A DNA stretch of 64,000 bases, taken from assembly GCA_012343875.1 (NCBI GenBank), contig GCA_012343875.1_3924.1; one strand, written 5' to 3'. The notes under the pieces were generated by a model, which did no database searches, was not told the origin of the DNA, and was given only the letters and a program-made list of their open reading frames with translations. This document shows positions 1 to 64,000 of this stretch, piece by piece. Position numbers and translations under genes: made by a program. How positions within the stretch are numbered: the stretch's first letter is position 1; the number at the start of each line of letters is the position of its first letter. Source of the stretch: a phage.

Positions 1-754
1 GAGTCTCCATCAGCATCCCAATACCAGCTTGCTTTGTAGTCATATCATAAGCAACCTTTGCAGCAATACCAAGTGATTCAGCAGTATCATTTGCCTTAAT
101 CAAACAGCATGACGCATAGCCTGATTTAGTTGCTCTTAAACCGTTTAAATAAGGCGTAGGAGCGTTAATCTTCAGGTCAGATAGGTAAGTGTACAGCTTG
201 ATAACATCTTGCAGTCTACGGTGCTTTGGTTGCTTCTCAAAGGCTTTCATAGCCATACCCATAAACATAAATTGTGGTGACTCAAAAAGTCTTCCAGTCT
301 TAATATCACGGATACCATACTTGTCTCTGAACTGTTTCAATACTGCATAGCCGTAAGAGATATCTTTTGAGTGTACGATGTAACCTTGCAGATATTCAAG
401 CTCTTCCTGTGAATAATCCATCTTCTCCCAAAGTCCTGCTCTCTCCATATTTTTAACGAAGGTAACCAGCGTAGGAACCTTAGTAAAGCCTCCAAAGGCT
501 TCTTTGTAGATAATCCCCAGAAGTAGCCGTCCAGCCATATCTGAGTACTCTTGAGTTTGTTTATCAACACAAACATCAATCATGGCTTGGTGCATCTCTT
601 TTGTAGTGCAACCCTCATAGACACGCTTCATGGCTTCCATAGTGACTTCTGACCAGATAATTCCACGCTTATCTGCCCATGATGCCCACTTATTCAGTCT
701 TTCTGGGTCAAAGCTTACTACTGTACCGTTTGATTTTTTAATTGTCTTAATCAT
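1..754 (-). CDS. nrdA: Ribonucleotide reductase large subunit NrdA, N-terminal part (gene runs off the window start)
   Basis: Minus-strand ORF from ATG at 752-754, no stop before position 1; hand translation MIKTIKKSNGTVVSFDPERLNKW (ATP-cone-like) and KINAPTPYLNGLRATKSGYASCCL resemble class Ia RNR alpha motifs. Confidence 0.85.
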   Translation of the reverse strand, partial: MIKTIKKSNGTVVSFDPERLNKWASWADKRGIIWSEVTMEAMKRVYEGCTTKEMHQAMIDVCVDKQTQEYSDMAGRLLLGIIYKEAFGGFTKVPTLVTFVKNMERAGLWEKMDYSQEELEYLQGYIVHSKDISYGYAVLKQFRDKYGIRDIKTGRLFESPQFMFMGMAMKAFEKQPKHRRLQDVIKLYTYLSDLKINAPTPYLNGLRATKSGYASCCLIKANDTAESLGIAAKVAYDMTTKQAGIGMLMET

Positions 755-800
755 TTTTGAATCCTACAGATGAGAAGAGCCTCCGAAGAGGCTCCCTAGT

Positions 801-1133
801 TTAAATCTTGAAAATTTGCTCATTCTGCCACATATCGTAAAACTTATCACTTACCTTTGTGACTGACGAAGTGTGCATACAATTGACGAACCATGATATA
901 TTGCTATTCATAATTATTTCAAGCTGTTTTGTGACATCCACATTCATGTCTTCAACAACGTAATTACCTCGCATCTTGCAAACAACTCTTCCAAACAAGA
1001 TTGCACTTCTGCCTCTTCGGTCGTCACAGTACATAACTGTGTCTCCGTGCTTAACATCTTGTCCGATACTATCAACACCTAATTTAGCACCTGAGATAAT
1101 GTCATCATAAGATAACTTTTTTGCTTTAGACAC
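801..1133 (-). CDS. hypothetical protein (110 aa)
   Basis: ORF track; tight packing in minus-strand operon. Confidence 0.5.
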   Translation of the reverse strand: MSKAKKLSYDDIISGAKLGVDSIGQDVKHGDTVMYCDDRRGRSAILFGRVVCKMRGNYVVEDMNVDVTKQLEIIMNSNISWFVNCMHTSSVTKVSDKFYDMWQNEQIFKI

Positions 1134-1458
1134 GGTATTTCTCCAAGTTTCTTTTTAGATATAACCAACCATAGTCAGTTCTTTCTACACCCATGAAGAG
1201 TGGAGCCATTACAACTTTACCAAAAGTATTCCTGTGTTGACAGATTTCAAAAGAATACTCTTTCTCAATATCAATCCCGTATTTGTACAGGACTGCTTTT
1301 AAAACTTGTTCATTATCCAGAAGTGTATCTGGAGTCTCACCATACTTCTCAAGTAACGGGTCATTCATAAACACCGTCATAGAAATATTGTAGTTTGAGA
1401 AGTGGCTCTTCTGAGCCACACCTTCTTTATTAATGTTCTGTGAATCCATTATAACCAA
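1126..1458 (-). CDS. hypothetical protein (110 aa)
   Basis: ORF track; overlaps neighbours by a few nt as in an operon. Confidence 0.5.
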   Translation of the reverse strand: MVIMDSQNINKEGVAQKSHFSNYNISMTVFMNDPLLEKYGETPDTLLDNEQVLKAVLYKYGIDIEKEYSFEICQHRNTFGKVVMAPLFMGVERTDYGWLYLKRNLEKYRV

Positions 1459-2185
1459 CCCCTTTTAACCAGCACTTCAGGTTATTAGCATCATAATTCA
1501 GTTTCGGGTATGAGGTTACATGGAACTGCTCACCATCATAGTAGACAATATCTGCAATCCATAGTCCATTCTCTTTACAGAAATCTTTATCTGCTTTAGA
1601 GGTAATTGGATTAACTTCTACAAAACCATCTACACCCAAATCCTTTAAGCTACATACAATACCTTTGCAGATAACGCATGTGTCAGATACTACCACAAAA
1701 AGTTCTTGGCTTTCAAGTTCTACAATGTATTCACCAAGCTGAACTTTAGGGAGATTAGATTGCTTCATAATCTTCCCATCGGCTGCACGAACAATTGCAT
1801 ACCATTCTTTACCATCAACTACTGACATTCTGATGATACACTCTTGACCAGTACGCTTCTCAATATCTGCAAGACGTTTTAAAGCTTCTTCATAGTCGTC
1901 TGTGTACTTCAGGTCATTATTATGGCAAACAGCTTCCATAGCACCATTATGGTCATGTTGTGACAGGTAAATCAAACCATCAAGAACATATTGCAAATCT
2001 GCCTGAGCATCCAGTGTCTCAATGGGGTCTTTCTCTTCAATTGCTTTTACAAGCTCTTTTGCTTCCTCAAGCATACACAGAGATTGAGATTTCAAAGATT
2101 CCCAATACTCATTGCTGTAAGGTTGCTTTTGGGTGTTTCCACAACGAAGATTCCAGTTTTTTACTGATTCTCTTGAGTTAAACAT
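1430..2185 (-). CDS. hypothetical protein (251 aa)
   Basis: ORF track; no motif recognised. Confidence 0.5.
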   Translation of the reverse strand: MFNSRESVKNWNLRCGNTQKQPYSNEYWESLKSQSLCMLEEAKELVKAIEEKDPIETLDAQADLQYVLDGLIYLSQHDHNGAMEAVCHNNDLKYTDDYEEALKRLADIEKRTGQECIIRMSVVDGKEWYAIVRAADGKIMKQSNLPKVQLGEYIVELESQELFVVVSDTCVICKGIVCSLKDLGVDGFVEVNPITSKADKDFCKENGLWIADIVYYDGEQFHVTSYPKLNYDANNLKCWLKGVGYNGFTEH

Positions 2186-2423
2186 TCGGACTCCTTAAAA
2201 ATCTGTTAACTTTTAGCTCTCGTGTTTCAATATATTCCAGATGCTCACGTAACTCTTGACGTTTAAGCATTAGGTGCTGCATTTGAGATTCAACAGCTTC
2301 AACTTCTTTAATTATTGACTCTCTGGCATTTGCAAGAATGCGCTCAAGTTCTTCAATCTTGCTGTCAACCTTTGCTACATGACTCACAGCTTTACTTTTG
2401 TTAAACATTTTATTCTCTCTCAA
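2178..2423 (-). CDS. hypothetical coiled-coil protein (81 aa)
   Basis: ORF track; heptad-like charged sequence. Confidence 0.45.
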   Translation of the reverse strand: MRENKMFNKSKAVSHVAKVDSKIEELERILANARESIIKEVEAVESQMQHLMLKRQELREHLEYIETRELKVNRFLRSPNV

Positions 2424-2429
2424 TAGTTA

Positions 2430-2927
2430 TCAAGCACAATTCGCTTTCATTACCTTATGGATTCTTTTTTCAGCATCTTCATAAGTTTCTTTAGTAATAA
2501 ACTTAATTGCTGCAATATTGGCATTGTAGAAGAGTCTGAGCTTAGAGTCAATCCTTTTTGTCATTACATCGAATTTATGTTGAAGGTTTGCTTCACCATA
2601 AACTAAACCACCTTTCGTGTAGTAGGTTTGGATAATGTAAAAGTCAAAAGATTCCTTTCCAAAGCTTTCAATATCTTTTTTAATATACTCAGAAGAAGTC
2701 TCGTAAGTCATCCAATCACTTTCCTTAGTGACTACCTTCTTCCGAGTCTTCCCAGCAACTTTTCTTTTGGTCACACTGTTAAGCTGTTTCTTTCCGATAT
2801 AATATTGTCCAGTCTTCTTACAGTGTACTAAATAGACAAAACCAAAATGTTTAGTGGGGTCAACTTCCCCACATAAAGATACCCAATGACCATAGGTGGG
2901 GCAATTGCCAAATCCTTTAATCTTCAT
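2430..2927 (-). CDS. putative GIY-YIG family endonuclease (homing-endonuclease-like)
   Basis: FGFVYLVHCKKTGQYYIGKK fits the GIY-(9-10 aa)-YIG spacing; sits between replication genes. Confidence 0.5.
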   Translation of the reverse strand: MKIKGFGNCPTYGHWVSLCGEVDPTKHFGFVYLVHCKKTGQYYIGKKQLNSVTKRKVAGKTRKKVVTKESDWMTYETSSEYIKKDIESFGKESFDFYIIQTYYTKGGLVYGEANLQHKFDVMTKRIDSKLRLFYNANIAAIKFITKETYEDAEKRIHKVMKANCA

Positions 2928-3957
2928 TCATACACGGCTCCCAATTATATTTCTTAAAAGAGAAATTATCTTTTGGATTTCTTTCTTGATAAGCTATCCA
3001 GAAATGCTGTTCCATTAGTTCTAACGGTGTCTTTGTAACAGTCTGTCCATCCCATGATACATAGGTGTAAGAGTCTTTTTTAGCATAGAGTTCATAGATA
3101 GCATCAAGACACTCTTTGTAGGTCTCTTTACCATCTAAAGCATTCATCACAGCTACTTTACCAGCACCTTTAAGTCCGAAGTAGTTGTCTGCATTATCTC
3201 CAGCAACAGCCTGATAGCACAAGAATTTAAAACCTACACCAACTGTTTTTGCAGCTTTTGGTTTTGACTTGATAGGACAATCCCAGATATCACCAACATT
3301 ATTGTCAGCAATAAAGATTAGTGGTGATTTTTCATAAGTCATATCAATACAATAAGTTCCTTCAGCTTGTCGAAGGTCTTTGTCAATACTCATAAGAGCA
3401 GCTTTCTTACCCATCTTTTCAGCTTTAGCAATTACAATTGAATCAGCTTCGAAGCCACCCTTTAAAAGCTTGAACTCTGGTCTGGATAAAAGATATTCAC
3501 GACAAGCAACTAAGTGTGTTGGTGTGACAGCATCTTTACGGTTACCTTGATATTGGTGCTCAAGACCTTTAATGTCTTTATGTTTATGCACACCTTTCTC
3601 TGTTAAATAACCTACCCAAGTTCTCTCTTTACCAACAACCTTAAGCCATTCCTGAAGCACCTGTTGAGTAGCCATGATAGCTTCTTTTTCACTCTTAGCT
3701 TCTTTCCAAGTCTGTCTTTCCCATTCATCTTCATCAAATGTCAGGCCAAGCTCTTCCACAAGGATTCTCTGGTCTGCTAACCATCTTGCAGCATCTTTCG
3801 CATTATCAAATGGCTCAGATTCTTCTGCTGTGAGTTTATTGACGTATTTATATTTTGCTTTCTCAACTACACAAGCACCTTTATAGGCAATACTGTCAGA
3901 GTCAATAAAGACATGTGTAACTGAATCGGGAAGCTTTGTTAATGTGTACTTCTCCAT
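2917..3957 (-). CDS. 5'-3' exonuclease / flap endonuclease (FEN family)
   Basis: VFIDSDSIAY near N-terminus, GGFEADSIVIAKA (G-x-EADD-like) and SIDKDLRQ motifs typical of T5 D15 / T4 RNase H type nucleases. Confidence 0.6.
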   Translation of the reverse strand: MEKYTLTKLPDSVTHVFIDSDSIAYKGACVVEKAKYKYVNKLTAEESEPFDNAKDAARWLADQRILVEELGLTFDEDEWERQTWKEAKSEKEAIMATQQVLQEWLKVVGKERTWVGYLTEKGVHKHKDIKGLEHQYQGNRKDAVTPTHLVACREYLLSRPEFKLLKGGFEADSIVIAKAEKMGKKAALMSIDKDLRQAEGTYCIDMTYEKSPLIFIADNNVGDIWDCPIKSKPKAAKTVGVGFKFLCYQAVAGDNADNYFGLKGAGKVAVMNALDGKETYKECLDAIYELYAKKDSYTYVSWDGQTVTKTPLELMEQHFWIAYQERNPKDNFSFKKYNWEPCMNED

Positions 3958-3971
3958 TATGGCTCTCCATA

Positions 3972-4002
3972 TGAAAAAGCCCCATACTAAGTACAGGGCT
4001 TT
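3972..4002 (-). terminator. putative intrinsic terminator downstream of SSB-like gene
   Basis: Stem AAGCCC/GGGCTT with 12-nt loop; U-run on minus strand. Confidence 0.4.
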
Positions 4003-4019
4003 AAAGTAACTTTTAGAGA

Positions 4020-4877
4020 TTAGTCTTCTGTATCGAAGTCTTCATCCTCTTCGTCATCTGGGTCTGGCAAATCTTCATCATCACCATCATCAGACTCATT
4101 CGAAGATTTATGGTCTGTTGCATCTTCTTCAGTGATTTCACCGTTATCTTCGACACCATCAAGACCAAGCATAGCCAGTTCATCTTCATCCAGTTCAGGT
4201 TCACCATTAGCACCGTTACCACCAGTGTAAGGCACAAGAGTATCAATGATAAACTGTTCCTGAATAGGTTTTGTCAGAACATTGTTCTCAAAAGTGTAGA
4301 AGTGAGTAGAAAGAATCACACTACCAAAAGAACCGTTGCCAACTGCAATATCTGGGTGAATTACATCATAGTTCTTGTCATCTTCATGTTTATCAGATGC
4401 TTGAGCTTTGATTTTCTTCATTGGCTGCTTAACAGCTACACGCTTACCATTTACTTCTTCAATCAGCATTACAGGGAATGACTGTTTAGCTGTCCATACA
4501 GCACCATCCTTATAAGCTGCTGCACGACTTACTTTCAAGATGTAGTAAGTGTCTGCTTCAAAAGGTGGTTTACAACCAAACTTCTCTTCGAAGTCATCTG
4601 CATCAACTGCTTCAGTGGTGACTTTATCCCAGCCTTCTGGATTTTTCTTAGACTTAGTAAACTCTTTAAACAGTTTGTTACCGTCTTCTGCCAGAATTGA
4701 TACGCTGTAGTTACAGTCTTTTCCTGGGAATTTCTTATCAATAGACTTACCTTTTCCCGGACGTGGTGAAGTGTTCAGGTAATAAAACCAGACATCTTTC
4801 AGCAGGTAACGCAGAGTTTGACGCTCAGTACCGTTGTACTTCTCTACCGGAGCTTTCATTTTAACAACTTTAGACAT
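4020..4877 (-). CDS. putative single-stranded DNA-binding protein with acidic C-terminal tail
   Basis: C-terminus DDGDDEDLPDPDDEEDEDFDTED resembles acidic tails of T7 gp2.5-type SSBs; located among replication genes. Confidence 0.4.
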   Translation of the reverse strand: MSKVVKMKAPVEKYNGTERQTLRYLLKDVWFYYLNTSPRPGKGKSIDKKFPGKDCNYSVSILAEDGNKLFKEFTKSKKNPEGWDKVTTEAVDADDFEEKFGCKPPFEADTYYILKVSRAAAYKDGAVWTAKQSFPVMLIEEVNGKRVAVKQPMKKIKAQASDKHEDDKNYDVIHPDIAVGNGSFGSVILSTHFYTFENNVLTKPIQEQFIIDTLVPYTGGNGANGEPELDEDELAMLGLDGVEDNGEITEEDATDHKSSNESDDGDDEDLPDPDDEEDEDFDTED

Positions 4878-4949
4878 TATTTAAACCTCTATCTCAATTT
4901 ATGAAGAGTACCAATTCTAGTTTGTTGATACTCTATTGTCAAATACTAA

Positions 4950-5099
4950 TTACTGGAAGTTGTGCTTATCTTTAGAAGCTGCTTTACGTGCAGTTTTTCC
5001 AGTTCTTACACGTTTTTCTTCATAGTATTTTGCTGGTTTTCCAGCAGTGGCTTTTAAGGAATCACCAAAAACTTTTTCAAATGCTTTAGAGTGTTTCAT
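4950..5099 (-). CDS. small basic protein (49 aa), not in ORF track
   Basis: ATG overlaps stop of upstream ORF (ATGA), GGAG about 8 nt upstream; Lys/Arg-rich MKHSKAFEKVFGDSLKATAGKPAKYYEEKRVRTGKTARKAASKDKHNFQ. Confidence 0.35.
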   Translation of the reverse strand: MKHSKAFEKVFGDSLKATAGKPAKYYEEKRVRTGKTARKAASKDKHNFQ

Positions 5100-5377
5100 G
5101 ATATTCTCCGATATACTTGATATTCAAACACATTTTCTTTCATTATAAACAGCCAACCAATATTATGCTGAGGTATAGTAATAGTGACTGTAATAATACT
5201 GTGATGGAAGTTTTCTTCTACCTCAACGCCTCCATCACATTTCATGCAGAGCATTCTATAGAACCTATCAATCTTTGTCAAACACTCTTCCTGAAATTTA
5301 TTTAAACTTTTTTCTTCAAAGAAGGGTGTGAACCCCTCTCTTTTATAGCTATCACTCAGTTTCGAACGGGCAGTCAT
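5096..5377 (-). CDS. hypothetical protein (93 aa)
   Basis: ORF track; GAGG about 7 nt upstream of ATG; overlaps 3' end of primase-helicase gene by 26 nt. Confidence 0.4.
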   Translation of the reverse strand: MTARSKLSDSYKREGFTPFFEEKSLNKFQEECLTKIDRFYRMLCMKCDGGVEVEENFHHSIITVTITIPQHNIGWLFIMKENVFEYQVYRRIS

Positions 5378-7343
5378 CTACATCCTCACTTAATACAGGT
5401 GGAATCGTTGAGCTTTGACGCTGCTCTTCAGTATAGACTTCACCAGTCTCACGGTCAAACACTTCATCCTCATAATGTGGCAAAGAGTCATCGTAATGGT
5501 CTTCAACTTCACCAATACCAAACTGCTGGCGAATGTTTTCTGCTGCACCATCAATGTCAACTCCACAACCAGATGCTTTGATGAGACGTCCTGTATCTGG
5601 ATTGTACCAAGTATGACCAGCAATACCAGTTGACTTACCATGCCGACGGCACTTAGTTAACTTGATTTTTGTCAAGTTTTTCTTAACAGGGTCTGGGTCA
5701 ACCTTGTTACGCATTAATAGAATGTTGTTCATAGAAATCTGGAAATACGCACCAGAGCCTTTGATATCCTCTTCAGAGATATCTCCACCTTCAGAGTTGG
5801 CTTTCTGACCCCCTGCGCTCTTACGAACGTGACAGACGTTCACCTGTGCATACTGGTAGCGTTTGCAACGGCGCAATAGTTCAGACAAAACTTCCTCTTC
5901 ATCCGTATCTGAACGTGACAGAGCCAACGTAATAGGGTCAAGAATAATAATCTTACAGTCTAAACTGTTAACAAGATAGTCAACAAATTCCAGCAGGTTA
6001 TCTTGGTCAATTGCACCTTGATGGTCTACGATGTGGATACGACGACCTTTAGATAGCTCTGCATGTGCTTCCTTCAATTCATCCCAATCACGTTCGTCAT
6101 AAGGAATCTCAGAAATCTGCTTGCTGAGGTGGATTGCACAGAGCATCTCCATCAACTCTTCATAGGTATCTTCGACCGGAATTACACCAATATTGTAATC
6201 GGTATCTTTCCAAGCAGTATAAATCATTTCACGAGTGTATGCTGATTTACCCACTGAAGATGGTGCTGCCAGAGTTGTAATCTCACCTAAACCATAACCG
6301 CCATAAGTCAGCCTGTTCAAATCTCCGAAAGATTCTGGGAAAGGAATCAATGGAATCTGACCACGATTCTTCATTGCCTCAAAACCATCTGCGAAGTTCT
6401 TGATACCAGCAGGGCAGTAACGGGGCGCATTGTAGATACGCTGCTTAAACCCTTCAAGAACTGTGTCTTTCTCTTTATAGAACTTTGTCCACCATTCGTT
6501 AAGGTCTTTTACACCTTCTGGATACTGGAATAAACGAACCTTCTCAATAGGTAGGATACCAGCAGCCTCTTTGGTAGCTTTAGCACCTGCTTCATCGTTA
6601 TCAAAGCACAAGTAAATTTCATCAAATGATGTAATGTACTGATAGTTATCTTTGATAGACTTAATGTTTGCACCTGACGGAACAGATACGTGACAGTAAT
6701 TCTTACGACGAGATTTGTCCTTAATCGCAAGAGAAGTCATATAGATTGCTGTCGCACATTCCATCTCACCTTCCCAGATGAATAGACGGTTACCACCTTC
6801 TGGAGCAATCCATGAACCGAACATTGCTAGTTCACCTTTAATGTCTCCAACACCACCAGAAAAGTCTTTTAGCTTACCACGTAGGTGCTCTTTTGGATGG
6901 TCTTCTGGGTAACGGTGACGAACACGGTAGCCAACATGTTCTAGCTTACCATCTTCATTACGTTTGTAAGTTGGGTAGAAATGTGCGTCAATTTCACCAT
7001 CACTGTCAATGTCAACCTTGATACCTAAGCGTTCAAGGACTTTTGCAGGAATCTTCCTATCTTTCAAGTCCATTGCTTCTAGGTTTTCTTTTACATCGTC
7101 TAAATCCATTCCACGGAAAGTACGGTTTTTATTGTCTGAACCAGTAGAATAAGTGCTCACGATTTGTCCTTTATCAAAATCCCACTCTGGGAAACCTTTG
7201 TTACAACTAAAGCAAGTCATTGAATAAGAATCATCGTCATGGTGATAGATTGAACCAGCATCTGATGAACCACAACGTGGACATGCGCAATGACCAACAA
7301 ACTGACCAGCCTCTTTCAATTTACGACCTTTAGACATTAGCAC
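5352..7343 (-). CDS. bifunctional DNA primase-helicase (T7 gp4-like)
   Basis: N-terminal Cys4 zinc-binding CPRCGSSD...CFSCNKGF, central TOPRIM-like region, C-terminal Walker A AAPSSVGKSAYT (DnaB-like). Confidence 0.8.
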   Translation of the reverse strand: MLMSKGRKLKEAGQFVGHCACPRCGSSDAGSIYHHDDDSYSMTCFSCNKGFPEWDFDKGQIVSTYSTGSDNKNRTFRGMDLDDVKENLEAMDLKDRKIPAKVLERLGIKVDIDSDGEIDAHFYPTYKRNEDGKLEHVGYRVRHRYPEDHPKEHLRGKLKDFSGGVGDIKGELAMFGSWIAPEGGNRLFIWEGEMECATAIYMTSLAIKDKSRRKNYCHVSVPSGANIKSIKDNYQYITSFDEIYLCFDNDEAGAKATKEAAGILPIEKVRLFQYPEGVKDLNEWWTKFYKEKDTVLEGFKQRIYNAPRYCPAGIKNFADGFEAMKNRGQIPLIPFPESFGDLNRLTYGGYGLGEITTLAAPSSVGKSAYTREMIYTAWKDTDYNIGVIPVEDTYEELMEMLCAIHLSKQISEIPYDERDWDELKEAHAELSKGRRIHIVDHQGAIDQDNLLEFVDYLVNSLDCKIIILDPITLALSRSDTDEEEVLSELLRRCKRYQYAQVNVCHVRKSAGGQKANSEGGDISEEDIKGSGAYFQISMNNILLMRNKVDPDPVKKNLTKIKLTKCRRHGKSTGIAGHTWYNPDTGRLIKASGCGVDIDGAAENIRQQFGIGEVEDHYDDSLPHYEDEVFDRETGEVYTEEQRQSSTIPPVLSEDVDDCPFETE

Positions 7344-7530
7344 CTCTTCGTTGTAGTTCTGCCTTCAATCCATTTTCAATCTTGTCCAGTTCATGAATTT
7401 CATCTGCAATCTCTTTCCTTCGTGATTCAACTCTCTTAAGACGTTCAATCATTACCTCATTGGAAAGAGATGAGAGTTCCACTAAACGGTGGTCAATAAC
7501 TTTAAAATTGTCTTTTACTCTCATCTTCAT
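7330..7530 (-). CDS. hypothetical coiled-coil protein (66 aa)
   Basis: ORF track. Confidence 0.4.
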   Translation of the reverse strand: MKMRVKDNFKVIDHRLVELSSLSNEVMIERLKRVESRRKEIADEIHELDKIENGLKAELQRRGANV

Positions 7531-7538
7531 TCTCTCTT

Positions 7539-8282
7539 TTAAACTTTAATGATGGCTCTTAGCTTGTTCTCAAGGTCTGCAAGAGTACCATTATTATGAA
7601 TAATGTCACGCTCATATTTTGTAGAAATCCCATTTTCTGAAACATGTGATGAAACTTTGTCCACATTGTCTCTTTTTACTTCAATAGTTTGGTGTGCAAA
7701 TCTACTCAGCCATTCAGCTTCAGAGTCAAATCTTAAATCACTGATTAAGACAAAACCATATTGATTTCTAAGTGAGCACATTTCATGGAATCTAACCATT
7801 CTTTTTTCAAGGTCTTTAGACCAGAACTTGTCGCCCATTACTTTACGGACAACTTCAGTACCCCAAATCTGTTGAATTTGTCTTGATGAGAATTTATACT
7901 TTTTGCTAAACCCCAGACGTGTCAATAGAGTCGGTTTAGCAACCTTCTTAAGCTCCATGATTAATCGTCCGGTTAACTCTGACATAAGCTTGAAGTCCAT
8001 ATGGTAACGTTCATCTCTGAAGGTGAACTCCATAGCTTCCGTAACTTTAAACATCAGTTCAGGATATGATAAGTCAAAAACCTGTGGAGTCTCTTTAGTT
8101 TCACCGTACAGGTCATTCCAAGTCAAGTCAAATATCTTTGATGCAGATAGTTTAAGGTTGTCTGCAAAGGCCATTACTTCAACATTGTAGCCGTACTCAT
8201 CCTCTAAGATGTTCTTCACAATAGAACATGAGGTGTCTTTTCCAGAACGTGCCTTTCCAGTAAATGCGATAATATTACTCAT
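7539..8282 (-). CDS. putative deoxynucleoside monophosphate kinase
   Basis: N-terminal P-loop IIAFTGKARSGKDT as in T4 gp1 / T5 dNMP kinases; size 247 aa. Confidence 0.55.
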   Translation of the reverse strand: MSNIIAFTGKARSGKDTSCSIVKNILEDEYGYNVEVMAFADNLKLSASKIFDLTWNDLYGETKETPQVFDLSYPELMFKVTEAMEFTFRDERYHMDFKLMSELTGRLIMELKKVAKPTLLTRLGFSKKYKFSSRQIQQIWGTEVVRKVMGDKFWSKDLEKRMVRFHEMCSLRNQYGFVLISDLRFDSEAEWLSRFAHQTIEVKRDNVDKVSSHVSENGISTKYERDIIHNNGTLADLENKLRAIIKV

Positions 8283-8343
8283 TTTATCTCCATTAATTAC
8301 TAAAAAGCCCCCAACTAAGGAGGCTTGTAAGATTTATAAAGAC

Positions 8344-9144
8344 TTAGTGCAGTTGCTCATCAGACTCTTTTTCAGCCATAGCTGAGAGTTGCTTCACAAA
8401 ATCATCACCGAAGTTAATGCGTAGTTTCTCTTCAATGATGGAAGCACCAATGTTCACCAAAACATCATTGATTGCTTGCATACTGACGCCACCAGTCATC
8501 TCTTCAATGAACTCAATACTCACACCCATCATCTGTGAAAGTTGGATTAGTGCAACGATATTCATCATCGTAGAGATAGCTGGAATCATTAGTGCAACTT
8601 TCACCTGAAGCGGTTCTATATCAGCTACAGAGTCATTCTCAACAGCTTCTTCCAAAGACTCTTTAGTTTGCTGGATAATCTCCTTGATTCGTGGGTTTAG
8701 TTCTTCTACACCCCAATCAAGTTTTTCATATCGTGACAACTTCTCTTCCATTCGCTTCTCAAGAGCAGCCATAACAGCACTGGTTGATGAAATTAACAGG
8801 TCAATTAGCTCATCATTACCTGCGAGTAGTAGCAAGTCTTTTTCTTCAGTGGTCATGGCAATATAGTCATTTTTCTGCATCTCATAAAAAATGAACTCTG
8901 CAAGAGCATCAACACCTACAACGATAGATGCTAAAGCAAGTGTTTTGTCGCAAAGCATCATGTTGACCTGTTCTGCAAAAGCACCGTTATCAGACTTGTC
9001 TTCAGGCAAGTTATAGCTTGCAGGCATAAACTGTTCTGTGTAGTTGTTCCCACGAAGAATCATAGCCATGCTTTCTACGGCATTGATTAAAAATGCTTCG
9101 TCAATACCTTTTTCTTCAAGCATCTTTTCTACATCGATATTCAT
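8344..9144 (-). CDS. hypothetical protein (266 aa)
   Basis: ORF track. Confidence 0.5.
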   Translation of the reverse strand: MNIDVEKMLEEKGIDEAFLINAVESMAMILRGNNYTEQFMPASYNLPEDKSDNGAFAEQVNMMLCDKTLALASIVVGVDALAEFIFYEMQKNDYIAMTTEEKDLLLLAGNDELIDLLISSTSAVMAALEKRMEEKLSRYEKLDWGVEELNPRIKEIIQQTKESLEEAVENDSVADIEPLQVKVALMIPAISTMMNIVALIQLSQMMGVSIEFIEEMTGGVSMQAINDVLVNIGASIIEEKLRINFGDDFVKQLSAMAEKESDEQLH

Positions 9145-9145
9145 A

Positions 9146-9568
9146 TTATTTCTCTCTCAGTTGGTTAAGTTTCTTTCTAGAACATTTTAAGTTTTCAGAT
9201 GAAGAAAAGTCAAGTGTCTTTTCAGAACGTGGATAATAGTGCCTATCCCAAGAAGTTTCAACATCGTTAATCAGTGACGCTAGATTACACAGGTCTGTAC
9301 CACTTTGCAACCTCTTTTTAAGAGAATCTAGTAAAGCAACTGTGTCTTTAGCTTTACGTCTCGCTGTAGCAACATCTTTCATATGCTCAAATACAGAGCA
9401 TTTTAAGTCATCTTCATAGTTTTCAGACAACTCTATTTCATGTTGTATATCAACCATTCTCCTGTGATGGTGAGCATATTCCCGTTGAGCAGCAATGTCA
9501 AGTTCTTCCAACTTCTGCAAAGCTCTAACAAAGTCAGCTATGTCTGGGTGAACAAACATTTTCTGCAT
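9146..9568 (-). CDS. hypothetical protein (140 aa)
   Basis: ORF track; first gene of the minus-strand operon. Confidence 0.5.
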   Translation of the reverse strand: MQKMFVHPDIADFVRALQKLEELDIAAQREYAHHHRRMVDIQHEIELSENYEDDLKCSVFEHMKDVATARRKAKDTVALLDSLKKRLQSGTDLCNLASLINDVETSWDRHYYPRSEKTLDFSSSENLKCSRKKLNQLREK

Positions 9569-9826
9569 GTAAGCCTCTTTTAAGTAACTATTAAGTTTTA
9601 ATCTTTTATCTTAACGTATTCTATACGTTATACTTTAAAGCTTTTTAAAAGCTATTAAATAATCTTTTAAGAGTTTTAAAGTATCTGTATAGTTAAACTG
9701 TTAAGTAACCTTTTAAGTAAAAAACCCACTTCGCAAAGATTAACACCTTGTCAAGTGCATTGTCAACTTGCTTTTTATAATTTTTTGCAGTAATGTATGA
9801 GGTTAATGGTTTTAGAGGGAGTAAAA
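9569..9826. promoter_or_regulatory. divergent promoter region between minus and plus replication operons
   Basis: AT-rich 258-bp gap between divergent gene starts; tandem TTGTCAA at 9748-9766, TATAAT at 9776-9781, CTTTTAAG-type repeats. Confidence 0.5.
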
Positions 9827-12526
9827 ATGGAAAACGTAGATTTTAAAAACTTACATTTAGTTGGTGATACAGAAACTGATGGTTTACTCCTTGAGTTCAC
9901 TAAAGTGCACGTAATGGCTTTCGCAGACTATAAATCTGACGATGAAGAGCCACCTGTATGGGTCTTTACAGATGAACCTATTCTCGGTCACAAGTACACC
10001 AAGTACATCAAGGGTGGCTTACGTGAAGGTATTGAGTTTGCGTTAAAGGCAAAACGTCTTTGCATCCATAACGGTCTCGGTTATGACTGGTGGGTTTTCA
10101 ATCACATTGCACCTGATTTATGGAACTTTGATAACCCAAAGTGTAAACCGTGGAGTAATTTCTTTCAGGATTCTCTTATCCAGTCTCGTGTTCAGTGGAT
10201 GGATAGACCAACTCCAAAGGGTTATAAAGGTGCTCATGGTTTGGCTGCATGGGGTGCTCGTGTTGGTGTTCGTAAACCAGAGATTGAACATTGGGGTGTG
10301 TGGAATGCAGAAATCTTCACTCGTGTTGTAGAAGATATCCGTATTAACGCCAAAACTAAACGGGCACTTGATAATGAGTATCTCAAGCTTAAGAAGTGTG
10401 GCATAGATACTTATGAAACCTACATGCGAGCTAAAGAAACATCTTTCTGGATGAGCCAGCAAGCTATCAATGGTTGGAAAGCTGATAAAGAGCTTATGGA
10501 GTTCCATGTAAAGGAACTTGACAAGTTGACTAATGAGCTTGCTTCAGAGGTTGAACCACATCTACCTCCAACTATTAAGACCAAAGGTAAAGTAACTGGT
10601 GAAGAGTTTGCAAAGGCTTGGAATGAGTATGTTGAAACATTTGGTCATGCAGATGGGTTGAAGAGAATCACCAAGTATCCTAAGACGAAGTACCGTCAAC
10701 AGGTGCGTAACGGTGAGATGCAGACATACGAAATCAAACCATTTGGTAAGCCAACTACAAAGATTTTTAACATTGAAAAGAGAAATTGCTATACACCAAC
10801 CAACTCTGTAACTGGTGAAGAGTACAAGGAAGGCTTTGTAGCAATGAAGGATGCTCGTGCAATTTGCAATGAGTTGAATGCAAAGATTGGTAAGAAATGC
10901 AAAGACTGGAAGCCAGTGAAAACAGTCAAAACTGTGAAGTACTATAACAGTCACGTTGTTAACCACTTTGAACTTGAGTCAAGTCGCTACACAGGTTTGA
11001 TTGATGCACCATATACACCAATTGATTTTGAAGTTTCTCGTATGACTCAGGTAGCAGTTGTTAAAGACTACTTGAAATCAGTTGGTTGGATTCCAGATGA
11101 CTGGAACTACAAGAAAGACTCAGACGGTCGCCCTGTCAAAGTTTGTCGTTTCAAAGACAATAAAAAGATGATTACAAAACATCCTAAGTGGCAGGAGATG
11201 GTAGAACGTTGTGGTTTAAGTTATGTTGAACATGAAGGTGTTCAGTACATTGAGCATAACTGGTCTGTGAAGAAGTACACAGATTTGCTTGAGCCTTGCT
11301 TAATCCGTACTTCACCAAAACTTACTGAATCATCTTATGATACGATTGAAGGTGAGCTTGGACAGAAGATTGCTAAGTACTATACTTTGATGCACCGACG
11401 CAGAACTATTGAGAACTCAAAGGATGATGAAAAAGGTTGGTTGAACCAGATTCGTCCTGATGGTCGCCTTAGTGCTGGTGCAATGGTGTTTGGTACTTCA
11501 ACTGGACGTATGACACAATATGGTATTGTAAACGTACCGTCTGGTGCTGCTGTCTATGGGGAACCAATGAGGGCAGTGTGGATTTGTGAGGAAGGTACTA
11601 ACGTTGTCTCTGTAGATATGAACTCAGCCCAGCTAGTTCTTCTTTGTAACTTTATGGGTGATAAAGACTTCACCAAAGCGGTAACGCAAGGTAAAGAAGA
11701 GATTGAGTTTATTCGTCAAGAAGATGGACGCTATTACTGCAAACATTTTGATGAGTACCTAAACCCAGAAATTGATAAGTACCTTCGCTATGACTCTGAG
11801 AATGACCTGTACGTTGTCTATTCAGGGACTGATGCACATACACTGAACAGTATCTACTTTAGCTTGAACGATGAGCAGGACATCTTGACTTGTCGAGCTA
11901 CTCAGGATGAGAATCTTCTTCATGAGATTAGCAAAGGTCGTAAGAAAGCTAAGAATGGTATCTATGCACTACTGTTTGGTGCAGGTGATGAGAAGTTTGC
12001 TAAGACGATTAAAGCTGCAACTACTCAGGAAGGTGCACTGACTAAACAAACTTACTTTATTCGTTTGCCTAAAATTAAGAAGCTACTAGATGACTTGGAA
12101 GCTGACTACAAAGCAACTAAAAAGGCACTTGAAGAGGTGTTTGGTAAGACTGCTGCAATCTCTAAAGGGGGTTTTGTAAAGGTTGCTGGAGCTTGGTTGT
12201 GGTGTAAATCTCCACACAAACTGTTGAACTACCTTTTGATGGGTTCAGAGGCCCAGATTCAAAATGAGGCAATTAACCTTGCTTGTCGTCGCATGATTGA
12301 CGAAGGGTTGATGAAGCTAAATGGGCGTAAACCAGCTATAGGTGCTCGTTTGCTCTGCGCATATCACGATGAAACAAGTTGGGAATGCCCAGAAAGTATG
12401 ACGGCAGAAGTGAAAGCAGTTACTGACTGGTATTATGGACAAGCTTCTAAAAACTTAGGTCTTAAGAAAGAAACACTTGTTACAGGTACTGGTAAGGTTG
12501 GTAAAAGCTGGCTTGAAGTACACTAA
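9827..12526 (+). CDS. DNA polymerase, family A (Pol I-like) with 3'-5' exonuclease domain
   Basis: VGDTETDGL (Exo I) near N-terminus, long polymerase domain; start moved to ATG 9827 (GGAGGGAG 5 nt upstream) rather than track start 9797. Confidence 0.9.
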   Translation: MENVDFKNLHLVGDTETDGLLLEFTKVHVMAFADYKSDDEEPPVWVFTDEPILGHKYTKYIKGGLREGIEFALKAKRLCIHNGLGYDWWVFNHIAPDLWNFDNPKCKPWSNFFQDSLIQSRVQWMDRPTPKGYKGAHGLAAWGARVGVRKPEIEHWGVWNAEIFTRVVEDIRINAKTKRALDNEYLKLKKCGIDTYETYMRAKETSFWMSQQAINGWKADKELMEFHVKELDKLTNELASEVEPHLPPTIKTKGKVTGEEFAKAWNEYVETFGHADGLKRITKYPKTKYRQQVRNGEMQTYEIKPFGKPTTKIFNIEKRNCYTPTNSVTGEEYKEGFVAMKDARAICNELNAKIGKKCKDWKPVKTVKTVKYYNSHVVNHFELESSRYTGLIDAPYTPIDFEVSRMTQVAVVKDYLKSVGWIPDDWNYKKDSDGRPVKVCRFKDNKKMITKHPKWQEMVERCGLSYVEHEGVQYIEHNWSVKKYTDLLEPCLIRTSPKLTESSYDTIEGELGQKIAKYYTLMHRRRTIENSKDDEKGWLNQIRPDGRLSAGAMVFGTSTGRMTQYGIVNVPSGAAVYGEPMRAVWICEEGTNVVSVDMNSAQLVLLCNFMGDKDFTKAVTQGKEEIEFIRQEDGRYYCKHFDEYLNPEIDKYLRYDSENDLYVVYSGTDAHTLNSIYFSLNDEQDILTCRATQDENLLHEISKGRKKAKNGIYALLFGAGDEKFAKTIKAATTQEGALTKQTYFIRLPKIKKLLDDLEADYKATKKALEEVFGKTAAISKGGFVKVAGAWLWCKSPHKLLNYLLMGSEAQIQNEAINLACRRMIDEGLMKLNGRKPAIGARLLCAYHDETSWECPESMTAEVKAVTDWYYGQASKNLGLKKETLVTGTGKVGKSWLEVH

Positions 12527-12587
12527 TTAGTATTGACAAGGTGCTCATGGAAGAGTACCTTATACTGTATCTTATATAGGAGGGCTT

Positions 12588-12797
12588 ATGAGCCATCGTG
12601 GAAGAACCCATGCAGCGATGATGAAAGGTGCTTCAAAGGAGACTATCAAAAATCGTAAGCAGAAGTTGTTTGAGAGAATGAACAGGTTAATTGACAATTC
12701 ATCTCTTTCAGGTTCTGAGAAGGTTTTCTTGAAAGGTAATCTGAAAAGCATTGCACAAGAACTTATTGACATTGAGTATTGGAGACACCAAAAATGA
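12588..12797 (+). CDS. hypothetical protein (69 aa)
   Basis: ORF track; AGGAGGG upstream. Confidence 0.45.
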   Translation: MSHRGRTHAAMMKGASKETIKNRKQKLFERMNRLIDNSSLSGSEKVFLKGNLKSIAQELIDIEYWRHQK

Positions 12798-13006
12798 CAC
12801 TTGCAGACGTTATCCAACAACTTCATGATAACTGCTATACTCCAGAGTTGATTCAGGAGATGCTTATTGTAGTGATGCCTAGTAAGTTCGTAAAAGGTTT
12901 TAATAATGACTCTTTAAGGTCTGCGCATATCCTTATTGTTGATGGTAAGATTGCAAGGGACCGTACTGGAGTCCTTAAGGGCGAACGTATTAATATTGAC
13001 CTCTGA
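12794..13006 (+). CDS. hypothetical protein (about 70 aa)
   Basis: ATG at 12794 preceded by GGAG; the track start at 12779 is a TTG. Confidence 0.45.
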   Translation: MTLADVIQQLHDNCYTPELIQEMLIVVMPSKFVKGFNNDSLRSAHILIVDGKIARDRTGVLKGERINIDL

Positions 13007-13024
13007 ATATTGGAGATACCGAAA

Positions 13025-13180
13025 ATGAAACGCAAAGTTAAGTTTTTTAATTTATATGGAAGAGTTGGTAAAGGTTTTGACTGGCAACTGTTACGCTCAA
13101 ATGTTAAAAGCAATGAATTAGCACCACTTATCATTCATTATCGACGTACATACAGAGAAGTAGAGCATCGTGAACAGTAA
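13025..13180 (+). CDS. small basic protein (51 aa), not in ORF track
   Basis: ATG 13025 preceded by TTGGAGATACC, matching the RBS context of the preceding gene; fills an otherwise empty gap. Confidence 0.3.
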   Translation: MKRKVKFFNLYGRVGKGFDWQLLRSNVKSNELAPLIIHYRRTYREVEHREQ

Positions 13181-13193
13181 ACAGGGGTGTATT

Positions 13194-13430
13194 ATGTGGA
13201 AATCAGTAATTGCGCTTGGTGTTATTTTTCTATCTGGCTGCAACCCTTCTTATGAAGATAAAAATGCTTCTTACAGCCTCCCACCAGAGATGCAAGATTG
13301 CAGAGTATACAAGTTACATGGTGATGCTATAAGCAGAGATATTGTTGTTGTCAGATGTCCAAACTCCCAAACAACAACATCTTATAGCTATGGCAAAAAT
13401 GGTCAATCACACACTACGGTTATTGAGTGA
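13194..13430 (+). CDS. putative lipoprotein (78 aa)
   Basis: N-terminus MWKSVIALGVIFLSGC has hydrophobic core and lipobox L-S-G-C; start taken at internal ATG 13194. Confidence 0.5.
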   Translation: MWKSVIALGVIFLSGCNPSYEDKNASYSLPPEMQDCRVYKLHGDAISRDIVVVRCPNSQTTTSYSYGKNGQSHTTVIE

Positions 13431-13440
13431 GGGTTTCACG

Positions 13441-13647
13441 ATGGAAGTCCTAGTAAACTATATCTATTGTTATGATGTTGTTCACTCTACTACAACGGTA
13501 GCTCAACGTAACCCAATCGTCCCACGAGAAGGTGAGTTGGTTCGCATTGATGGTTGGACTTACACTGTGGAAAGCATCATTCATAAGTTTGATGTTGCTG
13601 GTGATGTTCAAGTTATTGACGTAGAAATTGGTGGTAAGAGAAAATGA
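13441..13647 (+). CDS. hypothetical protein (68 aa)
   Basis: ATG 13441 preceded by GAGGG; in frame with track ORF 13342..13647. Confidence 0.4.
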   Translation: MEVLVNYIYCYDVVHSTTTVAQRNPIVPREGELVRIDGWTYTVESIIHKFDVAGDVQVIDVEIGGKRK

Positions 13648-13803
13648 AATCTAAGCAAACAATGGCAGATGCAATCTTCACAGTACACAGTTTCGAAAGG
13701 TTGCGCATCAAAGATGCAAAGGATACCCCAAAATGCGTTGTACATTTTATTAAAAGGCGTAGTAACATGTCCTATATGAAATCTGACAAAGGTGAGAGTA
13801 CAA

Positions 13804-14022
13804 ATGGATAAAGATAACAAATATAATAACGCCGTCCTTACAGAAGATGGTGAGCTTGAAACATTCATTCTTCGTGTTGATGGTAAACTATTCCGGTGTC
13901 GTTGTGGGTCAAACTGTTTTCATAAACCAGATAAAAATGACTTAGAGCTTTACGCATGTAATGCTTGCAATACTTGGTATCACTCAGAGGTTAAAAATGA
14001 CAATTCTATACAAACAAAATAA
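13804..14022 (+). CDS. small zinc-ribbon protein
   Basis: CRCGSNCF...CNACNTWYH (C4-type); ATG 13804 preceded by GGTGAGAG. Confidence 0.45.
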   Translation: MDKDNKYNNAVLTEDGELETFILRVDGKLFRCRCGSNCFHKPDKNDLELYACNACNTWYHSEVKNDNSIQTK

Positions 14023-15097
14023 AGATGGCTCTTTTAACGTCTGGTCATGCGTTGCTGTAGGTAACAAAGTTATTACAACCTACGGTAAAGAAAATGGCAA
14101 GATGATGTTTGAAGAGTATACAGCAGAACCTAAAAACATCGGTAAAAAGAATGAGCGTAACGCTGAACAGCAAGCTCTCTTTGAAGTTGCTGCTAAGTAC
14201 AAAAAGCAAGTTGACCGCAAAGGTTATGCTTACACAAAAGAGTCTGCACAGAATACTGAAAAGGCAGGTGTACAGCTTGCTCATGATGCTGCAAAGGTTA
14301 GCCACGCAAAGTATTTGAAGTTCCCTGCTGATGCTCAACCAAAACTTGATGGTGTACGTTGCAGAATTTCAAGAGATGCTGATTCAGTTAGTTTCACGGC
14401 TTATTCTCGTGAGAATACTGTTTACAACGTTCCAGCAGAACTAATCCCAGATTTGCTTTTGCTGCTTAAATTACACCCGCAAGTTGAAGACTTTGATGGC
14501 GAGATTTATGCTCATGGTTGGGACTTAGAAGATATTGTATCTATGATTAAGAATGCTGACAATCCAGACCGTCACCTTCTTAAATTCTACTGGTATGATA
14601 TCTGTGACAATTCAAAATCTTGGCCTGAGCGTCGTGAAGTTATTGATAACTCACCTATTGTTGAGCTTGGGGATGCCTGTAGAGTTGTTCCTGTACAGAC
14701 TATCCGTGTAAATTCTTGGGAAGAGTTTGATGAAGCTCATGATAAGTGGGTTGAAGCTAAGTTTGAAGGTGCAATGTACCGTTCAATCTCTGAAGACTCA
14801 TTCTATGAGTGTTGTCACCGTTCATACTTCTTGATTAAGCACAAGAAGATGCACACTGAAGAGTTTAAAGTGACTGGTGTAAAGACTGATAAACGTGGTC
14901 ATGGTAAGTTCGTTGTAGAGACTCTTCCTAACGTCTTTGTAGATGTCTCATGGAAGACTACTCATGAGAAGAAACAGTATCTTGCTGAGCATCCTGATGA
15001 GTTTATCGGGAAACCTTTAACGGTACAGTTCCAGAAGATGACTCGTAAGGGGTCTTTGCAGTTCCCTGTTGGGCTAGTTATACGAGATTATGAATAA
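13997..15097 (+). CDS. ATP-dependent DNA ligase
   Basis: Adenylation motif I PKLDGVRC (KxDGxR); start taken at ATG 13997 (GAGG upstream). Confidence 0.8.
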   Translation: MTILYKQNKDGSFNVWSCVAVGNKVITTYGKENGKMMFEEYTAEPKNIGKKNERNAEQQALFEVAAKYKKQVDRKGYAYTKESAQNTEKAGVQLAHDAAKVSHAKYLKFPADAQPKLDGVRCRISRDADSVSFTAYSRENTVYNVPAELIPDLLLLLKLHPQVEDFDGEIYAHGWDLEDIVSMIKNADNPDRHLLKFYWYDICDNSKSWPERREVIDNSPIVELGDACRVVPVQTIRVNSWEEFDEAHDKWVEAKFEGAMYRSISEDSFYECCHRSYFLIKHKKMHTEEFKVTGVKTDKRGHGKFVVETLPNVFVDVSWKTTHEKKQYLAEHPDEFIGKPLTVQFQKMTRKGSLQFPVGLVIRDYE

Positions 15098-15103
15098 AAG
15101 TTG

Positions 15104-15131
15104 TTGACATAGAAAATTTGGTGAGTATACT
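15104..15131 (+). promoter_or_regulatory. sigma70-like promoter TTGACA-16-TATACT
   Basis: TTGACA at 15104-15109, 16-nt spacer, TATACT at 15126-15131, immediately after ligase stop. Confidence 0.5.
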
Positions 15132-15139
15132 GAGCAGCA

Positions 15140-15320
15140 TAAACCAACGGGTACTCACCAGCATCACTTAAGAGTCTTTTAAAAGGGTTTTTAAGTGATG
15201 TGTAGCTCGGTCAGGTATGGTGCGGTGGTGTAAGGTGGTGTCAGGTGTAGTATGGTGCTGTGATGTGAGGTATGGGTAGTTAGTCTCAGCTACATTAAAA
15301 TGAGACTTACCTTTTTAAAA
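15140..15320 (+). ncRNA. candidate small RNA (GU-rich, hairpins plus terminator)
   Basis: Downstream of promoter 15104-15131: inverted repeat CATCACTTAA/TTAAGTGATG (15161-15200), GT-rich tract 15208-15280, hairpin AGTCTCA/TGAGACT (15282-15307) followed by T-run; no ORF. Confidence 0.35.
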
Positions 15321-15415
15321 GGTCTTTAAGAGGGTCTTTTAATAAGGTATTGTATGGTGTAGTTTGGTTAGGTATGGTTGGGTGTGGTAAGGTAGGGTAT
15401 GGAAGGATGGCAGTA
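15208..15415 (+). repeat. GT-rich degenerate microsatellite-like blocks (GGTRTGG-type units)
   Basis: Two blocks (15208-15280 and 15343-15415) of reiterated GGTATGG/GGTGTAG/GGTGTGG units, almost C-free on plus strand. Confidence 0.7.
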
Positions 15416-15526
15416 GCCTTATAAAAAATCTGCCAAATAAGCTATAAAATCTGTTGACAAGTCAGGTGTTATAGCTTATTTTTATACTCAATGTAATACA
15501 AAATTTAATATAACTTTGAGGTCATT

Positions 15527-15910
15527 ATGAAAAAGGTTTTATTAGCTGCTGCAATGGTTATGGCAATGAACTTACCAGTCAATGCAACAGAACTTCCAAA
15601 TGTGGACTTATCAGGTGTTCCAGAAGATACTTGCCAGATTGTAAAAGGTGTTGCGCTATCTAAAGGTGAGTTACTTAAACCAATCTCTGAAGAATCTTTG
15701 ACAGAGATGACTGATAAGGTAACTGACTATCAGTATCGTGTTCTTGCAGAGTATTTCCTGCAATCTGCAAACATTAAAGAGAAACACCATGACGATATTG
15801 ATGTACAGGCGATGCTCAACCACCGTATCCAGTTTAAAGAAGATTTGATGCAAAAAGCTATGTATGGTGTTGAGTATTTCTTAGAAAACAGAAGCTGCAC
15901 AGGTATTTGA
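15527..15910 (+). CDS. putative secreted/periplasmic protein (127 aa)
   Basis: N-terminal signal-peptide-like MKKVLLAAAMVMAMNLPVNA. Confidence 0.5.
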   Translation: MKKVLLAAAMVMAMNLPVNATELPNVDLSGVPEDTCQIVKGVALSKGELLKPISEESLTEMTDKVTDYQYRVLAEYFLQSANIKEKHHDDIDVQAMLNHRIQFKEDLMQKAMYGVEYFLENRSCTGI

Positions 15911-15911
15911 T

Positions 15912-16124
15912 ATGGCTCTTAAAAAGTTACATCCCAGAAGCGGTTATGGTAAGATAGTCGATGATACAGACGGCTTTACAGTATTTACAGTCATCTGTCA
16001 AGATGATTCACAGATTGAAAAGGCTCTTGATGATTATCTTAACGATGAACGTGAAAAGGTTAGGGCTACAAACATAGATTCATTAATTGACACTTCACGT
16101 AAACGGAAGAAGAAAGATGAATGA
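15912..16124 (+). CDS. hypothetical protein (70 aa)
   Basis: ORF track. Confidence 0.4.
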   Translation: MALKKLHPRSGYGKIVDDTDGFTVFTVICQDDSQIEKALDDYLNDEREKVRATNIDSLIDTSRKRKKKDE

Positions 16125-16416
16125 AGTTTTTGACCCTTATGCTCCACAAGATGATTGGGAGGCTGACAGAGAGGCTGAAATGGAGAGTTATGTTTGTCCA
16201 ATGGATGTAGACGAAATGAGAGATTTCGTTGCACACCGTTTTAAGAAAGAGATTAAATCCAGAGGTCTTTCTCAAGAGCAAGTTGCTAAAATTTGTGGTA
16301 TCTCTCAGGCTCGCGTATCCAACATAATCCACCTCACTGGTAATGTCTCCCTTGAGTATATGTTGGAAGTATGTGAAAAATTTGGTGTTAATTTCAATTT
16401 AAGGCTGGCAGATTAA
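16117..16416 (+). CDS. putative helix-turn-helix DNA-binding regulator
   Basis: LSQEQVAKICGISQARVSNII resembles XRE/Cro-type HTH; start at ATG 16117 overlapping upstream stop. Confidence 0.5.
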   Translation: MNEVFDPYAPQDDWEADREAEMESYVCPMDVDEMRDFVAHRFKKEIKSRGLSQEQVAKICGISQARVSNIIHLTGNVSLEYMLEVCEKFGVNFNLRLAD

Positions 16417-16417
16417 T

Positions 16418-16777
16418 ATGAAACGTGAAAACATTATCCACTCTGAAAACTTCGCATTAGGCTTTTATGGTGTACCTACTCACCTTGAAAAGTATTATGG
16501 TGTGAAGATTCTCTCCAATCTCATTATGGCTTACAAAGATGGTAAGATTAAGCATACTGAGAAGAAACGTGTCATGGGCTATATGGCTGTAGGTTCAGCA
16601 ATCTCGAACATTAAGCTGGAAACAACTAGCAGTCAGATTGTGAAAGACCACTTCATCAAAGAGCTTTACCAGAATCTTGATGGTGTAGATGTTCAGGCTG
16701 TTTGGCTGGATGTTGACGGTCATAACTACACGAGTTTTGTTTTCAAAAACGACGACATTAAGTGTCTGTTCCCATAA
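16418..16777 (+). CDS. hypothetical protein (119 aa)
   Basis: ORF track. Confidence 0.45.
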   Translation: MKRENIIHSENFALGFYGVPTHLEKYYGVKILSNLIMAYKDGKIKHTEKKRVMGYMAVGSAISNIKLETTSSQIVKDHFIKELYQNLDGVDVQAVWLDVDGHNYTSFVFKNDDIKCLFP

Positions 16778-16790
16778 TAGGTGATTAACT

Positions 16791-17306
16791 ATGATTGATA
16801 TCTACTTACAAGATGCTCATGCAGATTTCCTTAAAACGATGCTTAAAAAGTTTATGGCTTCACAGGGTGATAATGAAGCATCTTTTAAAATAGTCACATG
16901 TGGCGACGAAGCTGGTTTTGTTGAGATTGAACATGAAGATACTGGAAAGACTGTTTGTAAGTTACCTGATAGCATGTTCTCTAACACGTTCTTAACAAAG
17001 ACTAGTATAAATGTTAAGCTTGTGCCTCAGATTGAAACATACTCTGGCACAGATTATCCTAAAGGTTTTAAGTCATTGATGAAGTACTTCTTAGATGACT
17101 TTGTGGGTAATCTTCTGAGGGAGGTAAAAGAAAGTCGTACAGTGTTAACTGTAGAGAACATGGGAGGAACTATAAAGGTTACTTCTGACTGTTTTGTGAT
17201 GAGCCTCTTCGACTTCGTTCCTAAGAACTTTGATGGTATTCTGGATGAAGAAGATGACTGTGTAGACTTTATATTGGTTCTTGAACCAGTTTTTGAGGTT
17301 AAATAA
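16791..17306 (+). CDS. hypothetical protein (171 aa)
   Basis: ORF track. Confidence 0.45.
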   Translation: MIDIYLQDAHADFLKTMLKKFMASQGDNEASFKIVTCGDEAGFVEIEHEDTGKTVCKLPDSMFSNTFLTKTSINVKLVPQIETYSGTDYPKGFKSLMKYFLDDFVGNLLREVKESRTVLTVENMGGTIKVTSDCFVMSLFDFVPKNFDGILDEEDDCVDFILVLEPVFEVK

Positions 17307-17567
17307 ATGAAAATTGAATACTGCTATGAGTCTGATGGAACACCTATCCGATGTCCACATTGTGGATGTACAGACTTGCAAGGTGAGGTAAGTGAAATAG
17401 TCAACGGTCATATCGCTGAAGAGAGTACAAGGTGTACAGGGTGTAATGAAATCATTGCTTTCTGGGCTTATGGTTCATACCAACCTACACCACACTTAAT
17501 CTACCATAGCAATAAAGCTGTGAAGAATGTTATCAACTGGTTCATTAAGAAAGGATTTACAAAATGA
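17307..17567 (+). CDS. small zinc-ribbon protein (86 aa)
   Basis: CPHCGC...CTGCNE CxxC pairs. Confidence 0.45.
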   Translation: MKIEYCYESDGTPIRCPHCGCTDLQGEVSEIVNGHIAEESTRCTGCNEIIAFWAYGSYQPTPHLIYHSNKAVKNVINWFIKKGFTK

Positions 17568-18109
17568 TTAAATTAATCTTTGCAAGTGGTGAAAATGGGG
17601 AGTTTGGTACTCCAACTGGTATGCCGTGGCCTCGACATAAACAGGATATGAAAGAGTTTAAGAGAATCACTAAAAACAACTTAGTAGTGATGGGTAATGA
17701 GACTTTCAAGACTCTGGGTAGTAAACCTTTACCAGAACGTGCAAACCTCATCTTAACAAATTCTGTACCATACTTAGGCATAGACTTTGGCAAAGATGAG
17801 GTAATGTATGCTAAGGCCAGCAAAGAATCCTTTGGAGCATTTTTGAAGTATCTCGATAGCTCTATTGATGAAGATGTCTTTGTAATTGGTGGTGCAGGTG
17901 TCCTTGTCAATGCTTTACCATATGCTGGTGTAGTTTTCCATACAGTTTTCCATAAAGTTACTGAAGAGGCCACTGTGTATTTACCTTTTGAAAACTTCTT
18001 TGAGAAGCTGTATGATAACAGTGTATTTACAAAGGTACAGTCAAAACCATCAGAGGATGGTAAAGCAACCTTTGAAATTTATGTTCCACAAGTAAAAGGA
18101 CACTTTTGA
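17564..18109 (+). CDS. frd: dihydrofolate reductase
   Basis: MPW, FKRITKNNLVVMGNETFKTLG, PLPERANLIL and VIGGAGV align with canonical DHFR motifs. Confidence 0.9.
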   Translation: MIKLIFASGENGEFGTPTGMPWPRHKQDMKEFKRITKNNLVVMGNETFKTLGSKPLPERANLILTNSVPYLGIDFGKDEVMYAKASKESFGAFLKYLDSSIDEDVFVIGGAGVLVNALPYAGVVFHTVFHKVTEEATVYLPFENFFEKLYDNSVFTKVQSKPSEDGKATFEIYVPQVKGHF

Positions 18110-18110
18110 T

Positions 18111-19010
18111 ATGTCACAAGCAGATACAAGTTACAAAGATATCCTGAACCATGTTTTATCAGTTGGTGAACTGCGTACTACACGAACTGGAGATGTTATC
18201 TCTGCATTTGCTCCACCTAAGTTTCGCTTTGATATGAGGACTGGTTTCCCACTCTTAACATCTAAACAGGTGTTTACACGGCAAGTTATTGGGGAAGCTT
18301 TATGGTTCCTGAATGGTGAGAATAAGCTGGGTGAACTCCGTTACCGTACTTGGGGTGAAAATGATGGGGAACGCTGGACTATCTGGTCAGATGATTTTAA
18401 ACGCTGGTTAAGCTCTAATTATTCTTCTGAACAAGATTGGTTAGATGATGCAGGTGGGAGAATCTATGGGGTTCAGTGGAGAAACTTTGAAGGTCATAAT
18501 GGTTGTGTTGTAGACCAACTAGAGACCTTAGTAACAAAGATGAAGGGTGATATCACAGACCGTTACATGCTTGTTAATGCTTGGAATGCAGCAGATATTG
18601 CAGCAAACTCAATGGCTTTAGCACCTTGTCATGTTCTGTTTCAGATTTATATCACTAATGAAGGTGAAGTGGATTTGCAATGGTATCAGCGTTCTGTAGA
18701 CACCTTTTTAGGACTTCCATTTAACATTGCGTCTTACGGCTTCATCTTAGAAGTTCTTTGTAAGATGACTGGATACACTCCACGGTACTTGATAGGTGTC
18801 TTTGGGGATACTCAGATTTATCAGAACCATATGAAGCAGGTTTATGAACTGATGAACAATGAAGAGTTCCATGCACCAACTTTTGAGATTGGTCTACCAC
18901 TTAATACTTTAAGTGACCTGAAACATCTTACTGCAAGTGATTTTATTGGTGGTATTAACAACTACCAACATGCAGGGAAGATTGAAGCACCTCTGTCAGT
19001 AGGTAAGTAA
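18111..19010 (+). CDS. thyA: thymidylate synthase
   Basis: LAPCHVLFQIY (active-site Cys), DLQWYQRSVDTFLGLPFNIASY and YQNHM match ThyA signatures. Confidence 0.95.
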   Translation: MSQADTSYKDILNHVLSVGELRTTRTGDVISAFAPPKFRFDMRTGFPLLTSKQVFTRQVIGEALWFLNGENKLGELRYRTWGENDGERWTIWSDDFKRWLSSNYSSEQDWLDDAGGRIYGVQWRNFEGHNGCVVDQLETLVTKMKGDITDRYMLVNAWNAADIAANSMALAPCHVLFQIYITNEGEVDLQWYQRSVDTFLGLPFNIASYGFILEVLCKMTGYTPRYLIGVFGDTQIYQNHMKQVYELMNNEEFHAPTFEIGLPLNTLSDLKHLTASDFIGGINNYQHAGKIEAPLSVGK

Positions 19011-19056
19011 AAACAAAAAAGGCTCCTTTTTACGGGAGCCTTAAAATTTTATTTTT
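19011..19056. terminator. bidirectional intrinsic terminator between convergent operons
   Basis: A-run, stem GGCTCC/GGGAGCC (19021-19040), then T-rich tract; lies between thyA (+) stop and minus-strand ORF end. Confidence 0.7.
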
Positions 19057-19420
19057 CAGTATTCTTTGTGTTCTTTTCAGTAATAGCTTGCAAGGCTGAT
19101 ACTGATTGGGCCAGATTGTTCACACTGTCAGAGAATTTATCAAGAGTTTTGGTAAGTTTCGCATTCTCACCCTTAACATTCTCTAACTGGACTTTCTGGT
19201 TCTCCATACCTAGCTGAATCAGTCTCATGTCAGACTGTAAATCACGAATAGCTGAATAGTTACTTTTGGAATAATTATCTAGCTGCTGTAACTTTGTTGT
19301 GACAGACACTTCTTGCTTACCACTTGAAACTTGCATAGTGGTATACATCCCGATAACACTAAAAATACCAACTACAATTGCACCAATATTATTTTTAAAA
19401 GCTTCCTCTAGCCACTTCAT
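19049..19420 (-). CDS. membrane-anchored coiled-coil protein (possible i-spanin-like)
   Basis: N-terminal hydrophobic helix IGAIVVGIFSVIGMYTTM followed by coiled-coil-like sequence; last gene of late operon. Confidence 0.35.
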   Translation of the reverse strand: MKWLEEAFKNNIGAIVVGIFSVIGMYTTMQVSSGKQEVSVTTKLQQLDNYSKSNYSAIRDLQSDMRLIQLGMENQKVQLENVKGENAKLTKTLDKFSDSVNNLAQSVSALQAITEKNTKNTEK

Positions 19421-19615
19421 TTATTTCTCCCCCTTAAAAGCTTTTTCTAAGTTATCTACGAACTCATCATCAATAGGTGTGTCTGTTTTACTCGCAAGGT
19501 ATCTTGCAAGCTTAAAGAACACTTTCTCAATCATGTATTCACTCAGAAGGGATAAAATGAGTTTCCAGAAGAAGCTACCTAGATTTTTTAGAAGAATTGC
19601 TAGGATTGTAGGCAT
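19421..19615 (-). CDS. small membrane protein (possible holin-like)
   Basis: 64 aa with hydrophobic N-terminus MPTILAILLKNLGSFFWKLILSLL and charged C-terminus. Confidence 0.3.
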   Translation of the reverse strand: MPTILAILLKNLGSFFWKLILSLLSEYMIEKVFFKLARYLASKTDTPIDDEFVDNLEKAFKGEK

Positions 19616-19694
19616 TTAATCACCTCATCAGCCAAGATGGTGAGAATACCCATAAAGAATATTAACACCATCTTAACAATCAGTCAACAAGGGA

Positions 19695-22244
19695 TTAAGC
19701 AGTTCTTACCCAAGCCATTAACTTATAGAACTGGTTAGTAACACTAAATGCTGAACCAGAACCAGTACCACCTGTGTTACCACTAACTGTGTGGCTGTGA
19801 GCACCAATACCAACAGTGTGGCTGTGGTTACCTGTTGTATTCGTTACACCAGACCAGTTTCTTGATGCGTTGAAGTTGACAGGGATACCATTAGTAAAGT
19901 TGTTACCAGTATACCCTTTAGAACCTGCCTGACTACCGAGGTAGAATGCACCACTTGCTGTGTAGAAGCTACTAGCGTCACTTCTGAAGTAACCAAATGA
20001 ACCAGTAATCTCCATAGTACCTCTGTTGTGGTTGTGGTTACCAGTTGTGCTAGAAGTCTTAGTACCATAGTCAAATGATGAAGTAGTAGCAGAGAAGCTG
20101 TGCGTGTGTGAAGGTAAGTTACCAACAGACAACGTTACAGAGTCTGAACCACCAGTTGTAGCAACATCTGAACCGTTTGCTGCTGCAATTCTAATAGTTC
20201 TACCAACACCATTATTCAGGTACGTCCAAGTTAACCCAGGAAGTGCTGTGTTTGGGTTGACATTACTGTTAAACCACGTCACAATACCTACTGGATAGAT
20301 TTTATTCAGGTCTGTAGAGTCACTAATTGCTTCTGCAATCTTCTGGTCAGTTTCTGCTTTAGTGTATGCACCAATATCTGAAGGGGTTGGTTTTTGCAAA
20401 CTTGTGTAGTATTTTGCAATTGTACCCTTCACAATACCTTGTGGAGCATCATCAAATGTCTGTGGGACTTCAAACAACTGTACACTTGCATTACTAGAAG
20501 ACTGAACCCTTGTCGTTGTGCTGTTTTGATACGTACCAGCAAGATAGTAAATATCATAGGTGTCTCCAGAAGTATTCACATAACCAATATCCCTGATAAT
20601 GGTGTTCTCTGATGTTCTCCAAGCAACAACATTTAAGCCCTTTGGATTGTTATTTGAAGTTCGCAGAACAATTTCACATTTACCTGCTTGGTTTGGTGTA
20701 TTAATATTAAAACCTGACCCACCAAATACCTCAATAACAGCAGTGGATGCTGATTGTGGCATCACAACAGTGGCAATTTTAGCCCACTTATCAGTGTTTC
20801 CCACATTGAAGCTAGTGCTTCTGATTCTTAGGTATCTACTATCACTAGCACTTTGCGTAAAGTATCTAGCATCTAAGTTAGAGAAATCTGAAGGTTGAAC
20901 TTGTCCAGCAATAGTCAATGTTTTGTTAATGTATGATGTTGTATTCCCGAGAACCAATTGGGTTCCAGAATAACTGTTATTTAGGGTTACATCATTATTA
21001 TCTGCCCCACCAACACCTACCCACCACCTTGACACATTAGCAGTGTCCACACCACGGATATACAATGGTCTGTTCTGAGTAGAGTTTTTCACAATTAGGG
21101 CTTCATTATCCGTAACAACTTTCTGTACACCATTAAAAGTATTTTGTGCATTAGTTCTTGCAATCGTACTTAATGTTGCTGCCGGAATATATCTAGAGTC
21201 AATATTAGTCCAATCCGAAGGTTGAACTTGACCAGTGATTCTGAAGTTCTGGTTGACTGAGATATAGCCATTATCAAGCCTGATATTTGAACCGTGTACA
21301 TAGTTGTGTAGCAGCACAGAGGCTGTGTTATCCCCGTTCCCTACATACCACCTGTTAGTGTTCTGAGAGTCAACACCCTGAATGAATAGTGAGCTAGCTG
21401 TTGCATTTTTCAACCTTAAAGCAGCACTGTCACTAATGATGGTTAGATTTCTACTAAACGTGTTAGTGCCCGTGAAATTATTATTAGCAGCTAACTGTGC
21501 AAATCTCTGATTAGCAACTGTCTGAGTGAAGTATCTAGCATCTAAGTTAGAGAAATCTGAAGGTTGAACTTGACCAGTGATTGCTAAAGACTTATTAACA
21601 GAGACATTACTTGCAACAGTCAAGGCTGAGTTGTATTTGTTATTGTACAGCTTTACTTCATCAGAGCCATTACTACCAATACCAACCCACCATCTAGCCG
21701 AACCATCTAGGTTTACACCTTCGATGTATTGTGCATTATTTGCATTTTGGTTTCTAAGGCGAAGTAAGTTAGCATCACCTTGAATATTTTGAGTTCCAGA
21801 GAATGTGTTTGTGATAGCAAGTCTTGCATATCTTGCGTCATTCTCTTCATTAGTTCTCATACCAAGCTCATTAGGACTTGGCTTATTCAGAGTATGATAA
21901 ACAGTTGCTGACCTTGAAGCATCTGCAATAGTTAGTTTAAGACCATTTGCATTAAGTTTAAAAGTCTTTAAAACATCCCCAATAGTAATTTCAGAAGAAC
22001 CTGTAGGGTCAAATACTGCCTTACCACCATAAAGTAACTTGACAATACCTAAATCCCCAGTCATATTACTTCCAGCAATCTGAACAAACCTTTCTAGTTT
22101 GAAGGAAGCTAAGAAGTCTTGATAGGTCATTCTGCGGTCTTCATCACCCAACATTTCAGGTCTTTTCTTAACTCTGATGTGCAATAGGTCTTCTGAACGA
22201 ATTGTGTCGATTGAGTTTAATTGACTCAATTTGTAATCTGCCAT
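19695..22244 (-). CDS. long tail fiber protein with His-rich receptor-binding tip
   Basis: 849 aa; three internal about 110-aa repeats ending GQVQPSDFSNLDARY; C-terminal HTHSF, GNHNHN, GNHSHTVGIGAHSHTV motifs and shared tail ...AFSV...VRTA. Confidence 0.75.
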   Translation of the reverse strand: MADYKLSQLNSIDTIRSEDLLHIRVKKRPEMLGDEDRRMTYQDFLASFKLERFVQIAGSNMTGDLGIVKLLYGGKAVFDPTGSSEITIGDVLKTFKLNANGLKLTIADASRSATVYHTLNKPSPNELGMRTNEENDARYARLAITNTFSGTQNIQGDANLLRLRNQNANNAQYIEGVNLDGSARWWVGIGSNGSDEVKLYNNKYNSALTVASNVSVNKSLAITGQVQPSDFSNLDARYFTQTVANQRFAQLAANNNFTGTNTFSRNLTIISDSAALRLKNATASSLFIQGVDSQNTNRWYVGNGDNTASVLLHNYVHGSNIRLDNGYISVNQNFRITGQVQPSDWTNIDSRYIPAATLSTIARTNAQNTFNGVQKVVTDNEALIVKNSTQNRPLYIRGVDTANVSRWWVGVGGADNNDVTLNNSYSGTQLVLGNTTSYINKTLTIAGQVQPSDFSNLDARYFTQSASDSRYLRIRSTSFNVGNTDKWAKIATVVMPQSASTAVIEVFGGSGFNINTPNQAGKCEIVLRTSNNNPKGLNVVAWRTSENTIIRDIGYVNTSGDTYDIYYLAGTYQNSTTTRVQSSSNASVQLFEVPQTFDDAPQGIVKGTIAKYYTSLQKPTPSDIGAYTKAETDQKIAEAISDSTDLNKIYPVGIVTWFNSNVNPNTALPGLTWTYLNNGVGRTIRIAAANGSDVATTGGSDSVTLSVGNLPSHTHSFSATTSSFDYGTKTSSTTGNHNHNRGTMEITGSFGYFRSDASSFYTASGAFYLGSQAGSKGYTGNNFTNGIPVNFNASRNWSGVTNTTGNHSHTVGIGAHSHTVSGNTGGTGSGSAFSVTNQFYKLMAWVRTA
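20850..21900 (-). repeat. intragenic tandem repeat (3 x about 335 bp) in long tail fiber gene
   Basis: Near-identical DNA at about 20862-20910, 21195-21245 and 21530-21580 (GAAATCTGAAGGTTGAACTTGACCAG...). Confidence 0.7.
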
Positions 22245-22290
22245 TATGAATTTTCCTCTTAAAAGGGGCTATAAAGCCCCTGTAAAGAAA

Positions 22291-23466
22291 TTAAGCTGTT
22301 CTCTGCCACACATACACTACAAAAGATGGCTGCTCAACACTGAAAGCTTGACCACCACCAACAGAACCAGATGTCCCTGAGTGTGTATGCTCAGAGCTAG
22401 AAACAGTAACAGTGCCTGTATGACTGTGCGAACCAATATTAACAGTGTGGCTGTGAGCACCAATTGCGACAGTATGGCTATGAGCACCAGATGATGCAGT
22501 TGTACCTGAGAAGCTATGGGTGTGAGCACCAGCTAAATCAGTATACATAGCATTACCAACACCAGCATCAGCAGATGCAGTAATAGCGTTTGTGCCACCC
22601 CTATCATTACCCCTCATAGGAACTCTATGGTTGTGGTTACCAGCATTACTTGTTGTGCCACTAAACGTGTGAGTGTGAGCACCAGCACTATTAGTCGTTT
22701 TTGTACCGTAATCAAAAGTTGATGTACTTTTTGAACCATAATCAAAACTAGAGATAGATACACTTGCAGAGTGTGTATGACCACCACCTGTTAGATAGAT
22801 AGAGTGAGTATGTGCTGGTAAATTATTATTTGTTAATGCTACAGTCTGAGAACCAAACGTTGAACCAACAGGTCTGGAATCTGTATCATAACCAACTAGT
22901 GCTCTACCTTTAGAAACTAACTCCCAAGTACCTCCACAAAGCAAGTAAGTGGATGGGTTAGCAGAGTTAACAGATAGATGAATAGTACCCACTGGATATG
23001 ATGCTTGGATAGCTTTGTATAGATTATTCACTGCTCTCGCTGTAGCATACTTATCAGCATCTTCATTGTACAGATTGGATGTTGTCCAGTTCTGAACATT
23101 ACTTAAACCGACCTGTGCTTTCGTTGTGTTATGTGGGTTACTTTTGTCGTCAATATGTTGCTGAATTAAGTTATTCACTTCCTCTGACGACATAATTTGT
23201 AGATTTGCTCTTGCCTCAGCAACATTTACAATGTCTGACAAGTTATTAGCTGCAACTAATTGAAGAGAGTTAATAACATTATCAAGACCTACTTGCGATT
23301 TCGTTACACCATGAGGGTTATTCCTCAAAGATGCGTGAGGTGCTAACAACTGTTCAAGCGTACATCTTTTATCCTCAACACCTTGCTTAAGATGGAAGAT
23401 ATCACTCAAATCAATTGGTAAGGCCGCTTGTGGCAAGGCACTAATTTGAATTTCACCTACTGCCAT
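22291..23466 (-). CDS. tail fiber protein (short), paralogous tip domain
   Basis: 391 aa; C-terminal AHTHS, GGHTHS, AHTHTF, NHNHR, GAHSHTVAIGAHSHTVNIGSHSHT and ...QAFSVEQPSFVVYVWQRTA, matching the tip of the 849-aa fiber. Confidence 0.7.
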   Translation of the reverse strand: MAVGEIQISALPQAALPIDLSDIFHLKQGVEDKRCTLEQLLAPHASLRNNPHGVTKSQVGLDNVINSLQLVAANNLSDIVNVAEARANLQIMSSEEVNNLIQQHIDDKSNPHNTTKAQVGLSNVQNWTTSNLYNEDADKYATARAVNNLYKAIQASYPVGTIHLSVNSANPSTYLLCGGTWELVSKGRALVGYDTDSRPVGSTFGSQTVALTNNNLPAHTHSIYLTGGGHTHSASVSISSFDYGSKSTSTFDYGTKTTNSAGAHTHTFSGTTSNAGNHNHRVPMRGNDRGGTNAITASADAGVGNAMYTDLAGAHTHSFSGTTASSGAHSHTVAIGAHSHTVNIGSHSHTGTVTVSSSEHTHSGTSGSVGGGQAFSVEQPSFVVYVWQRTA

Positions 23467-23468
23467 TA

Positions 23469-23771
23469 TTAAGCTCCTACATATTCATATGTGTAAAGGT
23501 TTCTTGTACTTGTTGATGCAGTCCCTGTCTCAGACTTAATGAGACTCCAACCATTAGCCACTAAATCTGGTTGCTCAGTTGCATATGAACGAACTTCACC
23601 AACAGTGCCATTTACTTTATTCAGCAGGTAGTTGATAATATAGTTGAACCACTGTCTACCCATAGGTTCACCCTTTAAAAGACCTGTCTCTTGAACTTCC
23701 GGTGGTGGTAAAACTTTTAACTGATTACCATCAGTATCTACTTCGTTTGTAGACCAATTTAGAACTGCCAT
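23469..23771 (-). CDS. hypothetical tail-associated protein (100 aa)
   Basis: ORF track; between baseplate genes and tail fibers. Confidence 0.35.
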
Positions 23772-24625
23772 TAAGAATTTCCTTCTTGTTGTGATTTATC
23801 TTTTCTGCCTTTGACAATTTGCGCAACCTCAGCCATGATTCCGTATGCACCACCTGCAATAGCTTCTTTACCAACGATGAAATAACCACTATTATTAGAC
23901 CTATCTACAGTCATATAGTCATCGCTCTGCGAGTTTACTGTTCTGTCAACCTTAAAGTAACCATCAATAACACCAGCATCTGCAAGGCTACCTACTAAGT
24001 TGGACTCCAGAGAGCCACCAGTATTATTTGTGACAAGACCTCTGTTAGCATCAGTTACAAACCAGTTCTCTTTATCATCAACAATAGCAAGTGATGAATC
24101 AGCAACCTCTACAGGTGTCCAAGCAGTCCCATTTAAAGTAACATCTCTTAAGATAACAGCGGAGCCAGTAGTTGTTGCAGACATCTTTGACAGTGTATAT
24201 GCAGCATCTAGAACGCTTTTTCTAGTGTTGATACGGATAACGATACCACCAGTCTTAGGAGTAATATGCTCAAAAATCTGAGAGAAAGTTGCACCATATA
24301 GTGTCATAATTGCTTTTTGCAAGAATGTTGGGGTGGTGTCAGAGCGTCTTAGGAAGATTTGGATATAAAGCATAGCTCTATATGTTTCATCATCTGCACC
24401 TAAAGGTCTAGGAACTTTAATCAGTGAGCCAATATTATCAAGTTGTTGGCCTACTGACGTCCTGATATTTCTCTCTGTGTGCATCTGCCAGCAAACATCC
24501 TCTAATGTTTGTAGCTCATCAGTGATTGCTTTCAAGATACTTGTATAGATAAATTTATCTTTAAACTGTGTTACAGTCCTTTCATCAAGTGTTTTATAAT
24601 AAACACTATCAATCTTTTCAAACAT
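23771..24625 (-). CDS. putative baseplate protein (P2 gpI-like position)
   Basis: Position and size in a baseplate gene block; no motif confirmed. Confidence 0.35.
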
Positions 24626-24627
24626 TA

Positions 24628-26096
24628 TTACTCCTTAGTGATGGTATACTGGCTACTTTCCCAAACAGTATATTGGTCACCGTCAACAGTAATTCTTGCT
24701 GTAGTATATTGTCCGTCACTAGGTGGAACTGATTGGCTGTTTGATAATGCTACTTTCACCTCATTAATCTCAATACCTTTAATTACATCATAGATATATC
24801 CGTAGATTCTGTTAGGGATAACGTCATTACCAACCTTAAGAGTTCTTCCGTAGGCATTAATACCTTGTACAATACTGTCTCTGATATCCTCTTCAGGGAT
24901 TGTCAAGCTTTCTTCGTCATATAATGAGTAAGATACTTTAACAAATGCGTATTTTGGTGTTGGTCTGCTAAAGTAAATATTATGTGCTAAACCACCTAAA
25001 TCATGGGCTGTACCAAAAATTGAGCCGTAAGCTCTAATACCAGCAGGTTTTGTATCCCAGATTGCTTGAGCAACATTATCATTTTGACCACCGACTACGA
25101 CAATCTTAAAAGATTTTGGTGGAAGACCTTCTGAGTTCGTCTCTTCAGTATCATTTTCAACACCTGAAGCATCTGAGACCCCTTGAACTCTTTTAACAGC
25201 AGCCACAATTGCATCCAAAGTCCCTACACCAGTAACTGCTAAGGATTCTAAATATCTCTGCCTAAGTTCTGTGTCAGTTTCTTCGTTTCTACCAGTTGTT
25301 AAGTCATACCTGTTATAGATGCTGTCAAGGCCATCAACAGTGGTTTCAATCTCAATAAGAGTCCCAGCTAAAGCAGGAATAGCACCAACCTCTTCAGCTA
25401 CTACATCTGAGATAGTTGTAATCTTTGTAAATGTCAGAAACGTTGTCGCAGTAACAACCATAGGGTTTGTTCTTGCAATAATATCACCCTCATCTTTATA
25501 GACTCTTAATGAGGCTCCATCATTGATAACTTCTGCTTTTGCTACAATACCACCATTAATAGCCTCTGCTAATTTAGTTAGTAGTGTGGTAATTGTGTCT
25601 GATGAGGTTGGTTTATATGAGAAAATAACGTTATCAATAATAATAACATAATCTGCATCAGTTCGTAAAGAGTTAACTTCAAGAACAGCTTCAACACAAT
25701 ATGATGGGGTAAGGGTAATATTGTTAACTGGATAAAAGATATTTCCAGCAGTACTTCTCAATCTTGTTGTTGAAGAGATGGTAGCACCAGTTGTTCCAGT
25801 GAACTCAACCTGACCCCTTGTTGCCTGAGCAACATATCTGTATACAGCATTCAAAGCTGTGATATCATCAAGGTTAAATCCTTCAGCCTTGTCAATTGTC
25901 CCGCCGTCATAGATTTCTGATAGAATCTCATGTGTATCTGCTAAAGACCTTGCAATTGAAGCTAGGAAGAGACCTAATTGACTATCTTCAGAAACGTCAA
26001 GGTTTGGTGAAATATCTCTAAGAAGTCTTGATTTGATATTATCAAAAATTTCCTGATATCTTAGAGTTTGTAATCCTGTTGTAGTTAATCCTGCCA

Positions 26097-26097
<1 letters not shown>
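24628..26097 (-). CDS. putative baseplate J-like protein
   Basis: 489 aa, immediately upstream of a gp25/W-sized gene, as in Mu/P2 baseplate operons. Confidence 0.4.
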
Positions 26098-31481
<5,384 letters not shown>

Positions 31482-31482
<1 letters not shown>

Positions 31483-31721
31483 TACATTTTTCCTGCTCTT
31501 CTAAGTTCGTTGTAAGCAATTTCCTCTTTATACGACCTCTGAATCTCAAGAAATTGTCTCAATGATAATAAATCAGAGAATGTCATAGCAAAGAGTTGGT
31601 CAAGTGTTTCTTTACACCCTTCCATACCATAAATAGCAAGCACAAATTTCATCTCGTCTGCTTCTTCATAGGTTGCCTCTACAGCAGCATCAGTTAGTGG
31701 TGTCTGTAGAGTGTTACCCAT
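31482..31721 (-). CDS. putative tail assembly chaperone, downstream segment
   Basis: 79 aa ORF starting 2 nt after the preceding ORF in a different frame, just upstream of tape measure. Confidence 0.35.
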
Positions 31722-31723
31722 GT

Positions 31724-32122
31724 TTACTGAGAAGTTAGGCTTTTGAAAATGCTTGCTTCGAAAAAACTTCCGAAGTTTGCCTCCAGCGCAAATGCTAAGT
31801 AATCAATAAACTCGCCGTAGTTTGCTTGGAAGTATGTATCAATATTGAGTGGGAAGTCATCAACAGTTGCCCCTTGAAATAGTAATGTAGCCATTTCTTC
31901 AAGGTTAATTTCTTCAATTCTGTCAAAACAAGCTTCAACAAGTTCTTTAAATGGAACCATTGGAGCTTCTTTCTTGTCTTTATCAGTCAGACTTGACAGC
32001 ATCTGTGCAAAGGTTGGAACAACAATTTTACCCAACTTCATAGACATCTTAATACCATCTCTTGCCCCAAGCAGAACAATATTTACTTTCTTACCATTAA
32101 TTACTCTAGATTCTGTTTTCAT
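31724..32122 (-). CDS. putative tail assembly chaperone
   Basis: 132 aa acidic protein between tube and tape-measure genes. Confidence 0.4.
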   Translation of the reverse strand: MKTESRVINGKKVNIVLLGARDGIKMSMKLGKIVVPTFAQMLSSLTDKDKKEAPMVPFKELVEACFDRIEEINLEEMATLLFQGATVDDFPLNIDTYFQANYGEFIDYLAFALEANFGSFFEASIFKSLTSQ

Positions 32123-32195
32123 TGTGATTCCTTAATACTTTTAAAAGAAACAAAAAAGGGGAAGACCTTTTAAAGTCTCCCCCTTATAGGATTTA

Positions 32196-32642
32196 TTAAA
32201 CACTTGACGCTGGAATTGTAGAAGTGTAGTCTAGCTTCTCACAACCAAAAATCCAAGTTTTAGAGTTCTGGTCACGACCAAGTTCAATCTGCGGTAATTC
32301 CTGCAACCAAGCATTAATACCAGTTGCCAGAACAGAGCCTGATGGGTCGTAGATTACGAAGTTAGAAGAGATATCTTCTTCAAGTTCCATATTGTCTTGT
32401 TTAGCTTGAATTGCAGAAAGCATCTGGTTAGAGAGAGAAGTCTGCATTAGCTCAATCTCAATAGTACCTGTCTTGTCTGCATTTCTTGTCAGAGCAACTT
32501 GACCACCCGCACCTACAACTGGTGTCACAAGTGGTGATGTTCTCTGTAGACGTAAGAATGAGTCTGGGGCAAAGCCTTCAATGGCAATACCATTCCAGCT
32601 ACACACAACGTCTTTAGGGGAATATTGCTGATACATAGCCAT
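32196..32642 (-). CDS. putative tail tube protein
   Basis: 148 aa, directly downstream of sheath-sized gene. Confidence 0.45.
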   Translation of the reverse strand: MAMYQQYSPKDVVCSWNGIAIEGFAPDSFLRLQRTSPLVTPVVGAGGQVALTRNADKTGTIEIELMQTSLSNQMLSAIQAKQDNMELEEDISSNFVIYDPSGSVLATGINAWLQELPQIELGRDQNSKTWIFGCEKLDYTSTIPASSV

Positions 32643-32657
32643 TCCAATTTACCTCTA

Positions 32658-34010
32658 TTATTCGTAAGCCACTGTACCTTTCAAGTCAACATCCAAGATA
32701 GCTCCTGCTAAGATACCTGAGAAGGTAACGTCTTTCAGGATACGTGCTTTCTTGTCTGCTAAAGCAACTTGAGAGGCTTTAGGAACATTAACTGTGTAAG
32801 ATGACAGGAAGTTTCTGTTGACTGCTCTTTGCAGAGAGGTTTCAATGACTTGACGAATACGGGTAATACCAGTATCATCATAAGTAATCTTACCACCCTT
32901 CTGGTTAATTAGCAAGTCTCTCAGAGAAGTTTTCAGGTCTGATTCTAACCAGTCAACACCACGGATGATATCAATCCATTCCCCACCAGAAGTAATCCCT
33001 CTACGAACCACTGGAACACCACCATCAAGGTCAATAAAGTTACAGTGACGTGCATCTAAAGCTGACTTCTGAATACTTGTCAGAGGTCTCTGATTAGATG
33101 GCTGTAGAGAAGCAGCTACGCCAGTTAGCTGTGCGTTACCCCAAGCAATTGAACCTGCATCATACGGAGCACCATAAGCAATATAAGCCATTTCTGGATA
33201 GTCTTCTGCTGCTGTGTGATGCCACAAGCAAACTGTACGAGTGTACTTATTCTTAGCAAGTTGTGCTGGAACGTCATTTGCACTGGCTAATTCTGTACCT
33301 TGCAGTGCTGCTACATCAGAGTTAGCTGTAAAGAAAATCTTCTTACGAGCTTGAATCTCAGAAGCCATTGCTAAGACAAACTGTTGAGTTCTGTCTTCTG
33401 CTGCAATGAAATACCAGTCAGTTGAATAAGCTTCAATAGCTGCCAGAGCAGTCGATGCTGTGTCAGCAGTTGTGCTTGCAATTGACACTGTTTGTGCTGT
33501 AGTAGTAACCTTCACGAAGTCATTGTCGCCAGCTTTGGTGATTACCATTGTTGCTGAACCGCCAGCACCAGTTACATTGACAGTAACAAGGTCTTTTACA
33601 GAAGGTTCTGCTTCAATCTGTGTTTTAAGCTGCTGTAGCACCTTCTCAGCAGTATCTTCTGACTGTGAAGTGTACTGGAATGGCTGAGAAACTCCACCGC
33701 TCACAGCTACAGTTAAAGAATAGTCGGTGCTCTCAGTAACCTCATCAGGAATTGATACAGTGTACTGCATAGCACGTCTACCAATATAAAGCTGAGTTAC
33801 TTTAGGAGTCTGACTCCAAAGTTGTTTAGCAGCCTTATATGCAGCAGAGTTTTCATCGAAATCTTCAGCAACTTCAGTTAAGGAAGTGTAACCACGGACT
33901 CTTTCTTCAAAGTTATCTGTTGAAGCTAAAAATAGTGGCAGCCCAAAACCTTCTCTTGTAGTTCCTGCGGTGTTCAATGTAATATCTACATTAACAATTG
34001 GATTCCACAT
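32658..34010 (-). CDS. putative contractile tail sheath protein
   Basis: 450 aa, followed by tube-sized gene, chaperones and tape measure (myovirus order). Confidence 0.5.
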   Translation of the reverse strand: MWNPIVNVDITLNTAGTTREGFGLPLFLASTDNFEERVRGYTSLTEVAEDFDENSAAYKAAKQLWSQTPKVTQLYIGRRAMQYTVSIPDEVTESTDYSLTVAVSGGVSQPFQYTSQSEDTAEKVLQQLKTQIEAEPSVKDLVTVNVTGAGGSATMVITKAGDNDFVKVTTTAQTVSIASTTADTASTALAAIEAYSTDWYFIAAEDRTQQFVLAMASEIQARKKIFFTANSDVAALQGTELASANDVPAQLAKNKYTRTVCLWHHTAAEDYPEMAYIAYGAPYDAGSIAWGNAQLTGVAASLQPSNQRPLTSIQKSALDARHCNFIDLDGGVPVVRRGITSGGEWIDIIRGVDWLESDLKTSLRDLLINQKGGKITYDDTGITRIRQVIETSLQRAVNRNFLSSYTVNVPKASQVALADKKARILKDVTFSGILAGAILDVDLKGTVAYE

Positions 34011-34610
34011 TTATTTTACCCCTTTGGAGTCTACATCTAGATGGATAGTATATTCTGGTGGCTCTTGTCCTTCTTCGTAAACTAATTCACCATCAACAAT
34101 GACACGCTCAATAATACTTCCACGTTCATCTTTCAGGACTGAATTTTTTACAAGAGTTACAACAAGAGGCGCAGAATTTTCGAACTCTGTATTAAGATAA
34201 GTGTAGTCATTTGGGATAGCTCCAGTGTCTAAAACTGTAGCTCCTGTTTCTTCAAGAATTAAATCCCTGACTGAACTCATCTCTAATCGTTGTTTAAGCT
34301 CAAGCATAATACTGTGAGCACCTTTACCATTCACCGTAATTAGTACAGGAATCTGAAAAGCAATTCTGTAGCAAACTACATCATCCTCAACAAACTTATC
34401 AAGAACCCAACCATAAGGTGTTGCAGCATCTTGACAATATACGGTAATAAATGGCTGGTCAGGTTTTAAACCTTTGTCATTTGAGTTATCAGAAGGGTAA
34501 GCTCTAATTACGTTTGGTCTATTATTTTTATCACGAGCTAGTCTGTGACCAATAACATCCACTAAGGTTCTAACTAGACCTTTTTCAAGTTCTGCTGTTT
34601 CTAACTGCAT
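34011..34610 (-). CDS. hypothetical head-tail joining/neck protein (199 aa)
   Basis: Position between capsid and sheath genes. Confidence 0.3.
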   Translation of the reverse strand: MQLETAELEKGLVRTLVDVIGHRLARDKNNRPNVIRAYPSDNSNDKGLKPDQPFITVYCQDAATPYGWVLDKFVEDDVVCYRIAFQIPVLITVNGKGAHSIMLELKQRLEMSSVRDLILEETGATVLDTGAIPNDYTYLNTEFENSAPLVVTLVKNSVLKDERGSIIERVIVDGELVYEEGQEPPEYTIHLDVDSKGVK

Positions 34611-34986
34611 TCATTTTATCCCTTCTAATAATGATATATTCATAATGGGACGTATGGGCTAATTGTTGTGACCAATCCATAGTCATAAATACTTCATACT
34701 CATGACCATCAATCATAACAATGTCAGACTCATTCCACTCTACATCATCTGAAGTTCTAAGTTTATATGTAGTATACAGGATTCTTGTATCGGTAAGCCT
34801 GATACCTTCTGGTAAAGCAATCTGTGTACCATTCTTTACAGAACCTTTGATATATGGCTGGATATTACCTTTGCAGTTAACCTCTACAATATCTTGTGAA
34901 GCTACCCAATCACCATCATCATTGTAATAACCGTCTTCAGAGACTTTACGCTTTACTACAAAGCTGTGTCTGTTTAAGAGTCTCAT
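34585..34986 (-). CDS. hypothetical head-tail joining protein (133 aa)
   Basis: Position; ORF track. Confidence 0.3.
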   Translation of the reverse strand: MRLLNRHSFVVKRKVSEDGYYNDDGDWVASQDIVEVNCKGNIQPYIKGSVKNGTQIALPEGIRLTDTRILYTTYKLRTSDDVEWNESDIVMIDGHEYEVFMTMDWSQQLAHTSHYEYIIIRRDKMNAVRNSRT

Positions 34987-35465
34987 TTCTTAATACCCTT
35001 CTTAGTAGAAATTTTATAAGCAAGGTTATCTCTTAAGTCACCTGTCTCAACAAGAGGTGCGTTAAAGCCTTTTTTCTTGACTGTGGAAGGTGCGTTAGGA
35101 GGGAGGATAGCAGAATTACCAAAACCCCTTTTAATTGCCTTTTGAGCATTCTTTGCAAATGCTTCTAAGGTATTTGAAGGGTCTGTGTTGAGACTGCTAA
35201 GTTGCTTATATAGATTCTTCTTAGTCTGCTCTAACAAGGTCTGTCTGTTTAGCATCATAGTGATTTCAAACAACCTACGATATACTTTACCAGAAGCTGA
35301 GGGAACCCCAATAACTTCTTGTAAATACATTAAAGCAGGATAAGAAAAACCAGAGCTATGTTGACCTTGTTCTTGAAAATACCCAACTTGAGCATTAGCC
35401 GTTTGCAAGTTCTTCATAGCCCCGACTAATTTTGCTCTAGCGGGGTGAATAACCCTTTTAACCAT
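34983..35465 (-). CDS. hypothetical head-tail joining protein (160 aa)
   Basis: Position; ORF track. Confidence 0.3.
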   Translation of the reverse strand: MVKRVIHPARAKLVGAMKNLQTANAQVGYFQEQGQHSSGFSYPALMYLQEVIGVPSASGKVYRRLFEITMMLNRQTLLEQTKKNLYKQLSSLNTDPSNTLEAFAKNAQKAIKRGFGNSAILPPNAPSTVKKKGFNAPLVETGDLRDNLAYKISTKKGIKK

Positions 35466-35914
35466 TATTCATCTCGCTCGATAATAAATACGCCATTAAC
35501 ACGGTTGCAGTAATCTCTGCCTTCGTATCTGGCAGCATCACCATATTCTGTGTATTTCTTGACAGAGCAAGGATTCTGACGACGCATATCAATATCACAC
35601 TGATTAATACCACCTGCATAGGGTAGTCCTGAAACAGAGCTTTTAACAAGGTCGTCATAAACAGCTTTCAGAGATTTGAATCTGGAAGAGTTACGTAAAT
35701 AAACACCACCAACCTTCTCATCTCCCATCTTGGCTACTTGAAAGAGTAAATATTTAAGAGCTTTGATGGCTGCTTTCTTTTCATCCTTTCCAGATTCTAG
35801 ATAGAACCACTCTAGCACAGACTGTTCAATGAGAATTTCATCATTATTGGTGTCTGTGCAGAGGATTCTTACTCTATCAAGAGGGTTATTGGCTGGGTCG
35901 CCTGTATAACACAT
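35465..35914 (-). CDS. hypothetical head completion protein (149 aa)
   Basis: Position directly downstream of major capsid gene. Confidence 0.3.
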   Translation of the reverse strand: MCYTGDPANNPLDRVRILCTDTNNDEILIEQSVLEWFYLESGKDEKKAAIKALKYLLFQVAKMGDEKVGGVYLRNSSRFKSLKAVYDDLVKSSVSGLPYAGGINQCDIDMRRQNPCSVKKYTEYGDAARYEGRDYCNRVNGVFIIERDE

Positions 35915-35935
35915 TCATAACCCTCCTTAAGAATA

Positions 35936-37042
35936 TTAGTCTGGTTTAGCGTCAGAACGAACGTCTACCAGCAACTGAGGACGTGTGCAGTATGGCAGCA
36001 TGTAAGAGTGAGCTTCAAAGTCAATACCTTCGTCACGGTCTTTTTCGTATTCGAATACGTACAGTTCCTGACCAAGTGTATTGGCATAACCCATCTTAGG
36101 ACATGGACCATATGCCACTTCGAAGATGTTGTTTGCTTCGCCCAGCATAGAAACGTTAGGGAAAGCATGACCTACACCAACAGTTGCCGCTACGCTATCA
36201 ATGCTCACCAGAGTGTGAACCTTACCACGCTTGTCTTTGAACTTACCGTTGTACTGGACAAACTTAACACCACCGTAGTAGAAAGTGTTCATGTGAGCCT
36301 GAACGCCGTCAGTACCACCAGTTCTCAGAGAACCAGTAATCTGTTGCCAAGCCAGTGGAGTCTGCTGTGCAAGATAAGCGTCACGAATCTTAGGATGCTT
36401 AACCAGTTTGCTGAAGAATAAGCGGTCAACAACTACGTGAATTTCTTCACCGTTGATTACAGTGCCAGTCTTAGCTTCATCTTCCATGTGCATACGCAGT
36501 TCTTCAATAGAAGCGTCGATGTCAGCATTAGGGTTGTCAAGGTCGAAGTAAACAGTCTTCTTCTCAACGTCGAACTGCTTGTACAGGTCAGCATACAGAG
36601 TACCACGAGCATCAACAACTTTACCCTTCAGAGCTTGCATAAACAGGAACTCACGAGTAATATCGAACTTGGTACGAATCTTCATCAGCTTCTTAGCACG
36701 TACTACAGCTTCAGTAGTCAGTTCGTTTGCAGTGCCTGGCTGACGTACACCCTGAATTTCATCAGGAGTAATGCTTTCAACTTCTTTGAAGTACATCATT
36801 GGGAAGCTGATTTGACGAACACGCTCAGGTGCGCTAGTCTCTGCTTTACGGCTATCACGGTCTACCGCATCAAGCAAGCTAACATCCCAATCAGTCAAGT
36901 CCATAAGGAAAGTAGTTTGGGTGATTGGTGCTGAACGGAACAGACCTAAGTTGGAAATATACCCATAAGTATTTGGGATAGACTGGACTTCACCAGTCAG
37001 GTCAGCAAGGAAAAATCTGCTTTTTTCAGAATTAGTCAACAT
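35936..37042 (-). CDS. major capsid protein (lambda gpE-like position)
   Basis: 368 aa, follows protease/scaffold and decoration-sized genes in lambda order; locally higher GC and codon bias suggest high expression. Confidence 0.65.
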   Translation of the reverse strand: MLTNSEKSRFFLADLTGEVQSIPNTYGYISNLGLFRSAPITQTTFLMDLTDWDVSLLDAVDRDSRKAETSAPERVRQISFPMMYFKEVESITPDEIQGVRQPGTANELTTEAVVRAKKLMKIRTKFDITREFLFMQALKGKVVDARGTLYADLYKQFDVEKKTVYFDLDNPNADIDASIEELRMHMEDEAKTGTVINGEEIHVVVDRLFFSKLVKHPKIRDAYLAQQTPLAWQQITGSLRTGGTDGVQAHMNTFYYGGVKFVQYNGKFKDKRGKVHTLVSIDSVAATVGVGHAFPNVSMLGEANNIFEVAYGPCPKMGYANTLGQELYVFEYEKDRDEGIDFEAHSYMLPYCTRPQLLVDVRSDAKPD

Positions 37043-37075
37043 TGTAAAATTCTCCAGAATGTCTTATTATTGTTA

Positions 37076-37453
37076 TTACAGGCCAGTTGGTACGAAATCA
37101 ATACCTTTAGCAGCCAGAGCTGTCTTGACTGCTTCAGCGTCAACGCTTGATTCAAGAGTAAGCATGTCTTTTAGCTCTGCGTCGCGGTAAATACCAACAA
37201 CTTTCAACTGACCGTGGTAAGACAGTTGCAGGTCTGCGTAGAAATTAACGATACATACAGAGTCTGCTTGAGATTCTTCTCCAGCTTGTACCTTAGTACC
37301 GTCTGCTTTCAGAACTTCACCTACACGATACTCTGTAGATGCCTGTGGGGTATACTCTTTACGAGAGTGGCCTGTTGGTGTAACCTGTTCCCAAAGAATG
37401 ATATCATTCAGAGGTTCTCTGTTACCTAACTTAGTAAAACCTTGATATGCCAT
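37076..37453 (-). CDS. putative head decoration protein (lambda gpD-like position)
   Basis: 125 aa between protease/scaffold and capsid genes. Confidence 0.4.
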   Translation of the reverse strand: MAYQGFTKLGNREPLNDIILWEQVTPTGHSRKEYTPQASTEYRVGEVLKADGTKVQAGEESQADSVCIVNFYADLQLSYHGQLKVVGIYRDAELKDMLTLESSVDAEAVKTALAAKGIDFVPTGL

Positions 37454-37464
37454 TATTGTATTCC

Positions 37465-38811
37465 TTATTTGATAAGAGATTTTAGAGCATTCTGGAGAGC
37501 CAGTTTGCGTTGTTCAGCGGTGTCTTCGGAAGCATTCTTAGCTGGTTCTTTTTCTTCTTCAACCAAATCAGCTTCGCCGTCATTACCCACTTCTTCCATA
37601 GCGTTAGAATGTTCAAGAACAGCACCAGCAGTTTCTTTCAGCTTGGTAATTTCTGATTCTTTTTCTTCCATTGCAGAAGCATGGGACGCGATAGTTTCAT
37701 TAAGTTTCTGGTTAGCACCTTCCATAGCATTCATAAACAGAACACTTAGAGGGTTATCAAGACCAGCACCTAAAATAGTCGTTGCAGCTTCTTTTGCATC
37801 AAATCCAAAAGCTTCAGCAGAAGCAGAAATCTTATTAGTCAAATCTGACAAAGCAGCTTCCTGTTCTTTAGCTTTCATTTGAGCAACCTGAAGACGCAAA
37901 GCTTCTAGTTCTTGCTTTTCTTGTTCAGTCATTTCTTCACCTGAATTGTTAACGTTTAAACTTACAGGAGCCTCTTCAGAACCTTGTAAGTAATTTAAGA
38001 AATCATCTTGAGACATGATTGAGTTAATTAAACCAAGTTCAAGAGCTTCCTGAGCAGAATAAACATTCGCCTCAGTATTCTTTACAGCTTCTTCAGAGAT
38101 ATTACGAGCTTCAGCTACAAAACCTGTAAAGGTTGCGTAGGTATCATTAATTCTCTTTTGAAGTCTTTCTTTGCTTTCTTCTGAAAGTGCTTGGAATGGT
38201 GAACCCATACCTTTAAACTCACCAGCTTTGATGACGTTAATTGTTACGCCATTCTTTTCAAATGCCTTAGTTAATTCCTGATGAACCATGATTACACCAA
38301 TAGAACCAACATCTGCATCTGGTGATGCAATAATTTCTTCAGCAGAAGATGCAAGAGCATATGCAGCGGAACAAGCGAACTCATCTACATAAGCAATAAT
38401 TTTCTTTTGGCCTCTTGAAGCCATGATGTGACGTGCTAATTCAAAGCAACCTGAAGCTTCACCACCACCAGAATCAATATGCAGAACAATAGTCTTAATT
38501 GACTCATCTGCTAAAGCTTCGTCAAAGCCTCTACGTAAACCCTCATAAGAGCTTAATCCACCTGTACACATTGCATCAATGAATGTCATACGATGGGTTA
38601 AGCCACCCATAATAGGGATAATAGCAATGTCATCTTTTACTTTTAAAAGACTTCTTGCGTCACCTTTGGGTTTATCAAAGTTTACTGCTGCTTGGACATC
38701 ACCCAGCAATCTGTTATTCACATAAGTTGCTGCTGAGTGAGCTAATGATTCAGTGGCTAGTAAAGGTTGGTTGAATAATCTATCAGCAAGTCTGAAGATA
38801 TTCGAACTCAT
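37465..38811 (-). CDS. prohead protease (S49/ClpP-like) fused to scaffold-like C-terminal region
   Basis: N-terminal half IIPIMGGL...IVLHIDSGGGEASGCFELARHIMASRG resembles S49 peptidases (lambda gpC-like); C-terminal half Glu/Lys/Ala-rich coiled coil as in Nu3-type scaffolds. Confidence 0.7.
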   Translation of the reverse strand: MSSNIFRLADRLFNQPLLATESLAHSAATYVNNRLLGDVQAAVNFDKPKGDARSLLKVKDDIAIIPIMGGLTHRMTFIDAMCTGGLSSYEGLRRGFDEALADESIKTIVLHIDSGGGEASGCFELARHIMASRGQKKIIAYVDEFACSAAYALASSAEEIIASPDADVGSIGVIMVHQELTKAFEKNGVTINVIKAGEFKGMGSPFQALSEESKERLQKRINDTYATFTGFVAEARNISEEAVKNTEANVYSAQEALELGLINSIMSQDDFLNYLQGSEEAPVSLNVNNSGEEMTEQEKQELEALRLQVAQMKAKEQEAALSDLTNKISASAEAFGFDAKEAATTILGAGLDNPLSVLFMNAMEGANQKLNETIASHASAMEEKESEITKLKETAGAVLEHSNAMEEVGNDGEADLVEEEKEPAKNASEDTAEQRKLALQNALKSLIK

Positions 38812-38822
38812 TTTTACTCACC

Positions 38823-39155
38823 CTATTTGTTTAAATCTACAGAGACTGAAGAGATAACATAGATACCTTCTTCAGCAAAGAATTGAGGTTTGCTAAGAGC
38901 ACCAGTTGCCACGCATTTATCGTTAGCATCCCACAAGCTATAGTGTGAGACCGTTGCAGAAGCTGGAACAGTGATATTAACTGTGTCTTCTGAGGCAATT
39001 AAGCCATTATCCGGTTCAGAAAAATAAATAGCCACTGGCTGAGTAACCTTATTTGCTGTAGGGTCTGCCGTTGGGTCTACATTGTGTAAAATAATAGTCG
39101 TTGGGGTTAGCGTGGCGAGGATTTTGTTCTTACCATCAATAGTTAATGTTCCCAT
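38823..39155 (-). CDS. hypothetical protein (110 aa)
   Basis: ORF track. Confidence 0.4.
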   Translation of the reverse strand: MGTLTIDGKNKILATLTPTTIILHNVDPTADPTANKVTQPVAIYFSEPDNGLIASEDTVNITVPASATVSHYSLWDANDKCVATGALSKPQFFAEEGIYVISSVSVDLNK

Positions 39156-39655
39156 TAATTAAACCTTACTTTTTGTTTAAGGACTGTTGAATGGTTACCA
39201 GATTCATCTACCACATTTACAATCATATCATATACTTTGCCTTTGACAAGTACTTTGTAATCATTTTGTGAAAAAATGTATTCAAGTCTGTTTGTTTCTT
39301 TATTAACTGTCATTGGAGATTGAAATGCAGTGTCGAGGGTAATGAAAGCGGCTTCAATGCTATTAACATTGATACGTTTATTCTCGCAGTTATATAACTT
39401 TACACCCAAAAGGCATGAACTGTCAAATGGAATTTTAACAATTTCACTACAATTCCCTGAAATAAACGGTTTTCCACTCATTGGAGCATCAAGTAACCTG
39501 CAAATAGTGAAAACGTCAGAGGTTCCACCATCACTTACATAACCTGAAAGGCTGACCCTTGAGCCAGCCTCTACAGATAATTTGTCAGTGATAATAAGAA
39601 CACCTCTATACGAATGCACTCGTGTAGCATTTGAAATAGAGATAACTTCAGCCAT
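39155..39655 (-). CDS. hypothetical protein (166 aa)
   Basis: ORF track. Confidence 0.4.
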   Translation of the reverse strand: MAEVISISNATRVHSYRGVLIITDKLSVEAGSRVSLSGYVSDGGTSDVFTICRLLDAPMSGKPFISGNCSEIVKIPFDSSCLLGVKLYNCENKRINVNSIEAAFITLDTAFQSPMTVNKETNRLEYIFSQNDYKVLVKGKVYDMIVNVVDESGNHSTVLKQKVRFN

Positions 39656-41130
39656 TATTTATTTGCCTTATTTGCTGTGCTTGGGTCTTTCGCTGAAGGT
39701 GTCTTTGCAGTACCTTCTCCAGCGGTCTTATAACCATCTCCTGAGCGGCTTTGGCTATTTGGAGAAAGCTTTTCAGATACTGGCTGAGACTCATCAGCAG
39801 GAGGAAGACCAATATGCTCTCTAAGCTTGTTAGATAGCTCTTTGTCAACTTCCAAAGCACCTACTGCAACAGTCTTCTGGATATAAGAACCAATTGCTTC
39901 AAGGTCTGGAGTTTCGATATCATCATATGTGATTTGTACATGTTCTTCATCATCCCACATATTAAGAGCATAAGTCTGTGCAACTAAATCACGGTTAATT
40001 ACGTTCTTAATTTGCTTCAGCAGAATATCTACTGACATCGCTAGTAAGCTTGTCTTAGAATCTGCAAGAGAGAATGAACCGTATTTTGACTGACCCATAG
40101 CAAGAACATCTGACATAAATGCCATCATAATCTGCTTAGAATATCTGTCAATAATAGAACCTGTATCATATGCTTTAGCACCCTGTCTAGAAACTAATGA
40201 GAACTCAAAAATATCCTCTTTAGTATCTGGGTCGATATATCTAGGCCAGATTAAACCTGCTCTGTCATTAGCAATCATATCATTAACAACAGTTTTGCAG
40301 TATTGTACGAAAGCTTTCTTTTCAGGTTCTGCATTTTCATCCAGATAATCTGGTGGTAAACCAATCTTTGGCATACCTACCAAGTCTCTTGAAACACCAA
40401 CAGCTTCGTACTCTTCAATCTGAACTTTATACTTCCACGGTACATAAGCATTAAGTAATGGTGAGCGACCTTCTGGGTTTCCATATTCATCGTCATACTT
40501 AAACAGCATGAATTTAGCTCGTGGAAGTTTTCTTGTCAGTGGTTTTTCTCCGAGATTAATTGCTCCAGCAATATGTGAAACATTTCTCAGATTCTGTCTA
40601 ACACCTGTAACTTTTCTAAAGTCTTCGTCAAAATACCACTTATCAAGTGTTGATTGGTTTCTGATTGGTAATTTAGCCCATCCAATTAGACCATCATCAA
40701 ATTTAGACTGGTACTTTCCTTTCTTACCCTGACGTTTCTTATAAACCTTTTCATTAACACAGAACCCATAAGTGCAGAATGACATTACAGAATTAATAAA
40801 ATCTGCCCAATCATGCTCCATGTCATCCATTAAAGAATTAAAGAAGTCTGCTCTTTCAAGCATTTTAGGGTCTTGCTCTTTTCCCTTTGGAGGTACGAAT
40901 CTCCAGTTGACTTTTCTGACAAACATCTTAATAATATTTACAGATGCTGCTACAGCAGGGTCACGCATCATTAATTGGAAAGTTTTAATACTTTCAGGGA
41001 ACCTTAGTGCCTGACGAGGTTCTTCATAGATTCTTCCATTCTTAACCTTCAGACCCAAAGAACCTACTTCACCCATTCTAAATGGTGGTAAGCTTTCTTG
41101 TGTTTCTGTAATATCTGCCATTCTTCTCAC
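39655..41130 (-). CDS. portal protein
   Basis: 491 aa immediately downstream of terminase large subunit. Confidence 0.65.
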   Translation of the reverse strand: MRRMADITETQESLPPFRMGEVGSLGLKVKNGRIYEEPRQALRFPESIKTFQLMMRDPAVAASVNIIKMFVRKVNWRFVPPKGKEQDPKMLERADFFNSLMDDMEHDWADFINSVMSFCTYGFCVNEKVYKKRQGKKGKYQSKFDDGLIGWAKLPIRNQSTLDKWYFDEDFRKVTGVRQNLRNVSHIAGAINLGEKPLTRKLPRAKFMLFKYDDEYGNPEGRSPLLNAYVPWKYKVQIEEYEAVGVSRDLVGMPKIGLPPDYLDENAEPEKKAFVQYCKTVVNDMIANDRAGLIWPRYIDPDTKEDIFEFSLVSRQGAKAYDTGSIIDRYSKQIMMAFMSDVLAMGQSKYGSFSLADSKTSLLAMSVDILLKQIKNVINRDLVAQTYALNMWDDEEHVQITYDDIETPDLEAIGSYIQKTVAVGALEVDKELSNKLREHIGLPPADESQPVSEKLSPNSQSRSGDGYKTAGEGTAKTPSAKDPSTANKANK

Positions 41131-41137
41131 CTAGCTA

Positions 41138-42754
41138 TCAACGTCTAAGCCCCTCATATGGGTTTCCTCTCACTAAATCTGTGTGAGCACCCATTGATGG
41201 TGGCTTGAATAATTTAACTTCGTTAAGACTGTTGAAAGCATCACTGGTAGCATCCACTTGGTCATCTTTAGTTTTACCATCGCCACAAAAGCCTTCAAGC
41301 TCTTGAAAGTAAGCTTCATTCCAACTACCTCTCAAGACTTTTACAAGTCCAGCTTCAGAAGCAGCAGAAAATCCCGCAAAGCGGGTAACTTTATCTTTAT
41401 TTGTTGGTTTGGCTCTTGCTCGATAACCTTTCTCGGCAAGTTTCCTGATGAGGGATGTTGCGTAGGATTTACCAGCAGCGCCTGGGTCTTGAGGGATAAA
41501 AATACCAGTTCGCTTACCGTCACTTTCAGCAGTCAAATTAATTTGTGTTTCGACTCCAGAGGGTCTATCTCTAAATCTTACTACATCAATGATATAATAG
41601 CAACCGTCTTTTTTAGATTTACCCATCTTAACACCTGCTGTCCAGTCTGGATTAGGGTTAATCTCCGATGGTAAAGTTGCTGCTAAGTCCCATGCTCTAA
41701 CATCAAATACATCTTCTGGGAGTGAATCAACAATTTCACACCATTGTCTTTGCCAATAGTTTGAACCTTCTGCACGAGCCTTCCAGTTACCGAAACGAAG
41801 TCTTGCAACGTTTACAGGGGTGTTGTTTTCCAACTTACCACGGTATTTTGGTTCTAAGAAGTCAAGAATTGGGTTATCATCAATCGTACCAGAGATGAAT
41901 GTATATGTTTGAGGAATCTCAAGAGGAAACATTTCAAGAATCTTGTCTCTCTCCCAATCAGAAACCATAACACCATCATTCATTACATACCAACGAATAC
42001 GACCACACTTTTCAGGGTCTGGGTAACCTTCTTCATCTAAGAATGGTTCTACCCAATCGTAAATAAAGTGGTCTCTGTCTGGGTTCATGGAAATCTTCAT
42101 GTATGAATCACCTTCAGCACCAGAACGTAGACGGGTTTGTAGGTATGAAATCTGTGAAGCAGAGAAGTGTGTACCTTCGTCAAAGTAAATAGCTGAGTAT
42201 TCAATACCCTGATGACCTTCAGCGTGCTTTTCAAGTTCTAGGTAGGTAAACTTGATAGTTGCCCCAGAAGGGAATGTGATAGTCATTTTCTGCTCGTGAG
42301 GAATCCCACCAAACTTACCAAATAGTTTCTTTGCAGCAGGCCATAAACCACCTTGTAACTGTGTTGTATTTCGACGGAAATATACAGCATTATAGTTAGG
42401 GTCTTCAATAAATCTTAAAGAGTCCATTAACAATGCGGCAGTCTTACCAGCACCAGCAGCACCACCATAGAGAACCAAGTCAGCATTAGTATTTAAAAAG
42501 ACCTCTTGAGAACCCGGCTGAGGGGCTACATAATTCTTATCAGTCATCAATTTAAAGATAAGGCGAACTTGGTCTGGTGTGTATCTTAATAAAGTCAGAA
42601 TTTGAGTTGGAAGGAATTTAGAGGGGTCTTTACCGAATGATTTAATAATTTCTTTTACTTCATCAGAAAGCCCCAACTCTCCAGCTAGGACTTTCCTAAC
42701 ATCTTCCACTCGCTTCTGCTTAACAGCATTTAAGTCCATTAAGCGCCTCCGCAA
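41138..42754 (-). CDS. terminase large subunit
   Basis: Walker A LVLYGGAAGAGKTAALL near N-terminus, 538 aa, followed by portal. Confidence 0.85.
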   Translation of the reverse strand: MRRRLMDLNAVKQKRVEDVRKVLAGELGLSDEVKEIIKSFGKDPSKFLPTQILTLLRYTPDQVRLIFKLMTDKNYVAPQPGSQEVFLNTNADLVLYGGAAGAGKTAALLMDSLRFIEDPNYNAVYFRRNTTQLQGGLWPAAKKLFGKFGGIPHEQKMTITFPSGATIKFTYLELEKHAEGHQGIEYSAIYFDEGTHFSASQISYLQTRLRSGAEGDSYMKISMNPDRDHFIYDWVEPFLDEEGYPDPEKCGRIRWYVMNDGVMVSDWERDKILEMFPLEIPQTYTFISGTIDDNPILDFLEPKYRGKLENNTPVNVARLRFGNWKARAEGSNYWQRQWCEIVDSLPEDVFDVRAWDLAATLPSEINPNPDWTAGVKMGKSKKDGCYYIIDVVRFRDRPSGVETQINLTAESDGKRTGIFIPQDPGAAGKSYATSLIRKLAEKGYRARAKPTNKDKVTRFAGFSAASEAGLVKVLRGSWNEAYFQELEGFCGDGKTKDDQVDATSDAFNSLNEVKLFKPPSMGAHTDLVRGNPYEGLRR

Positions 42755-42760
42755 ATAGAA

Positions 42761-42961
42761 TTATTCAGAGTCTGTAGCAGTCTCTTCTTTCTTAACTTCG
42801 AACTTTGCATCAACAGCATCAAGAAGTGCATCCATAGATGCTTCTTTAATATCAATACCTGTTGCTACAGACAATCTGTCTGCAATTGCCATGATAGTAT
42901 TCTGCATAAATTCTAGCTTCTTATTAGCTTCATAAAGTTCTTTATAAACGGTCTCGCTCAT
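42761..42961 (-). CDS. hypothetical protein (66 aa), first gene of late operon
   Basis: ORF track; GGAG about 9 nt upstream of ATG. Confidence 0.4.
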   Translation of the reverse strand: MSETVYKELYEANKKLEFMQNTIMAIADRLSVATGIDIKEASMDALLDAVDAKFEVKKEETATDSE

Positions 42962-42996
42962 TATGTTTTCTCCAAATAGTTAATCATGTTTCCCCT

Positions 42997-43021
42997 TAAA
43001 AAAGACGGTACAGAGACCGTC
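42997..43021 (-). terminator. intrinsic terminator (minus strand)
   Basis: Stem GACGGT/ACCGTC with 6-nt loop, U-run on minus strand. Confidence 0.6.
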
Positions 43022-43086
43022 AAGGAGAAACCACAATGTACGTCAGAGACATACTGTATAAGGCTTCTTATAAAGTATAACTCTGT

Positions 43087-43146
43087 AAAAAAGCCCTGTC
43101 TAAAAATACTCTTCGGTAGCGAAAGGAAGAATACTGATAGCAGGGC
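43087..43146 (-). terminator. intrinsic terminator at 3' end of tRNA operon (minus strand)
   Basis: Long imperfect hairpin closed by GCCCTG/CAGGGC, followed on minus strand by UUUUUU. Confidence 0.6.
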
Positions 43147-43183
43147 ATTATTATTATTTTAATTGAGAGAGAGTAAAATAACT

Positions 43184-43259
43184 TGGAGAATCCGAAGGGA
43201 CTCGAACCCTTATAAACCTGTTTTGCAGACAGGCACATAGCCATTTCTGTCACGGATTC
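43184..43259 (-). tRNA. tRNA-Cys (GCA)
   Basis: Hand-folded: acceptor GAATCCG/CGGATTC, anticodon stem CCTGT/ACAGG with loop CTGCAAA, T-arm AAGGG-TTCGAGT-CCCTT, encoded CCA. Confidence 0.7.
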
Positions 43260-43263
43260 AAAT

Positions 43264-43356
43264 TGGAGGAAGATACCAGACTTGAACTGGTACACCGATT
43301 TCTCAGCTACTGGCAGTTTAGCAAACTGCTCCCTTACCTTTTAGGGTTAATCTTCC
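43264..43356 (-). tRNA. tRNA-Ser (GCT), type II
   Basis: Acceptor GGAAGAT/ATCTTCC, anticodon loop TTGCTAA, long variable arm, T-loop TTCAAGT, CCA; about 93 nt. Confidence 0.65.
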
Positions 43357-43357
43357 A

Positions 43358-44092
43358 TTATTTCTGTAATGCGTTCTTCATTTCTGGTGTTGCAATAGCA
43401 TCAATTACACCAGTTTTACAAGCATCATCAAACCAGTCTGGTAAGATACCTGCTAAGAACCCATTGATATTCGTTTTAAGGTACTCTGCAATAAGGGCAG
43501 CTTCTTCTTCAATCATCTGCACAACTTCATCTGCATAAGCTGTAATCTTCGAGATACCTTCATTAATCTTACTAACAGCTTGGTTAGCTAAATCAGAAAT
43601 AGTATCAAGATCTTTGTCAATAGCGTCTTGTAAATCACTTAATACATCATTAACACCGTCTAGTGCACTGTTAATCGTATCAATAGCTTTTTGACCATAC
43701 TCTGTAGCAACACCCATAATACCACTAAATGGTGTACAACCAACTTGTTCACCTGCTGCACCCATAACATTGGAATAACCTTTTGCTACCTGCATACGTG
43801 ATGAAAACTCATCAATGGATTTTTGACCGTAATCTGTCAGTGTTTTGGTGGTTGATGTAGTGCTTGTTAGACTCGTGGTAAAGCTGTTAAGCAGAACTGT
43901 TGTAAGTCCAGCAGCAACAAGCTTATCTTTTACTGTAGGGTCTGATACAGAACTAATAGAGCTTACAAGTGATGTAGAGGCAGCTACGGTTCCACCGAGA
44001 ACTGCTGCACCAGTAATAAGGGGGTTAGAAAACCCTTTACCAGTTTTTAAGAGATTAAAAATCTCCTTACCTTGTTCTGTCATCTCTTTCAT
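43358..44092 (-). CDS. hypothetical protein with hydrophobic segment and coiled-coil region
   Basis: Track ORF 43358..44155 trimmed to internal ATG 44092 to avoid overlap with tRNA-Phe; segment LITGAAVLGGTVAASTSLVSSISSV. Confidence 0.45.
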   Translation of the reverse strand: MKEMTEQGKEIFNLLKTGKGFSNPLITGAAVLGGTVAASTSLVSSISSVSDPTVKDKLVAAGLTTVLLNSFTTSLTSTTSTTKTLTDYGQKSIDEFSSRMQVAKGYSNVMGAAGEQVGCTPFSGIMGVATEYGQKAIDTINSALDGVNDVLSDLQDAIDKDLDTISDLANQAVSKINEGISKITAYADEVVQMIEEEAALIAEYLKTNINGFLAGILPDWFDDACKTGVIDAIATPEMKNALQK

Positions 44093-44108
44093 TAAGCACC
44101 TTTGAAAT

Positions 44109-44184
44109 TGGTAGTCCAGTGGGATTTGAACCCTCTTCTCATGTTTTTCAGACACGCGCTTTAACCATATAAGCTACTTGGACT
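44109..44184 (-). tRNA. tRNA-Phe (GAA)
   Basis: Anticodon stem-loop CGTGT-CTGAAAA-ACATG, T-loop TTCAAAT, CCA; ends approximate. Confidence 0.6.
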
Positions 44185-44190
44185 ATAAAT

Positions 44191-44266
44191 TGGGGTGACC
44201 TACGGGATTTGAACCCGTATAGACCATGTTCACAGCATGGGTCATTACCATTTATGATAAGGCCAC
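44191..44266 (-). tRNA. tRNA-His (GTG)
   Basis: Anticodon stem CCATG/CATGG with loop CTGTGAA, T-arm CGGG-TTCAAAT-CCCG, CCA. Confidence 0.65.
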
Positions 44267-44297
44267 ATTTAAGGACTCTCGTAAGAATCCTTAGAAG

Positions 44298-44373
44298 TGG
44301 CAGCGGCATAAGGATTTGAACCTTAATAAGACAGCTTCAGAGACTGCTGCATTGCCAGTTATGCTATACCGCT
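44298..44373 (-). tRNA. tRNA-Gln (CTG)
   Basis: Acceptor AGCGGTA/TGCCGCT, anticodon loop CTCTGAA, T-arm TAAGG-TTCAAAT-CCTTA, CCA. Confidence 0.6.
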
Positions 44374-44378
44374 AAATT

Positions 44379-51550: not shown

Positions 51551-52134
51551 CAGTAAGTTTTAATTACAATAGTGATGGCTCTGTATCAATTAATTCACCA
51601 TATGCAAATGACCTACTTAAAGAGCTAGTCAATCAGTGTGAGAGAGGTCTTCACTATGTTCAAAATTCTTTTAAACAGAAGACTATCGCTAATAACTTGA
51701 TGCGTGTAACAGTGACGCCATCGAATCCAAATTATGACTTTGATAGTGAAAGTCCGTACTCATTAGTTGCGCTTGGAGAGAGCAGCCAATTCAAACTTGT
51801 TTGCCACGACTCAGAAACATTTCTTAAGGTATTTTCCAACCTTATCCATAATAATAAGTACAGCTACGTTGATGGCAGTGTAAACTTCTATCCAGCAAAC
51901 TATACATGTTTGTTGGTTGATAATATGAGAAAAAGTAAGCAAGAACCTACAGAAATTTCATTTGATGTGAACTCTAGTCCAGACGCAGAAACAAGTAAGA
52001 ACTTCGATATGAGTTACGCATTGTCACTTAGTAAGAAATCCGAGTTCATTGATTATGTCAATGGATTTGGTTTTAAGTTTGATGAGAGTATGAATCTTAA
52101 AAAACTTAAGAACCTACTTAAGACCAAAGCTTAA
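51544..52134 (+). CDS. hypothetical protein (196 aa)
   Basis: ORF track; followed by hairpin AGGGGC/GCCCCT at about 52147-52165. Confidence 0.45.
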   Translation: MLTVSFNYNSDGSVSINSPYANDLLKELVNQCERGLHYVQNSFKQKTIANNLMRVTVTPSNPNYDFDSESPYSLVALGESSQFKLVCHDSETFLKVFSNLIHNNKYSYVDGSVNFYPANYTCLLVDNMRKSKQEPTEISFDVNSSPDAETSKNFDMSYALSLSKKSEFIDYVNGFGFKFDESMNLKKLKNLLKTKA

Positions 52135-52181
52135 GTGTGAATAGGGGCTGATGCCCCTTTAACTATTTATAAGGATATTTA

Positions 52182-52553
52182 ATGAAAGCTAAGAGTGCAA
52201 AAGACTTTTATTGCTTCCTACAATCCTATGTCAATTCCGTGCAAAATGGTGAAAGGTACAGCCTTAATGATGTTATCCCAACACCTTTGACATGGAGACT
52301 CAGCAAATGGCCTGAAGAAGATATTACACCAACAATCGAACATCGTACCTACAAACCCGAAATCAATATTCCAGACTCTGAGAATCTATTATATCCAATG
52401 TTCCATATTGTTGGTCTTGGAAGATTCCTTATGGATATCCAGTATGTAATTGGTAAAGGTTATAAGGTTAAAGGTATTGTTGTTGGTGACGTATCTCCGC
52501 ATCACAAAGGTTATTTTAGACTAAACGCACATTTAGAGGCTAAAAAGAAATGA
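52182..52553 (+). CDS. hypothetical protein, paralog of the N-terminal domain of the following Ig-repeat protein
   Basis: Shares MKAK..DF..F, GKRY, WPE.DI, YKP, LLY, FMD(I/L)QY.I..GK.V and LNA.L with residues 1-120 of ORF 52550..53683. Confidence 0.5.
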   Translation: MKAKSAKDFYCFLQSYVNSVQNGERYSLNDVIPTPLTWRLSKWPEEDITPTIEHRTYKPEINIPDSENLLYPMFHIVGLGRFLMDIQYVIGKGYKVKGIVVGDVSPHHKGYFRLNAHLEAKKK

Positions 52554-53683
52554 TTAAAGCAAAGACTTACCCAGACTTCAAAGAGTTTGTGAAGGGCTTC
52601 ATTGCAAACGTAAAGGCTGGTAAGAGATATGATTTTAGAACATATCAAGAGGCTATTTTACCGCTTACCTACAGTTCGTATTGGCCTGAAGCTGATATTG
52701 CAGAAGTCGATGAGTTTGACTACAAACCAGACTACAAAGTTCCATTTAGTGATGAGTTGCTTTACAGCATTGGTGCTCAAATGAGAACTTCTGACTTCTT
52801 CATGGACTTACAATATGCAATTATCAATGGTAAAGACGTTGATACAGTTTATTGTGAATGGCTGGCAAGAGTTAAACCATTCTCAATGTTGAATGCTAAG
52901 TTGAAGGACGCTATCAAGCCACCATCAATCACTCAGCAACCAACCAATCAAACAGTAAATGAAGGTGGTACACTTACCCTAAGCGTTGTTGCAACTAATA
53001 CCACTGGATATCAATGGAAAAAGGATGGTGAGGATATCACTAGCGCCACATCTGCAACCTACACAAAACAGTCTGTAGAACCTTCTGATGCCGGTTCATA
53101 CACTTGTGTTGTATCTGGAGAGGCTGGGACAAGCGTTACCTCAGATGCGGCAACAGTTACTGTCAACGCACTGCCTGTGATTACACAGCAACCTTCTAGC
53201 CAGACCGTCAATGAGGGTGGAAACATCAACTTGGAAGTGACTGCAACAGGTGCAACAGGTTATCAGTGGAAGAAAGATGGCTCTGACATTCCTACGGCTA
53301 CAGATGCAACCTATAGTAAGTCTGGTGCTCTGCCAGCAGATGCAGGTTCATACACTTGCGTTGTAACAGGTGCAGGTGGTTCTGTCACTTCTAGCCCTGC
53401 AACCGTTACTGTGAAAGCTTTACCAGTTATCACTCAACAGCCAACCAATCAAGAAATCACTGAAGGTGAGACCTTAACGCTGAATGTTGTGGCAACAGGT
53501 GCGACAGGTTACCAATGGAAGAAAGGTGAGGAAGACATCCTCGATGCAACTACTGCAACTTACACCAAAGAAGGTGCAACCGCTGCTGATGCAGGAAGCT
53601 ACACCTGTGTAGTTACTGGTGCAGGTGGCTCTGTAACATCCAATGCAGCAACAGTTACAGTTAACCCAGCAGGGGAGGCGTAA
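52550..53683 (+). CDS. protein with three tandem Ig-like domains
   Basis: Three about 80-aa repeats of ITQQP..Q.V.EG..L.L.V.AT...GYQWKKDG.DI..AT.ATY.K......DAGSYTCVV.G..GSVTS..ATVTV; N-terminal domain paralogous to the upstream ORF. Confidence 0.6.
   Translation: MIKAKTYPDFKEFVKGFIANVKAGKRYDFRTYQEAILPLTYSSYWPEADIAEVDEFDYKPDYKVPFSDELLYSIGAQMRTSDFFMDLQYAIINGKDVDTVYCEWLARVKPFSMLNAKLKDAIKPPSITQQPTNQTVNEGGTLTLSVVATNTTGYQWKKDGEDITSATSATYTKQSVEPSDAGSYTCVVSGEAGTSVTSDAATVTVNALPVITQQPSSQTVNEGGNINLEVTATGATGYQWKKDGSDIPTATDATYSKSGALPADAGSYTCVVTGAGGSVTSSPATVTVKALPVITQQPTNQEITEGETLTLNVVATGATGYQWKKGEEDILDATTATYTKEGATAADAGSYTCVVTGAGGSVTSNAATVTVNPAGEA
52919..53640 (+). repeat. intragenic tandem repeat (3 x about 240 bp) encoding the Ig-like domains
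   Basis: Near-identical DNA blocks beginning about 52919, 53161 and 53401. Confidence 0.7.
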
Positions 53684-54147
53684 TGCAACTCTCAAGAAAA
53701 GGTTTAGACGCTATTAAGTTCTTCGAAGGTCTGGAGTTAGAGGCTTACGAAGACTCTGCCGGAATCCCAACAATCGGGTATGGTACAATTCGTATTGACG
53801 GAAAACCTGTTAAGATGGGTATGAAAATTACTGCTGAACAAGCTGAACAGTATCTTCTCGCGGATGTTGAGAAGTTTGTTGCAGCAGTGAACAAAGCTAT
53901 CAAGGTTCCAACTACTCAGAATGAGTTCGATGCACTTGTAAGTGAAACATACAACATCGGTATCACAGCTATGCAGGACTCAACATTTATCAAGCGCCAC
54001 AACGCTGGTAATAAGGGAGGTTGTGCAGAAGCTATGCAGTGGTGGAACAAGGTTACAGTCAAAGGTAAGAAGGTCACTTCAAACGGACTGAAAAACAGAC
54101 GTAGAATGGAAGCTGACATTTATCTTGACAGTGTATACCCAAAGTAA
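53683..54147 (+). CDS. endolysin, T4-type lysozyme (GH24)
   Basis: FEGLELEAYEDSAGIPTIGYGT contains the catalytic Glu/Asp/Thr arrangement of T4 lysozyme-like muramidases; 154 aa. Confidence 0.85.
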   Translation: MQLSRKGLDAIKFFEGLELEAYEDSAGIPTIGYGTIRIDGKPVKMGMKITAEQAEQYLLADVEKFVAAVNKAIKVPTTQNEFDALVSETYNIGITAMQDSTFIKRHNAGNKGGCAEAMQWWNKVTVKGKKVTSNGLKNRRRMEADIYLDSVYPK

Positions 54148-54157
54148 TATCTTCATA

Positions 54158-54184
54158 GGCTCCTTCGGGAGCCTTTTTTATTTT
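54158..54184 (+). terminator. intrinsic terminator after endolysin gene
   Basis: Stem GGCTCC/GGAGCC with TTCG loop followed by TTTTTTATTTT. Confidence 0.75.
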
Positions 54185-54198
54185 CTAAGGAGAAAACT

Positions 54199-54597
54199 AT
54201 GAAACTTTGGGCTAGTGACTTTGGAACTTTTAAATACACTCGTAATGGTTCGCTTGTACGCATCATTGGAAACAATGTAGTTTCAAGAGGCGACAAGGTG
54301 TATACACGGTTTACTGTAGAGCTTGTTGAACTGTCACCTATTGAGTCTGTGAGCAATGGTATGTTCAAGTTTGAGACTTACAATGTCAATGAGCATGGAC
54401 AATTCAATCCTCTTGGTGAAAGTGGACTTGATATTATTTCAGAGCACCCATTGACAAAAGAGCAACTTGCAGGTTACTATAAAACTGTTCTGGAAAGGCA
54501 GTTAGCAACACATGAACAAGAAGCTAACTACCATTTACAGCATTGCGAAACTTTAAGAGCAAAAATCGAACAAGCAGAGAGAGGTTTTTATGAATAA
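54199..54597 (+). CDS. hypothetical protein (132 aa)
   Basis: ORF track; AAGGAGA upstream. Confidence 0.45.
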   Translation: MKLWASDFGTFKYTRNGSLVRIIGNNVVSRGDKVYTRFTVELVELSPIESVSNGMFKFETYNVNEHGQFNPLGESGLDIISEHPLTKEQLAGYYKTVLERQLATHEQEANYHLQHCETLRAKIEQAERGFYE

Positions 54598-54985
54598 TAA
54601 CAGTCATATCCACGTTAAAGTTGATGTCAGTCGTTACAGCGAAAATGAGGAACTAGACCTGCAAGATGCTCTTCTATTTGAGAAGAATGGCAATCTTCAT
54701 TTGCATTTTGAAGGTACAAATACGTACCTCCACAGATGCCGAGATGATGCAGACGGTTGTCCTGTTTTTGCTTGGCATAATTTAGAGTTTCCTCTTTACG
54801 CCATCCATTATCCAGATGGTGGGGAGGATTGGACAACCCAATCAATCCGCGATGAGCTTAATGGCATTCCAGTTGAGCAAGAAGAGCAAGAACCTGTTGA
54901 ACTCACCTTCACTTTTATCAAAGAAGAGAAAGTAGGTGACTTGTCAGTAACTGAAGCAATTCAAGTCTCACAGGTTATTCGTTAA
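54590..54985 (+). CDS. hypothetical protein (131 aa)
   Basis: ORF track; overlapping start/stop. Confidence 0.45.
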   Translation: MNNNSHIHVKVDVSRYSENEELDLQDALLFEKNGNLHLHFEGTNTYLHRCRDDADGCPVFAWHNLEFPLYAIHYPDGGEDWTTQSIRDELNGIPVEQEEQEPVELTFTFIKEEKVGDLSVTEAIQVSQVIR

Positions 54986-55278
54986 TGAGTAAAGTACAGG
55001 TTGTTTTCCCTATTTGTGACTTCTCACTAGAGCGTGAACTTGACCTGTACGAAGAAATTACTGACGAAATTATCTGGTCTGTTGTAGAAGAGGCTATCAA
55101 GAAGCTGTATGGTGGCCTCTTAAATCCATCAAGTAAGAAGTTAAGCACTAAGCAAGTAGCTGACCCATATATTTCATACGATGCCTACAACAAACCTTTT
55201 GAAAATACCTGCTTTGACCTTATGGTAGGTAATAACAAAGTCAACTATTTCTTCGTCAGAGAGTTTAACGATGAGTAA
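54985..55278 (+). CDS. hypothetical protein (97 aa)
   Basis: ORF track. Confidence 0.45.
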   Translation: MSKVQVVFPICDFSLERELDLYEEITDEIIWSVVEEAIKKLYGGLLNPSSKKLSTKQVADPYISYDAYNKPFENTCFDLMVGNNKVNYFFVREFNDE

Positions 55279-55615
55279 GCTCCATGTCACAGTGTACAAA
55301 AACTTCTCAGATATTAAAGAGTCTTTAACAAATAAGCTTGACTTACAACGTAAAAGACTCTTTTTAATGTATGACATTGACAACTACAACCATCCTAAAG
55401 AGTTTAACTACAAAGATGGCACAAAGGTTATTGAATTTGAAGATTCTGTAACGGTGTATGTCAAGTATGACTTACCAGCAAAGTACATAGGGATGTTGGA
55501 GTACTATATATTCAAACATACTGGTATGCGTGGTGAGTCTGTTAAGATATCTTCTATAGAAGTTTTTGAGAAACCTAACACACAACTTAAAAAGTATTTA
55601 ATGAGGAAACTGTAA
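55271..55615 (+). CDS. hypothetical protein (114 aa)
   Basis: ORF track. Confidence 0.45.
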   Translation: MSKLHVTVYKNFSDIKESLTNKLDLQRKRLFLMYDIDNYNHPKEFNYKDGTKVIEFEDSVTVYVKYDLPAKYIGMLEYYIFKHTGMRGESVKISSIEVFEKPNTQLKKYLMRKL

Positions 55616-56196
55616 TGTCAGAAGAACATGAGCATATCCAACCAGAAGTTACATTAGTAAAACATTTCGGAAATGTAGAAGGCTGTGTAGCACTTTTTCA
55701 GACTAACATCAATTCTCCAGTCAAACTGTGCAAATTGACGATAAACACCAACAATATCAGTGTATGTGTGAATGAAGAAGTCCAGTACTTCAAATTCAAT
55801 GATAAAGAGGTTGATGCTGCACTATTAAAGTACAGAGCAAATCTTGAAAAAGATATTGACCATAAAGAGGTTGTGAGTCTCTTTGCAGACCTTCATAAGC
55901 TTCTTGACAAGGTTGAAAAAAGAACATACTACATGAATAATGGTTCTATCATTACCACTATGATTTCACCATGTATCTCTGAGCCAATCTTCACGGATGA
56001 TGGTGCTTACTACATTGTAGCTTCGGCAGTGTCTGATTGGTGGTTAAAGAACAATGCCCTGAAAACAGTGATTGAGGCTATCAGAGAACACATCCCTACA
56101 TTTAGCCCGTGGAAAGGCAAAGGTGATGAATTTATCGCACTACTGAGTGAGGAAAGTAACAAGCGTAGTGCATTACTGCCTAAAAAATACTCTTGA
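55615..56196 (+). CDS. hypothetical protein (193 aa)
   Basis: ORF track. Confidence 0.45.
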   Translation: MSEEHEHIQPEVTLVKHFGNVEGCVALFQTNINSPVKLCKLTINTNNISVCVNEEVQYFKFNDKEVDAALLKYRANLEKDIDHKEVVSLFADLHKLLDKVEKRTYYMNNGSIITTMISPCISEPIFTDDGAYYIVASAVSDWWLKNNALKTVIEAIREHIPTFSPWKGKGDEFIALLSEESNKRSALLPKKYS

Positions 56197-56268
56197 CTGA
56201 GTATACAACATTAATTATGATGGGAGCTATCGAGAGGTAGTTCCCTTTTTAGTTTCTGGAGAATAGAT

Positions 56269-56814
56269 ATGGCTACAGTGAAAGAAAAAGATAAAATAAT
56301 TTTGTACGTTAAACAGAATCCGTCAAAGAGTGTTGAGGCTGTTGTAACACATATCTCACACAACGGTATTGTTTATTTCAGGCCACTGAAGAACTTAGAT
56401 TTTGACATGACACCAAACCACACATTTAGTACTTCTGCAAGGCTGTGTGCAGGGACTGTATACTCAACTGCTGAGATTGAGTCTTTATCTTTCACAGGTG
56501 CTTACAAGAACTTTATAGGGATTGCTCTAAAGGACTCTGAAGAATCTTTTAAATTTTTCATGGAGACTAATAAAGGTTGCTACGCACATGTTATGCCAGT
56601 CTATAAGAAAGTTGACACAGAACTTACCAGTAAGTGCGAGGAGATTAGTAGTGACCTGAAGGAGCGCAAAACAGCTATTCAGAATGCCATTCACATCATT
56701 GAGAGGAACCATTTAGAAGTTCTTTTCAGAGATATGCTAAAAGCAGGGTTTACTCCAAACGAAATTACAAGAGAAACACAACGTCAGTTCAGAAATGCTA
56801 TGGTGAAAGAATGA
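56269..56814 (+). CDS. hypothetical protein (181 aa)
   Basis: ORF track. Confidence 0.45.
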   Translation: MATVKEKDKIILYVKQNPSKSVEAVVTHISHNGIVYFRPLKNLDFDMTPNHTFSTSARLCAGTVYSTAEIESLSFTGAYKNFIGIALKDSEESFKFFMETNKGCYAHVMPVYKKVDTELTSKCEEISSDLKERKTAIQNAIHIIERNHLEVLFRDMLKAGFTPNEITRETQRQFRNAMVKE

Positions 56815-57029
56815 AAAAACTAACTACAGTTGAAGATTACTACAAACTGTCCTTGTTAGAACAGTATCGCAGAAGCCAGAATATCAGAAAATGCTATGGT
56901 AAACATGCTGAAGGTGACTTTTACCATTGTTACGATGCAGATTTAAAAGGTGTAACACCTAGAGGGAAAGTCCTGCAAAGATTTGTTGACCTTGAATGGA
57001 ACAAACGATTGAGAGGGGTTGGAAAATGA
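56811..57029 (+). CDS. hypothetical protein (72 aa)
   Basis: ORF track. Confidence 0.4.
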   Translation: MKKLTTVEDYYKLSLLEQYRRSQNIRKCYGKHAEGDFYHCYDADLKGVTPRGKVLQRFVDLEWNKRLRGVGK

Positions 57030-57529
57030 TTTTTGAAGAGAGATATAAGATAGATTACCAGGATACTCGTCATCATACTTCTTTAAGAGTAACCAAACCA
57101 AATGGAGATACTGGTATCATAGCACATTTTGGTGGTGATTATTGGTATGGTACAGGTTGCTTTGAAGGCTACAATCAAGAATACTTGAAAGCTTTCTACA
57201 GAGACTTTACAAATGACTACAACAGGGTTGTTGAAGAGAAGAATAAGTGCATTAAGCATGAATACCACGCCAGAGGTTGTCTGAATATTGTTATGATACT
57301 GGTTTTCTTCTTAGCAACATTGCTAGCCGTATCAGCAATCAGCTACATAGCTCAAGACTTGACCATTACACAGATTACTGCAAAGTTACATGATATCTGG
57401 TACTTGTATACTGTTCCTTTAGCTGGTATTATCATCTCACTAATGAGATTCAGGGTTCATAAGAAACGACTTAAGGATTCTGAGGTTAAACTTGAAGAGG
57501 TAAGTAAAGAATGCAACCTACAATTATAG
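57026..57529 (+). CDS. hypothetical membrane protein (about 167 aa)
   Basis: Start taken at ATG 57026 (ATGA overlap, GAGAGGGG upstream); transmembrane-like LNIVMILVFFLATLLAVSAISYIA. Confidence 0.4.
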   Translation: MIFEERYKIDYQDTRHHTSLRVTKPNGDTGIIAHFGGDYWYGTGCFEGYNQEYLKAFYRDFTNDYNRVVEEKNKCIKHEYHARGCLNIVMILVFFLATLLAVSAISYIAQDLTITQITAKLHDIWYLYTVPLAGIIISLMRFRVHKKRLKDSEVKLEEVSKECNLQL

Positions 57530-57605
57530 CTGTGTGTGTTCGTTTTGCAATCGCTGAAATGATTAACAAGGCAATCTTAAAAGATGCCTATGGAGAGACT
57601 AAGTA

Positions 57606-57830
57606 ATGATTAAGACACCTGTACCAATTTTTGGATTTCCTTCTATAGAAGAGTTTAAAGTTTATCTTGACAAAAACTTCTACAACGAGCAGCCTGTTAC
57701 TTTGCTGAAGAGTGACTTATCAGAGCTTCTTGATATGGTTATCAAGGCAACTCCTGAGAAGGAACCTGAGCAGAAAGCTGAGAAGAAGACTAGTAAGAAA
57801 TCCGATAAGAAGACTGAAAAGTCTGAGTAA
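57606..57830 (+). CDS. hypothetical protein with Lys/Glu-rich C-terminus (74 aa)
   Basis: ORF track. Confidence 0.4.
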   Translation: MIKTPVPIFGFPSIEEFKVYLDKNFYNEQPVTLLKSDLSELLDMVIKATPEKEPEQKAEKKTSKKSDKKTEKSE

Positions 57831-57883
57831 TAACTTAGGGGTTACTTGATAGCCCCTTTGTAGAAACTTAGAAGGTAGCGAAT

Positions 57884-58312
57884 ATGCAAATCATAGCTGG
57901 TCAAGAACTTGACATCATAGATGCAAAAACACAGGAGTACATCGCAACAGTGAAGGTTATAGGAGTCAGGGAGTGGAATACTGAATACCCAATTCAATGC
58001 CTTGTGCTGGAGAAGTTTAAAGCTAATGGTGTACACTTTTACCACGGTGACTACATCAGCTTTAACAAAGACGGTTATTGGCAAGGTAAGAACCATCCTC
58101 AAGCAAATAAGTTTGATATGCGTCTAGTGATACCACAAAAAGGTAAATCACAAAATGTAAAAGATATCCTTGTAGAAGCCTATGAAGAGGGTATAATAGA
58201 TATTGTGCATGATGTTGAAAAAGCTTTAAAGCTTGTTATGCCACATTTAGAGTCTGGAAAGCTGACTTTAGAGATGCTTAATAGGGTTATTCGGAGAGCT
58301 TATGAAAATTAA
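57884..58312 (+). CDS. hypothetical protein (142 aa)
   Basis: ORF track. Confidence 0.45.
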   Translation: MQIIAGQELDIIDAKTQEYIATVKVIGVREWNTEYPIQCLVLEKFKANGVHFYHGDYISFNKDGYWQGKNHPQANKFDMRLVIPQKGKSQNVKDILVEAYEEGIIDIVHDVEKALKLVMPHLESGKLTLEMLNRVIRRAYEN

Positions 58313-58766
58313 AGAAACAGTTCGAAAAGCAATGCTTACCAATTCAACTAAAGATGAAATGTACAAAGAAATCTGTGATGAGTTGAATTGCTCAAGACAT
58401 GCTGCTAAGGTTCTTGTACATTGTTTTATCTGGGAATGTTCAGAAGCATATATGAAACACGTAGCTTTTGAAAGTTCTAACTTACTAGGTGATGTAGAAG
58501 CTAGTGAGAAGCTAAAAGAACCTGAAGTGAAAACAGTCCCTAAAGTTGGTAATACATACCCTCTTAAAGACTTCAAGACTGGAAAGATTGTTGCAAAAGG
58601 TGTAGTAGAATCTGTTTATCATGATGGTAAATACTTACTTAAAATATTCGAGTATGACAGCCACTATACGCACTTATGTGGGATTACATTCTTAGTAACA
58701 GAAGAAGACCTTATTAGGAACAATAGCAACAAGTTTGCAGTACCAGCTTACCAAGTTTTACGATAA
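58302..58766 (+). CDS. hypothetical protein (154 aa)
   Basis: ORF track. Confidence 0.45.
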   Translation: MKIKETVRKAMLTNSTKDEMYKEICDELNCSRHAAKVLVHCFIWECSEAYMKHVAFESSNLLGDVEASEKLKEPEVKTVPKVGNTYPLKDFKTGKIVAKGVVESVYHDGKYLLKIFEYDSHYTHLCGITFLVTEEDLIRNNSNKFAVPAYQVLR

Positions 58767-58779
58767 CGGTGTGATAGAT

Positions 58780-59328
58780 ATGGAAAAAGATAACTTAAAA
58801 GAAGTTGAAGGTAACTACCTAGTCCTTGATTGGAGTGATGTTCGGGAAGCACTCTCCGAAGAAAATCTTGACTGGTTCGAACAAATTATCTTTGCAGTAC
58901 GGCATAACAGAGAAGTTGAAAATGGTAAAGAGCCACTTGAAGGAATCTTTGTAGAGAAGTCTTATCCGTTCTATGAAGACACTTTACAGAAAGTTAAGAT
59001 GTACTTTAGACAGAAGAACCGTAAAGTGGTCACTATGGTATCTCTTGGTGGACAGAATATGTCTGTGATGGAAGATATTAATCCTAAGAGACCGAGTAAA
59101 GGTATCTGTATAAAAATCACAGGACATGAAGAGTATATCTCAGTGGATGACTTTAGTGCATTCTGTAATGGCTCTTGTGTCTTTAATGGTTTTCACTATG
59201 ATATCCGAGTGTACCCAATCAAGGGAGATGATATCATGATGCAGGTATTTGATAACAACAACGGCTTTACTCATTTTTATCAGACAACCAAGTCATCACT
59301 AAAAACAGTTCTGGAAACACTGATTTAA
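58780..59328 (+). CDS. hypothetical protein (about 182 aa)
   Basis: Track ORF 58735..59328 appears to start at a non-ATG codon; first in-frame ATG at about 58780. Confidence 0.4.
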   Translation: MEKDNLKEVEGNYLVLDWSDVREALSEENLDWFEQIIFAVRHNREVENGKEPLEGIFVEKSYPFYEDTLQKVKMYFRQKNRKVVTMVSLGGQNMSVMEDINPKRPSKGICIKITGHEEYISVDDFSAFCNGSCVFNGFHYDIRVYPIKGDDIMMQVFDNNNGFTHFYQTTKSSLKTVLETLI

Positions 59329-59340
59329 AAATATCTTAAG

Positions 59341-59372
59341 AGCCTCCTTAATTGGGGGCTTTTTAATTTTTT
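59341..59372 (+). terminator. intrinsic terminator at end of plus-strand operon
   Basis: Stem AGCCTCC/GGGGGCT followed by TTTTTAATTTTTT. Confidence 0.65.
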
Positions 59373-59375
59373 ATA

Positions 59376-60917
59376 AAATTTTATCGGTTGTCCCAACCTC
59401 TGGGTCACCATCATATGTGAATAAAATATCTACCCTTCTTAACAACCTTCTTAATCTTACTCTCTATATATATAGTTATATAGTACTATATAGTATCTTA
59501 GTAACTCTCTAGTGGTCTTAATAGCCCCTCTGTATAACCCTTCTAACAAGCCCTCTAACAAGCCTTCTAAACAACCTATACAATCACCTTAACCATATCT
59601 CTACACCCTCTTAGAAGCTCCTATACACCTCTTAATCTCTATGTTAGCTATGACACTCTCTATAGGTGTTCACTAGGTATTACTAAGCCTCTATATAGAC
59701 TGTTTTAACAAACTTAACAGGAACATCTTTACAGACCTTATCTCACAAGGTCTAACACGGCACTAACAAGGTATCTTATAATCCTGTTTCTACCTGTATT
59801 TTTAAAAGACTGTATAGGTAATTATTCAGAATTTTAAAATTTTTATAAAATAGGACTATCAAGTCATTTTTTAGGGTCTTTGAAGGAACTCAAAAATATC
59901 TGTAGAAGATGTATATCTGCTTGGTAGCCCTTAACAGCTCCCTTACAAGTACTTTGCAAAATTTTAAAATATCCTTAACAATCTCTTAACAGTTCTCACA
60001 TCTTCTTAACAACTCTTCAAAGGTCTTAACAGTTTCTTAACAGAACTAACAAGGCTGTAACAGTTTTCTAACAAGTGCTGAATAGGCTTTACAGAATCTT
60101 AACAGATGACTAACAAGAGCTAACAAGTTAATTTTAAAGAGTTATTTTGTTAAGATAATTAACAAGTTTCTAACAAGTGTTTAATCTTTTTAACAAGCTA
60201 TTAACATGGTCACTATCTCTTTTCTTATCGTTCCCTTCCTTTCTTAGTGATTCTCTAAATATCCCTCTTAAAAGCTCTCTATAGCTCCTTGTAAGCTCTT
60301 TTAAGTCTCTTCCTAGTAATTACACCCCAACTGTATAGATACCTCTTTATAGGGCTTTACAGGAGCTTTTAAGGCTATGCCAAAGACTCTTACAAGGCTT
60401 TTACGTGGTCTTAACAGAGATTTAACAATGGGCTAACAAGTCTCTAACAAGTGCCTTAAAAGCATAACTATGTAGGGTTTGTTAAGAAATTGTTAAGAAA
60501 ATGTTAAGGGGGCTAGCATTTACGTAACTTTTAAGCTATCTATCACGTAACTTTGAAGTAACTTTATAGCCCCCTATAACATACTTTTTAGTGACTATCA
60601 AGGGGATTGTTTAGTTATTCACAAGATACTAGCCAACCTATTAGCTTATACCCTTATAAGATTCTTTTAAGCCTCTATAAAGCCCTGTAAAGAGCTTTTA
60701 AGGGTGAGTTAATGCAATCCCTTAAGTTAGATTGATAAGGCTGTTATAGCGCTTTATAGAGCGTTTAAATGGGCCATCCCCTTTCTGGGGTTATTGGCTT
60801 ATATTTAAGTTGATTTGATAAAAGGCTATAGAGTAGACTATAGAGTTATTGCTTTTAAGGTCTGATAAGATTCTGAAAAGGTGAGGAAAGGGATTGTATA
60901 AGGATTGGATAGACGTA
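59376..60917. repeat. ORF-free repeat-dense region with phased YTAACAR heptamers
   Basis: No ORF of 60 aa or more in any frame; about 25 copies of YTAACAR, many 10-11 bp apart (59977-60210, 60410-60450); CTTTTAAG and GTAACTTT repeats; palindromes at 59465-59493. Confidence 0.8.
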
Positions 60918-60940
60918 AAAAAGCCCCTGTGAGGGGCTGT
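60918..60940 (-). terminator. intrinsic terminator at end of minus-strand small-gene array
   Basis: Stem GCCCC/GGGGC (loop TGTGA) followed on minus strand by U-run. Confidence 0.65.
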
Positions 60941-60978
60941 ATAAAGGTATCTGGGGCTATTTAGCCCCGTTGCGGCGT

Positions 60979-61227
60979 TTAGTTAGTGCCTTCTTTGTCG
61001 TAGTACAGGGAGACAATTTTTTCACCCCAATAGTGATAAGAATAACCCTCTTTAAGAACTTCCTGTTTTGTTTCTTTCCAGAACTCATCAGAAGGGTTAT
61101 AGTCTTTGATGGTCTGACAGATAAGACCTTTCACCATCTCAAAGGCGTTATCAGTGCCTACAAGGTCAAATTTAACATCCAGAGAGCAAAAGCCGAATTC
61201 GTTAACAGTTGCGCGGATAGTAGCCAT
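60979..61227 (-). CDS. hypothetical protein (82 aa)
   Basis: ORF track; preceded by conserved leader cassette. Confidence 0.5.
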   Translation of the reverse strand: MATIRATVNEFGFCSLDVKFDLVGTDNAFEMVKGLICQTIKDYNPSDEFWKETKQEVLKEGYSYHYWGEKIVSLYYDKEGTN

Positions 61228-61318
61228 TTTAGAATCTCCTAGTTTAAGGTTTTATTTAGTAGGGAGGCCATCCCTCCCCGTTGATTAGTAATTTACTGCA
61301 TGTTGGCGTATGTTGCAA
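61228..61318 (-). promoter_or_regulatory. repeated leader cassette 1: promoter-like TTGCAA-17-TAAATT, GC hairpin, SD
   Basis: On minus strand: TTGCAA (61313-61318), 17 nt, TAAATT (61290-61295), hairpin GGGAGG/CCTCCC, then GGAG before ATG. Confidence 0.5.
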
Positions 61319-61556
61319 GCCTTTTTTCGTTGTATTTTGTAAGAATCTCACAAGATAAAACATCATATTTTATAACCGCGTTGCTTTTGTCGAGGTCAAA
61401 GAATCCAAACGCTTTACCATCTTTGAATCCGACAACTTCATAAGATTCTTTGATGATTTCACCATTGAACAAATCGCTTTCGATGCGGTGAAACAGTGCT
61501 ACGTCTTCTTTGTCAGTTGCAATTTGCAATAGTGTGGTTAATTCTACGTTTTCCAT
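61293..61556 (-). CDS. hypothetical protein (87 aa)
   Basis: ORF track; preceded by conserved leader cassette. Confidence 0.5.
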   Translation of the reverse strand: MENVELTTLLQIATDKEDVALFHRIESDLFNGEIIKESYEVVGFKDGKAFGFFDLDKSNAVIKYDVLSCEILTKYNEKRLATYANMQ

Positions 61557-61648
61557 CTTGATAACTCCAGTTTAGGACTTTATTTAGTGGGGAAGGTCAT
61601 CCCCTCCCCGTTGATTGACAATTTACAGATTTTTGATTGTCTCGTCAA
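61557..61648 (-). promoter_or_regulatory. repeated leader cassette 2: TTGACG-17-TAAATT, hairpin, SD
   Basis: On minus strand: TTGACG (61643-61648), 17 nt, TAAATT (61620-61625), hairpin GGGGAAGG/CCCTCCCC, CTGGAG SD. Confidence 0.5.
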
Positions 61649-62153
61649 TGTCTTTTTCAATATCTTTTAAAGTTTTTTCTAAGTTCTTGATATTGAACGT
61701 TAAACCTTCTCCCAGTGTCTTAGAGTAACCGCTAGGACGTAAATCATAAAGCTCGATTTCTTCCACTAGAGAAAGGTTAACAGTCCAGCCACCTATGCCG
61801 TAGGCCATTGAAACGGTATTTACAGGTGCTTTATAGAACTTGTTCAAGGACTTGATAGAACGTTCATAAGCCATTTTATAACCATTTAAAAGGTTTTTAA
61901 CGTGATTGTGAACGTTTTTACAATCATCTAAGTAAAGACCTAAAAACATCGGGAGAAGTTCCGCGACAGCTTGCATAAAGTGAGAGACTACAACGGTGGA
62001 AACATTACGACGATGGACGTAATAAGCCCCGTTTTCTGATTTGGTAATGGTTGCAAAGTGTACACCATTGCAACGAAATTCATAGGTATCTTTAACAGGC
62101 TTAGACATTACAGCATTTGAACGAATGAAGTTGATAGCTTGAAATTTGTTCAT
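61623..62153 (-). CDS. hypothetical protein (176 aa)
   Basis: ORF track; preceded by conserved leader cassette. Confidence 0.5.
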   Translation of the reverse strand: MNKFQAINFIRSNAVMSKPVKDTYEFRCNGVHFATITKSENGAYYVHRRNVSTVVVSHFMQAVAELLPMFLGLYLDDCKNVHNHVKNLLNGYKMAYERSIKSLNKFYKAPVNTVSMAYGIGGWTVNLSLVEEIELYDLRPSGYSKTLGEGLTFNIKNLEKTLKDIEKDIDETIKNL

Positions 62154-62244
62154 TTTAGAATCTCCAGTTTAGGACTTTATTTAGTGGGGAGGTTATTGCC
62201 TTCCCGTTGATTAGTAATTTACTTGTTTTGATAGCTGATTGCAA
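62154..62244 (-). promoter_or_regulatory. repeated leader cassette 3: TTGCAA-17-TAAATT, hairpin, SD
   Basis: TTGCAA (62239-62244), 17 nt, TAAATT (62216-62221), hairpin GGGGAGG/CCTTCCC, SD. Confidence 0.5.
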
Positions 62245-62373
62245 GCAATTTTTTAAGTTTATCTATAAAGAATCTTTTAAGTTAATCCATTTTAGATAAA
62301 CCCCCTCGAACAAAGTTACCAATGTCAAGGGGAGTTGTCAACACTTTTTTAAAAGTTTTTTGTAAGTTGTTGA

Positions 62374-62715
62374 TTAACTGATGAATATTTTTTCAGGTTT
62401 TACATAGCTGATACGCTGGCTTTTTAGCAGGTCATCCCAGATTAGCGCGGCAATATGAGAATAGCCGGATTCACGTAAAATCTTCATTGTTTTACTTCTC
62501 GTTTCAAAACGGCTTGCGTAGTATTCACTGTTCAAGGTAGTTTTATTCCCTTCGTTATCTGTATGGATGATTTGCATTACCTGAAAGGGGCTTACATCCT
62601 CGCCTTTGTTCCACTGCTCAAAGTATTTTAGGCACTGCATAGGCGACATCTTATCACTGACTTGAGTTGACCAAGATGAGTCAGCTTTATCGGTAATTAC
62701 GGTTACATAAGCCAT
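62374..62715 (-). CDS. hypothetical protein (113 aa)
   Basis: ORF track; preceded by conserved leader cassette. Confidence 0.5.
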   Translation of the reverse strand: MAYVTVITDKADSSWSTQVSDKMSPMQCLKYFEQWNKGEDVSPFQVMQIIHTDNEGNKTTLNSEYYASRFETRSKTMKILRESGYSHIAALIWDDLLKSQRISYVKPEKIFIS

Positions 62716-62807
62716 TTTTGAATCTCCAGTTTAGGACTTTGTTTAGTGGGGAAGTTCATTCCCTCCCCGTTGATTGACAATTTACAGATTTTTATCAGGC
62801 TTGTCTA
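62716..62807 (-). promoter_or_regulatory. repeated leader cassette 4: TAGACA-17-TAAATT, hairpin, SD
   Basis: TAGACA (62802-62807), 17 nt, TAAATT (62779-62784), hairpin GGGGAAGTTCATTCCCTCCCC, SD. Confidence 0.45.
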
Positions 62808-63038
62808 GTCTTTTTCAATGATAATTTCATATTGACCATCGACGCTATCAAAATAAATGCCGTCGCTATCTTCTGTCTTAAAGTAACATTGTATATCATC
62901 ACTGGCGGGATAGTCTTGTCTTGCTATCTGGCAAACTTGAATAGCATTTTCTTTACTCCCTGTAAACTCCTCAAGCCCTTTAAAATCGCATGAATGACCA
63001 TTACAAATAGAAAGGATGAGATAAACGGTTGTCAACAT
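62805..63038 (-). CDS. small putative secreted/lipoprotein-like protein (77 aa)
   Basis: N-terminus MLTTVYLILSICNGHSC has hydrophobic core ending in Cys (imperfect lipobox). Confidence 0.4.
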   Translation of the reverse strand: MLTTVYLILSICNGHSCDFKGLEEFTGSKENAIQVCQIARQDYPASDDIQCYFKTEDSDGIYFDSVDGQYEIIIEKD

Positions 63039-63104
63039 GATTTAAGCCCTCTAAAAGCCCCTACAAGGGGTTGATTAGTGTTTATAAGGTGATTGCATAG
63101 GTTT

Positions 63105-63647
63105 TTAGAAAAAGCTCTTTAAATCCTCTTCTGCAATGTTTCCTGTCAGTGTATCCATGATGTCACAAAAAACCTGAATACTGTCTGAATGTTGAACACT
63201 TTTAGCGAGAAGCTCCAGAGACTCATCAAGATAGTTTAAATTTGGGTTATCCAATGAAGGAAGACAAAAAGGTGAATACATAGCGTTAAACTCTGTTGTA
63301 TAGACCTTTTTAATCCAATTTACATCAAAGTACTCTGTAAAACTTGCTACACTCGACATATTATCACAAGAATAATCATCATTTAGCTCATCCTCTGGAA
63401 TATCTAGTTCTAAGATAACAATATTTTGGGTTTTCATCTGGAAAGCTGCGGTGATAGTGGCATTTCCTAGAGCTTGTTGGATACCTTCTGATGCTATTTC
63501 TTCCTCATCGTCGCCATAGATTTTATTTTCTGGATACACGTAAAAATTGCCGTCCATATCCGAACAATTCCATGCGCCTGATGGTTTATCACCGTTATTA
63601 ATCAGGTTGATGAAGTTTTCTTGAGTAGTACCGTGAAAGCATTTCAT
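63105..63647 (-). CDS. hypothetical acidic protein (180 aa)
   Basis: ORF track. Confidence 0.5.
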   Translation of the reverse strand: MKCFHGTTQENFINLINNGDKPSGAWNCSDMDGNFYVYPENKIYGDDEEEIASEGIQQALGNATITAAFQMKTQNIVILELDIPEDELNDDYSCDNMSSVASFTEYFDVNWIKKVYTTEFNAMYSPFCLPSLDNPNLNYLDESLELLAKSVQHSDSIQVFCDIMDTLTGNIAEEDLKSFF

Positions 63648-63732
63648 TTTTGAATCTCCAGTTTAGGATTTAGTGGTAAAGCTCTTTATCTGGGGCTTAA
63701 GATATCAGCTTTTAAGCCCCTTGTAAAGTACT
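63648..63732 (-). promoter_or_regulatory. variant leader cassette with 9-bp-stem hairpin
   Basis: Same SD context (GAATCTCCAGTTTAGGA) then hairpin GGGGCTTAA/TTAAGCCCC (63692-63720). Confidence 0.4.
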
Positions 63733-63936
63733 TTAACGATTATTTTTGACAACTTTTAAAACTGCAAGATAACCTAAGCAATAAGAATCACCGAAGAGAG
63801 TTCTACCCATGAAAGAATCCTCTTTAATATCCTTTGCAGTAACAGTTTTCTCTACGCCGTGGGAAAGGACTACATCACCAACTTTGATGTCTTTGATGTG
63901 TGCTGTTTCAATGTTTAAGCCGTTAATAATAGCCAT
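63733..63936 (-). CDS. hypothetical protein (67 aa)
   Basis: ORF track; preceded by conserved leader cassette. Confidence 0.5.
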   Translation of the reverse strand: MAIINGLNIETAHIKDIKVGDVVLSHGVEKTVTAKDIKEDSFMGRTLFGDSYCLGYLAVLKVVKNNR

Positions 63937-64000
63937 TTTTGAATCTCCTAGTTTAAGGACTTTACTTAGTGGGGAAGGTCATTCCCTCCCCGTTGATGTG
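63937..64000 (-). promoter_or_regulatory. repeated leader cassette (truncated by window end)
   Basis: TTTGAATCTCCTAGTTTAAGGACTTTACTTAGTGGGGAAGGTCATTCCCTCCCCGTTGA matches the other cassettes. Confidence 0.45.

Follow-up and report, generated by a model that had tools for sequence, protein, structure and literature searches.

Promoter-early stem-loops (PeSLs) are known from the T4-like myoviruses RB49/phi1, PST/T4 and nt-1/KVP40 (Arbiol et al. 2010, PMC2839356; Comeau et al. 2014, PMC4122927), and have been divided into subclasses by the position of the hairpin relative to the promoter (PMC2839356; PMC4122927). For the PeSLs of RB49/phi1, experiments have demonstrated promoter activity, attenuation and mini-circles (PMC2839356; PMC4122927). 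The stem-loop of an RB49 PeSL cut downstream lacZ expression as strongly as rrnB T1, and it was speculated that GGGG...CCCC is the target of a protein (Arbiol 2010, PMC2839356). Papers and records on the Felix O1 group have no more than the pieces of such an arrangement, listed as direct repeats or, each by itself, as promoters and terminators. The T7 early region has RNase III sites between its early genes and, in E. coli, a stem-loop a few nucleotides from the 5' end stabilises mRNA, as in the ompA 5' UTR.

The DNA analysed here, a window of 64,000 nucleotides, is 99.5% identical to Escherichia phage HY02, which places it in Felixounavirus. Its final 3 kb are the end portion of an early-gene array of ORFans. 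Seven small genes of this array were taken from the list of open reading frames on the minus strand between 60979 and 63936 (63936..63733, 63647..63105, 63038..62805, 62715..62374, 62153..61623, 61556..61293 and 61227..60979); their homologues are HY02_021 to HY02_027. No Pfam family matched the array genes, the PHROGs assigned to them are all of unknown function, and the Felix O1 ORFs of the homologous array peak in expression 5 min after infection. A gene for a macro-domain protein lies directly upstream of the array; its Meda homologue carries the depositor's note 'RNase III inhibitor, RNA processing'.

The repeated units in front of these genes are probably PeSL-type regulatory cassettes of a Felix O1-like phage. 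The name is used by analogy, for a shared architecture and not for common descent, because sequence similarity to the T4-like phages is undetectable. Mapping of transcript ends was not found in the literature on Felix O1-like phages; what follows treats promoter use, transcript starts and read-through as predictions, and promoter activity and the effect of the hairpins on RNA are inferred only.

There are two types of cassette, A and B, with a unit size of about 65-90 bp and one common Shine-Dalgarno (SD) leader, ..CCTAAACTGGAGATTCAAAA-ATG, at the 3' end. Profile HMMs found six in the 64-kb window, all within 61225-64000: five of type A, one of them truncated by the window edge, and one of type B. 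With 13 Ounavirinae genomes added, the copies number 144. The promoter-to-stem pattern TAAATTNNNNATCAACGGGRAGG matched four times against 0.03 expected and the leader pattern three times against 0.00, far above chance. The minus-strand repeat reported in an earlier note does exist where it was placed. That note listed five genes with cassettes, as a minimum; these are the five of type A, and it overlooked a sixth, 63647..63105, which has type B. Gene 63038..62805 has no cassette. Generic sigma70-like matches were not enriched in this AT-rich DNA (7, against 8.9 expected from shuffles), and the evidence for promoters is therefore the fixed register and comparative conservation rather than counts. 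Upstream of the -35 the sequence is 76-79% AT, against 63% in the background.

In type A, a sigma70-like promoter is followed after exactly 10 nt by a 7-8 bp GC hairpin and then by the leader. The -35 is TTGACA, TTGCAA, TTGACG, TTGACT or TAGACA, the spacer is 17 nt, and the -10 is TAAATT, TAAAGT or TAGTAT; every type A unit keeps this register, as the earlier note had it. Four units of the window, all on the minus strand, were matched by both the pattern and the HMM. The first, at 61228..61318 before gene 61227..60979, comprises -35 TTGCAA (61318-61313), -10 TAAATT (61295-61290), hairpin GGGGAGGGATGGCCTCCCT (61279-61261) and SD (61239-61236). Before gene 61556..61293, the unit at 61557..61648 has -35 TTGACG (61648-61643), -10 TAAATT (61625-61620), a hairpin at 61609-61589 and SD at 61568-61565. 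The unit at 62154..62244, before gene 62153..61623, has -35 TTGCAA (62244-62239), -10 TAAATT (62221-62216) and SD at 62165-62162; its hairpin, GGGAAGGCAATAACCTCCCC (62205-62186), has one A.C mismatch and is the weakest copy. At 62716..62807, before gene 62715..62374, are -35 TAGACA (62807-62802), -10 TAAATT (62784-62779), a hairpin (62768-62748) and SD (62727-62724). The fifth unit (63937..64000, minus strand) precedes gene 63936..63733. Its hairpin GGGGAGGGAATGACCTTCCCC (63991-63971) and leader, with SD GGAG at 63948-63945, are visible, but its promoter lies beyond the window end and is seen only in the full counterpart at HY02 11104-11200 (TTGACA-N17-TAAATT).

It had been claimed that each -35 lies within the upstream gene. 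This holds for two units: the -35 at 61648-61643 lies within gene 62153..61623 and that at 61318-61313 within gene 61556..61293, and in both the gene's stop, TAA, makes up the first three letters of the -10. In a third the -35 (62807-62802) begins with the stop TAG of gene 63038..62805, and a fourth follows a 220-bp gap. The window stems of type A are GGGGAGGG/CCTTCCCC (twice), GGGAAGG/CCTCCCC (the copy with the mismatch) and GGGGAGG/CCTCCCT, with G.U pairs present; the 3' arm TCCCTCCCC given previously is absent from the sequence.

Is the hairpin, then, a 5'-terminal mRNA element? The earlier note had proposed this in general terms, as a stabiliser against decay or a translational or processing operator at the head of independent genes with identical leaders. 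The distance from -10 to stem is exactly 10 nt in 65 of 70 type A copies from three genera, in which stem sequence and length change and pairing is retained. A transcript begun 7-8 nt past the -10 is predicted to begin with 2-3 nt ahead of the hairpin, the stem starting at RNA nucleotide 3-4, much as in the ompA-type stem-loops. Measured in a structure-independent window, all 42 unique type A leaders fold better than shuffles, with a mean z of -4.8. Sense folds are more stable than antisense in both cassette types (p ~ 0.002), a strand bias that suits an RNA element. As a general account we nevertheless regard this as possible rather than probable, on the evidence of type B and of the stray hairpins described below.

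The single type B cassette of the window (63648..63735, minus strand, gene 63647..63105) has -35 TTTACA (63727-63722), a TG-extended -10 TATCTT (63704-63699) and SD at 63659-63656. Its upper stem, GGGGCTTAA/TTAAGCCCC, spans 63720-63692, and the predicted extended helix covers about 63735-63677, beginning at the upstream gene's stop codon. The type B promoter, TTTACA-N17-TAnnnT, is present in 57 of 60 copies, with the hairpin arms wrapping the -10. Eleven different -10 hexamers occur, T-12, A-11 and T-7 being constant in all, and 29 of 58 copies have the TGn extension. In 35 unique sequences all eight pairs of the upper stem are canonical (100%) despite swaps (GC<->UA, UA<->AU, AU<->UA, CG<->UG), and the lower stem has a GC<->UA switch. 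The observed upper-stem pairing was reached by none of 2000 shuffles, and pair counting gave 100% paired (0/500 shuffles) against 64-72% in slid controls; the cassette copies share descent, possibly with gene conversion, and such shuffle statistics overstate independence. The alignment and covariation check that had been suggested thus yields compensatory changes in the stems, which may trace to few events. A search of Rfam with the cassettes gave no match.

Since the type B hairpin wraps the promoter, the cassette's own transcript is predicted to start 3' of it, and is unstructured (z = 0.04). Folded as read-through RNA, the same region gives a helix of ~20 bp, in segments of 9 + 5 + 6 bp and interrupted by a 3x3 internal loop, at -24.6 kcal/mol (z = -3.44; 0/200 shuffles as good). 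On these predictions the type B structure can form only in read-through RNA from upstream, and the lower-stem covariation calls for the same RNA. A 5'-terminal hairpin with an identical leader is therefore borne out by the predicted folds of type A and not by type B.

Read-through helices of this kind could also be double-strand-specific processing sites, at which host RNase III or a phage nuclease would cut polycistronic into monocistronic RNA with hairpin-protected 3' ends, as in T7. The size of the type B helix, about that of the RNase III sites in the T7 early region, the covariation of both stems, the missing U-tracts and the macro-domain gene upstream, with the note on its Meda homologue, are all consistent with this. 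The proposal rests purely on structure prediction, however, and the 7-8 bp type A stems are too short for RNase III, which leaves most window cassettes unexplained; a promoter, and not RNase III, accounts for TAnnnT at a fixed register in the apical loop, and Rfam held no match. We judge it unlikely. The RNase III-like site of the earlier note is implausible for type A, and type B alone has the size for it.

Inverted repeats might instead act as duplex DNA, as operators for a phage repressor of the early promoters or as targets of a site-specific recombinase. In type B the arms flank the core promoter on both sides, from about -34 to +1, where operators classically lie; GGGG...CCCC has been a speculated protein target (Arbiol 2010, PMC2839356); and gene exchange is bounded by cassettes. 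What is kept, however, is complementarity and not sequence (GGGG/CCCC against GGTG/CACC, CTTA/TAAG against TTAT/ATAG), and a U.G pair in 19 of 35 type B copies, together with the sense-strand folding bias, points to a single-stranded sense structure rather than symmetric duplex recognition. The crossovers at the three gene 026 junctions (see below) are scattered over the cassette, as in homologous and not site-specific exchange. This makes a DNA site improbable.

Hairpins of the cassette type also occur elsewhere. In the 220-bp gap, a gene-less composite (62301..62341, minus strand) has TTGACA-N17-TAACTT, the -10 being flanked by CCCC...GGGGG arms, and after these TTTATC. The ASO1A depositors annotated a promoter and a terminator at this site, and Mordin and KPS64 have a small gene (x12) later in the same gap, upstream of the next cassette. 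Another such hairpin lies inside a promoter spacer in the rIIA|rIIB gap. Past the last gene, a promoterless hairpin, CAAC-GGGGCTAAATAGCCCC-AGATA (60953..60968, minus strand), has no gene behind it and is conserved in 10 phages of three genera. The hairpin may thus stand after the start (A), around the -10 (B and 62341-62301), in the spacer or alone at the array end, and a 5'-end role is therefore not its general function.

Nor do the hairpins look like rho-independent terminators insulating each gene as part of a promoter and terminator pair, although the ASO1A, KhF2 and XTG1 depositors label them 'terminator' and the RB49 stem-loop lowered lacZ as rrnB T1 does (Arbiol 2010, PMC2839356). A U-tract follows the hairpin in no copy, the tails being ACTAAATAAAG or AGATAAAGAG without a T-run, and the terminator scanner called none of the cassette hairpins. 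A type A terminator would abort transcripts from its own promoter. The sole canonical intrinsic terminator, AGCCCCTCACAGGGGCTTTTTT (60917..60938, minus strand), closes the whole array, and the depositors of Barry, ASO1A, Mordin and Moogle annotate its counterpart. In 10 phages a canonical terminator follows within ~15 nt of the terminal hairpin, which argues that the hairpin alone does not terminate. We give this explanation little credence. Because U-tracts are missing and a single terminator stands at the array end, and because the type B structure needs read-through, the genes are not the independent transcription units of the earlier note, whose interpretation is partly supported overall.

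Cassettes are kept across four genera although the intervening genes differ, and where gene order varies among relatives, cassette and gene are gained or lost together. HY02 gene 026 is absent in VpaE1, FO1a and Meda; at its place these three have chimeric cassettes, and the crossover point differs in each. Mordin, KPS64, Barry and Sf14 show empty cassettes in tandem and duplications bounded by cassettes. Variable gene families make up 14 of 23 in the array and 5 of 11 in the adjoining cassette-free block, an only modest excess. By sequence comparison, relatives appear to gain, lose and swap genes by recombination inside cassettes. Could the cassettes be mere flanks carried along by recent tandem gene duplication? 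In HY02 one pair of paralogues, genes 019 and 021, has promoters that are almost the same; the remaining genes behind cassettes are mutually unrelated ORFans, and neither conservation across the four genera nor compensatory change in stems fits such an origin. Apart from the 019/021 pair it is refuted, and as an explanation of the cassettes, whose identity goes beyond gene duplication, it is very improbable.

As a PeSL-type element, each cassette would combine a host sigma70 early promoter with its AT-rich upstream tract, a GC-clamped stem-loop in the sense RNA and a common translation-initiation leader. A small ORFan with its own early promoter and strong ribosome site could then be expressed wherever it landed. 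As internal terminators are absent, transcripts would cross downstream cassettes up to 60938-60917, and stem-loops in read-through RNA would act as transcript punctuation. The type A hairpin could shield its own transcript at the 5' end and, in read-through RNA, serve as internal barrier and 3'-end protector; the type B helix around its own promoter would be a candidate attenuation or processing site. The strict 10-nt spacing of type A suits a 5'-end-specific role better than generic punctuation, so the two types may serve different functions. In DNA, the dispersed near-identical units would be portable homology, and recombination between them would delete, insert, duplicate or replace modules of cassette and gene.

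How do these cassettes compare with known systems? Like the ompA 5' UTR, type A has a hairpin predicted to lie 2-3 nt in from the 5' end, and after it a single-stranded, AU-rich leader with an SD; unlike it, type B transcripts lack the hairpin, which also stands where no transcript starts. With the T7 sites they share structured intergenic elements in a co-oriented early-gene train, a type B helix of similar size with an internal loop, and a hairpin that the upstream mRNA could keep at its 3' end, but T7 has no embedded promoter and the stems of type A fall well short of the size. Integron cassettes (attC) and phage morons are likewise small, mostly promoter-equipped single-gene modules, which come and go as whole units within a variable region reserved for them. 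Here, however, there is neither integrase nor attC-like site, exchange resembles homologous recombination between repeated regulatory DNA, and a moron's promoter and terminator are its own and non-repeated. PeSLs differ in lineage, T4-like and not Ounavirinae, and are loosely aligned motifs, whereas two highly stereotyped types dominate here, A with its fixed 10-nt distance from -10 to stem and B with a covarying extended helix enclosing the promoter; PeSL activity is experimental in RB49/phi1 and predicted here. What they share with PeSLs is an early, sigma70-like promoter preceded by an AT-rich tract, next to it a stable stem-loop (typically GGGG...CCCC, G.T pairs included) whose position relative to the promoter varies, a 3'-terminal SD and ATG, dense arrays among small ORFans, and, at the cassette sites, indels, replacements and copies that are degraded or halved, with crossovers mapped within the cassette.

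The minus strand at the end of the window carries a repeated unit of about 65-90 bp, in which a promoter-like element, a hairpin and a Shine-Dalgarno leader precede small genes, as an earlier note on this sequence had described. The promoter-to-stem pattern is matched four times (0.03 expected by chance) and the leader pattern three times (0.00 expected). Profile HMMs made from the copies in Escherichia phage HY02, a reference relative, identify six cassettes in the 64-kb window, all of them within 61225-64000, and 144 instances are present across 13 Ounavirinae loci and the window. The cassette is a real feature, statistically solid and subfamily-wide. The description in the earlier note was essentially right and its interpretation partly so. 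The unit before the gene starting at 63936 is present, but the window end cuts it and its promoter is therefore visible in HY02 only. The 3' arm had been given as TCCCTCCCC; the actual arms are CCTTCCCC, CCTCCCC or CCTCCCT. The gene 63647..63105, which has a second cassette type, had been overlooked, and gene 63038..62805 has no cassette. A -35 element inside the upstream gene, proposed for every unit, is found for two units only.

Over the terminal 3.3 kb the window has 99.5% identity to HY02, and about 250 further Felix O1-like myoviruses (Ounavirinae) match the window end at lower identity. The window and HY02 seem to differ by a 536-bp indel, but this is an artefact, the first 64 nt having been aligned to a different cassette copy. 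The coding strand is the window minus strand and position 63936 is the start of HY02 gene 021. The early-gene array of HY02 begins at gene 014, past the window edge, and the part within the window is the last seven genes, HY02_021 to 027. None of these seven has a Pfam family, and their PHROGs are all of unknown function. The genes behind the cassettes are mutually unrelated ORFans, with the exception of the paralogues 019 and 021.

Upstream of the array in HY02, outside the window, is the adjoining gene for a macro-domain protein ('phosphatase', 7237-8022), the Meda homologue of which bears the depositors' note 'RNase III inhibitor, RNA processing'. In the gap of 520 bp ahead of the first cassette (HY02 8022-8543) are four or five CATTTTCA-N4-GTGCAGGTA-like repeats and also a C-rich run, CCCCTCTCCCCCTCTTACTCCCCCTCTCCCC, similar to TTGTGCAG ahead of HY02_003. 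These motifs may represent a different promoter or regulatory class. The endoribonuclease RegB was considered, since the homologue of HY02_003 (HY02 3682-4230) is 'similar to T4 endoribonuclease RegB' according to the Mordin depositors and GGAG is present in every leader. This lead was dropped because HY02_003 has merely a sub-threshold match to SLT (lytic transglycosylase) and a PHROG of unknown function.

There are two types of cassette. Type A is comprised of an AT-rich tract, a -35, 17 nt, a -10, 10 nt ending in ATCAAC, a hairpin and ACTAAATAAAGTCCTAAACTGGAGATTCAAAA-ATG. The -35 is TTGACA, TTGCAA, TTGACG, TTGACT or TAGACA and the -10 is TAAATT, TAAAGT or TAGTAT. The hairpin is a GC stem of 7-8 bp, separated from the -10 by exactly 10 nt in 65 of 70 copies. 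AT content in the 20 nt upstream of the -35 is 79% in type A and 76% in type B, against a background of 63%. In every window copy a Shine-Dalgarno GGAG is located 8 nt ahead of the ATG. The stems vary by genus (GGGGAGGG/CCTTCCCC, GGGAGG/CCTCCC, GGGGC/GCCCC, GGGC/GCCC, GGGA/TCCC) and the flanks are fixed. All 42 unique type A leaders outfold their shuffles (mean z = -4.8) over an interval set independently of structure. For 31 type A leaders aligned by MAFFT, RNAalifold returns 0 pairs, because a sequence-only aligner misaligns arms of variable length; anchor-based pair counts and the structure-independent shuffle test serve as alternatives.

Genes 62153..61623 and 61556..61293 both end in a TAA that also begins the -10, TAAATT, of the cassette after them (61620-61625 and 61290-61295, minus strand). 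The final codons of 62153..61623 (..AAA AAT CTG TAA) are cassette sequence, which is noncoding in the copy at 62779-62795. Recombination between cassettes is therefore able to rewrite protein C-termini.

Type B reads TAAAGTACTTTACA-N-GGGGCTTA(loop)TAAGCCCC-AGATAAAGAGCTTTACC, followed by the leader that it has in common with type A. TTTACA-N17-TAnnnT is present in 57 of 60 copies, and from this promoter register the -10 falls in the hairpin loop and the 3' arm spans the start-site region. The -10 occurs as 11 different hexamers, all of which keep the three positions that matter most in a sigma70 -10, and a TGn extension is present in half of the copies. Type B sites are independently called by a consensus promoter scanner. 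The predicted promoter's transcript would start at about AGATAAAG, excluding the hairpin. The earlier note had put a hairpin at the 5' end of each mRNA; the fixed spacing predicts this for type A, but not for type B, with its hairpin-free transcript.

The eight pairs of the type B upper stem are canonical in all 35 unique sequences, and the observed pairing is reached by none of 2000 column shuffles. Among the stem changes, nineteen sequences have CG<->UG and six have UA/AU<->AU/UA swaps, and the copies from Erwinia phages have GC<->UA. The six unambiguous outer pairs are 100% paired (0 of 500 shuffles), compared with 64-72% after a one-column shift of the partner. In the lower stem, G-C has become U-A in five unique copies, a change that breaks the local palindrome of each flank while keeping the long-range pairing. 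RNA that reads through the element is predicted to form a helix of 9 + 5 + 6 bp with a 3x3 internal loop (-24.6 kcal/mol, z = -3.44).

Taken over both types, the cassette hairpins are most likely conserved RNA structures. The covariation and folding analyses proposed in the earlier note find pairing kept by compensatory change in the cassette stems and folding of all copies, at -3.7 to -16.1 kcal/mol. Stability is greater for the sense strand than for the antisense in types A and B (p ~ 0.002), owing to the frequent G.U pairs, although this and the other pairing and folding statistics overstate independence since the copies are related. The Rfam search, also proposed, has no relevant covariance-model match in 58000-64000 at E <= 1.

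Raw counts of sigma70-like matches do not exceed those of shuffles in such AT-rich DNA and were not used as evidence. The promoters are instead predicted from their fixed register and comparative conservation. Support is added by Felix O1 RT-PCR, in which ORFs 13, 16 and 20-22 of the array are in the 5-min class.

Are the hairpins terminators? Several GenBank records annotate a 'promoter' and then at once a 'terminator' at cassette sites. The T-run that would follow a terminator hairpin is absent in all copies, and a terminator scanner calls none of the cassette hairpins. The sole terminator it calls, at 60938-60917, is of canonical form and lies about 15 nt past a cassette-type hairpin (60968-60953) that follows the last gene, without a promoter and without a gene behind it. 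This pair is kept in 10 phages of three genera. The cassette hairpin, here with a separate terminator beside it, is thus neither that terminator nor just a 5'-UTR element.

Directly past the array terminator, 1.6 kb of the window (59330-60950) is without genes. It is dense in CTTAACAG/CTAACAAG-type 8-mers, in both orientations and often with 11-12-nt phasing. CTWAACAR has 39 matches in the window, versus 18.6 expected, and 15 of the 39 are inside 59438-60614. GC skew flips across this stretch, and in relatives the corresponding 1.5-1.7 kb has no annotation. Candidate roles are a replication origin, an array of iterons or one of protein-binding sites.

The hairpin has three positions relative to the promoter: 3' of the -10 (type A), around the -10 (type B, 62341-62301) and in the spacer (rIIA|rIIB). 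At rIIA|rIIB in HY02 (2393-2471) the sequence is TTGACA-[GGGGCTTCAAAGCCCC]-T-TAGAAT, with a GC hairpin wholly within the promoter spacer. The same spacer hairpin (TTGACA-[GGGGCT..AGCCCC]-TAGAAT) is present in wV8, Mordin, SUSP2, KPS64 and Moogle, spanning three genera, with a loop that varies. The 220-bp gap 62154-62373 contains a conserved promoter-like element without a gene, TTGACA-N17-TAACTT, with CCCC...GGGGG arms around the -10 (62301-62341, minus strand). Later in this gap, directly ahead of the next cassette, Mordin and KPS64 have the gene x12, whose 46-aa product is a putative membrane protein. The window's gap has just ATG-GAT-TAA, and this ATG is AGG in HY02.

Gene order in the 13 genomes varies in units of cassette plus gene. 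The slot before 017 has 016, another gene (x2) or nothing, that before 022 has 021, a different gene (x5), both or neither, additional genes are found before 024, and 026 is present or absent. In phages without 026, the one remaining cassette is a chimera of the HY02 cassettes that flank this gene. The crossover is at the -10 in FO1a, directly past the hairpin in Meda, where the leader is duplicated, and in the leader in VpaE1. Three different crossover points indicate at least three independent recombination events within cassettes at 026. There are also empty tandem cassettes in Mordin and KPS64, half cassettes, a cassette-bounded duplication in Barry annotated 'Repeat_01' and a duplicated gene between cassettes in Sf14, all of which fit recombination inside cassettes. 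Among seven genomes, 14 of 23 gene families of the array are variable versus 5 of 11 in the adjacent block, a weak to modest contrast.

The cassettes upstream of the 019 and 021 homologues (loci L001, L003, L010 and L013) have two promoter alleles, alpha (TTGACACTG..TAGATAGATTAAATTACACATCAAC) and beta (TTGATTTTG..AAAACAAGTAAATTACTAATCAAC). HY02, wV8, ASO1A and FO1a have the alpha allele at both genes, Barry and Meda have beta at both, and VpaE1 has the combination beta/alpha (019/021), a distribution suggestive of exchange or gene conversion among the paralogous cassettes. Up to seven cassette copies, at 96% identity, are found in GU169904.1 (Staphylococcus phage SA1) and one Campylobacter-labelled record; such copies in records labelled as coming from phages of unrelated hosts are likely to be contamination or mis-assembly with Felix O1-like sequence, not true spread.

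How might these elements work? We consider it probable, on partly inferred grounds, that they combine early promoters, nested transcripts, RNA punctuation and modular exchange, in the manner of the promoter-early stem-loops (PeSLs) of T4-like phages. Each cassette would make its ORFan early by supplying a host-type promoter of its own and a ribosome site that is strong and uniform. As internal terminators are absent, the transcripts would be nested, all ending at 60938-60917, with the stem-loops punctuating the read-through early RNA. The type A hairpin would be 2-3 nt from the predicted 5' end of its own transcript, where it could plausibly protect the RNA, as the invariant spacing supports, and would be an internal barrier in read-through RNA. 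A 5'-end-specific role as the main function of type A is a tentative possibility, for which the spacing speaks and against which stands the promoterless hairpin at the array end. The type B helix would form in read-through RNA only, and its dimensions are those of an attenuation site or of one for double-strand-specific processing. Cleavage of type B RNA in the manner of RNase III would fit that size, and we think it unlikely. These two readings and the composite PeSL-type reading overlap and are not mutually exclusive. In the composite reading, the DNA-level repeats would also provide homology for modular gene exchange.

It is doubtful whether types A and B go further and form a dedicated RNA punctuation system for overlapping nested early transcripts, together with an integrase-free, integron-like recombination module. 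In type A, each new transcript would then have at +3 a hairpin that protects it like a cap. In type B, RNase III or a phage factor would cut a helix of about 20 bp whose stem-loop hides a promoter, and one stretch of DNA would serve both to terminate or cleave the RNA arriving from upstream and to initiate the following one. The module would be conserved over the Ounavirinae, in phages of Escherichia, Salmonella, Shigella, Citrobacter and Erwinia.

Felix O1-like phages serve in the typing and biocontrol of Salmonella and E. coli, and the cassette may offer phage engineers a natural, portable means of expression. Type B, a covarying helix with a predicted promoter inside it, offers a compact system in which to test how DNA and RNA signals overlap. 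On the composite PeSL-type reading, mobile cassettes of this kind would now extend beyond the T4-like phages to an unrelated myovirus subfamily, which suggests a convergent, general way to plug foreign ORFans into the early programme and shuffle them. The Felix O1 literature has pieces of the cassette only as direct repeats, without explanation. Repeats of 39 bp and 57 bp are given in the Felix O1 paper, which says of the passage of transcription through terminators that it 'is not known'; a promoter predicted before nearly every early gene would answer that paper's question of transcription along the early region, and the 'terminator' labels on cassette hairpins in GenBank are corrected. Nine DR families are annotated in the wV8 record, and the repeats go unmentioned in the paper on wV8. 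Our literature search found no paper that ties Felix O1-like phages to PeSLs or promoter-stem-loops.

With which known systems do the cassettes compare? Unlike intrinsic terminators, their stems have no adjoining U-tract. A 5'-terminal stabilizing stem-loop lies only a few nucleotides from the mRNA end; type A, with its hairpin near the predicted 5' end, may resemble it, but not type B, whose transcript would be without a hairpin. A T7-type RNase III site is an irregular helix of about two turns (about 20 bp) with an internal loop; the predicted type B helix is of like size and covaries, whereas that of type A is 7-8 bp.

PeSLs are known from the T4-like phages RB49/phi1, PST/T4 and nt-1/KVP40 (Arbiol et al. 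2010, PMC2839356; Comeau et al. 2014, PMC4122927). In these papers a PeSL has an early promoter of sigma70-like type preceded by an AT-rich tract, a GGGG...CCCC stem-loop with G.T pairs, and a 3' Shine-Dalgarno and ATG. The stem-loop subclasses are upstream of the -35, over the -35, between the boxes, over the -10 and downstream of the -10. Within hyperplastic regions PeSLs are closely spaced in arrays, with ORFans between them, and crossovers have been mapped to the element itself. For RB49/phi1, the work demonstrated promoter activity, attenuation of transcription arriving from upstream, and mini-circles excised by recombination of one cassette with another. Types A and B likewise have, by sequence, sigma70-like -35 and -10 elements at about 17-nt spacing, an AT-rich tract 5' of the -35, and a Shine-Dalgarno and start codon at the 3' end. 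A stable adjacent stem-loop, its pairing kept by compensatory change, is present in all copies, and its site relative to the promoter varies, with three placements in the Ounavirinae. The cassettes sit among small ORFans in a variable region, and the indel and replacement junctions of close relatives fall within them. Every architectural PeSL feature that sequence can address is thus represented, and the match is one of architecture and behaviour. The genome, however, is that of an Ounavirinae phage, not a T4-like one. By blastn with 11-nt words against 50,697 phage records, T4-like phages have neither cassette type and both types are almost confined to Ounavirinae-type records. Sequence similarity to T4-like phages is absent, and the relation is therefore one of kind, not of descent. 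The cassettes would thus be PeSL-type elements outside the T4-like phages with two twists of their own, a hairpin predicted at a fixed +3 in type A and a covarying helix around the predicted promoter in type B.
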